The translations under genes were made by a program, and so were the position numbers. The notes under the pieces are model-generated. The model worked only from the letters and a program-made list of their open reading frames with translations. It did no database searches and was not told where the DNA came from. Source: Octopus vulgaris (taxonomy: Eukaryota). From it: a stretch of 64,000 bases of DNA. Shown one piece after another: positions 1 to 64,000 of the stretch (positions are counted from its first letter, which is position 1; each line of letters begins with the position of its first letter). The DNA lies in the NCBI GenBank assembly GCA_951406725.2, contig OX597833.1, positions 29,760,001 to 29,824,000 on the forward strand, written 5' to 3'.

Positions 1-590
1 GGGGAGATGGAGGAACTAATAAGTGAAACGGAGGGATATTCATGGGTCAGGATGGGCACGGAGTGGAAGGAAACGGGTGCACTGGTCCATGAAGACAATG
101 CCGATGCGTTTATCGAGGCCGCTGGTATGAACGTAACAAGACACACGAAGTGCCGACTACTAAGGCACCCACGAGAAATGGAAAACTACAATGACCTGAA
201 AAAGGTAATGGAACTAATTTAAAATTATAAGAAAAAAAAAAAGAGAGAATTTGGAAAGACTTTTGTTTATTTCAAATGTATTTTGAAATCTTAAAGATGT
301 ATTGCGAAAGCTTTATATGTGAATTTGTGAAAACAATTTTTCTGTAATTGATAATGTATTTTGAAATGTATTGAAATGTATTGCAAAATGCTGAAAAATG
401 AATTTGTTACTTTTGAAAACATTATAAAATGTAATTAAAAACGACGAAATGTAACCACCTGATTTTGAGGATCAGGTGGGGCATTACACCACATTTATAC
501 ATATTTCATATTTCATTATTTTATTTTTTTCCCCGATTGTACTGTCCCCTCTATGTTCGCCCCTTGTGGGTAATAATAAAATAATTCAAT
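1..590 (+). mobile_element. 3' end of an element with a Tx1-type 3' tail, preceded by a non-RT ORF end (7-222)
   Basis: The ORF ends at 222. It is followed by an AT-rich UTR with a hairpin (ccacctgat/atcaggtgg, ~455-479) and the tail 'gtactgtcccctctatgttcgccccttgtgggtaataataaa', which matches the minus-strand tail at ~33000-33070. Confidence 0.5.
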
Positions 591-866
591 TTAATTGATG
601 TCTGATTTTTCCCGTATTTGAAGCGTGGTATTTTCAGTAATTTGTAAGTAACTGTTTAGCGTTTGTTAAAGAAACTGTTGTTTTGTTTGAACTTTGAACG
701 TCTAGTGTAATAACAAAAAATATTGTTATTCACCTCCTTACGGAGGTGAAAAGTGCTACACGTTACATACAAAAACAAAAAAAAATATATATATAACACT
801 ACATTTGTGAAAAAAATGAACAATACATTTGAAAAAATGAACAAAAAGACATGATGTCAAAAAAAA

Positions 867-1635
867 ATGTTGTTTGATGTGGAAACACTGTCCGCTTCAA
901 GTGACGAAGATTCGCCTTCAAGTGAAGCAGGTTTGCCTGCAGTTAAAGTCATCGAAGGTTCGCCTTCAAGTGTAGCTGTGTCTGCAGCTAAAATTATTGA
1001 AGGTTCACCTTTAAGTGAAGCTGTGCTTGCAGCTAAAGTTATCGAAGGTTCGCCTTCAAGTGTAGCTGTGTCTGCAGCTAAAATTATTGAAGGTTCGTCT
1101 TCGAAAGGAAAACAAGCTAAAACATACAACTTCGCAGCCGCTGCTGGACGGAAGAGGGAAGAGATTAAAATGGAGGACATAGAATATGAAAAATACAAAA
1201 ATATGTTTGTAAGGGAGGGGAATAATATAAAAGCCACCCTTCTAGAAGAAATTAAAAATGAAACACAAAGAAGGATAGTGATTTACAAATCATTTGTAAT
1301 AAAAGAGAAAAAATTGAAAGAGTAACAAAAGAACAGGCAGAGAAGTGCCTGCAACCAATATAGCAAGACATAGACTTTGTGACATGGGGCAAAAAGTACG
1401 CCACAATAATGGTATATTTTAAGAGCGAGCAAATGGCAAGAAAGCACTCGCTAACCTCAATTAAGGCGAGTAATATTCTTCTCTTGCCTTCCTATTTGGG
1501 GCGGAGGTCCGCCAAAATAAGAATCGAGGACATACCTCCAGAAATCGAGGTAAAGTGGTTGCTTCCAGCCTTACTAATAGGGCTGGAAGAAAAAATAAGT
1601 GTTATAGCGATAACAAAGATCAGGATGGAAAACTT
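867..1635 (+). pseudogene. Tx1 ORF1, frameshifted/stopped and C-terminally replaced
   Basis: ORFs 867-1325 and 1379-1765 are in different frames. The RRIVIYKSF / TWGKKYATIMVYF segment resembles the minus-strand ORF1 remnant at 38230-38400. Confidence 0.65.
907..1100 (+). repeat. 45-bp coding tandem repeat (about 4 copies, EGSPSSVAVSAAKII)
   Basis: Unit aaggttcgccttcaagtgtagctgtgtctgcagctaaaattattg repeats in frame with alternating variants. Confidence 0.9.
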
Positions 1636-1822
1636 GAAGCCAAACACATGGGTTGCATTGTCAGGGCTAGACAACGTGCAATGGGGAGCGAAGGAATTAA
1701 TGCCGCGAGATGGGCCCGAGTGGTGGAAGCCCAACGTGGCAACGATGCCACAATTCGATCTTTGACAAACCAACAAGGTAAGTTGATAGACAAGCCCGAG
1801 GAGATGTGTGAAGCTTTTCAGG

Positions 1823-4800
1823 TCGTCGTTGATTTGACGTTCAGTAGTCGTAAGACAATCAGGCTGGATGCGGTTTACGCACACCACAGTCAAGGGGAAC
1901 AAAGTGATTACTTTCGGAACCTTGGAAAGTTTCTGAGTACATCGCATCCTTTAGTTGTTTTAGGAGACTTCAACACAGTCTACGATGTGCGGGTAGACTG
2001 TGAGGGCTCGCGAACAGATAGGAAAGGAAATGCTTGCTTCCAGGATCTACTAAGACGTTTCGAGCTGGTAGATCCATATAGACTGGAACATCCGAATGCT
2101 CCATTGTGGACATGGTCAAACAGCGACGGATCTATCAAGTCGTACATAGACAGGATATTAATTAGAAAAGTAGATAAGAAATTAGCTAGGAGTCCACAGC
2201 TCCACATGGTCAGCTACAGTGACCACAAGATGGTCACCTGTAGGCTAGACATAGATAAGACGAATAGAGGTCCTGGTTACTGGAAACTTAATACATCCCT
2301 TTTGGCGATTAAGGAGTACAGTGACAGGATAAGGTTAATGATTCAGAGGGCTTTAACCGGAACCATAATTAACAACAAATGGTGGTATGCCCTCAAGCGA
2401 GCCATCAGATATGAGTCCATTAGATATAGTATAGATCTAGTTGCTAGAGAGGCTAGAAGGGAATCAGCACTAGTTAAGGACTTAGAGGAAGCAATGCGAA
2501 CTGGCACGGCAGCCCAGGTGAAGGTCAAGAGACTGGTTTTAAACCAGCACCTCGAAGCCAAACACATGGGTTGCATTGTCAGGGCTAGACAACGTGCAAT
2601 GGGGAGCGAAGGAATTAATGCCGCGAGATGGGCCCGAGTGGTGGAAGCCCAACGTGGCAACGATGCCACAATTCGATCTTTGACAAACCAACAAGGTAAG
2701 TTGATAGACGAGCCCGAGGAGATGTGTGAAGCTTTTCAGGACCACTTCGCCCAGCTCTTTGGGGGGAGCGGCGGACCGGATAGGAGGAGGGGCCTAACGG
2801 AGCTCCTTGACGGGCTGCCGCGCCTCTCGGAGCAGGACGCAAAGTGTAGTGAGGAGCCGATCACGCCTGGGGAAGTAATAGAGGCCATGGCTGACTGTGG
2901 CGCGGGTAAGGCGCCAGGACTGGATGGTCTACCCTACGAGCTTTATAAAAGTATGCCGGACTTGTTCGGGGACTTACTGGCGAACGTCTACACGAACTGG
3001 CAGTAGAATGGGTTTATTCCCAGATCTGTGCGCCGGGGAGTGGTGACACTAATCAGGAAGGACCCGGACAAGGGGGATGTCATTGATAATTTTAGGCCCA
3101 TCACTCTGCTTAACGCAGAGCTGAAGATTTTGGCCAAAGTGTTATCAAACAGATTGGCGCGTGTCGTGGATGGACTAATAGGGAAGGCACAAACGTGTGC
3201 CGTACCTGGCAGGTCTATTCAGGATAATCTCCATCTAATCAGATACACTATAGAGGGAATTAATAGCGATCCCAGCAAGGGAGGGGCAGTGGTCCATTTA
3301 GACCAATCAAAAGCTTTCGATAGGGTCGACCATCATTACCTGATGTCTGTTCTGGCTCAGTTCGGCCTGGGTCTTGGCTTCCTCAGGTGGATCATCGAAA
3401 TGTACGATAACGTCAACTCGGTAGTTCGGGTGAACAGCTTTATTTCTAAACCGTTCAGAGTCAAATGCTCGGTTCGTCAAGGATGCCCACTCTCCCCGCT
3501 TTTGTATGTAGTGGCTCTCGAGCCGCTGCTGCAAAAACTGAGTGGCATCCCGAGGCAGCCAGGTCGTGGAATGTCGGTTTTGGCGTACGCGGGTGACATC
3601 ACTATCATCGTGACTGAAGTGGACCTCCTACGTAAAGTAGGCAAGGCCATAGAGGTTTACGAGACGGTGACAGGAGCAAAAGTTAATCGCGAAAAGTCAG
3701 TTGGCTTGCAACTCGGCACCTGGAGAGGCAAGTCGATGCTTCAGACAGCGTCGTGGGACGTTGGACGGAGGGTCCGATTAAGTTGCTCGGGGTTTGGTTT
3801 GGACCAGACCTCCAAATAGAGAAGAACTGGAGCAAGGTATCGAGCAGGGTGGCTGCAGTAGCCAAGACCTGTAGGGCGGAGGTAGCCAATGTGTTTATCG
3901 CATCGGTGATCACCTACCGCCTTACCGTCGTGCCTTGCCCGGATTCGTGGTTGACCAAGTTGGAAAGACAGCTCTTTCACTTTTTGTGGAAGAGCTCAAA
4001 ACCACTTGTGAAACGCTCTGTTTGTTGTCAAAAACCGTTAAAGGGTGGACTAGGGATGCGCAGAAATGCGCTGAGGTTAAGGCATCTGTGGCTCCATCTG
4101 GATGGTGAACGGGTGTGGTCTCCGTTGGCGAAACAGATGTTTCCCAAGTTCACCAGTTTTGGTGGACGGGAAGCCTGGTATAATCGCAGATCGAAGTTGG
4201 ATACATGGTATACGGAGTGTCGCAAGGCACTCCGACTATTCCGTCGCTCGGGCAATGCTTGCGGCAGTGGTTCTACCACTGTTTTCTATAGAGGGTTTGT
4301 AGAGGCCGGTTGCGATGATACATTAGGGGAAACCCTAGGTTTCAACGATAATCAGCTGGCCAGTCTGTTCCAACGTACATTTGGGCCGAGGACCCTGGAT
4401 AATTTTCAGAAGTCCTTGGCTTGGCAGTGTTACCGAGAAGCCTTACCTGTTCGGGATAAACTCACAAGGCACGGTGGCCAAGTCAGCCCGACCTGCCCGA
4501 GGTGTGGGCGAGACAGGGAAACTGTCTCATATGCGGTTGTGCAGTGCTCAGAGGTGGCAGACATGTGGGTTTTTGCCGAACAACTGTTGTCAAGTGGAGG
4601 AAGAGTACAGCTATCGACTGAATCCATTGTAAAAATTGACCCACCGGATTTCTTAACGAAAGAAGGTAAGAATTGTTTTCTCTCTGTGGTTTCAATTGCG
4701 AAACAGGCAGTATGGAAGATGAGGATGAAAGGGGTGATAGCAGGCAACTTCATCTCTGGTTCTAGTCTGGTGGAATATTTTAAATTCCACCTAAAAAGAC

Positions 4801-5027
4801 AAATAGAACTAGAGAAGAGGGGCCTGAGTAAGAAAGTGTTCGATGAAAGATGGAAGAATGTTGTGAGTAAAAGGACCCTCATGAATAAGCCAGAAAAAAA
4901 AAGAAAAAAAAAACCTAAGGTCAGTGTCGAGGCGGGGTTCGTGGGGTCCGTAAGCCCGCCTCACTCCATCTGTGAAATTGTTTGTGTAAAAAATGTCCTA
5001 TCATCCGAATTATATAATCATTTGTAA
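1823..5027 (+). pseudogene. Tx1 ORF2 (APE endonuclease-RT-zinc finger), inactivated
   Basis: In-frame TAG at 3004-3006, frameshift near 3740-3755, YADD changed to YAGD, and the N-terminus of the endonuclease is missing. Confidence 0.9.
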
Positions 5028-5273
5028 ATTTTTAATAGACCCCAACGCATATTCATGTAAAATCATTCGTGATGTTCTGTCTTTATATGCATAACCGTAT
5101 GGTGAATAAAGAAATAAGAGCTAACAATTCCAGTCTGTTATATATTTTGAGTATCGTTATCACTAGTGATATCAAGATATAACTTTGTATTTTGCATTTT
5201 ATGTGTAGATGAATATATATAGATGTACATGTAATATGTACACATATATATATATATACACATATATACATGC

Positions 5274-5314
5274 ACTAGCACTATGACCCGGCAACGACGG
5301 GTCTTTAATGCTAG

Positions 5315-5315
<1 letters not shown>
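5274..5315 (+). mobile_element. 42-bp minimal Helitron-like element (fused ends)
   Basis: actagcactatgacccggcaacgacgggtctttaatgctagt: ACTAGC start, GC hairpin gacccg/cgggtc, then a CTAG|T end, within a TA microsatellite. Confidence 0.5.
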
Positions 5316-5345
<30 letters not shown>

Positions 5346-5346
5346 G

Positions 5347-5378
<32 letters not shown>

Positions 5379-5388
5379 TGTATGTATG

Positions 5389-5449
<61 letters not shown>

Positions 5450-5497
5450 GTGTGTATGTATGTATATGTATGTATGTATGTATGCATGTATGTATGC
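5316..5497. repeat. Compound (TA)/(TATG)/(TG) microsatellite
   Basis: Read directly from the sequence. Confidence 0.95.
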
Positions 5498-6030
5498 TAC
5501 TGGTAACATGTAACCCAGTACAACCTGTTGCATGGTCGGGTCATCGGCGACTAAACCGACAACCCCACCAAGCTTGCTTGGTGAGGAGGGTGTTTATTGG
5601 ACACTCTGCGGGATGAAAAACAAAACCCGTCAAAGGGCGGAAGAACTCTTGAGAGTCAACGGCCATCCAATAAATGTCTTAAGGCTGTATCATGCGTGGG
5701 GACATAGAAATAATTGGACTGAATACCCGATCGCACGGTTAAACCATTGGGAGTGAAGGACTCCTAGCCTTTGTTAGGGCATCCTTCTAGGAGAAGGTAA
5801 CTCAGGTAACTGCGATAACTCCAACATAAAACCTGCGGCTCAGTGGTTACCGATGATGTTGACTTGTTCTTCTTTTTGGATTATGGCTGCTGTTGCTTAG
5901 TGAGTGGGATTGACTCAGTGCACAGCCTTTCCTCACTTAAAAAAAAATTTTCTTGCACAGGCATTGCATGATAACAACATTGATTAAGCTTCACGCAATG
6001 GCCATACTCAATAACGAAGGGGCAGCCACC
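5498..6030 (+). mobile_element. Non-coding, structured RTE-derived (bipartite 5'UTR + 3' end) non-autonomous element
   Basis: Has an RTE-5'UTR-like motif (agggcatccttctaggagaaggtaactc) and an RTE-like 3' end (ggccatactcaataacgaaggggcagcc), nested hairpins and no ORF; flanked by microsatellites. Confidence 0.5.
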
Positions 6031-6539
6031 ATATATATATATCTCACACACTACTGGGTTTCTCATTCTAGGCACAGGGGAAAAACTGGTGACTTCACCT
6101 TTCCCCAACAGAACATGTTGGATCGTCTTGGTAGAATGTTATAAAAGACTTGAATAAGGAGTTTTGTCTGGTGGAAGTCTATCTACCAAATTTCAGGCCA
6201 TGAAACGTTGTGTGTCACCACCTACTTGCAACCTTATCTCAACCCTTTGTCGCTTCATCCCAACACTTATTTACTTATTACTTCTTAATCAAAACTCATC
6301 CCTCTCTTTAGATCAGCAACCTCTTTTCCTTTCCTTATGCCTTGCCATTGTGTGGAGTTGTGCAGCCACCCAGTCCAGCTCTTCCACATAACTGGTGTTT
6401 TCAGCAATCATGTTAGGCAGCATCCTGGTAAATTCCATGGTGTGCTATGGACTTGGTTCTTGAAGTGAGAAAGGAACAATGCACTTTTAGAGTTCTGTGG
6501 TGAAAATGATCTAATAATCTGCCACTTTAACTTCAGAAA

Positions 6540-9300
6540 ACCAGCCAGTCACCTGATCCCCTATCAATCTGATGAGTGGACAAGCCAGATTGACTTTATT
6601 CTCACTAGAAATGCAAGATCCTTCCTTGGTGAGAATGTACAATCCAAAATAAATTAGTGTTTACTGATTTCAGACTTAGAGCTAGAATGACTCAGATGCA
6701 AGCCTGTCTGGTAAAGAAAGATATTGAAGTTTAAAAGATCTATCAAACAATCAGAGATATAGAGTAGTCTCAATTGAAACATTTGATAAGGAGGAAGAGA
6801 GAGAGATGTATAACATAGAGGACAACTGGAAGTTCTTATGGGACAAGCTACTGAAGTTTACACAACAAACCTGTGGTTGGTGCAAAGTTCCAACCAAACC
6901 AAGGGTGACAAGGTAATGTAACAGTAAAGTTGGCAGAGCCATAAAAGCAAAGAGATAGGACTGGAAGAATGGGAGCAGCATAAAATTATAGAAGAGAAGC
7001 CAGGCAATAGACATATTTAGCAAGGGGAAAAAGCAGAAAGGAAGAGGTCTGCCAATGTTCTATGTATGAAGATCAGAGGTATCAGAAAATCAAGATGTGG
7101 GACATAAGTGAATATGAATATATAAAAGAGCAATTGCCCGGAGTGATTCTATAAAGAAAGTAACACGGAAGTGCTACTGTGAAGAGTTATTAAATGTGAA
7201 GAATGCACTGGAGAAAGAGAGCCTTCCAAGTGTGAACTCCAGGGAAGGATTAACCATTCTAGTTGACAGCAATATGATAAAGATTGACAGCAGTATGATA
7301 AAGACAGGTAAGCCCCAGGTACATCAGGAATTACCACCAAGATGCTTAAAATATTTGGTGGAATGAGATATTGCCCAGTTACCCATATAGTTAATCAGGT
7401 TGTATGGGAGGGTACCATTACCAACGACTGGTGTAGCAGATCTGTTACAAAGGTAAAGGAACTGTCTTACAGAGGAGTAACCAAAGAAGTATCAAACTGT
7501 TGGACCAGGTCATGAAAATTGCAGAAAGATTTATAGCTCAAATGACTGGGATAATAATTAGCCTCTATGAAATGTAGTTTGATTTTGTGACAAAGATAAG
7601 TACTTCTGATGCTTTCTTCCTGGTAAAGCAGCTGCAGTCAAAAATAAACTGCTGTATTTGACTTTCATTGGCCTGGAGAAAACATTCAACAGGCTCCCTC
7701 ATTCTCTGATTTGATGGTCATTATGGAAGCTAGTAGATGAATGACAGGTGAGATCTGTTTGAGCCATGTACAGGAGTACTATCAGTAAAGTGAGAATTAG
7801 CAATGAGTACAGAGAAGAATTTTGGTAGACAATCACCATATTTAGCAAGGGAAAAAAGCTCTCACTTTTCACCTAGTCGTTATTGTCTTCCACACCATAA
7901 CAGCAGAATTTAAGACTATTTGCCTTTGGGAGCTCCTCTGTGCTGATGACATTGTTCATATTGCTAAATCTAGAGAATTAGAGAAGAAATTTGAGGTGGG
8001 GAAGTTAAACCAGGATCGAAGAGCCTTAAAGTTAACTTAGAAAAGATTAAAGTCCTAGTAAGCAGGAATACAAACAGTATGCTGTGTAGGTGGAAATTCC
8101 ATACAGTGTGCCTATTGCAAACTTTGGACACACAAGAGATGTGAAACCATAGGTAGATTAACTGAGAATGTAGACATTGTGGCAGATGTGCAGGAGCCAG
8201 AAAACATCTTAGAACATATGAGAAATAGATGTTTTTTTCAAATGCTCTGGAGATAGTTTCTGTTACCAAGGTAACCTAATTAGCAATGGAGGAGGAGGTT
8301 CTGGAAGTATAATTGCTAGACTATGAACTGGTTGGAGAAAGTTCAAAGAGTTTTTACTTCTGTAGGTAACAAAAGCATCTATAATGGAATGGAAGGTTTA
8401 TGACACCTGTGGAGTATCTCTTTTTCCCATTATAATTATTTTTGTAGCTTCAAGGATCTGGAACATGAAGAAGTTCACAAGTAGAGTACAGTTCAATAGC
8501 AGTTTATTTACAGAGTTGTCGTTCATGTGGTTCTCTCTCAGAGACCATCTTTATGGCAGTGTGTGGTTTGTTATAGCTCCATACACATGAGGTTCATTAC
8601 CTCTGGAGCTAAGCATGTGGAGTTAGAATGGGACAAGGGTCCGCTGTGACTACTGACTTCACAGCATTTCTCAGTGTAAACATGAGAAGGAATGAGAGAG
8701 AGAATGTCTTATTCTCCTGTTTAAATACTGGTTGCCAGCAAGAGCCTCGTTGTCATCTCGCACATGGCAAATAAGTGCAGGCAAGATCTTGTTTTTGTCT
8801 TGGATATGGTAATGGCTACCGGTGAGATCTCATTCAAAATGGTGCTGGCTTCTTGTGCCTCGCTACACTTCTATCTCAGAGTGAAAGGCAGGTTATATGA
8901 TGCTTGTGAATGAACTGCAATGCTTTAGGGCAGTGAGATGTGGGCTGTAAATATTGAGGGTATGCAAAGAATTGAAGCTAGTAAGTTATGCTGAATGGTA
9001 ATGTCAATATGCATGTATGACAAAGTGTAAATATCTTGAGACAAATTGGGCATAAGAGGCATCAAATGTATTGTGGTTTGATTACATAATGTACATGGAT
9101 AAGAACAGCTGCATGAAGAAGTGTTGATTGCTAAATGTGTATGGAATTCATGGAAAAGGGATAAGCAATAAAACATGGGATAAAGTTGTGAAGACTGACC
9201 TCAGGTTGTTCAGTCTTAAGGAAGAGATGGCAAATGACTAAAATAACTGGCAATATATTGTGCTCAAAAAGAGCCTTCCATTCTTGCATAAATGAGGTCC
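6540..9300 (+). mobile_element. Old degraded RTE-clade LINE, same family as 48947-51190
   Basis: Collinear nucleotide similarity to the younger copy (gacaactggaagttctt, tggtgcaaagttcc, gactggtgtagc, gagctcctctgtgctgatgac); many stops and indels. Confidence 0.85.
8380..8867 (-). mobile_element. Solo LTR nested in the RTE
   Basis: RTE homology stops at 8379 and resumes at 8868. Ends tataatg...cgctaca (decayed TG...CA); imperfect 4-bp TSD catc/cttc; TATA-like (~8722) and AATAAA (~8503) motifs on the minus strand. Confidence 0.55.
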
Positions 9301-9309
9301 TAAAAGCAT

Positions 9310-9630
9310 ATCATTAATGTCTATGCACTCCCACTTTCTCAAAGGAGCTTGTCCTGTGAGTTACTTGATGACTTTACTAGTACTGATGTCATGCAAAAAA
9401 CACCCACTATGCACTCTGAAGTGGTTACCATTGGGAAAGGCATCCAACTGTAGTAACCATGCCAAAGCAAACATTGGAGCTCAACACAATTTTCTGACTT
9501 ATTGGATCCTGTCAAACCATCCAGACCATGGCAGCATTGAATACAAATGTTAAATGATGAAGAGATGATGATGATGATGATGATGATGATGACGACGACG
9601 ACGACGACGATGACGACGATGATGATGACA
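9310..9630 (+). mobile_element. RTE 3'UTR / RTE-tailed SINE-like repeat with (GAT/GAC)n tail
   Basis: ggcatccaactgtag...tcaaaccatcca...catggcagcat...gttaaatgatg. Related copies at 11455-11680(-), 18345-18830(-), 24505-24725(+) and 47220-47393(+). Confidence 0.75.
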
Positions 9631-9649
9631 ACGTTATCTTCTAACAGTT

Positions 9650-10062
9650 CTGGATATGTCACCAGTTATGTCCCTGTGGTCATCAAGTGTTTTGGGTCTT
9701 TCAGCAATCAGACACTCTCACTCAAGGTTAATCAAACTCTGGCTTGTGTCCATTTAGTACAACATCAGGTAGCCTTATCTTTTCCAGGGCTCACACCTCC
9801 TGATCCACAGTCACTTTGAAGCAGCCTCTGCTGTTTCCATAGCTAACATGATGACCTTCTGCCCATTGGCTGGATTTTGAAGGCCTTGAGAGGGACTGCC
9901 CTGCAAACCCTCTGTGTCCCACTTTAATGCAATCTCACTATCTATTACTTTGATATAACTCCACCAGCTCAGCATATTCAGCATATTTCATTCTCTTCCT
10001 CTCATTTGCCTCCTGACTATGGTCCTCCCAAGAAAAAGAGACCCCTAACAGAATCACTAACT
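9650..10062 (-). mobile_element. 3' fragment of an RLE-type (NeSL/HERO-like) non-LTR retrotransposon
   Basis: Minus strand reads SWEDHSQEANERKRMKYAE...IKVGHRGFAGQSL, matching the restriction-like endonuclease pattern ELTVPWE...K..KY...EVG.RG. Confidence 0.65.
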
Positions 10063-10107
10063 TAAATGTGTGTGTGTATTAGTGTATGTATGTATTAGTG
10101 AATGTGT

Positions 10108-10394
10108 GTGTGTAGTGTGTGTAAGATCAGTATAGCTAAATGGTTAAGGAGTTTGCTTTGCAACCATGAGGTTTCAGGTTTGATCTCACTGCATGGTATC
10201 TTGAACCAATGTCATTTTCTACAGCCTTGAGTTAACCCATACCTTGAAATTGGATATACAGAAACTGTGCGGAAACCGGTTGAATGAACTGTACCTGTAA
10301 TTCAAAAGCGTAACCATATTACACACTGTATCTTACTGATTTTGCAGTGTTGTGCTCAGTTAATTCAGCTGATTGAACAACTGAATCCTTATCA
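10108..10394 (+). mobile_element. tRNA-derived SINE (degenerate)
   Basis: A-box-like tagctaaatggttaag and B-box-like ggtttgatct; body similar to the SINE at 31475. Confidence 0.7.
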
Positions 10395-10630
10395 TTAATC
10401 CTTTAGCATTCAGATTTATTGTCAAATGTGATGCTTAATTATTCACATTGTTTTGAATTAATCATGCATTATCTAGTAGCTTTGAGATTTCAATGATGTG
10501 ATTGTTTACTTTTAGAATGACATTGTAGGATAGGTGTGAGAGATCAGATCTTGTCAGTTTGGATATAAACCAAGTAAAATATTTGGACTGGATATGGCAA
10601 ATTTAAATGCTAGAGAAGCTAAAGGGTTAA
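10395..10630. mobile_element. piggyBac-like MITE (TTAA-flanked)
   Basis: ttaa-tcctttagc ... gctaaaggg-ttaa. A related copy lies in the opposite orientation at ~40976-41192. Confidence 0.7.
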
Positions 10631-10673
10631 ACAACAATCCAGCACCATATGTGTGTGTGTGTGTGTGTGTGCA

Positions 10674-10729
<56 letters not shown>

Positions 10730-11082
10730 TGTGTGTGTGTGTGTGTGTGAAGGAATGAATGCGTGACTCCTGATATTATTTGTCCAATTCTGTATTTTGT
10801 ATTTTTCAGCTGCCACACTCAAACAGAACTAAACAGAATTTTTGAACTTTCAATCTGTCACAGGACTGGTGGAATTTCAATAATCTGCTAAGATCTATTG
10901 TTCTGTCTAGAGAAACAGACAGTAGCAATTTGATGTATAAATAACTTGCTCTCTTCTGACTTTTCCTTTTGGAGAATTTACTTCTCAAAAGACATTTTGA
11001 ATTGCTGGGTACTTTATTTATTTCTTTCATTTATTCACCAGTTTCTATGTGTTCTAGTATTTTCACCAGTTTATTTATTCTT

Positions 11083-11131
<49 letters not shown>

Positions 11132-12359
11132 ATATATAAATATATGTGTGTGAGTGTGTGTATGTGTGTGAGAGTGTGTGTGCCTGTGTGTATGCACACA
11201 TATATTTATTTGTATGTATGTACACACACACATACATATACAAGGAAGAGTGAGTTTACTTTAACAGTCATATTCTCTTACTTTGGGAGACCTTGTAGTG
11301 TTAAATAATATCAGAGACTAAGATGTAACTATGGACAACCCATGCATATTTTAAAAATATAGCCAATATGGCCTGCTGAATGCACTCATGGATCCTTAGA
11401 AATTTCCAATCTAGAGACTCTGATAGAATCATCTTTCACTTCTCTGATTTTTCAGGTTTCATCATCACCATCATCATCATCATCATCATCACCATCATCA
11501 TCATTTAACATCTGTTTTTCCATACTGGCATGGGTTGGATGGTTTGACAGAAGCTGGTAAGGCTGGGGACTGCACCAGGCTCCATTGTGTGTTCTGGCAT
11601 GATTTCTATGGCTGGGTGTTCTTCCTAATACCAACTACTATGGAGTGTACTGGGTGTTTTTTATGTGGTACCAGCACCAGTAATTTTAATGTGAATATTG
11701 CTGCCCACTGTCTTGTCTCCCTAGACAAAACAAAATATTATGGGATCTGAAGCATTCAAGAGATTACAAAAATAAATAAATAAAATGATGAAACATGCTT
11801 TTTTATATTGGGATCACTTCGGAAAGCTCAAACTCTAATTTTTCTAGCACTACCTGGAAAGAAACAATGCAGTTGTGAAGTTGAAACTAATGCATGCCAG
11901 ATTTCACAGCTCTAGCATCACTCTTTCATAGTCAGCCTATGACCTTTCAGCCTATCTTTGTATTTTCAAATTTATTGATAATGCTGGACAATAAAGATTT
12001 TGCTACTGGAGTAAAAGCAGGTGTTTTAGATGAAATCAAGAATAATTCTAGCATGTTAGGATTTTAAGTTATGCGCATGCGCAAGATTATAACTATGCTT
12101 TTGGCTAGCTATTATAAAATTTGCTTAAATGAGTGTGGTCTTAATTCAAAATTAAAGAAATTACAGCAATAAAACAAATGATGAGAAAGTTCATTATTTA
12201 GTTTAGCAATAGATGGCACTGACGTATTGTGTGCAATGCCAAATACTTGAGTTTGTTCTTGGTAACTCTCAGTGTCATTCGCACTGCCGTCACATGTGGT
12301 GGTGTGTGTATCTCTCCTCTGCGTGATTACTGTTTTAACTGTGTTCATTGTGTTAGATC

Positions 12360-14208
12360 ATGAATAGGAGGGGCAGTGTGAATCACCCAGAAAACTTTTG
12401 TTAACTCTGTGGAAAATTTGCTCCATGTGACTAGCAGAGGAACATTGCCACCAAATTAAAAATTGCCTATAAATATTATTTTGGATGTAAAGTTGGTGAT
12501 AAATACAAGAGGTGGGTACTTCATATATGTTACACCATGTGTTACTCAGGGTTTACACAGTGGCTGAATGGAAAATGGAAGGGAATGCCTTTTGCTGTAC
12601 CAATGGTATAGCATGAACCAACCAATCATGTCTCTGATTGTTACCTTTACATAACTAATATTAGTGGTTTCTCAAAGAAGACCAAAGCAAAAGTTGTGTA
12701 TACAGATTTTAAGTCGGCTCTGAAACTGGTCCCACATGACTTTGAGAACCCTATCCTAGTTCCCCTCTCACATGCTTCACTTGAAAATCTTGACATGTCA
12801 CATGATGAACCCCCTGACTCTCTTATCAACGAAAATGAGCCAGGCTAGTTTAATCAAGAAAATTTAAACGATTTAGTAAGAGACCTAGCATTGTCAAAGG
12901 AGAGGGCAGAAGTTTTGGGATCCAAACTACAACGGAATCTCCTACAGCAAAGTATGAAAATTTCCATTTTCTGTTCTTGCCATAAAGGCTTACTTGTCTT
13001 TTTCAAACAAGAAAATAATGCTTGTTTCTGTACTAATGTTAATGCACTCATTCAAAAACTAGGACACATGCATGTGGCTAATGAATGGAGATTGTTTATA
13101 GACTCAAGTAAGGTTAGACTCAAAGCTGTGTTGTCACATAATGGTAATGAAAAACCTTCCACTCCTGTGGGTCAGGTTGTCAGTATGGAAGAAATTTATG
13201 AATTGATGGAACTCATTCTGAAAGGAATTAACCCTTTCGTTACCAACCCGGCTGAAACCGGCTCTGGCTCTTTAGTACAAATGTCTGGTTTTCAAAAGTT
13301 CTGAATTAAAACCTTCCACCAAACCTTAGTCACAATTTATGTCCCTAACTCTACCTTAATGATAACGATGTTATTTTACTTAATTCTTTGTTATATTTAA
13401 CATAATTGGAAGAAACACTAAGCATCTCAAAATAAATTCAGTAACGAAAGGGTTAATTACTCAGTTCACAAGTGGAATGTTTGTGGTGATTTAAAGGTGA
13501 TTTCCCTCCTCCTAGGACTGCATCTGGGACATACCAAAAGTATGTGCTTCTTGTGTATTTGGAACAGCCATGACAACAGCAATCATTACACTGTAAAAAA
13601 CTGGCCTAAAAGAGATGAGCGCTTAGTTGGACAGTACAATGTGCAGCATATGCCACTGGTAGACCCACAAAAGATCTTCCTTCCACCCCTTCACATCAAA
13701 TTCGACTTCATGCAAAACTTCATAAAAGCAATGAGACACAATAGTTGTGGCTTCTAGTACCTAAAAGTAAAATTTGGTGCAGAGAAAAATGACACATAAC
13801 TGAAAGCAGGCATTTTCGTTGGAACCAAGATCTGATAGCATATTCAGAGGTAAACTGAATCCAGTTGAGCTGACAGCATGGGATTCATTCATGTTAGTTG
13901 AAAAGAATTTTCTTGGAAATCATAGAGATGAAAACTATGCTGATTTAATAAACAACATACTAACAGCATATGAAAGAATGGGATGCCGAATGTCCCTTAA
14001 AATACATTTCTTGCATTTTCATCTTGATTTTTTTCCAATGAATCTTGGTAATGAGCATGGTGAGGGGTTCCAACAGGACATATCTGACATAGAAACGAGG
14101 TATCAAGGCCGGTTCAATCCACACATGATGGGTGACTACAGCTGGTTCCTACAACAGTAGACCAGCATAACGCATAAACCCGAGTGCAAGTGTCTCAAAC
14201 ATTTCTGA
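12360..14208 (+). pseudogene. Chapaev3-like transposase, multiple stops/frameshifts
   Basis: Motifs YFGCKVGD..W..HIC...C, EPTNHVSDCY (Chapa zinc finger), WRLFIDSSK, VCGDLKV, CFLC.W, LPPLHIK, EHGEGFQQDI. Confidence 0.8.
13228..13456. mobile_element. piggyBac-like MITE inserted in the transposase at TTAA
   Basis: Perfect 12-bp TIR ccctttcgttac/gtaacgaaaggg with TTAA on both sides; the transposase continues on each side. Confidence 0.9.
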
Positions 14209-14796
14209 GCTGAGTATATCAAAAATAAAGTGAGTATTCTCTTAACATAAATATGCTGTGTACCATTATATTATAATACTATTTGACTGGAACATAAATT
14301 TACTATATACAGTACTAATATACTGTGATAATAATTATTTACCTTGAACTTAACTATTCTTGATTCTAATATAGTTTTAATATATAATTATGCGCATAAC
14401 TCAAAATCCTGAAATGCTCCAGCAACTCTGAATTTAGATTCGGAATCAGTGCACTCGATGTAGTTTGGTACAGTTCCATTTGTCTGGGTAGCAGACAATA
14501 AATCCTTTTTTTTTTGCCCAGTGAATGCAAACACAGAGTTAAGGATTATCTCAATAGATTCATACGTACACTTTGTCAACATCTTTCCATTATAAATTCT
14601 ACATTTTAAAATTAGTTTTCAAAAACATTTGTCTCCTCATCCCTTTCTAAGATCAACATACCATTGTTTAAACTGCAAACAATTAATTCTAACCTAACAG
14701 TCATAAGCATATCTATCTGCTCTACATAATAAAATAACATTTGCTCTACGTAAAATAAATTTCTAATATATTTTACAATTCTTACATCATGAAATG

Positions 14797-14850
<54 letters not shown>

Positions 14851-14872
14851 CATGTGTATGTGTGTGTTTGTA

Positions 14873-15331
14873 CATTGTTGGCATCCTTTTGTCTCAGGAG
14901 ACAATGGAGTTGTGCATAAAATAATCCAGTCTGGTTTTCGTGACTGCTACCTCCCATGTTTTTCCTGCCACTTTTTACAGCAGTACTGAAATGCCCTCTC
15001 CAGTTTCGCACAGGACTGGGCTAGATGTAAGAAAATCCAGGGTAGCCCAATCGTCAGGATTCCTCTCTGGACCTTGCTGAAGTAGTCCAAAGGAGAGCAG
15101 AGCATTACGCTTGGTACCAGCTTGGTTGCAGAAGCTGCCAGAAGAGTGTCAAGTTGAACACTAAACCACCTACATGCTCCACTCTAGATTTCTTTGAAGG
15201 TTATCTCCTTTCCATAACCCTGGAAAGGGACCCATACAGGGTACTGTCAGCCAGAGACAGTTGAGCTCTGGATTCATGTCAGGCAGGGCTGTCACTCCCT
15301 GAAGTAGTGAAGAAAATCGCTACCCGCTACC
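14873..15331 (+). mobile_element. Non-coding RTE(BovB-like) 5'UTR-derived element
   Basis: Starts gttggcatccttttgtctcaggagacaatgg and carries tagtccaaaggagagcagagcattacgcttggtaccagcttggttgcag, typical of RTE 5' regions; lies between microsatellites. Confidence 0.55.
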
Positions 15332-15341
15332 TATATATATG

Positions 15342-15381
<40 letters not shown>

Positions 15382-15526
15382 TTTATATATATATATGTAT
15401 ATGTATATATATATATTACGACGTTTCTCTCTCTATATATAAATATAAATTAGTCTGCAAATTATCCTACATTCCAAAACATATAATACGTATGTACATA
15501 TTAGTATGTTTAAATGGAAAAAAAGT

Positions 15527-15558
<32 letters not shown>

Positions 15559-15840
15559 GTTTGTGCATATATGTATGTGTGCATATGCATATATACATTC
15601 CTCATGTGTGTGCAGATTAGTTTTGACATAACTGTAATAACTGTATGATATATTGATATATTGATAGTAAAATTACTATCCTTATAACTTTCAAAAATAT
15701 CTGTATATATATTATATTCTATATTCTATGTACTATCTGTTGTGAATAACAGAATGCGTCTAATATTAATAATATTAGTAATAACTGAATATTATATATG
15801 CTTATGGATGTAGATATGTATGTATGTATATTTCAGTATA

Positions 15841-15874
<34 letters not shown>

Positions 15875-15993
15875 AGTATTTATGTACATCTATATATGTA
15901 TGTATATTTATATCTATATATATAAATATTCAAATGTGTGTGTATTTTATTTATTTATATTTATATTTATTATAACTTAACATTATGTATTGT

Positions 15994-16122
15994 ATAATCT
16001 CTGACGAAGCCTAGAGGTATATACAAGTACCTCATGTTCATCTACTTATTACTTCAGTCCACCTGAGTAATAAAGGTAGAATGAGGTATTTTTATCTATT
16101 GGCTGAAACAGCTGTAAGTTAT
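15994..16122 (+). ncRNA. Type I hammerhead ribozyme with 97-nt stem II, in a ~630-bp AT-rich element (~15875-16505)
   Basis: ataatct-CTGACGA(16001)-agcc...ggct-GAAA(16105)-cagctg-TA-agttat. Stem II interior pairs taga/tcta, tacctcat/atgaggta, tctac/gtaga, ttattact/agtaataa. Predicted cut after GUA at 16116. Confidence 0.85.
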
Positions 16123-16503
16123 TTTCCCAATATATATTCATGTTTTTTATAATAATTACTGGTATCCTTATATATTACTATATTTTATATCTTATATTTT
16201 ATATGTAAAGAATAATTGTATGTATATTATTGTAATTATCAGTTTAGTAAATAAATAAATAAGTTAACATAATATAATGTCTAAAAGTTGATGAACCACT
16301 TATTGATCTCCTCCATTTTCTTATTGGTCTATAAATTAATAGTAAAATATCTCTTTACCTTCACCCGTTTAGTATACTAGGTAATGTAATTGTAATGCAA
16401 TAAAAAACACTTGTGTATTAATAATTGGGTATTCTACCAGCAGTATATTAGATAGATATTATCCCTTAGTGGGTTGGATTCACAACCTCTAACTTTCTTG
16501 GAG

Positions 16504-16557
<54 letters not shown>

Positions 16558-16608
16558 AATATTAAATTTCTAAATATCTCATAGAGATATGTACGGTGGT
16601 GGGGCGAT

Positions 16609-16899
16609 AGAGTGGTTGTATACTGTCAACTTAACGTGACAGTAAGGGAATTACACCACCGCTGTTTAGCCCTAGGAAGCATCGACGTTTCCTGTCAGCC
16701 TCGACCACCGCTGTTTAGCCGTAGGAAGCATCGACGTTTCCTGTCAGCCTCGACCACCGCTGTTTAGCCGTAGGAAGCATCGACGTTTCCTGTCGGCCTC
16801 GACAAATGTGTCGAGGCTGACAGGAAACGTTGATGCTTCCTAGGGCTAAACAGCGGTGGTGTAATTCCCTTACTGTCACGTTAAGTTTACAGTATACAA

Positions 16900-16906
<7 letters not shown>
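16609..16906. repeat. Foldback palindrome with three 49-bp tandem units in the left arm
   Basis: agagtggttgtatactg...gcctcgaca-aatg-tgtcgaggc...cagtatacaaccactct; tandem units at 16657, 16706 and 16755. Confidence 0.95.
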
Positions 16907-16933
<27 letters not shown>

Positions 16934-17019
16934 AATATATATATATATATATGATAGTTGACTTTTTCAAACTTGCAGACATCTTTTGGGTTTTTTATTT
17001 TTATGATTTTAAATACATT

Positions 17020-17230
17020 TAAGTGGCAAGCTGGCTGAATTATTAGCATGCCAAATGAAATGCTTAGTGGCATTTCATCTGTCTTTGTGTTCTGAGTGTG
17101 AATTTTGTCAAGGTTGACTGTACCTTTCATCCTTTTGGGTTCAATAAAATTAGTACCACTGGAGTCGATGTAAATGACTTATCCCTACCCTGAAATTGCT
17201 GGACTTGTGTAAAAATTTGAAACCATTATT
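17020..17230 (+). mobile_element. MetaSINE-like tRNA-derived SINE
   Basis: Core cctttcatccttttgggttcaataaaattagtacca. Other copies at ~17690-17885(-), 28950-29165(+), 36780-36970(-) and 48777-48946(+). Confidence 0.7.
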
Positions 17231-18895
17231 TTTAATATATTTTTATTACATCTTAAACATATTTTCTGAATTTGTAAAATGTTCTTAAGAAATTTAATTT
17301 TGTCTTGTATGCTTTATTTTTTTTATTTTAGACTATTTCTTGTTTTTGATCATCAGAATCTTTCTCATCATTATAATTGTCATCATCACTACTAACATCA
17401 TAACAATAAACAGCAGTTCACCACTTCCATCACATAAATATCATCATTTTTCATTGCTATCACCTCAAATCACTATTTATCCTGCTACCAACTATGGAAA
17501 TACATCTTCCATCTCCACAGCTTCATAGTCTTTCCTCATCCCTCTGTAGCAGGAATGTTTGGCAGTCAAATCACTACATCCAGTGTTGTGATTCACTAGA
17601 ATATTTATTACCCACGTGATCAACAAATCTGATTAATCTTTGTATTTATTTACTTATTTACTTAAACATTTACATTAGTTTTGTATTTTGGCACAAGCCA
17701 GCAAATTTGGGGTATAGGGTAAATCAGTTACATTGACCTCATTGGTCAACTGGTACTTATTTTATCAACTTCAAAAAGATGAAAGGCAAATCAACACTAC
17801 TGGAATTTGAACTCAGAACGTAAAAAGGGACAAAATGTTGCTAAGCATTTTACCTATTGTGCTAATGATTCTGCCAGCTTGCAGCCTTTATTTAAACACT
17901 TATATTAACATTTAAACATTCATGTTAATCTTTAATTTACTCTGATTTATGTCCCCTGCCAATTCAGTATTATTTGTTGTATTCTTCATCAAGGAAACTA
18001 TGTTTCAGGGTTAGTTCCACTGCCTGGTATCTTGGGAAAATATCTTCTACTATAGCCTTGAGCTGCCTACAGCCTTGTTAGTAATATTGGTAGGTGGAAA
18101 CTGTATGGAAGCCAAAAGGAGACATTATTTACATTCCCTAGTAAACAAATGTCCCATTATTCAGATGACATGTGAAGATCACTGAAATGAAAAGTACCTT
18201 ACTTGAAAAACAAGTGGGGTTCTGGCAAGAAGAGCATCTGGCAAAAGAAAATGTCTCAAAAAGTTCCATCTGACCTATATCAGCATTGAAAATTGCATAT
18301 AAAAATGATGAAGATGATGATGGTTACACATATACATATATTATCATCATCATCATCATCATTATCATAATTTAACGTCCGTTTTCCATGCTGGCATGAG
18401 TTGGACGGTTTGACTGGGGTATGGAGAGCCAGCGGCTGCACCAGGCTCCAATCTGATCTGACAATTTTTCTACAGCTGGATACCCTTTCTAATGCCAGCC
18501 ACTCCAAGAGTGTAGTGGGTGCTTTTTACATGCCACTGGCACAGGAGCCAGTCAAGCAGGCTGGCATCGATCACATCTGGATAGTGCTTTTTAAGTGCCA
18601 TTGGCACAGGGGCCCGTCACGAGGTACTGGCATTGACCACATTCAGATGGTGCTTTTTACGTGCCACCAGAAAAAGGGGCTAGTCAGGTGGACCTGGCAT
18701 CAACCACATTCGGATGGTCTTTTTTTACATCGCCGGCACAGGAGCCAGTCAGCGGGCACTGGCCACAGCTATGATATTGATTTTGCTTGACTCAACAGGT
18801 CTTCTCAAGCATATCATATCTCATGATGCATCTATGAATATAATATATAGCATAACATAATATAATATTATATAAATAATTATAAAAACCATAAA

Positions 18896-18980
18896 AGCCC
18901 AACAAATTGTTTTGACTTATATACTTTTTCTGATATGCATAATCACAGTTCCATTATATATATATAGTCACTTCAGGGTA
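18896..18980 (-). ncRNA. Decayed hammerhead ribozyme
   Basis: Minus strand: tacc-CTGAAG(A lost)T-gactatata...tatataagtc-AAAA(G>A)-caa t ttg-TT-ggg. Stems II and III are retained but the core is mutated. Confidence 0.5.
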
Positions 18981-19510
18981 TTTGGTTCAGAAAAGACAAA
19001 ATTTCATATATATGTATATATATGCATACAGTCATGGTCAGTGTGGCGTCCAAGAGAGATGACTGTACTGGTATGGTCATGTATTATGTTTGGATGAGGA
19101 CAGCTACATGAGGAAGTGCCACTCCCTAACAGGAAGACATGGTGGTGAAGCATGACCTTTGAACCTTGGGCCTCACAGAGGCAGTGACAGGAGACTGAGA
19201 TCTTTAGAGATATGCTGTGATTGAGAAGACCTGGCAACTAAAGTGAGGTCACAGCCATGGCCAATGCCAGTGTTGCATGTCAAGCCCAGGGACCTGATTA
19301 ATCTAATATCTGTCTTTAGGAGTTATATTTTACAAAACATGTGCAAACACATATATAGATATAAGTATTTTATATTTGATTTGCAGCCATGTGGTTTAAG
19401 ACTTGGTCTCGATGTCTGGCATCTTGGATATCTTCTATATCCTCCTGTTGACCAAGTGCCTTATGAATGAAATTGGTATAAAGAAACTGTCTGGGAACCT
19501 GTCATACATA

Positions 19511-19542
<32 letters not shown>

Positions 19543-20262
19543 AGTGTGTGCATGTGCGTGTGTCCTTGTCTTGACACTACGCAGTGGATATAAACACGTG
19601 TCCCCATCATATAAGCGGGCATCTCTAATTTCCAGTCTTTTGTAAAAACCTGTCCGGTCAAGCAACAAGAAGGACTTCCAGCCATAGGGAGAAAGTTTCC
19701 TTCAACAAATGCCATTTGACCCATACAAGCATGGATTAGTAGACATTGAAACAATGATGATGACAACAATGATGACGATGATGATGACGATGATGACGAT
19801 GATGATGATACACGTAAAAATCCCAAACCATATGGTTGTGAATGTTGTGAAGTTATTAGACAAAATTACTGAGTAACCATGACTTTGAAATTTTGCTGGC
19901 AATGGAGCTCATCTGACGTGATCTGACAAGCTGTCACTGGCAAGATTTCCAAATCAAAGTCACTCTGTACTTCCATCTAATAATATCTTTTTTTTTTAAT
20001 ATTTTTCTTTGTTTCAGTAATTTGACTGCAGACATCCTGGGGCACTCACCTTGAAGAATCTTAGTTAAACGAATCAAACTCAGTGCTTTTTTTTTTATAA
20101 ACCTGATATTTATTCTATCAGTTTCTTCCACTGAACCACTAAGTCATGGGGATACAAGCACACCAATATTAACCATCAAGCAGTGGTGGGGAACAAACAC
20201 ACACACACAAATATATATATATATAATTTGTGTATATACATTATCTAGTGAAAGCAGTTTAT

Positions 20263-20323
20263 GGAGTTACTCTGGGTTTCCCATTCATAAAGGGTTCAAC
20301 TTTATTGTGTATCATCAGACCCC
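20263..20323 (-). ncRNA. Type I hammerhead ribozyme with degenerate stems, in element ~20245-20707
   Basis: Minus strand: ggggt-CTGATGA-tacaca ataaag ttgaacc ctttat gaatgg-GAAA-cccagag-TA-actcc. Stem I has 5 bp; the base of stem II and stem III are mismatched. Confidence 0.65.
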
Positions 20324-20704
20324 AATGATTGGAGGCCTAAGACCTCTTTAAAATATGGAGGGGAAAGAATCTCAGTGTAAAAGGCAAAAACAAGGAGATT
20401 ATCTCTCTCTGCTAGTGGTTATCAACTTCTGGCTGTGCCGCCATCAATCGGCCATGAGAGTAAACAATAGAGAATCATCTCTCTCTCCCACTAGCTGCCA
20501 AATTCTGGTTCCCAAAAGGCCTTCAGAAATTTCCTAAAATACAAAAATCTCTGTTCTGGAGTTAAGTATTGCACCTGGTTCAAGCAAGTCTTTTAGGATC
20601 CTTGTGTGTTTAGCTTATGCATAGCTTGCAGTGATTTGTCCCATTTATGTAGGGGCCTGGTCTTTCTTAGTGTGTACTTCTATGGATTTATGTTTTTTTA
20701 ATAA

Positions 20705-20756
<52 letters not shown>

Positions 20757-20880
20757 CATATATAGATAAAACTTACTTGGAAGAAGATGCATGGCATTCA
20801 ATCATATAATAATACAAATAATATATATATATGCATATATACATACATATATGTACATACATACATCTATACATACATAC

Positions 20881-20935
<55 letters not shown>

Positions 20936-20938
<3 letters not shown>

Positions 20939-21671
20939 TAACAATATAGGATGAAGTCCCTTTCTCTACAGAAAAGGATTCCAGCAAAAAGCGTGGTAGT
21001 ATATTAAAAAACCATTACGGTTGAAGTATAAACATCTTATAATTAAGGGCTAAAGAAGATTATTCTATAGCCAATACACTGATTCCTGCTTTCAGTTAAA
21101 TTTTCCTGTAACAAGTGGATTATAAGTGGATAAATCAGTGTATTGGCTATAGAATAACCTTCTTTAGCCCTTAATTATAAGATGTTTATACTTCAACCGT
21201 AATGGTTTTTTTTAATATACTGCCACGCTTTTTGATGGAATCCTTTTCTGTAGAGAAAGGGACTTCATCCTATATTGTTAGTAGTAAACTCACTGCTTGT
21301 TACAAGGGGACCGGTAACCATTACAATATGTAGCGGCGACAGGTCAACACGTTGTTCTGAGACTGACCAAGAAATTTTTATTTTTAGATATAAATGATGT
21401 ACTTAAATGTAGTTGTGTTTTTAGCTTCTGCTTTTTCCATGATCACATGTGAGTATTTTATTTATGTTCCCTCGTAAGCTCTACTGATGAAGAATATATC
21501 CTTTATAGGGATTAATTCCGAAATTGATTCAATATAGAGATAACAAAATTTAAATTTTCTAAAGGTTAGTTGCCCGCTTTCAGTTCAATTTTCCTGTAAC
21601 AAGTGGATTATAAGTGGATAAATCAGTGTATTGGCTATAGAATAACCTTCTTTAGCCCTTAATTATAAGAT
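20936..21671 (+). mobile_element. Non-autonomous Penelope-like/retrozyme-like element with direct and inverted terminal repeats
   Basis: 99-bp direct repeat at 21085-21183 and 21573-21671 (period 488); ~150-bp inverted repeat at 20936-21084 and 21133-21283; internal hammerhead; (TA)n on both sides; no ORF. Confidence 0.8.
21479..21539 (+). ncRNA. Type I hammerhead ribozyme
   Basis: ctcta-CTGATGA(21484)-agaat at atcctt tat agggat ta attcc-GAAA(21520)-ttga t tcaa-TA-tagag. Perfect 5-bp stem I; AUA triplet with predicted cut after 21534; first stem II pair is A-C. Confidence 0.85.
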
Positions 21672-22181
21672 ATATATATATATATATGCATATGTGGGCA
21701 TAGGATGTCACGAAACATGTACAACAAAAAATACGAAATACAAGTACATGGAATATGAACTATTTTTTCGAACAATGAAAAACACAAATGGAAAACAAGA
21801 CAAACAACATAAAGAACGACCCTTTATCAGTTGTTGGCTGTTTTTCTACTCTCATATTTCAAGCATTTCACAACAAGATACGCTTTTGATAAAACAATTG
21901 CTCCCACAAAGCAAATTAAACAAAATTTGGGATTTTGCAGAACGTCAAAATTGGTAACAAAAACAGGACAGTGAAAACAAACAGGAAGGGCTGCGAAGCC
22001 TAAACAAGGTTGTGGTGGCAAACACGTAAATCAAGCTTGGACAGGAGACAGACAAGAACACATCTTCCTTGTAAGTATGTACATATACGTATATATAAAT
22101 GCATATGTATATATATTATTTATATTATTATTATCCTTATATATATTTATATATATATTCACACACACGCACGCTGACACG

Positions 22182-22241
<60 letters not shown>

Positions 22242-23239
22242 AATACATAAATGCATGCACATACACAAATATATAGATAGATAGATAGATGATAGACAGA
22301 CAGATAGATAGATATTTATGGGCTTCTTTTAGTTTCCTTCTACTAAATCCATTCTCAAGGCTTTTGTCATCCACATAGTGAGACTGAACCTGGAACCATG
22401 TGGTTGAGAAGCAAATTTCTTACCATACAGCCATGACCGTTCCTACATATTTAAATTACATATAAAAATATTTTACTATCAACAAATTAGGGATCTTGTC
22501 TCCCTTCTGTAACATTCAACATTACAGTTCTGAACCATTTATTGTCTATGTCCAACAAACGATGAAGAAAGTACTATGAGGTCATGCAACTCTGCAAGAA
22601 ATAATAGCTAATTCTCCCCCTGCCATCTTAAATACAGAAAGAACACAAGAATAATAAAGTCCTTGATAAATTCTTTGCTCATAGCTATAACACCTCTTAT
22701 CATGTGTGCTTGATGAACAACAGCAGAAGAAGAAGAATGCAATAATAAAGGTGTTGGTTCCAGTTTCAGTTTTTGTTTAATCCCAGGTGAACCCTGCTCA
22801 AGTAAACTTGTGATCAAAGCTTTCAGCCATAATATTGCTTATTTTTAAAAGTAAATAGGACTACATTATCCAAGGTACCTTGTCTTCTTGTTGGTTTTAT
22901 AAATGTTTAGTCCCAGGTCGGCTGTGATGAAATAAATCTATGATCAAAGGCATTCCAGCTGTGTCCATCATGTCCTTTATCTTTTTTTTTTTTTTTGACA
23001 TTGAATCTTGAACTATGTGGCCTTCTTTTTTTTCAAGCTGGCAGAGACTAATTTGAGGGAAAATTGGCAGCTACTTGAATGACGATGCAGATTGAATGAC
23101 TATGCAGAAACTTCATTATTGCTGTTGTTTATTCTCAGTTCATCACTGGCTGTAAAGACTTATATACAACAAAAGGTATTCTAGCAATGACTGTCTTGCT
23201 TATTTTCCTTGGCAGAAGACTACATTATCCAATATAGTC

Positions 23240-24060
23240 TTCTTTATGCTGATGCCCTTGCTCTTATTGCAGAATCTGTAGCAGAATTGGAGAAGAAACT
23301 CCAGGTATAGCAACAAAACCTGGAATCAAAGGGCCTTGAAGTTAAAGTAGCTAAGACCAAAGTCGTTGTTAGTAAAAAAGAAGATAAAACTCTCTGTCAG
23401 GTAAATGGCCCTGCTCAATACGTAGGAAAGGAGTTAGAAGAAATTTCTTTCGTAGCACCCAGTGTAAACTATGGACACATTAGAGACGCAATGGAATCAC
23501 AGGTAGATTAACAAATAAAGTCATCTTTGTATGTGGCAGATATGCAGGAACAATAAGTACTAAGAGCACATGAGGGCTTAGATTCTCTCAAATGCCCAGG
23601 AGGTTCTCTTGAGGTTGTAGATAGTTTCTGTTGCCTAGGTGACAAAATTAGCAATGGTGGAGGATGTTCTGACAGTATTGTTTCTAGACTAAGAATTGGG
23701 TGGAGGAGGTTCAGATAGCTATTACCTCTGCTGGCAACAAAAAGACTCTCTCTCAGAGTGAAAGGTAGGCTATATGATGCTTGTGTGCAAATGGCTATAC
23801 TCCATGGTAGTGAGGCATGGGCTCTGAAAGAGGAATCAAATGTAGCATGCAAGAGAGAAGACTACATTGGTTTGGACATGTGATGTGCATGAATGAGGAC
23901 ATCTGCATAAAGAAGTGCCGATCACTGAAAGTAGGTGGTACCCAGGAAGATGTGGGATGAAGTGGTAAGGACCAATCACAGGATGTTAAGCCTCAAGGAG
24001 GAAAGGACAAAGGACTGAGATGTCTGGCAATATGAAGATCTTCAGAAGACCGGCCCATGT
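23240..24060 (+). mobile_element. RTE LINE 3' fragment
   Basis: Begins at a YADA-like codon run and is collinear with 50340-50990 and 7940-9280. Confidence 0.8.
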
Positions 24061-26079
24061 CAGCAAAACTGAGTTCTAGAAGCACTGTGTGTCTTAACAA
24101 GAAAATTTCTCACACACTCTACCACAACAAACCAAACTACATCTCTCCATTTCTTCTCTTCCTCACATTTCCACTTCATGCACTAGGCTTACCCTCCACT
24201 CCCAATCCTGTCCTTTTGGCCCTGTGCCAGTGTATCATTGCTCTCCGCTGGCTTCAGACCTGTGTGTTCCACCCATGCCATCTCACTGTATCATTGTTAT
24301 CTGTGAGCTCCCAGCCTGTGTGTTCCACTCACATGTAACAAGAAAACCTTTCACACAACCTACCCTAATAAATCAATCTACATCTCTTCCTCACATTTTC
24401 TATATATAAACCAGGTTTTCACCACTCACTCCCACTGCTCCGCACTCTTTAATCACATTTCCATCACAATATCCTGCTATTTATATTATAGAGTTTGAGC
24501 CTCAAGGGCATCCAGCTGTAAAAGCCTTGCCAAAACTGACCTCGCCTGTGCTTGTGCCATGTAAAAGGCATCCAACTGTAGAAATCCTGCCAAAACAATT
24601 ACAGAAGTCTGGTGCAGGCTTCTGCCTGGCTGGCTCTTGTCAAACCATCCCACCCATGCCAACATGGAAAGCGGACATTAAACAGTGGTGGTGGTGGTGG
24701 TGGTGATGATGATGATGATGATGACAACAGCAAGATCTGATTTGAAAAAGATTTGATTGCTATTTCTATGAGCTGAGTGACCAAATATAAGGCCTCATTC
24801 ATTGGTTTTGTTTACTTTGCTGTTTGTTATAACTTCACATTTTTTATACACACACATACTTACATTTACCCTTAGTGAGTTTCTCTAGAAACTGTATTAT
24901 TTAGTGCTTCAGTTATGGCTTATGGCATCTTGAATTATATAGGGCTATAGTTCTCATGACATTTGTGGGCAGGTATTAAAGGTGGTGGGTGTGAACTTTT
25001 CTACCTTAACGCTACAAACCCCCATCACCTGTTAAAAGAAGTAATATATCATTCACTAATTCACAGTGAAATGAAAGTGTGGGGTTAGGGTAAATTATTT
25101 TGATTATTTATGTTGGTGTCGACTTTCCAGTTTACAAACCATTCATAACTTTCAACTGAAAGACGCAATTTTCTAAAGTTTTGCTGGATTGATATTCAGA
25201 ATTCTCCTCTGGTGAATATCTGTTTGAGAAGCCTATTTGTAAACCCTCAAGATTCTATTTTCTTTTAGTAAGGACAACGTATTGCACATCTTGTAATTTA
25301 TATTAGTATGTTTAATACTGTACTTTAGTTAGTCAAATCTGCCATCATCATCTGCCAAGTAAAAAAGCAGCATTTGGACATTAAATGTTAAATGTTGACT
25401 TAATTATTGGACGCTTGGTATGTTTATTTCTCAAATGGGTTTCAATTCAAAATCTTTATGTCTAATGCAGGTTTTCAAATTCTTTATGTCTATTTCTTTT
25501 GTCTTGCATTAGAAAGAATCTGAGTTCCAATTTCCATCTAACCATCTTTTTTGCCCACTATTCTTGAGAGGGCTATGGTTGTTATGACATGGATGGGCAA
25601 GATGAGCAATGAGGAGGTACGAAGGCAAGCAAGAATGAGAGAAAAACTAACAGCCAAAATGGATAGACAAATGTTGAGGTAGTTTGGTCACATGGAGAGA
25701 ATGGATGAGGAGCAGGTGGTAAGGAGGGTGATGAAGGTAGAAGTGGTAGGCAGCAGAACCAGAAGCAGACCTTGGTTTGTGTGAATGGATGGAGTGAAGA
25801 AAGCTTTGGGGGTTAGAGGTACCGGTGTGAGAGAGGCAAGAAAGTTTATAAATGATGGAAAAGCTTGACCCAAGTATAGGAAGGGACTCACTTCTTTGAG
25901 CTGAGAAATAAATGGAATGCCTGGTGTGTGCCTTGTTGTGGCTACCACTTCCGAAACAAATGGGGAATAGGCCTGGGTATATGTATATGTATGTATTCTT
26001 GAGAGGGTTACTGGGGTAGAATCCTCAAGCACCATCTCCTTAGGGTCCTATCAGAAGCAACTGTCATTAGACTTTCTGG

Positions 26080-28390
26080 CTAGATTCTGAAGCACGACTA
26101 ACTGAGGCTATGTATGTTATCCGACCATTTCATTCTTAGTCTATCCCTAGGTCTCCAGCCAGTTGGCTCCGCTTGAAGAATCCATCTTGCTATTCTTTCC
26201 AGCAATATTCTAATCACATGTTTGTAGTACCAGAGCTGTTACCTCTCAATGCTGAGAAGTAGTGACTTGACCTGGATAGACTCTCTGATCTCTGAGCTAC
26301 ACACCTTGTTGAATAATGTTACTCCAGAGATCCTGGATGGACCCCTTTTCAGTTGTTTGTATTTTCAATTGTCCTCTTTCAGTCATTACCCAACATTCAT
26401 GACCATAGGTGAGGATAGGCACAAAAATTGAATTGAAGAAAACAAGTTTAGCTTTTACACTAACATCTTCTGAGGATTGAATGTTGAAATTCTAGCACCC
26501 AGTTTCAGCCCTGAGATACTTAAGCTTCTCCACTTGTCTCAGTAACGTTCCACTAACATGCAGAGTGTACTGAAAAGACTTTCTTGAGAGGACCAGTGTC
26601 TCATAAATCGCATAAACAGCATAAATCGCATCCCTATCTTGCATTCTAGCAGCAAACCTATTCAATGCATGCTCGAGATCACCTGATTAGCCAAGGAGCA
26701 TCATGTTATCTGCAAATATCAGCCAACTGATCCCACACCTACCAATTGTGATACCACTCCCACAACTGTAGAGTCAATCTAATTCATAAACATTATGAAA
26801 AGGTGAGGTGACTTTACATACTCCTGCCAAAGTCCAATACCCATGTTCAAAGGTATTGACTTAGCACCATTTACCCAAACACAAAGATCTGAGCATTTGT
26901 ATAGGGACTTCATGCTAATCAGAAGTTGCCCATTAATCTCAAACTCTTGCAAAACCTGCCACTGCATGTCCCATGATATGTCATATGCTTTTTTAAAGAT
27001 TTACAATGCAAGTACACACCTAATGGCAATATTCACATGATTTCTCAAAGACCTGCCTTAGAGTGAGTATCTGGTTGGGTGTGCTGCATCCAGGATAGAA
27101 GCCACACTATTCTTCAGCTAGCAGCTAGCTTAGGCTTAACATTCTCTCAGCATTGCCTTTCCAGACACCTCTCATAGACTTTACCAGGGAGGCTCAACAA
27201 AGAAATTCCTATATATTAGAGTATTTTCTTATTCCCTTTGTTTAAAAATTGGGATTGCTATTACTTTAGTGTCTTTCCAGACACTAAAGCATATAAAAGT
27301 TTCTATTAAAGGCTTTTGATATCTCAGACTGAATTTTATCCTCTCCAGTGTTCTTACCACAGGAGTACCTTAATCACCTTTGTGATTTCAGCCTCTGTGA
27401 GGTTAGTCCTCACCCCTAGATGCACCATGTGTCCACTACAAAACTTTAAGAGATCAGTAAAATATGCTCTCCACCTCCCAATTGCTCTTCTCTGTGGAGA
27501 GAACTTTAGCTGAATTCTTAATGACAGGTGTGGAAGAGTACTTCTTGATATGAATTTGACAGATGGTCTTCCAGAATACTTTATTAGCCAATCTAAATTC
27601 AGAATCCAGCTTAAACACAAAATCTTCTCATGACTTAACCTTGAAACACCTTTGACATTTCTGTTGTTGCAGCTTCTCTTGCATCAATATATCATCTAAA
27701 GGAGAAATTCATTTCCAAGCTTTTTTGTTTAGATAGCATTTTTAACTTCCTGGCTAAACCAGGAATTCCTTTTCTACCTGATGCCACAATGAGTCCCTTT
27801 CATCCCCAGCATTATACAGTCAAAGAAGAAACTGTCAAGCAAAACAAACTCCATTCCATTTTGGCATCACAAATTTGTTCAGAAAGGTTTCTTTCTGAAT
27901 TTCGATGCAATAGTGATTGCATATTTGTTTCTGATTCCATCATCTGCCAAGTCTTCCCACTTTATTCTGCAAGTCACACTGGATTTAGCAGTTTTGTGAA
28001 TTCTCCTTATTTTAGATAGTCCCAGGTTGCAGACAATTAGGTGGTGATCAGTTGATAGTTCCAATCCTCTCCTTTACATGAATATTCAGCATAGAATCAA
28101 AGAAGTCAGCAATGATAACAAAATCTGTCAATGATTTCTGTCCCTCAGTATCCCAATACCAGGTATAGTTAAGGATATCCCTATATTGGAAGAAAAGGTT
28201 CATAACGGAGAGCTCATTTATAGCACCGAAGTTCAAGGTCACCGTTCCTTCCAGTCACTCCTTTCCACATCTGGTGAATAGTGCCAACATGTGCATTGAA
28301 GTTTCCTAGTAGGACAAAAGATTTGGTTTTAACTGCATCTAAAGCTGTACTGACTTCATCAAGGAAGTAGGGATACTCACAAGACTTTGG
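26080..28390 (-). mobile_element. Degraded RTE-like LINE (endonuclease + RT)
   Basis: Minus-strand remnants: LLGNFNAHVG, YTWY...KSLTDF, LSTDHHLIV, DF.KAYD, GLWQEYVKSPHLF, FADN. Confidence 0.75.
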
Positions 28391-29176
28391 CTGTTAAATT
28401 ACGTTATGGAGTAGATTCCACTAAGTGGGAAGGTCTGCCTCCTGAAGCTTACATTGAAGGAAGGACTGCTGTAGCTGTTGCAAGTACATGTACCAAACAG
28501 CAAGTCCAAATACAAATCCTTCTCTTGTTAACCTGTGCAACAGACAATACAATGTTGTGTGGTTGTTATATTGCAGTTTGAATAAATGCACACACACACA
28601 CGTGCACACACAATGTGTGCACACATTCACACGCACACACACACACACATACATACATATTCATGAGAATGAGATACTTTGACTTCAAATTGTATTATTA
28701 TCCTGTCTCTGTAGGCTTATATTTTGTCTGGGTTTGTATATCGTGCATATGTCCAGTTATCTAATTTGTATTTTCTTTCTTCATATGTACCTGTTTAAAA
28801 GTGTATTAACATATATTTGTATTCTTTTCTGTATGTGTAGGAATAGTTGTATGTATGTTCATTGTGCCTATGTTTATTTAAATTTGCATATTTTTTGGAG
28901 TGGTTTCTTATCCTCAAGCAATATTGCATTATCTATGTATATATATATAAGGTGATGAGCTGGCTGAATTGTTAACAAGGTGGAAAAAATGCTTAGCAGC
29001 ATTTCATCAATATTTACATTCTGAGATCAAATTCTGCTGAAGTTGACTTTGCCATTCATCCCTTTCTGGGTCGATGAAATAAGTAAGGGCTAAGAACTTG
29101 GATCAAGGTTACTGACTACTCTGCCTCTCCAAAATTTTCAAGTCTTGCACCTTTAGTAGAAAGACTTATCTATATA

Positions 29177-30830
29177 CAGTAGAACCTCACAGTATGAGTG
29201 CACCATTGTACGAGTAATTTGCTGTATGAGCTGAGGCTGGTGCAAATTTTTGTCTTGAAGTATGAGTGGAAATCCGCAACGCAAGTGAGTTTCATACAAG
29301 TAACTGCTAGTTGGCACTGAGCTTGCACATGCTCTCCCAACAAGTACAGCCTCTGCTCACTCAGTTCATGTGTTTATCTCATTGTGACAGCATTCCTGTT
29401 GTGTTTTCCCAGTGTTTTTTTTAGTTTTGTGTGTTTTTTGCAATTATTTTATAATTAGCTCTTAGTCATGGGTCCTAAGAAGATTAGTGTAAAGGACAGT
29501 GCTGAGAAGAAAAAGCCGATTATGATAGAATTGAAGAAGGAAATCATCGATGAACATAAAAAAAGAGTGCGTGTAGTGAACATGGCAAGTCAGTGTGACT
29601 GAAGTACATTGATGATCTACATCATCCTGAAGAAAAAGGATGAGATCAAGGCCATTACAACAGCAAAGGATGTCTCCAGGCTCTTCAAGCAATTCACATA
29701 TGTCCAGATGGAAAAATTGCTTCTCCTACAGATCAATGATAAGCAACTTGCAGAGGAAATAATTACAGAGGCCATCATTTGCGAGAAAGCACAAGCACTA
29801 TATGGGGATCTCCTGAAGCAGAACCCTGGAACATCGACAGAGGAGACATTAGCAGATGTATTTAAGGCCTGTCATGATTGGTTCAATAATTTCATGAAGA
29901 GGACTGATGTTCAAAGCATTATCAGGTATGGAGAAGCAGCAAGTTCTGACATGAAGGCAGCTGAGGATTTTGTGTCTATTCTGTCAGCTCATTGCAGCTG
30001 AGTACATCACACAACAAATATTCAACTATGATGAAACTGGCCTTTTGGAAAAAAAAAATGCCCAGAAGAACATACATAATTGCAGAGGAGAAGGAAATGC
30101 CAGGCCACAAGCCTATGGCAGATAGGCTAACTCTCACCTTTTGTGCCAATGCGAGTGGAGACTTGAAGATTAAGCCACTCTATGTCTACCATTCCAAAAA
30201 TCCACAAGAATTCAAGTTGCACTAAATTCTGAAGGAGAAGCTGCAGTTCATGTGGAGGGCAAATGTTAAAGCCTGGGTTACCAGGCAATTCTTCACTGAG
30301 TGGGTCAACTCTCTCTTTGGACTATCAGCGAGAAAGTACCTTCTGGAGAATAATCTTCCTCTCAAAGTCCTCCTCATCCTCAACAATACTGCTGCTCACC
30401 TTCCTAACTTTTAAGATGATATCCTGGACAAATTAAAATTTATAAAAGTTCAATACCTTTCACGCAACACCACACTTATCTTGCAGCCCATGGACCAACA
30501 GGTGATTTCTGATTTTAAGAAATTGGACACCAAATACCTGTTTTGTCAGTGCTTTGAAGTCACTGAAAATACAAATATAACCTTTCATGAGTTTTGGAAG
30601 GAGCACTATAACATTGTTAACTGCCTGAAAACCATTGATATGGCCTGGCAGGGTGTAACAAGGGAAACACTGAATTCTGAATGGAGGAAACTATGGCCTG
30701 GCTACATATCCAAAAGAAACTTTGAGGGGTTTGAGTCTGAGACACTTGAAGTTGAGGAGATAGTGTCTCTTGGCAAGTCCATGGGCCTCAAGGTTGACCA
30801 TGGGGACATTAACAATCAGCTTTTTGTCTG
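29177..30830 (+). mobile_element. Tigger/pogo-family DNA transposon, 3'-interrupted, with a decayed transposase from ATG 29468
   Basis: TA|CAGTAGAACCTC left end; MGPKKISVK start; CENP-B-like HTH; motifs [33 protein letters not shown]. Confidence 0.85.
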
Positions 30831-32270
30831 ACACAATGTGGGTGACATCATCTCCAAATGCTTCCTAGTTCACACAGAATACCTCTCATTATCTCTAGTT
30901 TCCATGATAGTGGAAGAGTCAATACACACAGAGGAGAGAAGATGCAACAATCTTTATAAATTGAGTGTATGATACATAGTGGTTGTGATAGGTGGTCATT
31001 CACCCCAAGCAAAGAGCTGTCATTGTACATTGTGGAAATCCAGCTCCTGAAGATGTTACTGAAACTGACTGCTGTGTGGACTGCTGCCAAGTATTGGTGG
31101 TTGCTCTTATTAAAAGGTGGTCAGGGCTCCACCCCATGCCAGTTTCATTTCCTACCCTCTCATATCATTATGAGTGGAGGTTGTCATGGATTGATCTATA
31201 TGAGATGGTGCATGTTTCTGCATCACCAATCAGACCACCAATGGCAAATGCCAATCTATTTGTAAATACCTTGACTAAAATCTTGAAGTTTATGTTTAAC
31301 AAAGTTATGGATCAAACATTTTGAATTTGGTTCTCTTTGTTGCAGTCTTTTCGTAGTGCTATGCCCCTCAGCTCACAGAATTGAGGATTCTCCTGTTGCA
31401 GGAGAATCTGCTACCAGTTGCAGCAGATACATGTCAAGGGGGCCACAAATAAGTTTGTCATATGAATATAAAGCAGGTGCAGGAGCTGCTGTGTGATAAG
31501 TATCTTGCTTACCAACCACATGGTTCTGGGTTCAGTCTCACTGCGTGGCATCTTGGGAAAGTGTCTTCTACTATAGCCTCAGGCCGACCAAAGCCTTGTG
31601 AGTGGATTTGGTAGACGGAAGCTGAAAGAAGCCCATCGTATATATATATATATATGTGTGTGTGTGTATGTTTGTGTGTCTGTGTTTGCACCCCTAGCAT
31701 TGATGGACAACCGATGCTGGTGTGTTTATGTCTCCGATAGGCTTACAAAGAATAAGTCCTGGGGTCGATTTGCTCGACTAAAGGCAGTGCTCCAGCATGG
31801 CCGCAGTCAAATGACTGAAACAAGTAAAAGAGTAAAGAGTATATGATAGAATATTTAAACCAGGCAATTTGACCCCGCTGCAATTAGCCATTGTTTCCCC
31901 TATTTCCAAGGCTGTTATTGATTTTCTACCACACTCTACCTCCAGTGGCAAGAGCTGTGGCAGGCTGTCAAGTCAAGGTAGGCACTGAAATTCATCCTGT
32001 AACCTGGTGAGCCACTTATCCCAAACAGTCAAGCAAAGTGCCAATGAAAAGCTGCAGTCATCATCCTCATCATAGGCTACCAAAGACTGAATTGTAGCTT
32101 TGTCACAAAGTTGAATCTCTGTCACTTGGGCCCATAAAACAGCTTCCATTCCTTCATGATCCATCCCTGACAACACAGCAATTGTGCTTCATGTGGAAGA
32201 AGTGATTACATGTTACTCTCACCACATGCATGCTGGTTATGATGCCTTTCCTAAACACCTCTAATAAGTT
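30830..32270 (-). mobile_element. Degraded Tx1 ORF2 fragment split by a SINE
   Basis: EGMEAVLWAQVTE..CDKATIQSL matches EGINAARWARVVE..GNDATIRSL of the 591-5117 element; HQYLAAV...WISTMY...VNDHLSQP is an RT remnant. Confidence 0.7.
31475..31842 (+). mobile_element. Full-length tRNA-derived SINE with an internal microsatellite and CR1-like 3' tail
   Basis: Head ggtgcaggagctgctgtgtgataag...ggttcagtct; tail ggcagtgctccagcatggccgcagtcaaatgactgaaacaag plus (taaagag)n. Related pieces at 18000-18340, 19380-19810, 22315-22440(-), 39030-39240 and 48545-48700(-). Confidence 0.85.
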
Positions 32271-33239
32271 TTTATAAATTCTTTTGTTTATTGCCCCATG
32301 GAAACTCCCATTCTGTCAGGATAGTTTTTTTAGTTTGTTCTAAGTTTTTGAATTTTTCGGATTTGTATGTATGTTACTATGTTATTAATATGAGTGATGT
32401 AGTCATGTGTAATGTTTGTGTGTTCCTTAATTCTTTGTTGTTTGTGTCTATGGTTGTGTAGCTTATGATATTTCTTTGTGGGTGTTGTTCTTGTTGTTTG
32501 GATTGTGTTTGTGGTAGTATTTGCTGTGTTGATATTGTCTGTGGTAGTTAGTAATGGAGTTGGTGTTCATGTTGTCTTCTTTGCAAATCTCCCAGCTTTC
32601 TGTGGGAGCAGATTGATTTTGTTTTCTTCCTCTCCTTTCTCTTCTTAAGGGGACAGTTTTCCATTTTTCATCTTTATCACATTCACTGCCAAACATATCT
32701 GAGTGATTTGAAGGCAGAGAAAAGTATACATTGTATTGGGATTGGGGGATTCTGTTGCTGGTATTGGTGATGATGTTCTTGATGCTACTGTTGCTTATTA
32801 TTATTACTGTTACGGTACGGTACATCTGTTCAGGTAATGTCAATTTGATGGAGAAAGCTAATGTACAGCACATACATTTGATCACTATAAACAAATCACT
32901 TGTTGAACAGGTCGTTTGGCAAAAGCTGAATGTTCATATGTCATTTTCAATGGGAGAGTCCAATATTATTTATAACAATAATAACAATAATAATAATACT
33001 TTCTGTTATTGGCCACAAGGGCTGAGCACAAAACAAATAGGGACAGTACAATACAAGGGACAAATGGGGGTGTTGAACAATGCCATGAATACAATAAGTA
33101 ATGGAAGTCTGTCGGGGTTCAACAACGACGTCAGTGATGCCGTAGGTGGGAGCAGAACCCAAAGGCGAATGTGCAGATATGGTCACATGTTGGGCATGTA
33201 ACAGCAGAAGTAGGGTTGGGGATCCTCTCTTTTCAGGCT

Positions 33240-34601
33240 TGTTGCATCTGGTCCAGGCTCTTGAGGCGCTTTTCCTTGAACAGCCTAAAACCCTTTTAGA
33301 GAGCTGGACACCAGGCGCTACAGTCAGAGGCAAGCGATTCCCAGCCACAGGCCTCAAGGGAAGTTTTCAGGCTGTCCTTGTATCACCTTAGTGGCCTTCC
33401 AGGGTTTCTTACTCCAGAAGCCAGCTCAGAGAAGATCATCCATTCGGACTACATGTCTGACCCACTGGAGCTGGGCCTTCATGATGAGGGCTTTGATCCT
33501 GGGCATTTCAGCTCTGTGAAGCACCTCAGTGTTGGAGACTCTGTCCTCCCAGGAAATTCCCATGATTCGTCGTAAGCAGCAGAGGTGGAACTGGTCAAGT
33601 ACTCGTATTTGCCTCCTATACAGCATCCACATCCCACAGTCGTAGAGCAGAGAGGTGATGACGACTGACTTATATACTATCAGCTTGGTGGAAAGTCTGA
33701 TGCCTCATTCGGCCCACACATGTGTCCAAAGTCTGCCAAACACCAGGGCTGGGCGCTGTGGCATGTCTTGGATGGCCTGCTGGTCAATCTGGGAAGGTCT
33801 GTTTAGTAGCTGACTGAACTGTTCACTCCAGCGCTGTATGATGTCACCCTTCTCAGTAAGCAGGGTTCCATCGGCAGAGCGCACGGGTGCCATTGCATTT
33901 AGTGTGGGGCCATACATGTCTTTCAGGCCGGCAAAGAACTTCTTGGAATTGTGCTCGTCTGCATACTGCTGTAGTTCTGCAGCCTTGTTTTCCCACCACT
34001 TGTCTTTCATCTGTCGCAGCTCAGTCTGCATCTTTCCTCTGATGTTCTTGAGGCGGTCGTGCTTGACTTGGGAGTCTTTGTCATTGAGCCAGGCTGTGAA
34101 GGCTTCTTTCTTCTCCTGGAAGAGGGTGGCGATCTCCTTGTTGTTGTCAAACCAGTCTTGGTATTTCCGTTTTGTGTGGCCAAGGGTAAGGCTGGCAGAG
34201 TCATATACTACATCCCGGAAGTTGGCCCAGGCCTTCTCAAGGTTTCCCTCTGCTGGCAGATGTTCAAGCTGGTTCGCAAGGTTGTCAATGAGGGTCTCTT
34301 TTGTTTTTGGTTCATTGAGTTTCTGGATGTCTAGTTTCTTTTTAACATCAGCTTTCTGGCGTCTATGTCTGCTGACGATGGAAAAGGACAGTCTGCACCT
34401 CAACAGCAGGTGATCTGTCCATCAGTCAGCTCCCCTCATTGCCCTAGTGATGGGAACATCCTGGATGTCACGGTGCCTGGTGATCACATAGTCAATCAGG
34501 CACCAATATTTGGACCTTGGGTGCATCCAGGTAGCCTTGTGGATGTCAGGCAGTTGGTACAGGGTATTGGTGATGGTGAGTCTCTGTTCAGCGCAGAAGG
34601 T
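33240..34601 (-). mobile_element. RTE (BovB-like) LINE fragment with the RT core deleted
   Basis: Endonuclease end (TWMHPRSK, LIDYVI, RGAD.WTDH) and linker ORF 33705-34403, joined directly to the post-RT region (FGRL, LDQFH.CCLRRIMGISW, QWVRHVVRM). Confidence 0.85.
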
Positions 34602-34650
34602 GAGTAGAGTACAATAAGTAACAAAAAACAAATAACAAAACAATTAAACA

Positions 34651-34881
34651 ATATTCTGTTGTGTCTGGGGAGAGTTATTTTCTTTTTGTGCCTTATAATA
34701 TAACACACTCACTGGTAAAATTTCTACTTTTTTTTCTTATTTTTTATTGAAAAGGTTGCAAGATGCAACGAAAATTTTAGGAAAATAAAAATAAGAAAAA
34801 GAAAGTGGAAATTTTACCGGTGAGTGTGTTATATTATAAGGCACAAAAAGAAAATGACTCTCCCCAGACACAACAGAATAT
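34651..34881. repeat. ~95-bp inverted repeat (foldback)
   Basis: atattctgttgtgtctggggagag...tttcttattttt versus aaaaataagaaa...ctctccccagacacaacagaatat. Confidence 0.9.
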
Positions 34882-34884
34882 GCT

Positions 34885-36760
34885 TCAACACACGAACTCA
34901 CATAAAGAATCTTGCAAACCAAATCCCAAAACGAAATTAAATAAAAATTCCCCAAAAGCAGGGAGTTCCTCACAGGGACAACCACAGAACCTCACACAAC
35001 CTGGTCATCCTGAGTACCAGGTGCACCTCAACAGACACATCTCTCCTTCTCAACTCTTCCAGTTTACAAATGAAAGTTCACACAGGCCATCTTCACCACA
35101 TACACCCACCTTTCAACAAATTTACTAGGGGCAGGGGCAGAACTTCCCTTTACAAGTGAAACTTGAGAAAGTGAATGAGGGACAAAGAGGAAAGTATCTG
35201 TTTTCAGTCCTTTCAGTCTTGTCCACCACACTACCTCCTTCGCTATGGCTACCAGACAGAGGAAAACTGCCTTTCCTTCCCAGCCAAAGGAAGGCAGCCA
35301 GGCGATTTTCACAATGGACTCAACTGATAATTGGATTTATGCTATATACAATAACAGCTGTTCACAAAGCTCCACAAGTCAGTAATGCATGGACACCGGA
35401 TGAGTATGTGCAGGATGGTTTTGTTGCTCTGCGTACACCTTGGACAGGTCCGTCTGACAGTACTTCCATATCTATAGAGCTTGTCTCAAACCGGCAGAGC
35501 TCCCTGGTAGCACTGCCAGGCCAGGGCCTTCTGGAAGTTATCCATAGGCCCCAGAAAAGACCAGTTAATTGATCCCTCCTGATGCCCAGGATTTCTCCAA
35601 GGACATCATTGCTCTTGTCTGCCACTATCTCCTACAGAACTCCATAGTGGAACTTCCACCGACTGCATTGCTTGGCTGGTAGAAAGCTGTGAGCACTTGC
35701 CAACATTTCAGGTGCCAAGCGTCTTTTCTTGGTCTATGTTTGATCCAGAGCTGTAGTTCTGTCAATGAGATGAGCTGCGGAAAATACTGCTTGAAAAATG
35801 GCAACCACACCTGTTCAGCATTAAGAAAATGCTGGAGATGTAGCTTCAGAGCATGTCTGCACATTAATAGCCACGGCATTCTCAGTCCTCCATTCAGCAA
35901 ATGTTGACAGCAGATGGACCATCTGATGAGTGGAACATGTCCCTTCCACAGAAAGCAGAAAAGCAAGTGCTCCTGCTTGGTCAGCCATGAAGCAGAGCAA
36001 GGGACGATGGTCAGACAGTAATAGATGACTGAAGCAATGTATGCATTCACCACCCTGCCCAATCTTTCAGGAACAGCTTCCTCTCTGTTCATTTCTGGGT
36101 GAAATTGGCTACCCTGCTCATGATCTCTTCCCCAGTCCTTGTCCACCTGGAGGCCCAGACCAAATCAAACCCCAAGCAATTTAACCGGTGTTTCCATCCA
36201 GTGCTTTACAATGCTGTTAGTTGGTATGGACCTGCCTCTCTAGGTGCCAAGCTGCAGGCCCACCAACTTTCCAGATTAATTTTTGCTTATGTCACTGCTT
36301 CATGCTCCTGTAAGGTAGAGCCGATCACCTCAATTTGCAAGTTGTCCAATACTATTACTGTGATGTCGTCTGCATAGGCCAACAATAGCCTTCCGCATCC
36401 TAGATCATGCGCAACCTCCTCAATAATGGCTCAAGAGCCAGCATGCATAGAAAGGAGAGAGTGGGCATCCTTGACGGACCAAGAAAGTGATGCTTAATGA
36501 TTCTGCTATACATTGCAGCGATCCAGCCTCTGAAAATGGGACCAAAGCTGGCTGTCATGAAGACAACCTCCAAGTATTGATGGTCAACCCTGTCAAAAGC
36601 TTTTAATTGATCCAAATTGATCAGAGCCCCACCCATGCCAGGTTCCTTTCCTACCCTCTCTATGATGTAGCATATGAGGTGGAGGTTGTCGTGAATAGAT
36701 CTGTTTGGAATAGCACATATCAGTACATTACCAACCAGCTTACCAATGACAAGTGCTGAG
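34885..36760 (-). mobile_element. Degraded Tx1 ORF2 3' half
   Basis: GGALINLDQLKAFDRVDH, AYADDIT and NAYIASVIYY.LTIVPC...LLFCFLWK, similar to 3250-4800. Confidence 0.85.
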
Positions 36761-37059
36761 AAGAAGAATTGTTTCTGATATAGTATTGTTTCTGAAATTT
36801 GAGAGAGGGATTAATCAATACCATCAACTTGAGTACATAATTTATTGATACAGAAAGGATGACAGGCAAAGCTGACCTTGGAAGGATTTGAACTTAAAAT
36901 GTAAACAGCTGAAACAAATACAAGGCCTTTTGCCTAATGCTCTAATGATTCTACCAATACACCACTCCAATAATGATAATAATGATGATGGTCACTCCTA
37001 TTGATTTTGATGTATGTGTGTTTGAAGAAAAGGATTAAAAATTAAAAAAAGGTAAAAAA

Positions 37060-38230
37060 AAAAAAAGAAACTGTATATTAAGAGTTGATGAAATATAAAC
37101 CCAGATATAAAATTACTGAAAGATGATGTCATTAGATCACTAATTAGATTAAATACAGGATACAAGTATTTAAGGGTGCTTCAGGACAATAGGTTAATGG
37201 ATGGAGAAACAAGAGAGAAAAATCTAAGGAATGTGATCAAAAAATTGGAATATCATCAAAGCAATGAATACATGGGCCATGCCAGTATTAAGATATTCTG
37301 TTCCTTTCCTGACAGAGTTACAGAACTTAGATTAGAAGAACTAGAAAGCTGCTCCTGTTGCACAATGTGCATCATCATAAAAGTAATATCAACAAGCTTT
37401 ATCTACAAAAAATTGAAGGAAGCAGAGGATTGCTAAATGCAGAAGACACCATTAGTACTGCAATATTGGGTTTCAAAAACTATGTTGTGTAAAGTGAAGA
37501 AAGAATATTACTAGCAGCTATAAATGTCCAAAAAGTTACTGAAACAGTATGAGTTATTCAAGAAGGGAATTAAGAAGAAAATAAAGCAAATAGCTGGAAA
37601 GAGAAGGAATTACATGGCCAGTTCATGCAACAAACAGGGGATGTTAAAATTAAAGAATATTCTGGCTGACAGACAGAAACCTGAAATGAGAAACTTAAGT
37701 GCTAGATATAGCTGTTGAGGAACAAGCCAATAGGACAAATTTGACAATGGCAAAGATTGATAAAACTCAGAAAACAAACACATAATCTATGGGGAAAGAA
37801 AATAAAGTATTTGTCATCTCTTGAGTGAATGAAGTAAGCTAGCACAAAAAGAGTATAAGTGCAGAAATAACTGTGTAGATAAAAGAATGTATTGGGATGT
37901 TAGCTGAGAATGTGGATTTAAAGTAGCAGAAAAGTGGTATGAACATGAACCTGAGGCTGTGATAGAGAACAATGATTACAGGTTTTTATGGGATTTCCAC
38001 ATAAAGTCTGACAGGAAAAAAAGGGTAAGATGTTAGACTATGCAATGCCATATTATAATAGAATATCTACTAAAGAAATTTAAAAAATTGAGAAATATCA
38101 GGACCTAACCTCAGATATGAAGAGACTGTGGAAGAATAAGACTATTATTCCTGTGGTAATTGGTGCCCTTGATACAATATCCAGATTGCTGCTTAAGAGG
38201 CTGAAGGATATTAGAATTGAGATTCATTGT
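37060..38230 (+). mobile_element. Degraded R4/Dong-like RLE non-LTR retrotransposon, 3' part
   Basis: YKYLRVLQD, CHLLSE.SKLAQKEY, WYEHEPEAVIENNDYRFLWDF, EKYQDL, IPVVIGAL. Confidence 0.8.
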
Positions 38231-38944
38231 CAACCAATACTCCCATACTTGACACCCCTGGCAATAAATTTAATAGTTGGCAGATATTCTGCCAACTATT
38301 TTTCAATTTCAGTTTGAAGGAACACCATGATGGTGTCGAGAGACTTGGAATACGTCCTCAACACCATCGTTCTCTCGTTGAAGTCTTTTAACCACTGCTT
38401 GGGGGGTACAATCTCCCACTTAGGGGGTACAATCTCCCACTCCAATTTGTTCAAACACAAATTCAAAATAAAGTCCAAAATAAACAAAAAAAGTAGAAAG
38501 ACAGAGCAGAGTAAAAGAAAGAAGGAAGACAGTTCAAGTCATGGCATACACAATTCCGGCCACAGGTATTCCAGAAAAAGGTACTCCAAACAAGTACTCC
38601 AGGTCACTGCAGCAGCAGGAACACAAAAATATCCTCTACAAATTGGTTGAATTTTCCAAAATTTCACAATTTTTTGAAGGCCAGACATGCCCCCAAACAA
38701 CAATTCTCACAGCTAAGTAAGTCACTTAGCGCAACTGCAGGCAGACAAATTTCCAGGACCCAGTGAGGATTTCTTATTTGAAAGAAGGAAAACAATATCA
38801 AACAACAAAACCCCACTGAATCCCCCCAAAAAACAGATGCCTACCTTACAGTCGCACCTTCAATATTTCTTCAGTTCAGGACGGCTACAAACGCATGTCT
38901 TGACAGTATTCAAATTTGGAAGTAACTAACCCACGCATATGCCA
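38230..38944 (-). mobile_element. 5' end/ORF1 remnant of a Tx1-like element
   Basis: ERTMVLRTYSK...IKFIARGVKYGSI resembles ORF1 at 1270-1420; includes a 21-bp tandem duplication at ~38399-38440. Confidence 0.55.
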
Positions 38945-38973
38945 TAAGCAAGCTACTTACCACACAGCCACTC

Positions 38974-39025
<52 letters not shown>

Positions 39026-42000
39026 TACCTATGGGTGTCATTGTGTTTGTTCCTCTTCATTACTTGACAATTTGTGTTGGTTTGTTTACATCCCCATAAC
39101 TTAGCAGTTTAGCAAAAGAGACCAAGAGAAAAATACCAGGCTAAAACAATATAAATACTGGGGTTGAGTTCTTCAACTAAAATCCCTGAAGGCAATGCTC
39201 CAACATGGTCACAGTGCAGTGACTGAAACAAGTAAAAGATATATATAATCAAAACTCTAAATAACTTTTTGGGTCAAGCAAAATAATAATATCTTTAAAA
39301 TTCCAATTTCATACATATTTTAATAAAAATTTTGATTTTGGTAATTTTGAATGCCATATTTACTCAAAGCCCACTTCTCACTCTCTTACACGAAAACCCT
39401 ACATCCTGTTCCTATCTTTAAATTTAGATTCAGATCATTGTCACTTCCACCAACTAATTACACTGACTTCCATTGTCATGACAACATTGTCATAGTAATT
39501 GTTATTTTAAGAAAATTAAGGATATATTGTTCATATACAGTAGGGAGGCAAAAATGCAAGTACTTTTCACTATTTTAAAATGCCTGATATTTCTTATATA
39601 TATTTAAAAGTAATTTCATTTCATTTCATATTTTACTAGTCTTGACCTTTTTATAAAAGAAAAGAACACATTGGACATAAAGTTATAAAATAATAATTTC
39701 TTGCATTATCATGAATTCATTGGAGAGGGGAATAATAAAATTAATTGGTTATTATGGAATCTCAAGAGATGAAAGGCATAGTCAACTTTGACAGAATTTG
39801 ACTTCAGACCATGAGAGGACATAACTAAATACAGCAGAGCGTTTAGTCTGGAAGTCAACCATTTCTGAATAATAGTAACTAACTCAGTTACAGCTGTTGT
39901 GTCTCAGGAGACCCAGTAGTTATAATAGGGTCACTGGAGAAGTTGGTTTGTAAAAGAACCAATGTGAATATGGTAGAAGTACAGTGGTTTTGCTTTAAGG
40001 CACTGAATTTGTGATTCCATGCCATCAGTTAACCCTTTTATGATTAAATTTCTAATAAAATATACTTTCTGTGCTTTAGTTAATTTTTGAAAAAAATCAA
40101 GAACTTAGGAATATTTAATAAAATAATTGGTCTTTTCTGGTCAATTAAGCTGCCCTTTAGAATATCATAGAAGTTTCTTGAAAGTATGATGCAAAAATTC
40201 AACTGAAATATGAACACTTTAAACTTAGAGGTTTTTCTGTTATAAAACATGAGACAATTTCAGGCAGTTTGTTGTCAAACATATTGAACTATATCATAGT
40301 CATGTGGTTGTACTTTAAAACAAGATATGAATTTCACTATTTTGCATATTGTTGTTTGTCCTTTGGTTTCAAAGATGATCCGGACTTCACCATAACAAAA
40401 GAGGATGCAGTAATACAGGCAGCTAAAGATTCATGACTACCCTTGCCTATACTACAATTTTCCCTGCCATGAAACTATGGAAGTGGCTGTGCTAAACTTG
40501 GATCAGAGCGAGAGAGGGCTGCACTGGATCACCAGCCTCATTGTTTTGTCCCCATTTTGTGGATCAGTGACAAGATAGTCGAGATGATTAAGAGGAGTGC
40601 AGTGGGATCACCTGGATGATCTATGTCTCACCATAATCTGAGTTATGCATCCCATAGCAACATTGTTAGATATTACCTTTCTGTACTTTAAAACTTCACA
40701 ATGGATTGCTAAGTTTCCTCTGCATAAAGTGCCAAAAATCCAATCTTCGTATTCATCTTAGACATGCATATATACACACAATACTGGATTGCTGTTGACT
40801 CTCCTGAGTTCTTATGCCACTCAAAACTCAGGATCAGGTGTTTTAATGTATTCATTTGGACACTGTAAATGGATATAGTAAGACACTCAATTCTGAGTTA
40901 AGCATCAGCTATTTTCATCATAGTAAAAAAATGTCTAAATGGGTAAAATATTGGATTATCAATTAGATCATGAGTTTAACCTGTTAGCATTTAAAGCAGT
41001 CATATCTAGTCCAAATATTCTACCTGTTTTATGTTCAAACTGGCCAGATCCAGCCTCTTGCACTTACCCTACCATTTCATTCTAAAAGTAAACAATAACA
41101 TCAATGAAACCTCAAAACCATGAGATAATATTTAATTAATTCAAAACAATGTGAATAAATAAGCATTACAAGTAATCTGAATTCTAAATAATTGAATTTG
41201 TTTTCAGTATTTCACCTCTTTAGATAAAAAACTTTTCTATACTAGTTAAGTTCATAATAGGTAAAGTTCATTTGGAGTGAAGAATAGAAGATAAATGTGG
41301 TTGTGGCTTTGGTTGGGAGCATTCACTTGCTTCCAGTTCAAATGATGACATATTTTTCTCAAATTAAATGAGAGAAGCTCTGGTTAAAATCTCCTAGAAA
41401 TAACTTCATAATTTCACAATTTTTCTGACATTAAAAAAAATAATAAATAAAATGTACACCTTGGATAATGTAGCCTTAGCTATAAAAAACAAACAAATGG
41501 TCATGATTGGAATAGTTTTGACCTGGGTCTACACAACAATAACACTTCTTCATCTTCAGATGAAGGGCAAGTCTTAAAATACTATCTTCTACAGTCTTCA
41601 TCACAGATGAGTTTTATAAATCTTGTACTTTCCTACTGATTATCTTTTCTACCAACGTTGATCATCACCAACTTCCTCAGATTCAATATTTTCCCCTTAC
41701 TTTTCTACATTGCTTCGTTTCAGTTACTTGTCAATAATGACTATGAAATTATCTGGTAAGAGTTATCTATAACTGACTTCTGATTTAACCAGGATGAGAT
41801 TTATCATTTATTCACTTCAGATACTGAAACCAGAATGAAGCAAAATGAGCCTGTAATTCAAAGGGCCAGTCTTGCCACATTCTGTGTCATGCTCTAAATC
41901 TCCCGGCGAACTATATTAAGGGTATGTGTAACTGTGGAGTGCTCAGCCACTTGCACATTTTTTTCACAAGCAGGCTGTTCCATTGATAAAACCAACTAGA

Positions 42001-42576
42001 ACCCTAATCACTGTAACTGATGGAGTACCACTTAATAGGTACGTACATTTTATGTTACTACAATTGTACTCATATTGATTGAGAGAGCAAGGGGACCTTT
42101 TTATAGTCACACTTGACTGGCCTGAGATAGCAACAAAACCTTGCCATAACAACATAAAATAAGGACTCATTGAATGATGCAGTCCATGATATGCCTGTCT
42201 GAAAGATAAAGGTGGAATGCTTTTGATTAATAGGTCTTTCACTGGAATATCTTTGATTAGCAAGTCTCTTGGATTGACACTAGTTTTATAAGGATGTGAC
42301 TGAAGTTGAGTGAACTGATCTTCATGCATGACAGATTTTTATTTCATCAAACTCAGAGAAAATCAAAAGTAAAATCTATTCCAATAGAATATGAAACCAA
42401 GAAGAGGAAGAGTGTAAACACCCCAATGCTCTAATATTTTCACAGCTTCACCTCTATTATAACCCATATTCTAATATTTTCACAACCTCACCTCTATTAT
42501 AACCCATATTTCTAATTGCCTCTGTGTTTTAATTAATTTTGAAAGTAATTTTTATATCCTTGACAAACGTTGGATA

Positions 42577-45500
42577 TGTAATTTAATGATGCAGAGGTAA
42601 AATCAATGTATTCACACAACATACTTCTCGAGACTCCAAAATCTCCTCTCAACAACTCCTATCGACCGCTGTCTTAACCGATATGCTACTCTTTATAAGA
42701 GTTCAGCTAGTCCATTTTTCCAATCCCCCTTTGAGATTGACTTCCGTAGGAAGTTAATATTACTATTTTTATTTATTTTTATTTCTTCATATCTCCCTTT
42801 TTGAGATTTTCCTCCTAGAGTTTAATATTTCTTCCATTTATGCACTACTTCCAACCATTCTGTTTGTTTCCTATTTCTTGTGCTGCTATGCCTAGGTTTG
42901 ATTTTTTGTGGCGTTGGAACATCAAAGGTGTCATAGAACACTTCCATGGGTATCTCTTTTCTTTTTTCCGTATATTTATTTTTTAGCTGGTTTAAATATC
43001 TTTTCTGTTCTCATTTTTCATCTTTTATCATATATGTCATTTTGCCTATTCTTTATGTTACTACTCCATCTTCCCAACCTTGTCTTGTATTTTATATATA
43101 TTTTGAAAAACACTTTGTCACAGATATTAAAATGGTTTGTCATATTTTTAGTGTTTTCCCTATTTTTTTTCTTACTGGTAGCAGCTTGTTAAAAATTGAC
43201 ATTATTTTTCGAGCAAAAATTAGTTCTGTTGGCAACTTGCCTGAAAAAGTGCTTGGGTTTGGTGCTATCCTATAAACCCTCAAGAACTGTGCTGATGCTG
43301 TGTCATCAACTAGCCTGTTTCTTGATTTCTTTAATGCTCTTTTAAATGTAGTCATGAACCTTTCCACTTGCCCGTTTGATCTTGGGTGATACAGAGGAGT
43401 AGTGATATGTTCAACTGAGTACATCTTGCAAAAATTCTTAAATTCGTTCACCGTGAATTGTGTACAATTATCAGAGACTATGATATCCGTGACACTATAC
43501 CTAGCAAAAGTTCTTGCAGAAATTCCACTGTCACCGTGGGTGTCGGTTTTCTACATTTACACATTTCTGGTCATTTTGAAAAACTATCTACCACTATTAG
43601 ATAATATGATCAGTTTAACGGTCCTGTGAAGTCTTTGTAGTCTGAACCATGGAATATCAGTTTTGAGCCAAGGCTGAAATTTTATAGATGGTGATTTCAC
43701 TGCCAGAGCACAACCCCTGCAGGATTTTACCAACTTCTCAATATCTAGATCCATTTTTGGCCAGTAAACACATAACTCCTCATAAGCAACTTCATCCTAG
43801 AAATTCCAGCATATCCAGTGTGGAATTCCTTTAATATTCAACCTTGTAGTGAGGTAGGCATTACGACCCTCTGTGCATACATAAGCACATTATCATATAT
43901 CAAATACAAGTTCGAAACTGTGTTACATCCAGCCATGCATATATGTTTATTTGTTTCTTCTGATCTCACTATTTTTTTTTCATTTTTATGATAAACTCAT
44001 CCGTCGCTGCCTTAATTTTCATTTCCTCCAATGTCATGCACAACATTGCACAATATATTTTTTATTTCCTTTTTGGCTTTTAATATACTGTCACTCTATC
44101 TTCTAGTGGTTCACTGAATTTTGGTATTAACCTCGACAAACCATCTGCATGTCCCAATTTTTTTGATGGCAAATACTCCATTTTGAAGTAATTCAGTAGG
44201 ATCATTCCCCAGCACAGCAATCTGTTGGCTGCATGTGTGGGGATACCCGTTTTTGATCCAGAGATCAACAATAACGGGCAGTGGTCTGTCTGCAGACTGA
44301 ACCTTCTTCCATGTATAAATTTATGAAATTTTTTTACTGCAAATATGATGGTTAATGCCTCTTTTTCTATGAATGTGTTTATGAGTGTGTTGTGAAGGTT
44401 TAGCTGCAGCAAAATCTGAACCGGCAAGCATAATGTCCATAGTTTGTTGGAAAATGCCAGGTGCTACCTTTATACCAAAGGGGTGTCAATTAAATTTATA
44501 CAACCTTTTATGAGTATTTATTGTCAATAATTTTGAACATTCCTCACTAACTTTTACCTGCAAATATGTTTCAGATAGGCCCAACTTTGAAAAAAATTTT
44601 CCTCCATTCAACTTTGCGAACATTTCCTCCGGGCTTGGTAGTGGATAATTATATGGCATCAAACATTCGTTTAATCTCATTGAAAAATCAGCTCATACTC
44701 GGATTTTTTTTTTTTTCTTCTTGACATAAACTGTTGGGGACACCCATTTTGTGTAACCAATTTTTTCAATAAAGCCAAGCTTTCCAAGTCTATCCAATTC
44801 ATCATTGACTTGTTTCAACGCTGTGAAAGGTACCATTCCTTTTGGTTTAAATACCGGTATAGTGTTTTCTTTCACTTGAAACTTCGCCTCTGCTTTGGTG
44901 CAAAGACCCAATTCCTCAGAAAAAACTTCAGGTAAAATTTAAAAAAATTCTTTTTTTAGATCCTCCGATACCTTATTTGTACTGGCGGAAGAACCATTCA
45001 CATTTTTACAAAAATATATTGATGGGGAGGTCCCATAAGTTAAATAGTTCCATCCAGTCTGTTCCAAATAAATTTGTCATATTTTTCAACATAAAAACTT
45101 TGGCTCTCAATGTTTATCCACGAAATGAAGCATCACTAATCATTTCACTCATAAAATGCAATTTTTTTCCTGACTCAACTCATGCAACTTTCGAAGTTTC
45201 CTTTAATCTAGGTTTCCCTAATTTTCTCCATGTACCTGTATTAATTATTGTGATATCACTGCCCATATTTAATTGTAATTTGATATTCACATTATCCATT
45301 GTTGGGAACCTGTGGAAGAGGTAGACCCAGGAAAACCTGGGACGAGGTGGTGAAGCATGACCTTCGAACTTTAGGTCTCACTAAGGAAATGTCTAGAGAC
45401 CGAGACCTATGGAAGTATGCTGTGCGTGAGAAGACCCGGCAAGACTAGTCAGGCCATAACCCGTGGCCCCTACCTGGGACGTAGTCAGTCCTCCTGTGCA

Positions 45501-47870
45501 TACCTTCCTTCTTGTGACACTTATGAAGACCTGTTGAGGCAAGTGAAAATCAAATCAAAACAAATCAAAATAGATGAACATCAGTGGAATTGTATTCTTT
45601 GTGGTACCAGTGCCGGTGGCACACAAGAAAACCACCCAAACGTGGCCGTAGCCAGTACCGCATCGACTGGCCTCCGTGCTGTGGGCACAACAAACACCAT
45701 CCGATCGTGGCCGTTCGCCAGCCTCATCTGGCACCTGTGTCGGTGGCACATAAAGACACCATCCGAAGACCCGGCGACGTAGTCAGTCCACCTGTGCATA
45801 CCTTCCCTCTTATGACACTTGTGAAGACCTGTTGAGGCAAGTGTGTGACACTTGTGAAGACCTGTTGAGGCAGAGGCAAGTGTGTGACACTTTGTGAAGA
45901 CCTGTTGAGGCAGAGGCAAGTGTGTGACACTTGTGGAGACCTGTTGAGGCAAGTGTGTGACACGTGTGACACTTGTGAAGACCTGTTGAGGCAAGTGAAA
46001 ATCAAGATCAAACCAAATCAAAATAGATGAACATCAATGGAATTTGTATCTTTGTGGTTCCAGTACCGGTGGCACACAAGAAAACCATCCGAACGTGGCC
46101 GTAGCCAGTACCGCATCGACTGGCCTCCGTGCTGTGGGCACAACAAACACCATCTGATCGTGGCCGTTCACCAGCCTCATCTGGCACCTGTGTCGGTGGC
46201 ACATAAAAACACCATCCGAAGACCCGGCGACGTAGTCAGTCCACCTGTGCATACCTTCCCTCTTATGACACTTGTGAAGACCTGTTGAGGCAAGTGAAAA
46301 TCAAAATCAAACCAAATCAAAATAGATGAACATCAATGGAATTTGTATCTTTGTGGTTCCAGTACCGGTGGCACACAAGAAAACCATCCGAACGTGGCCG
46401 TAGCCAGTACCGCATCGACTGGCCTCTGTGCATACCTTCCTTCTTATGACACTTGTGAAGACCTGTTGAGGCAAGTGTGTGACACTTGTGTAGACCTGTT
46501 GAGGCAAGTGAAAATCAAAAATCAAAATCAAATCAAATCAAATCAAACTAAATCAAAATAGATGAACATCAATGGAATTTGTATCTTTGTGGTACCAGTA
46601 CCGGTGGCACACAAGAAAACCATCCGAACGTGGCCGTAGCCAGTACCGCATCGACTGGCCTCTGTGATGTGGGCACATAACAAACACCATCCGATCGTGG
46701 CCGTTCGCCAGCCTCATCTGGCACCTGTGTCGGTGGCACATAAAAACACCAACCGAAGACCCGGCAAGACTAGTCAGGCCATAACCCGGGGCCCCTACCT
46801 GGGACGTAGTCAGTCCACCTGTGCATACCTTCCTTCCTTCTTGTGACACTTGTGAAGACCTGTGAAGACCTGTTGAGGCAAGTGAAAATCAAATCAAATC
46901 AAATCAAAATAGATGAACATCAATGGAATTTGTATCTTTGTGGTACCAGTGCCGGTGGCACACAAGAAAACCATCCGAACGTGGCCGTAGCCAGTACCGC
47001 ATCGACTGGCCTCCGTGCTTTGGGGACGTAACAAACACCATCCGATCGTGGCCGTCCGCCAGCCTCATCTGGCACCTGTGTCGGTGGCACATAGAAACAC
47101 CATCCGAGCGTGGCCGTCTGCCAGCCTCGTCTGGCACCTGTGTCGGTGGCACATAAAAACACCATCCGAGCGTGGCCGTTCGCCAGCCTCGTCTGGCACC
47201 TGTGTCGGTGGCACATAAAATCACCCACTACACTCTCGGAGTGGTTGGCGTTAGGAAGGGCATCCAGCTGTAGAAACACTGCCAGATCTGACTGGCCTGG
47301 TGCAGCCTTCGGGCTCCCCAGACCCCAGTTGAACCGTCCAACCCATGCTAGCATGGAAAACGGACGCTAAATGATGATGATGATGATGATGATGGACACA
47401 AATTTTCTTTTCTGAGCTTCGCTTAGAATTTTTTTAACAATACGTTCTTTCTAGAATTTTTTCTTTTTTTGCTTGACCCTTTTTTTTTTGTTTCACTATA
47501 CAATGTGAACTTTTATGTCCGATTTTCCCACACTCAAAACATTTATGAATTTTGAAAGGACAATTACTTCTAAAATGTAAGCCTCCACACTCATAGCATG
47601 GAATTGGTCTTGACATTTGTTTTTCCTTTTTCTTATCGGTTTCAGGTCGACATGCATGTATCTGAGAGCAATCTTTTTCTTCAGTTTTATCCGCGTCATG
47701 TCTTAAATTTATAATCCTCTGGCATTCTTCAGCCTCTGCCTGTAGACTTAATTTTTGGTCTTGTTCTAATTTTGTTAATATATGGGAACATATATCAGCA
47801 TCTTTTCTTGCAATTAACCCTTGAACAAATATTAAACATTTGAACAAATCTGGGGTTAATTCATTTAATT
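42577..47870 (-). mobile_element. Gypsy (Mag-like) LTR retrotransposon, decayed, with 3' LTR
   Basis: Gag knuckles CYECGGLHFRSNC and CFECGKIGHKSSHC; protease LNMGSD; RT YPLP..EEMFAKL; RNase H EKEALTIIFAVKKFH; integrase YHPRSNGQVERF. PPT AAAAAGGGAGA (42802-42792) precedes an LTR at 42791-42577 ending TTACA. Confidence 0.88.
45302..47393 (+). mobile_element. RTE 3'-end insertion with a modular, tandemly amplified 3'UTR
   Basis: Starts with the RTE C-terminus (GRGRPRKTWDEVV) and ends in (GAT)n; five restarts of atcaaaatagatgaacatca (~45564, 46017, 46316, 46552, 46902); splits the Gypsy between gag and protease. Confidence 0.85.
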
Positions 47871-48946
47871 TGAATTCTTTACATTCTCTGTTAATGTAGC
47901 ACCAGCATGAGTGCTTTCTATGTGGCTTCCTATGTACAGTTTACATGGCACTGTAATGAGTGTTTTATATGGGGAACTAGCTTGAGTGCTTTTTACATTA
48001 TACCAGCACCGGCTGTAAAGGACTTTCCTGCATGCATGGATGACCATAGTTTTCCTTAGCTTAACAAGCCATAAATCTTCTCAAGCCATAAATCTCAGTC
48101 TCTTGTCATCTACTTAGTGAAGCCCAATATCTGGCAATCCTCTCTCATCACCTTGTCTCATGTCTTCCTGGAACAACTCTTTCCACAAGTTCCTTCCCCA
48201 ATTAGAGATAGGCACTTCTTTATGCAGCCGTCCTCATCCAAATGCATCACAAGACTATACCAGTGCAGTTTTCTCTCTTGCATGCAATATCATATAATTT
48301 CATCTAAAATAAACTTTTTCAAAAATCTTTAATTCTCCTATTAAAGGACAAAATGGAACAATTCTTTATCTGATTTCACTCACTGGATTGTGACCATGCT
48401 AGGATACTACCTTTTAGTTAATCATACCATCCCATTACTTATTTCAATCTAACACTTATTTATCAAGTGGCTAAGTTACTACATTTTTGACACAACAGTT
48501 TTTACACCAGTCAATTGTAAAATAGACACAGACAAACAAAAGCATACATGACAGGCTTCAGCACAGATATCATCAACCAAATTCCACTAATAAAATATTT
48601 ATCAAGCCAAAACTAATTATAAGACACTCACCTAAGGTGCTATGCAGTGGGATCAAACCTGGAATAATGAGTAAACTTTCTAATCCCACAGCTATCCTTG
48701 CACCTATAATGATCAAGTTTCTTTACTAGTTGTTCTATGATGCAAGTTCAAGCGACTAATATCACTGACTTATTTAAGGCAGTGAGCTGGCAGAATCATT
48801 AACACACTGGGAAAAAACCTTAGTGGCATTTTGTCTGTCTCTATGTTCTGAGTTCAAATTCTGCCGAGATCAACTCTGCGTTTCATCCTTGTGGAGTCGA
48901 TAAAAAAAAATACCAGTTGAGTACTGGGGTTGATGTAATCAACTTA

Positions 48947-51190
48947 GACTTAGACTGGTAGTCCACAACATAGACTGACTGGTAGTTAGTGACTTCAGGA
49001 TCAGGGCTAAATGGATGCTCAGAAGACGACCAGCAAGGAGAAGAAGGGTCTGGAGACTTAAAGATCCTGCAAATGGACAGAGATTTAGAGACATATTACT
49101 CAAAGTCTTTGATAAAATAGAAGGGGATATAGCTTCACATGGTATACAAGACAACTGGAGGTTCCTACGGGACAACCTGCTAAGGGCCACCGATCAGATC
49201 TGTGGATGGTGCAAAGTCCCCTCAAGACCCAAAATAATGTGGTGGTGGAACAATGTCGTTGACAAGGCCATTAGACAAAAGAAACAAGTTTGTAAGGACT
49301 GGAAGAACGGTGGTAGCAGGGAAGTATATCAGGCTGCCAGAAGGGAAGCTAGGAGGCAGGTTTATTTAGCCAGAGGGGAAGCAGATAAGAAAAAATTTGC
49401 CAATGTTCTGTGCCGTGAGGACCAAAGACTTGAGGTATTTTGTGTTGCAAGACAGTGTGTGAGAGAGAATCGTGATGTGGTAGGAGAGAAATGTGTTCGC
49501 ATGGATGACGGTTCACTTGCACTAAATGAGGATGCAAAGAGAGAGGTTTGGAGATGCCATTATGAAAGGTTGCTGAATAAAGAAAATGAATGGGAGAAAG
49601 AGAGTCTGCCGAATGTCGACCCAACAGAGGGACCAGCTATCCGAGTTGACAGTACCTTGGTAGATAAGGCAATTAGAAGTATGAAGACAGGGAAAGCTCC
49701 AGGCCCATCAGGAATTACTGCAGAGATGCTCAAAATATCTGGCAGTGTTGGCTATAGCCTAGTCACCCGTATAGTTAACCAGGTGATGCATGAAGGAGTC
49801 ATACTCAATGACTGGTGTAGTAGTATAATAGTCAACTGCTACAAAGGTAAAGGTGATGCTTTAGATACAAATAATTACAGAGGTATCAAGCTGTTGGATC
49901 AGATAATGAAAGTCACGGAGAGGGTCATAGCCCAACTGATTAGGAAGAGAGTCAGCTTGGATGAGATGCAGTTTGGTTTCGTGCCAGGGAAAAGCACCAC
50001 TGATGCCATATTTCTGGTAAGACAGCTGCAGGAGAAATACCTAGCCAAAGATAAGCCCCTGTACCTGGCTTTCGTTGACATGGAGAAAGCCTTTGACATG
50101 GTCCCCTGATCCCTTATCTGGGTCAATGAGGAAACTAGGGATAGATGAACGGTTAGTGAGAGCTGTGCAAGCCATGTACAGGGACACTGTAAGTAAGGTG
50201 AGGGTTGGCAATGAGTACACTAAAGAATTTAGGGTAGAAGTAGGGGTCCACCAAGGTTCAGTCCTCAGCCCCCTCCTATTTATCATAGTCCTCAAGGCAA
50301 TAATGGAGGAATTCAAGACAGGATGCCCTGGGAGCTCCTCTATACTGATGACCTTGCTTTAATTGCTGAGTCACTATCAGAACTAGAGGAGAAGTTTCAA
50401 GTGTGGAAACAAGGATTAGAATTAAAGGGCCTTAGAATCAACCTAGCTAAAACCAAAGTCCTAATAAGTAGGAAGGCAGGCAAACCACAAATCCCTTCAG
50501 GTAGATGGCCCTGCTCGATCTGTAGTAGAAGCATAGGTAGAAACTCTATAAGATGTACCCAGTGTAAGCTATGGACACATAAGAGGTGCAGTAATATCAA
50601 AGGAAGGCTAACTGGGAAGATAGTTTTTGTATGTGGCAGATGGTCGGGAGCAATAAACACTGAAATTGCGCAAAGACCAACTTCCGCCACATTCCAGGGA
50701 GAAAAACTAGAGTGTAAGTACCTTGAGAGAAAAGTTGGACCTAAGAAGCATTAGATGTGGTGTGCAAGAGAGACGACTGTGCTGGTATGGTCATGTGGTG
50801 AGAATGGATGAGGATAGCTGTGTGAAAAAGTGCCACACCCTAGCGGTTGAGGGAACCTGTGGAAGAGGTGGACCCAGGAAAACCTGGGATGAAGTGGTGA
50901 AGCACGACCTTTGAACATTAGGCCTCACCAAGGAAATGACTAGCAACCAAGACTTTTGGAAATATGGTGTGCTTGAGAAGACCCGGCAAGCCAAATGAGA
51001 TCATAACCCATGGCCTATGCCAGGAGCAAAACCAGCCCGCTTATGCGTACCTTTTCCTTCTTTGGTCTCTAAACTCTGCTTGCGAAGACCTGTTGAGGCA
51101 AGTGAAATCAAAATCGATGACTGGCATCCGTGCTAGCGTGGTGCAAAGAGCATGGAAAGCGGACGTTAAACGATGATGATGATGATGATG
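48947..51190 (+). mobile_element. 5'-truncated RTE LINE inserted in a MetaSINE-like SINE
   Basis: RT motifs NYRGIKLL, DMEKAFD, VHQGSVLSP, YTDD; PHD-like CSIC...CTQC..W.H; (GAT)n tail; TSD AACTTA at 48941-48946 and 51191-51196; frameshifts and an internal deletion near 50715. Confidence 0.92.
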
Positions 51191-51494
51191 AACTTACCCC
51201 TTCCCACAAATTGCTGGCCTTGTTCCAAAATTGGAAATTAATATTATTGACATATTTACTATATTAATTCAAGGCTCGGAAGGTAACTGATAGGGATTCC
51301 AGGAATGAATGTTACACCAGATTCTTCATTTTTTTTTTTTTTTACTTATTTACATGTACAAATATGAATGAAAGTGTGGGTAGTTGAATTTCCAGTTTGA
51401 TATGAATATGATAAACATTTTCCCTGATATTCTCAAAAAGTTCTCTTTGCTTTCTAACAATTGTTCTCTTGCATCCTTTTTCTTTTTACCTTAC

Positions 51495-53700
51495 CTCCTC
51501 GCTCTCCCTTTTAGATTTTTTTCTTACTGTTTGATAGATTTATGAGGGGCTCAAAAAGAAGGCAGGGTTGAAAGTAAAACAAGGATCTGTGTTTCTGCCT
51601 TCACTGATTTGGGATTTCGAAGGTGTTTCATCTTTCATAACAATAAAACGGTTTAACTAAAATCTCACTTTCTTGGATTCTAAGAAAGTCTTTTTCTTGG
51701 GATTCAGCTTCAAATTTTCTCTTCTCTCAGCTCCTTCCCGATTTTGCTGTCCCTTTTTGCTTTTTTTTTACTTCATATTGTCAGCACCCCTAACCTCTTT
51801 CTCGTAGTAGTGAATCTGTGAGAGACAGGCTGGGAAAACCTGAAACTACGACCAACCAAACTAACTTATCAATTTTTACTTCCCCTTTTCTTCTTACTCT
51901 TTCTCTATCTCACTATTTTTTTCTTTTAATGATTAAGCCTCCCTCTCTCTCCACTCGCACGCATACAGGCATATATATCATTTACATTCATTCACTCACG
52001 CACTAATTCATTTGCTTTCTCTCTCTCTCCCTCACTATAATATTCACATAAAACTATCAGTTATGTATATATATATTTCTTAATTTTTGACTTTCCTTTC
52101 GAAAATTTCTTCATTTCTCTTTCTTGTTTTCTTCCATAACTTTCGGGGGTGGGGGTTATTTTTGTTGTTTTATATATTTTATTTTGTTTTAATAATTTCT
52201 AATCCCATCCTCTCCTTATATTTCATCTGATTTCTTGTTTTCGCTTTATTTGAGTCTTATTTGTAAATTTCTTGACTTCCTTCCTCTCGCTCCCCCTTTC
52301 CTCTCTATTAGTTTTCTCCCTGTTTGTCTGCGCGTCAGTCTGTCTGTCTGCCGGACTGGCTGGCTGTCTGCCTCGCCTCTCGGCCCGGGGTCGGCCCCTC
52401 CCTCCTCATTCTATCTCACGCCAGGGTATCAGTGAGGTATTTTTATTTTGACAAGGGAGAGAAAAGATCCAGGAGTATGATACCTGATACTGAACTGCTG
52501 TTTTCCACACAGAAGAGAAGTAGAAGAGAAGGAAAAAAAGAATGAATGATAAAGAGGAAGAGAGGGTGAGAAAAGGAATCATAAAGAAAGGACGATGGGG
52601 ATATTAAGATGGAGAAAGTTATATGAAAGAAAAAGCGAAAATGTAAGAGAGAGCGAGAATGCTAAGAGAACAAACGAAAGAAAGATAGAAGGAATATGGA
52701 AAAGAAAGAGAGAGAGAGAGGTTGAGAAAAAGTATGTGAAAACTGAGAAACTTAGATGAGAAGTTTAAGAAGACAGAAAGAAAGTGCAAGGGTGTAAGAA
52801 AATAGAGTAGAAAGAACGAGAGACAGGGAGAAGCTGAAGGGAAGGGAACAAAGTTAAATAAAAAAAATAAGGAGGGAGTTAAAGAGCGTATGAGAGAGTG
52901 TAAGAAAAGGAAAAAGTAGAGAGAGAGAAACAGTGTGGGCGATGGTAGGGTGAGGTAATGAAGAGAAGGGTATGGGTGGGAGAAGTAGTAATAGCATCGT
53001 AGTGAGAGGGGAAGGTGTGATGCCTTGAGGGTAAGAAGCTAGCTGTACTGCCCTCCCCCCAGCTAACTAGCAGCACCTCACTTATTTACTTACATATAAA
53101 GGGCGGAGGAGGCAGAGATGTGACGAAGAAAGACGGAGGAGTAAAAGTAGTCAGAAAGAAGGCAAGAAAGCCAAAGTTCTTGGGGTTGTTGTTACCGTTG
53201 CTTCAACTTGCTGTTCTTGTTAAAGCTGTTACAGTTGCCGCTACTAACATTGTTGTTGTTACTGTTTACTGCTGCTGCTGTTTTTTTTCCCTCTCACATC
53301 TCCCTCATGTATTCCTCCGAGTTTGAGCTGAAGTTTTCTTTGCCTTTCTTTTCGCTTTACTTTTTACCCTTTCACTTAGTTCTTATTACCTTTTTACGAA
53401 GCCTCTCCTAACTATTGAACTTACTTCATTTCTTCTTGCCTTTCTCAATCAGGCATCCTTACTACTTACTGTTGCTACAAGTATGTTATTGTTATCATCA
53501 TCATCATCATATTTAGTATTGTTATTACTACCATTATTTCCATGCTGATATTTTGGAGGAAGATTTAAAAAAAACAGAAAGAAAACAACAGGAGAGAAGA
53601 AAGAAAATACAAAACAGAACACGTGTAACAAGTGCGAATATTTTTTCATTTTTAAAATTCAACCTTTAATATTTTTTCGTATACTAATCTTGCTCTCAGA
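51495..53700 (-). promoter_or_regulatory. Putative promoter / non-coding 5' exon region of a leftward-transcribed host gene
   Basis: Repeat-poor; GC/CpG patch at 52330-52420; purine/pyrimidine tracts; minus-strand donor-like sites GAG|GTAAGG (51494), TAT|GTAAGT (53093) and ACA|GTAAGT (53469); coincides with the CpG-density boundary. Confidence 0.35.
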
Positions 53701-56700
53701 CTTTCTTCTCTTGCTTTTCAATTCTTTACAAACATACGCACCCACTCACATATACAGAATTCAATACCTACCTCTTAGGATTTTCTTCTATTTCCACTTC
53801 GGTAAAGTTGTTTAAACGTTGCCTATTTTCCATCCAGTAGTCACTCTCCTCAGTTCCATATACTAATATTATTATATATGTCTATACCTATATACACTTT
53901 AGATATTTGGTAGTAAGTTTGGGGTTTTTGACAATGATCCGAAAGGAATCAACAATATTTATAAAGAAGCCAAAGCGCCATGCATTAACAATATACAACT
54001 TTCAAACAATTTCTATTTAATGCAAACTGTTCAACAATCAGAGAAGCTGCTTGAATGTACATACAAATATAACCACAAACACACACTTAAATCATTCATC
54101 AAATCGTTCTAAAAAACTAACAAACAATAAAAACGAAACTATAAACAACAAACAAAAACGACCATGCCTTATCATACTTTCTCATTTCAATATATTCATG
54201 GGATTTCTACATAAACACTTATTGGACATACATTAACAAAGCATGGTAAGTAAAATTTTGTTATATTAATCCGTTTTTAACTAATTGTTATTGCATGTAT
54301 GTAAATGTATATATGTATGTGGACACATGTTACCCGCTTTATGTATATATAAGATAGTCATGGAACAGTTTTGTTATTGCTAAATGTTCTGTATTTTAGT
54401 TCAATATATCAATATATATATATATATTTGCATGAACGAGCGATCGATCTATTATCAGTTAGTCCTCTACTAGGTCTTCATAGTTTGGCATCACATCTTA
54501 AAAAAATATCCCTTTCTTTTGCCAAGTATTATCACGTGTGGCGAGAAACTAGAGTGGAGTGATTGTAAACATTTAGTCCCGCCGGTCCGGTCACTTCACT
54601 TTTTAACATATCTCAATTGGGTCACAGTCCCTAAAGGGTTGATGCCCCTAATTAGACACCCGGCATAACATAACTAAAGGTCTCTAGAAGCGCACGTACG
54701 CATGCATGTATGTATGTAGATGTGTGTGTTATGATATGAATGTTCATTGAAAGTTCTAAAAAAGTTCTTTGTTGATTTATTATTAAACCAAGGAATGTGT
54801 CGTCATGCTTGGGAAACATTCAACAAGATTGCTTCAGTTTGATGTAAATAATTATTCTCTAATAGAAATTACATTGGTGCTTGTAGTACTCTTTTATGTG
54901 GGGATGATGCTCGGGAAATGAGAAGTAGGTAACTTCTTATGACAAACCCTTATAATTATATAAACTACTCTTTTTTTCTTCGATTCTTAACATGAAGCAA
55001 ACATTTTTGAGATACTTATACATATTCTTGTATATACCCAAATATACTATTATCACAGCATAGAGAAAATGCTGTTTTCATCCTATTTGTTTTGCCTCCG
55101 TGTATTTAATCTAGTATCTTTCTTTCTTTTTACTGGCTTCTATTAAACCTTGAAAAGTTATCATGTTAATTATCTCAAACTAAGAAAATTGCAAATGTAA
55201 ACTTAACTGCCAAATAAGAATCGATGCAAGATTTTCTTAATTCTCCCAAACCATTTCCTTTGTAGGCAACCAAAAGTGTAGTGGTGCTGACCTGCCCTAA
55301 TTTTTTTCTCCAAAAGAGGAACTGGGACCCCACTATCGACATGAAATAATAACAATAGTAAATAAGTGAATTGTTGAAGTAATGTTTTCTTTATAGTTTC
55401 TAGTTATTTATAAAATAGCCTCCAAAAATACTTCTTCGAACGGAAATTTTCTCAAAATCTCTGTAAATCTTTTGTTCAAACTTTAAATATATATAAAGCA
55501 ACATGCTTTTCCCCTTTCGTATTGAAAGCTAACCTCCCGAAAAGAAATAAATTTAATCAGAAATGACATTTTCAAGGTTTATTTTATTTAATCTCTTCCA
55601 TCACTGGAGGATATCACTGTCTAGACGTCACTCTTCAAAACCTAGTTTGTCTCTTTTTATATCTATCTTACTGAAAACAGTTATTTTGGCTGTCTCTTAT
55701 CTATTTTCTTATCAGTCTGTTGATTTCTTATCAAAATAAAGTGATGTCTTTATTGATCAACCGATCGATGTCCCAATCTGTCATCCGTCATATTTACCTC
55801 TTAGTGTCAACAAACTAAATACCTGTAAGATATTAGGATCAAATAAAGTTCACTCATACATTCTCAATACAAAACCAATTCTTACATAAATTATGACATA
55901 TTAATAACATGCCTCCTTAATAATTTCTTTTTAATTTCTTGTATAGTCTGAAAAATCCCAAGTAACAAAAGTGAAAGAGAAAACTTGTTTATATTATACT
56001 CATTTAGCTAATTTATTTACAAGTTTAAATGAAATTTTTAGATATTCTTGTATTCAATCATTGGTCTTCATTTTCCTCTTAAGAGAAACACGAGTATCAC
56101 AACTTCTCCCTTCGTCTTCATTATAAGTAGTTATTGCTTATGTAAAAATAATGATGATAAGAAAAAGGAAAAAATATCCACAAAATATCTTCAATTTGAT
56201 AATGGTCACGTCCGAAGCTTACTCAAATTCCGTAACATGGGACTCAGTATTTCATTTCATTTAAGAAAGAGTTGAAGTCTTTTCATGGGGTAAAGTAAAA
56301 TGAGTGGGGGAAAAAAATGATTTCTAATAGGGTAGGTCGAAATCAGGTTGTGAACAAAAAGTTAGGAAAAAAGAAAATAACTTTGTTATCTGAACATTTT
56401 AAAAGGAAAGAATAATTTAAATTCATAACATAGAAAGGACGAAAATAAACACTGGATCAAATATTAGTTTATTAACCCTACAGCATTTACTTCTCTGCGT
56501 TTTGAGTTCCTGTGTCGTCGATGTCATTAGTAATCTTTCTTAAAACTTTATATTTGATTTACTTGTATTTATATTTACTTATTCATTCATTTATTTTTGT
56601 ATGAAATAGCTAGATTAAGTGGAACAAAAGTATTCAGTCGGTGTCAAAAGACTAAGGACCATTTACATTACTCTCTTGAAACGGAAAGGACACATTGGAC

Positions 56701-57944
56701 AATTTATTACTTGATAATTTGAAAAGACAAAAATAGTCATTACTTAAAAACTTTTGATCTTAAGTCTACTCAGTCAAGCCCACTCGGAATTAAAACAGTA
56801 AAAATATTCGAGCATATTTAATGTTGCATCGGTCAATATAAAGATCTTGTTAACACCCAGCAGGCTGGTTTATTATTATTATTATTTTTTGTTCACGGGT
56901 GAAGATCTTTATATTTTGTCTTTTATTTATATTATATTAAAATTTCTTTTGACTCCTTGTCAGTTTTTCTTGGTAAGCTGGGATATTTCTTGGAAGGCTG
57001 TAAATTCAAATCGCTCACTGCAACATGAGTTGGTCTTGGGTTTAACTTTCAAGAAATCAGAAACATTTGCGTAACTTGCATCCTCGTGTTATTTTCGGTC
57101 CTTCTGTCGTCGACAGTACTTTTGTCAACGGGTTGCATACGTATGAACTGTCAACATTGTAGAGTAAATGCAACGTGTTCATATCGACAAGCAAGCATAT
57201 TTTACGCGGTGATGGCAAAATCTGTCAATTGAATACTGGACAAAATGTGCCTTACGGTTTTTATATATATCCTTTTTTTCCAATGTTGGACTACAGAAAG
57301 AGCAACTAAATCATTCTCATTTGGCAGCCTACGTTTTTGAAAAGGAAAAAAAGAATCTCACAGCGAATAAAATAGTCCAGGTTACTTTATCGGCGGGGGA
57401 AAACGATATGTCACGGATGAATTGCCAGATCTATAGGTCTCCACGATTAGAGTTCAACAATTAGTTTGATTACTATGTTTGCGATTGCACCCCCCCTTCC
57501 GCGACAATAAAATACCAGAATAAGGTGAAAGATGTAAGTGATGAAGTTAACTTTAACAGCTAACTTGACAAATTTACAGTTTTGTAATGTTTCCATTCGT
57601 GATTCTGCAGTGTTAGGATCATCTCAATATATTCTGAGCGCAGATATGGGAGAGGTCGATTTTACTTTTCATTTCTTTTCAACATTTAAGTAAACTTTTG
57701 TGCGCTACGTTTCAGTCAGTTCACTATGTATATGTGTGTGTATATGTATAATGCATGTATATGTCTATGCATGTATGCCTATATATATATATATATATAT
57801 TGGTAAAAACGGTAAGATAACAAAAGAAAGAAACAGACCTCAGTATTATGTAAATAGAGGAATTTATCTGTAAATTAATATGTTACCATTATTCAATAGC
57901 CAAATTGGTAACATTATTAATTTACAGATATATATATATATATG

Positions 57945-57983
<39 letters not shown>

Positions 57984-58174
57984 TTTATGTTGACTGATGA
58001 TAGAGTATGGACGGATTTTTGAAGTCCAATGGTACCCTACACACATATTTGATTGTGGAGATTTACAAACACACTTTCTCAGTGAAACTCAATATACCCA
58101 CCATTATAGATAATACCAAATGTACATTTTCGGATTTTTCATAATGTGATGTAAGTCTTTGGTATAGCAATTGC

Positions 58175-58270
58175 ATGTGGCTGAAGAGAGCTTTAAACCA
58201 TCTGTTATGTCGATTATAGATTGATGTAAGAATAGGTTGTTGTATAAAGCTTGAAACACGTGTACCGCGA
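58175..58270 (+). ncRNA. Type I hammerhead ribozyme with 65-nt stem II, in element ~57982-58384
   Basis: gtgg-CTGAAGA(58181)-gagcttta...taaagctt-GAAA(58253)-cacgtg-TA-ccgc; predicted cut after GUA at 58264. Confidence 0.85.
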
Positions 58271-58384
58271 CATCCTTTGAGTTCTGTTTTTTATTTCATT
58301 TGATGCATATAACCTCTCACCTCTGCTACTAGTTGCCATATACAGGTGCTTACACTTATGTATTCACACTGAATTTATTGTACC

Positions 58385-59618
<1,234 letters not shown>

Positions 59619-59790
59619 GTATAGAAATTCGGGGTGAGTACTTGATAATTATAAGCACCTGTGTATACCGTTTCGTGGTGTAGGTGGTGGAGTAAATTGA
59701 TCAAAATAAAATAAAAACATGATGCGAAGGATTCAGCGGTACATATGTTTCGGGCCTTTATTAGACAGATTTATAACAATGCATAATGTA
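59619..59790 (-). mobile_element. Relative of the 57982-58384 element carrying only the 3' half of a hammerhead
   Basis: Minus strand aaaggccc-GAAA-catatg-TA-ccgctgaatcc...tatacacaggtgctta aligns with GAAA-cacgtg-TA-ccgcgacatcc...catatacaggtgctta. Confidence 0.7.
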
Positions 59791-59903
59791 TGTATATATA
59801 TATACATATATATATGATTGATTGATTGATTGATTCTAGTTTCAGCTTATGAGCTGTGGCCATGCTGGGGCACCGCCATTTGGTGTTGCTACTTGGTTTC
59901 ACT

Positions 59904-62899
59904 TCATGGAGGCTTTCTAGCAACTGCTATTTGGTGCATGAGAGAGTTCGATGCAGCTGCCCTCATCTGCCCCTCCTGCCGTGAAGTTGGTTCATCTGGG
60001 ACACCTGACAGGAAGAGATCCAGCTTCATTTTAAAGACATCTGTATCCACCCCATGCAGGTCTCTCAGGTTCTTCGGGAGGATATTGAAGAGCTGTGGGC
60101 CTCGGAAGCCCAGGCTATCACAGAATCTTGTCCTACATCTTGATGGCAGGTTTGGAGTCCTAGGCACCACGCAGTGGCGCCCAGTTCTGGCATTTGCGTA
60201 ACTCTCGATGCCAAAGTTCAGGACACTTCCCTCCAGGATCTTCCAGATGTATATTATGGCATATCTTTCCCGCCTACGCTCCAGGGAATATAATTTTAAT
60301 CTCTTGAGTCTTTCCCAGTAGCTTACATTCTGCATAGAGGCTATCTTCTTTGTGTAGCTTCGTTGGATCGCCTCAAGTTCTGTGATCAACTTGACACTGG
60401 ATGGTGACCATAGCTGAGAGCAATAGTCAAAGTGGCTTAGGACAAGTGTCTTCCAGAGGACCATCATGGTTTCTTGTTCTCTTGTTCTAAAGGTTCTAAG
60501 AATCCATCCAGCCAGCCGTCTACATTTAATTGTCAGTTTAGCAACATGTACATGAAAGGTCGCGTCATCACTCATGTGAATACCCAGGTCACGCACTGAT
60601 TGTGCCTCTGGGATTGCAATCCCTCCGGGTCCAGTGTATTCATTGGGTATTGCATTCAGTTTTGCATGCTGATAGTATAAAGCTTGAAACTTTCCAGCAT
60701 TGAACTGCATGCTATTCTTTTCAGCCCACTTGTATATTTCGTCCAGCTCACATTGCAGGTGTTTAGTGTCCTCAGGGTTCTGTATTGCCTGTGAAACTTT
60801 TGTATCATCTGCATAACTTGTGATCGTGGCTCTCTGCGTGGCTGAGGGCATGTCTGAGAGGGCCATTATGAACAGTAGTGGTCCCAGAACAGTGCCCTGC
60901 GGAACACTGCTCACTATTTGTGTGTTAATGGAGGTGGCCCCATTGGCTACTACCACCTGACTTCTATCCTTCAGAAAGTCATGAAGCCATTCTCCCAGTT
61001 TTCCAACTATGTTGAGATCACGCAGTTTGTGACATATCATTCCATGATCGACTTTATCAAAGGCCTTTGCAAAGTCGAGATATATCACTTCCACATTTGA
61101 GTGGTTGAGCAGCCGTTTCAGCACCCAGTCATAGTGTTGTAGGAGCTGAGTTAAACAGCTTCTCCCTGGTCGGAAACCATGTTGGGTGTCGGGCAGCAAG
61201 TCATTCTCTTCAAGGAAGGTGATCAGCTTCCTTCTGACTATTCGTTCCATGACCTTGCTGATGTGTGAGGTCAGAGAGATAGGTCTATAGTTCTTGGCTT
61301 CCGCTCTGCTACCTCCTTTATGAATGGGGCATATTTTACCTTCCTTCAGTTTTCCTGGAAGTTTGCCAGCTGCAAGGAAGCTCTGAAAGAGGAACTGCAG
61401 TGGTCTTGCTAGGACTCTCTTACATGCTTTTAGGAGGATTGCCGGGAATCCATCGGGGCCAGTAGCTGAGTCTGTTTTCATTTCATCTATAGCCTTGGTT
61501 ACATCGTCTTCCTTTATATCGATGTAATCTATCGTCGCCGCCTCTGATTTTATATCTGCAGTGGTAAAAAAGTCAGTTGGATTGGTGATTTGGAGATGCC
61601 CAAGGGGTGGAGTGAAAACACTCTTGAATTGCTCATTCAGTATTTCACTTACTCTCATTGGTTTTCCTGTAAGTGTGCCATCCTTTTCGAGGAGTGGCCC
61701 TATTCTACAGTGCACTGTAGCTGTTTCTTTGGCATACCTGTAGAAAGCTCTGGGGTTAGATTTTATGTTTTCTATAGCCCAGGCTTCTTTGTCTGCTCTT
61801 TCTTTTTCATGGGAGAGTTGCAGACATTTTTCGATTTCCAACAGTTTTATTTTTAGGTGGGACTTTTCACTGCTTTCAATCTGTTTGTTTAGGCGATTTG
61901 AAAATTTCGTACGCCGTCTCATTAAAATTTTCCTCTCTCTGGGGATTTTGTTCTTGTGTACAGTGGCCTTTCTCTCTGGGACACATTTGTAGCATATGGC
62001 TTGCATTACAGACATGAATTGTTGAAGTTTCACGTCGATGTCTGGCGAGGAGAGACATTTAGGCCAGTTTTGTTTGAGGATCTCTTTCTCAATTTGTTTC
62101 CAGTTTGCCTTATGGTAGTTCAAGCTGGAAAGATTTTGAGGTTTCTTGTAGGCTGCATGTCCGTGCTCTCTTTTGGCCCGTACATGGTCAGCTCTATCAT
62201 GTTGTGATCCGAGAGTAGTGTCGGTGTCACTTTCACATTATGGATGAGATCCATGTCATTTGTGAAGCAGAGATCCAGTGTGTTACCTGCCCTGGTTGGT
62301 TGGAGTATTACCTGCTCCATGTACAGGGTGTTGATGAGGTTCAGGAGGGACCTCGCCTGTCCTCGTTCACATCTTGTCATTCCTGGGAGAGAAAGGCCCT
62401 CGGGCCATCTGACATTGGGCAGATTGAAGTCTCCCATAAGAAGCACACCTATGTGTTGTTCTAATGTGGTTAGAATTTCTTCTATTTTTATAAGGCAGTC
62501 TTCAAACTTGCCCACATGGCTTGGGGCATCTGGAGGGCGATATGTAGCACACACAACTACATCAAGTTGCCTAATATGTACAATTAGTGTGTCACACACC
62601 GAGTTTGAGTATGACAAGAGGACCTGGGGTGTGAGGTCCTCACGGATGTACATAGCAACACCTCCATGACTCCTTTCTTTCCTGTCGGTCCGTACTACAG
62701 CATACTGTGGTATGTGTAACTCCGCATCTGCTATGTCCGGTTTCAGGTGCGTTTCTGTAAGTGCTATGCATAAGGCTTGATTGCATGCAACAAAGTCTCT
62801 CAGGAACGGGATCTTTGTCCTGTTACTGAGTGTTTGCAGTCCTCTGATGTTCAGTAGGAGTATCGAGGTGAGGTGTACGTTGTTGCCGGTGGTGTCCAT
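59904..62899 (-). CDS. LINE ORF2 (APE endonuclease + RT) with a single frameshift near 62120-62145
   Basis: LLNIRGL, LTETHL, YRPP, GDFNLP, TLDL, SDH; NYRPISLTS, DFAKAFDKV, PQGTVLGP, YADD, VPDEP. The likely start is ATG 62899. Confidence 0.85.
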
Positions 62900-63762
62900 C
62901 CTGTGTCTGTTTGCTGTGGTGGTCTGGTATATAGTGGGTAGTCCCACCTGCGGGCTTGGGTTTGATGAAGCCAGGTCAGCTGCTGTACAATCTTTTGTGC
63001 CATGCACAAAAAAGATTGTTGCTCAGCAGCTGCTCTTTCGACAACATCATGTTGGCTGTTTGTGGCGCGCACAACATCTGCGTACCTCCGCTTTGGGGCA
63101 GGTGGTGCGTGGTCCATCCCTTTTCTTTGTGTTGATGGTTTGTCCATCTGCCTCGTGTCTCTGTGGCAGGGTCCCCGATGTGCAAAGCGGCAGCCTGCAC
63201 CTTCCTTTCCATGCCAGCAGGAACCTCTCAGGTAGAACATACACACCCGTGTGCGCTGTTTGGTTCCATCCTTTGCGGTTCCACTTCTATTCCTGGTTGT
63301 TTCACTCTTTGGTCCTGCTTGAGCTTTTTCTTTTCCTTTAGCTCTTCCAGTCCTTCTTTTAGTTCTTCTTCCTCCCTCTACCTCTTCACCGGGTTCTCCG
63401 TCTCCATGGCCCTTGCTGCCGGTTGGAGAACTTGCACCTGGGTTCACTTCCCGGGCAGGTTTCTCATTCAAAACCTCCTCCCAGGCGTCCACCAGGTGGG
63501 GGTGACTTCTTTCATCGTCTCCATTCTTGCCATCTTTGCCCCGCTCGTTCTCAAAGATGGCATCAAGTGCGCCAATGTGCGACCGTACAAGCGCATATGA
63601 GCGCACGAATTCCTGTCTCTTTCGCTCCATCTGAGCCGCTGTCCTCTTGTAGCCTCTGCTCTTCAGCGCAGCCGCAATCACCTCGCTAGGGCTATCTCCG
63701 CCGGCGCACTCCCATGCTCGTACGAATAAATCCAGCTCGTCACGTCTCCATGCTCTGGACAT
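62851..63762 (-). CDS. LINE ORF1, 303 aa: Myb/SANT-trihelix-like N-terminus plus CCCH zinc finger
   Basis: W..DE..LF..AW...IAAALKSRGYKRTAAQMERK and C-x7-C-x8-C-x3-H (CMFYLRGSCWHGKEGAGCRFAH); uninterrupted ORF overlapping ORF2. Confidence 0.75.
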   Translation of the reverse strand: MSRAWRRDELDLFVRAWECAGGDSPSEVIAAALKSRGYKRTAAQMERKRQEFVRSYALVRSHIGALDAIFENERGKDGKNGDDERSHPHLVDAWEEVLNEKPAREVNPGASSPTGSKGHGDGEPGEEVEGGRRTKRRTGRAKGKEKAQAGPKSETTRNRSGTAKDGTKQRTRVCMFYLRGSCWHGKEGAGCRFAHRGPCHRDTRQMDKPSTQRKGMDHAPPAPKRRYADVVRATNSQHDVVERAAAEQQSFLCMAQKIVQQLTWLHQTQARRWDYPLYTRPPQQTDTGWTPPATTYTSPRYSY

Positions 63763-64000
63763 GCTGGATAATCTGTCTATCCGTTTATCTATCTAATTAT
63801 GTTCGAGAGAAGACAGGAAGATATTAAGGCTAATTAGAAGATAGAGTACTTGAAAAAGAAATATTAACAATATTAAAGTTTGTGTAAAAACGTTATTTGG
63901 GTAAAAACGTTATTTAATCTTAAGGCTAATTAGGGGATAGAGTATCTGAAAATGTATTAGCAATATTAATATTATATTAGAGTGTGGATAAAAACGTTGT

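Follow-up and report, generated by a model that had tools for sequence, protein, structure and literature searches.

Hammerhead ribozymes are recognised by a small core held by three helices. What should we make of a locus in which the core looks intact while one helix has grown into a 97-nt rod? We addressed this question in a window of 64,000 nucleotides (64 kb) of Octopus vulgaris DNA (contig OX597833.1, positions 29,760,001 to 29,824,000); all coordinates below are those of the window.

A type I hammerhead with a palindromic stem III

We read the motif as follows:

16001-16007, + strand: first half of the core, CUGACGA, from sequence reading
16105-16108, + strand: second half of the core, GAAA, from sequence reading
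16008-16104, + strand: stem II, a 97-nt rod of 36 bp, from folding; closed by A-U, G-C, C-G and C-G
16108-16115, + strand: palindromic stem III, 8 nt; 2 bp plus a tetraloop as a monomer, a predicted 8-bp duplex between two copies
16109-16114, + strand: cagcug, followed by U16.1-A17 at 16115-16116
15994-16000, + strand: 5' strand of stem I, which is also the 5' arm of a competing hairpin
16117-16122, + strand: 3' strand of stem I, pairing with 15994-16000 through 6 bp with one bulge
16116-16117, + strand: predicted cleavage site after A16116 (GUA), placed from the hammerhead consensus

The type I core (CUGANGA ... GAAA ... UH) is present, and no variant falls in it among the rows listed from the aligned contigs described below (40 of 111 variant rows). 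Three helices are found and stem I is open-ended, with a bulge; stem III has 2 bp in the monomer. Judged by its sequence and its modelled helices, 15994-16122 is a type I hammerhead. A preliminary description of this DNA had reported intact CUGACGA and GAAA-cagcug-UA halves separated by a 97-nt stem II, with GUA at 16114-16116, and we find each of these in its place.

That description overlooked that 16108-16115 is a perfect palindrome. The predicted energy of its self-duplex is -11.1 kcal/mol, and it has no stable hairpin by itself. A short palindromic helix III is known from animal type I hammerheads that act best as dimers (PMC4209133, PMC7229834).

Stem II is an exceptionally long rod

Folded alone, stem II forms a single closed rod at -33.2 kcal/mol (z -4.42) and none of 200 shuffles was as good. 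Bulges interrupt the rod, and no helix in it runs unbroken for more than 11 bp. The pairing probability of the distal rod was 0.91-1.0 in all allele sets that we folded, and the rod is the sole strongly folded part of the element in which it lies (z -3.1 to -5.5 versus -2.0 or weaker elsewhere). One helix proposed earlier, taga/tcta, is not in the register favoured by the energy model or by the alleles of other copies; both favour pairing of 16013-16019 with 16093-16099.

We scanned the window with a descriptor consisting of the core, a stem II of at most 150 nt closed by 4 bp, GAAA, a palindromic stem III and 2 bp of stem I. It matched twice in the 64-kb window, at 16001 and 58181, and never in 600 dinucleotide shuffles, a result that flatters both motifs because the descriptor was devised after seeing them. 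With a z of -4.42 for its rod and 0 matches in 600 shuffles, the motif is beyond chance.

Rfam gave no match on the window at the gathering score, and the 40 matches up to E 10 include no hammerhead family; the weak matches are miRNA-type, to microsatellites and a palindrome. The lack of a hammerhead match is expected because the insertion is so long, and hammerheads are not defined biochemically by an Rfam match. In the published min-HHR descriptor, stem II may have no more than 7 bp and a 10-nt loop, or ~24-26 nt (PMC4209133 supplement), about a quarter of the 97 nt found here. The earlier point that standard descriptors would miss this motif thus holds.

The length of the rod, which had been called exceptional, is borne out by comparison. 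Stem II measures ~12-25 nt in Hydra elements by our own count of PMC8557442 File S2, where the longest that we counted is 54 nt (PLE-X1_sMoe), and the "long helix II" of viral hammerheads means 6-8 bp (PMC13725137). We found no description of a natural stem II of 97-nt size in the literature searched, a coverage that is incomplete, since supplements and subscription papers may hold cases. The element class itself is already known.

The hammerhead heads a multi-copy repeat flanked by TA

Contigs from four public runs, which carry the species labels A-D, were aligned to 15900-16520 with a likeness threshold of 80%. The numbers of contigs aligned were 3292, 3126, 2139 and 1151 for labels A-D, with allele patterns alike across the four labels. 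Because these contigs cover ~15980-16510, we place the hammerhead motif at the 5' end of a multi-copy repeat:

15975-16504, + strand: solo copy of a ~530-nt non-coding, retrozyme-like multi-copy repeat; 5' edge +/- ~15 nt
16325-16335, + strand: approximate shorter 3' end in other copies, with loose ends running into TA-like letters
15808-15971: degenerate TA-rich microsatellite, the left flank
16505-16553: (TA)24 tract, the 3' junction

The repeat holds no ORF of 50 codons wholly inside it, and the 64-kb window holds no second copy. Loose ends of the contigs enter TA-like letters near 16325 and near 16500, which gives two 3' ends. The shorter one was found in 23, 21 and 11 contigs in X1, X3 and X5, respectively, with a consensus agreement of just 0.54-0.57, and its TA run is clearest in X3. 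Strand inversions make up 6 of the 15 joints listed, out of 24. No end-to-start joint occurs among the same 15 of 24 (15900-15980 left out), and no tandem copy or circle of this repeat was seen in the window or in the aligned contigs.

Depth in X1 climbs from 5' to 3', from 4,657 at 15984-16004 through 65,060 at 16089-16109 to 341,855 at 16446-16466; depth is not copy number, and the low 5' values may reflect divergence instead of truncation. The aligned contigs show no depth rise or step at the cut site itself. The repeat thus has Penelope-type traits, of which the (TA)n flanks and the inverted joints were seen and 5' truncation is suggested by depth. Penelope-like elements (PLEs) are described in PMC8557442 as targeting (TA)n and leaving inverted copies truncated at the 5' end, and 26 of 27 Hydra-clade rows in its File S1 list (TA)n, including Hydra-1_Obim. 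The two 3' ends, the inversions and the depth rise therefore fit Penelope-type insertion. No Penelope ORF lies beside this copy, and no GIY-YIG domain was found in the 7 of 50 long window ORFs that we scanned with Pfam.

We also searched metagenome and viral contigs. The exact repeat pattern had no match in the metagenome contigs; a relaxed pattern listed 120 loci there (~180 estimated) and 10 in viral contigs. None of the 131 metagenome and viral pattern matches passed a filter for the rod and stem I, which the window copy passes. Two of them, L057 and L127, were examined and discarded as relatives. Since 0 of 131 passed, there is no sign of spread beyond this animal lineage in these collections, which hold little animal DNA.

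Other copies mostly retain the rod

We wondered whether the rod is kept among copies, as the preliminary description required of it. The contig alignment provided 40 listed variant rows out of 111, with unphased alleles, and 17 of the 40 lie within 16008-16122, none of them in the core, the stem II base or the palindrome. Three of the 17 are at unpaired places and 14 at paired places. Eight of the 14 alleles still pair with the partner in this copy (null P 0.039; two of these pairs were picked after the alleles were known), one pairs only if its partner changes too, and five disrupt a pair while the rows listed (40 of 111) include no change in the partner. When only MFE-paired positions are scored, 4 of 12 alleles create Watson-Crick pairs (P 0.0016), and all three G-U pairs of the rod have a Watson-Crick allele in other copies.

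Because the alleles mostly keep pairs and turn G-U into Watson-Crick, the rod of the relatives is more perfect than that of this copy. The alleles are not proof of compensatory selection, since they are unphased and two of the common ones, those at 16017 and 16095, would be incompatible on the same molecule; 16057/16063 is the one possible double change among the rows listed. Thus, the claim of a conserved hairpin stands insofar as alleles mostly retain or improve the rod, and falls short of proven compensatory covariation.

The window copy is predicted to misfold

The lowest-energy fold of this copy is not the hammerhead. It contains instead:

15990-16026, + strand: competing hairpin that hides stem I and the CUG of the core; predicted, with probability 0.77-0.99

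In this hairpin, 15990-16003 pairs with 16012-16026, and the predicted probability of the stem II base in this copy is 0.009-0.23. The common allele at 16098 accounts for ~70% of depth; allele sets that carry it gave a stem II base probability above 0.9 in 11 of 16 cases, versus 0.23 for this copy. All five common alleles combined still misfold, with probabilities of 0.24, 0.014 and 0.0 in three fragments. In the model, the balance between the active and the core-hiding fold is fine and depends on allele linkage. This solo copy has a few pairs missing and carries the predicted core-hiding hairpin, so its ribozyme probably cuts poorly.

Two further hammerheads lie in TA-targeted elements

The window contains two more elements with hammerhead motifs:

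58176-58269, + strand: second type I hammerhead, with a 65-nt rod as stem II and a palindromic stem III, in the TA-flanked element 57980-58385
20937-21671: two-armed insertion in (TA)n, with an inverted repeat at 20937-21282

In the 58181 motif, the rod has a z of -4.11 and stem I is 5 bp long. Its element, flanked by TA, could not be meaningfully aligned with the first one, to which it is unrelated in sequence, and the motif has an alternative fold that differs from that of the first motif. In the insertion at 20937-21671, a direct repeat (21085-21183 = 21573-21671) delimits a unit of 488 nt, and the stem II of the hammerhead at 21484 is 29 nt long, with a mismatch at its base. The three hammerhead elements have neither terminal redundancy nor shared ends among them. 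The 97- and 65-nt rods and the 21484 motif show that a long stem II is a recurring design among TA-targeted elements here.

Discussion

We consider it fairly likely (probability about 0.62) that this protein-free repeat is a retrozyme-like element copied by the enzymes of a Penelope-like retrotransposon, with a ribozyme that would likely cut best as a dimer. This reading starts from what the DNA directly displays: the core, the rod, the palindromic stem III, the repeat nature and the TA flanks. The repeat would be transcribed from the + strand, and two hammerheads, joined by the palindrome, would cleave after GUA. The cut would yield a unit-length RNA that may circularise. A Penelope-type enzyme would then nick (TA)n and begin copying the RNA at either of two 3' points. 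For the long stem II, the most likely role is that of a structural arm in this self-paired RNA, keeping the halves of the core together at a place where the usual contact between loop 1 and loop 2 seems absent.

Animal non-LTR retrozymes (Cervera and de la Peña 2020, PMC7229834; bioRxiv 10.64898/2026.07.22.740005) are similarly non-coding and of many copies with a GC content below 50%, and they share the type I hammerhead, the palindromic helix III of 2 bp plus a tetraloop and the commonness of solo monomers. They differ in stem II, which is ~4 bp there and 97 nt here (PMC7229834). Expressed retrozyme circles are 170-400 nt long (PMC7229834), versus at least 530 nt for this element; retrozyme consensus lengths of 51-972 bp (bioRxiv 10.64898/2026.07.22.740005) span the latter value. 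The absence of a tandem copy among the sequences seen counts against a retrozyme, because tandem units define retrozymes. Li, Clavereau and Pollet (bioRxiv 10.64898/2026.07.22.740005) describe retrozymes as non-autonomous PLE derivatives that are often solo monomers, and report that 8 of 9 retrozyme dimers tested did not cleave. The neighbour at 20937-21671, with its 488-nt unit and inverted arm around a hammerhead, may be counted for the retrozyme-like reading.

The hammerheads of PLEs, in particular those of the Hydra clade (PMC4209133, PMC8557442), are also of type I, with a larger-than-usual helix II and no clear loop-loop contact. They share the palindromic or near-palindromic helix III, the (TA)n targets and the inverted truncated arms. 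Unlike them, the stems II described here are 97 and 65 nt long and almost fully paired, and no ORF is linked to them here. Is the element then simply the 5'-truncated 3' end (pLTR or 3' UTR) of an autonomous PLE and no separate non-coding RNA? PLE terminal repeats do bear type I hammerheads with a palindromic stem III, and most of their genomic copies are solo truncations. Moreover, U at 11.1, which is common in Hydra-clade hammerheads (PMC8557442), is present in both long-stem motifs. However, ~390 nt of non-coding DNA follow the cut site, and the hammerhead of Hydra-1_Obim lies ~100 nt or less from the end. No coding remnant of an autonomous PLE adjoins this copy, and the three hammerhead motifs of the window are not in the available consensus files of PMC8557442. 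We therefore regard a truncated PLE end as rather unlikely.

The rod might alternatively be a selected regulatory part, either a folding switch that holds back the cut until the arm has been transcribed in full or a binding site for a helper enzyme, ADAR or Dicer. By prediction, a single allele can tip the fine balance between the active fold and the core-hiding one, and the X7 loose-end consensus (9 contigs) retains the 6-bp centre of the competing hairpin, both of which would suit a switch. A regulatory part would also agree with rods of 97 and 65 nt in two unrelated elements, and with a rod that is the sole strongly folded region. The two motifs do not share a switch design, since the alternative fold of the 58181 motif differs. 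The preliminary description had thought of the extension as a possible protein-binding site or ADAR/Dicer substrate. An uninterrupted helix of at most 11 bp speaks against ADAR and Dicer, and the letter changes do not have the pattern of hyper-editing: this copy has G where others have A at 10 of 69 G, and the mirror class amounts to 4 of 72 C. We found no support for these roles and do not think that the rod is a dedicated ADAR or Dicer substrate. Overall, we hold a regulatory rod to be improbable.

A wider form of the switch would make long-rod (65-97 nt) hammerheads a recurrent, undescribed Penelope-mobilised architecture that escapes the descriptors now in use. Here, the rod would be a selected co-transcriptional switch, with a hairpin hiding the core until the rod displaces it and thereby timing cleavage to multimeric transcripts. 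We offer this proposal as a speculation that we doubt.

Least of all do we expect a dead ribozyme whose loop 2 gained the rod as a neutral fold-back insertion by template switching, or a motif that is a chance match: a decaying, formerly more perfect hairpin would likewise give G-U pairs with Watson-Crick alleles and could leave the single possible double change seen, yet the core is free of variants among the rows listed, the descriptor matched none of the 600 shuffles, the rod and stem I filter passed the window copy and none of the 131 matches, and the design recurs in a second family.

A structural arm within a retrozyme-like element thus remains our preferred reading of the rod. The motif recalls the discontinuous Clec2 hammerheads of mammals (PMC2950038), where a large helix insertion likewise hides the motif from standard patterns. 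The search that found these (Martick et al. 2008, via PMC2950038) allowed insertions in loop 1 or loop 3 and covered mRNA 3' UTRs; by contrast, the present insertion makes stem II a rod and belongs to a mobile repeat. In the literature, animal hammerheads and retrozymes have been counted with descriptors that assume a short stem II; the presence of two unrelated long-rod motifs within a single 64-kb window suggests that a class has gone uncounted. A natural hammerhead able to carry a 97-nt stem II with no obvious loop-loop contact would be a simple test of the role of peripheral structure in cleavage. The same element would also test what a passenger RNA must offer for a Penelope enzyme to copy it.

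Other repeats in the window

Directly 3' of the repeat, with (TA)n on one side and (CT)n(TA)n on the other, 16554-16905 is a fold-back element, one arm of which holds three tandem copies of 49 nt that are 98% alike. We considered it as a dimer partner of the hammerhead and ruled it out: it contains CUGA and GAAAC-GUC words but no canonical core, and it has no similarity to the hammerhead repeat. An inverted repeat of ~230 bp (86% alike) lies at 34651-34881, and scanning it found no hammerhead. Directly 3' of the second hammerhead element, 58385-59623 is a 1.2-kb TA-rich microsatellite.

The frames at 29603-30831 (+), 43140-47940 (-) and 12849-14160 (+) include a Tc5/DDE_1 transposase remnant and a weak rve integrase match (Pfam). 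The last of these had no Pfam match in the part scanned; we take it to resemble a Chapaev-type transposase remnant. LINE-type retrotransposon ORFs occupy 59904-63792 (-), 1474-5027 (+) and 48979-50754 (+), with Pfam matches to RVT_1 in a 777-codon frame and at 48979 and to Exo_endo_phos at 1474.
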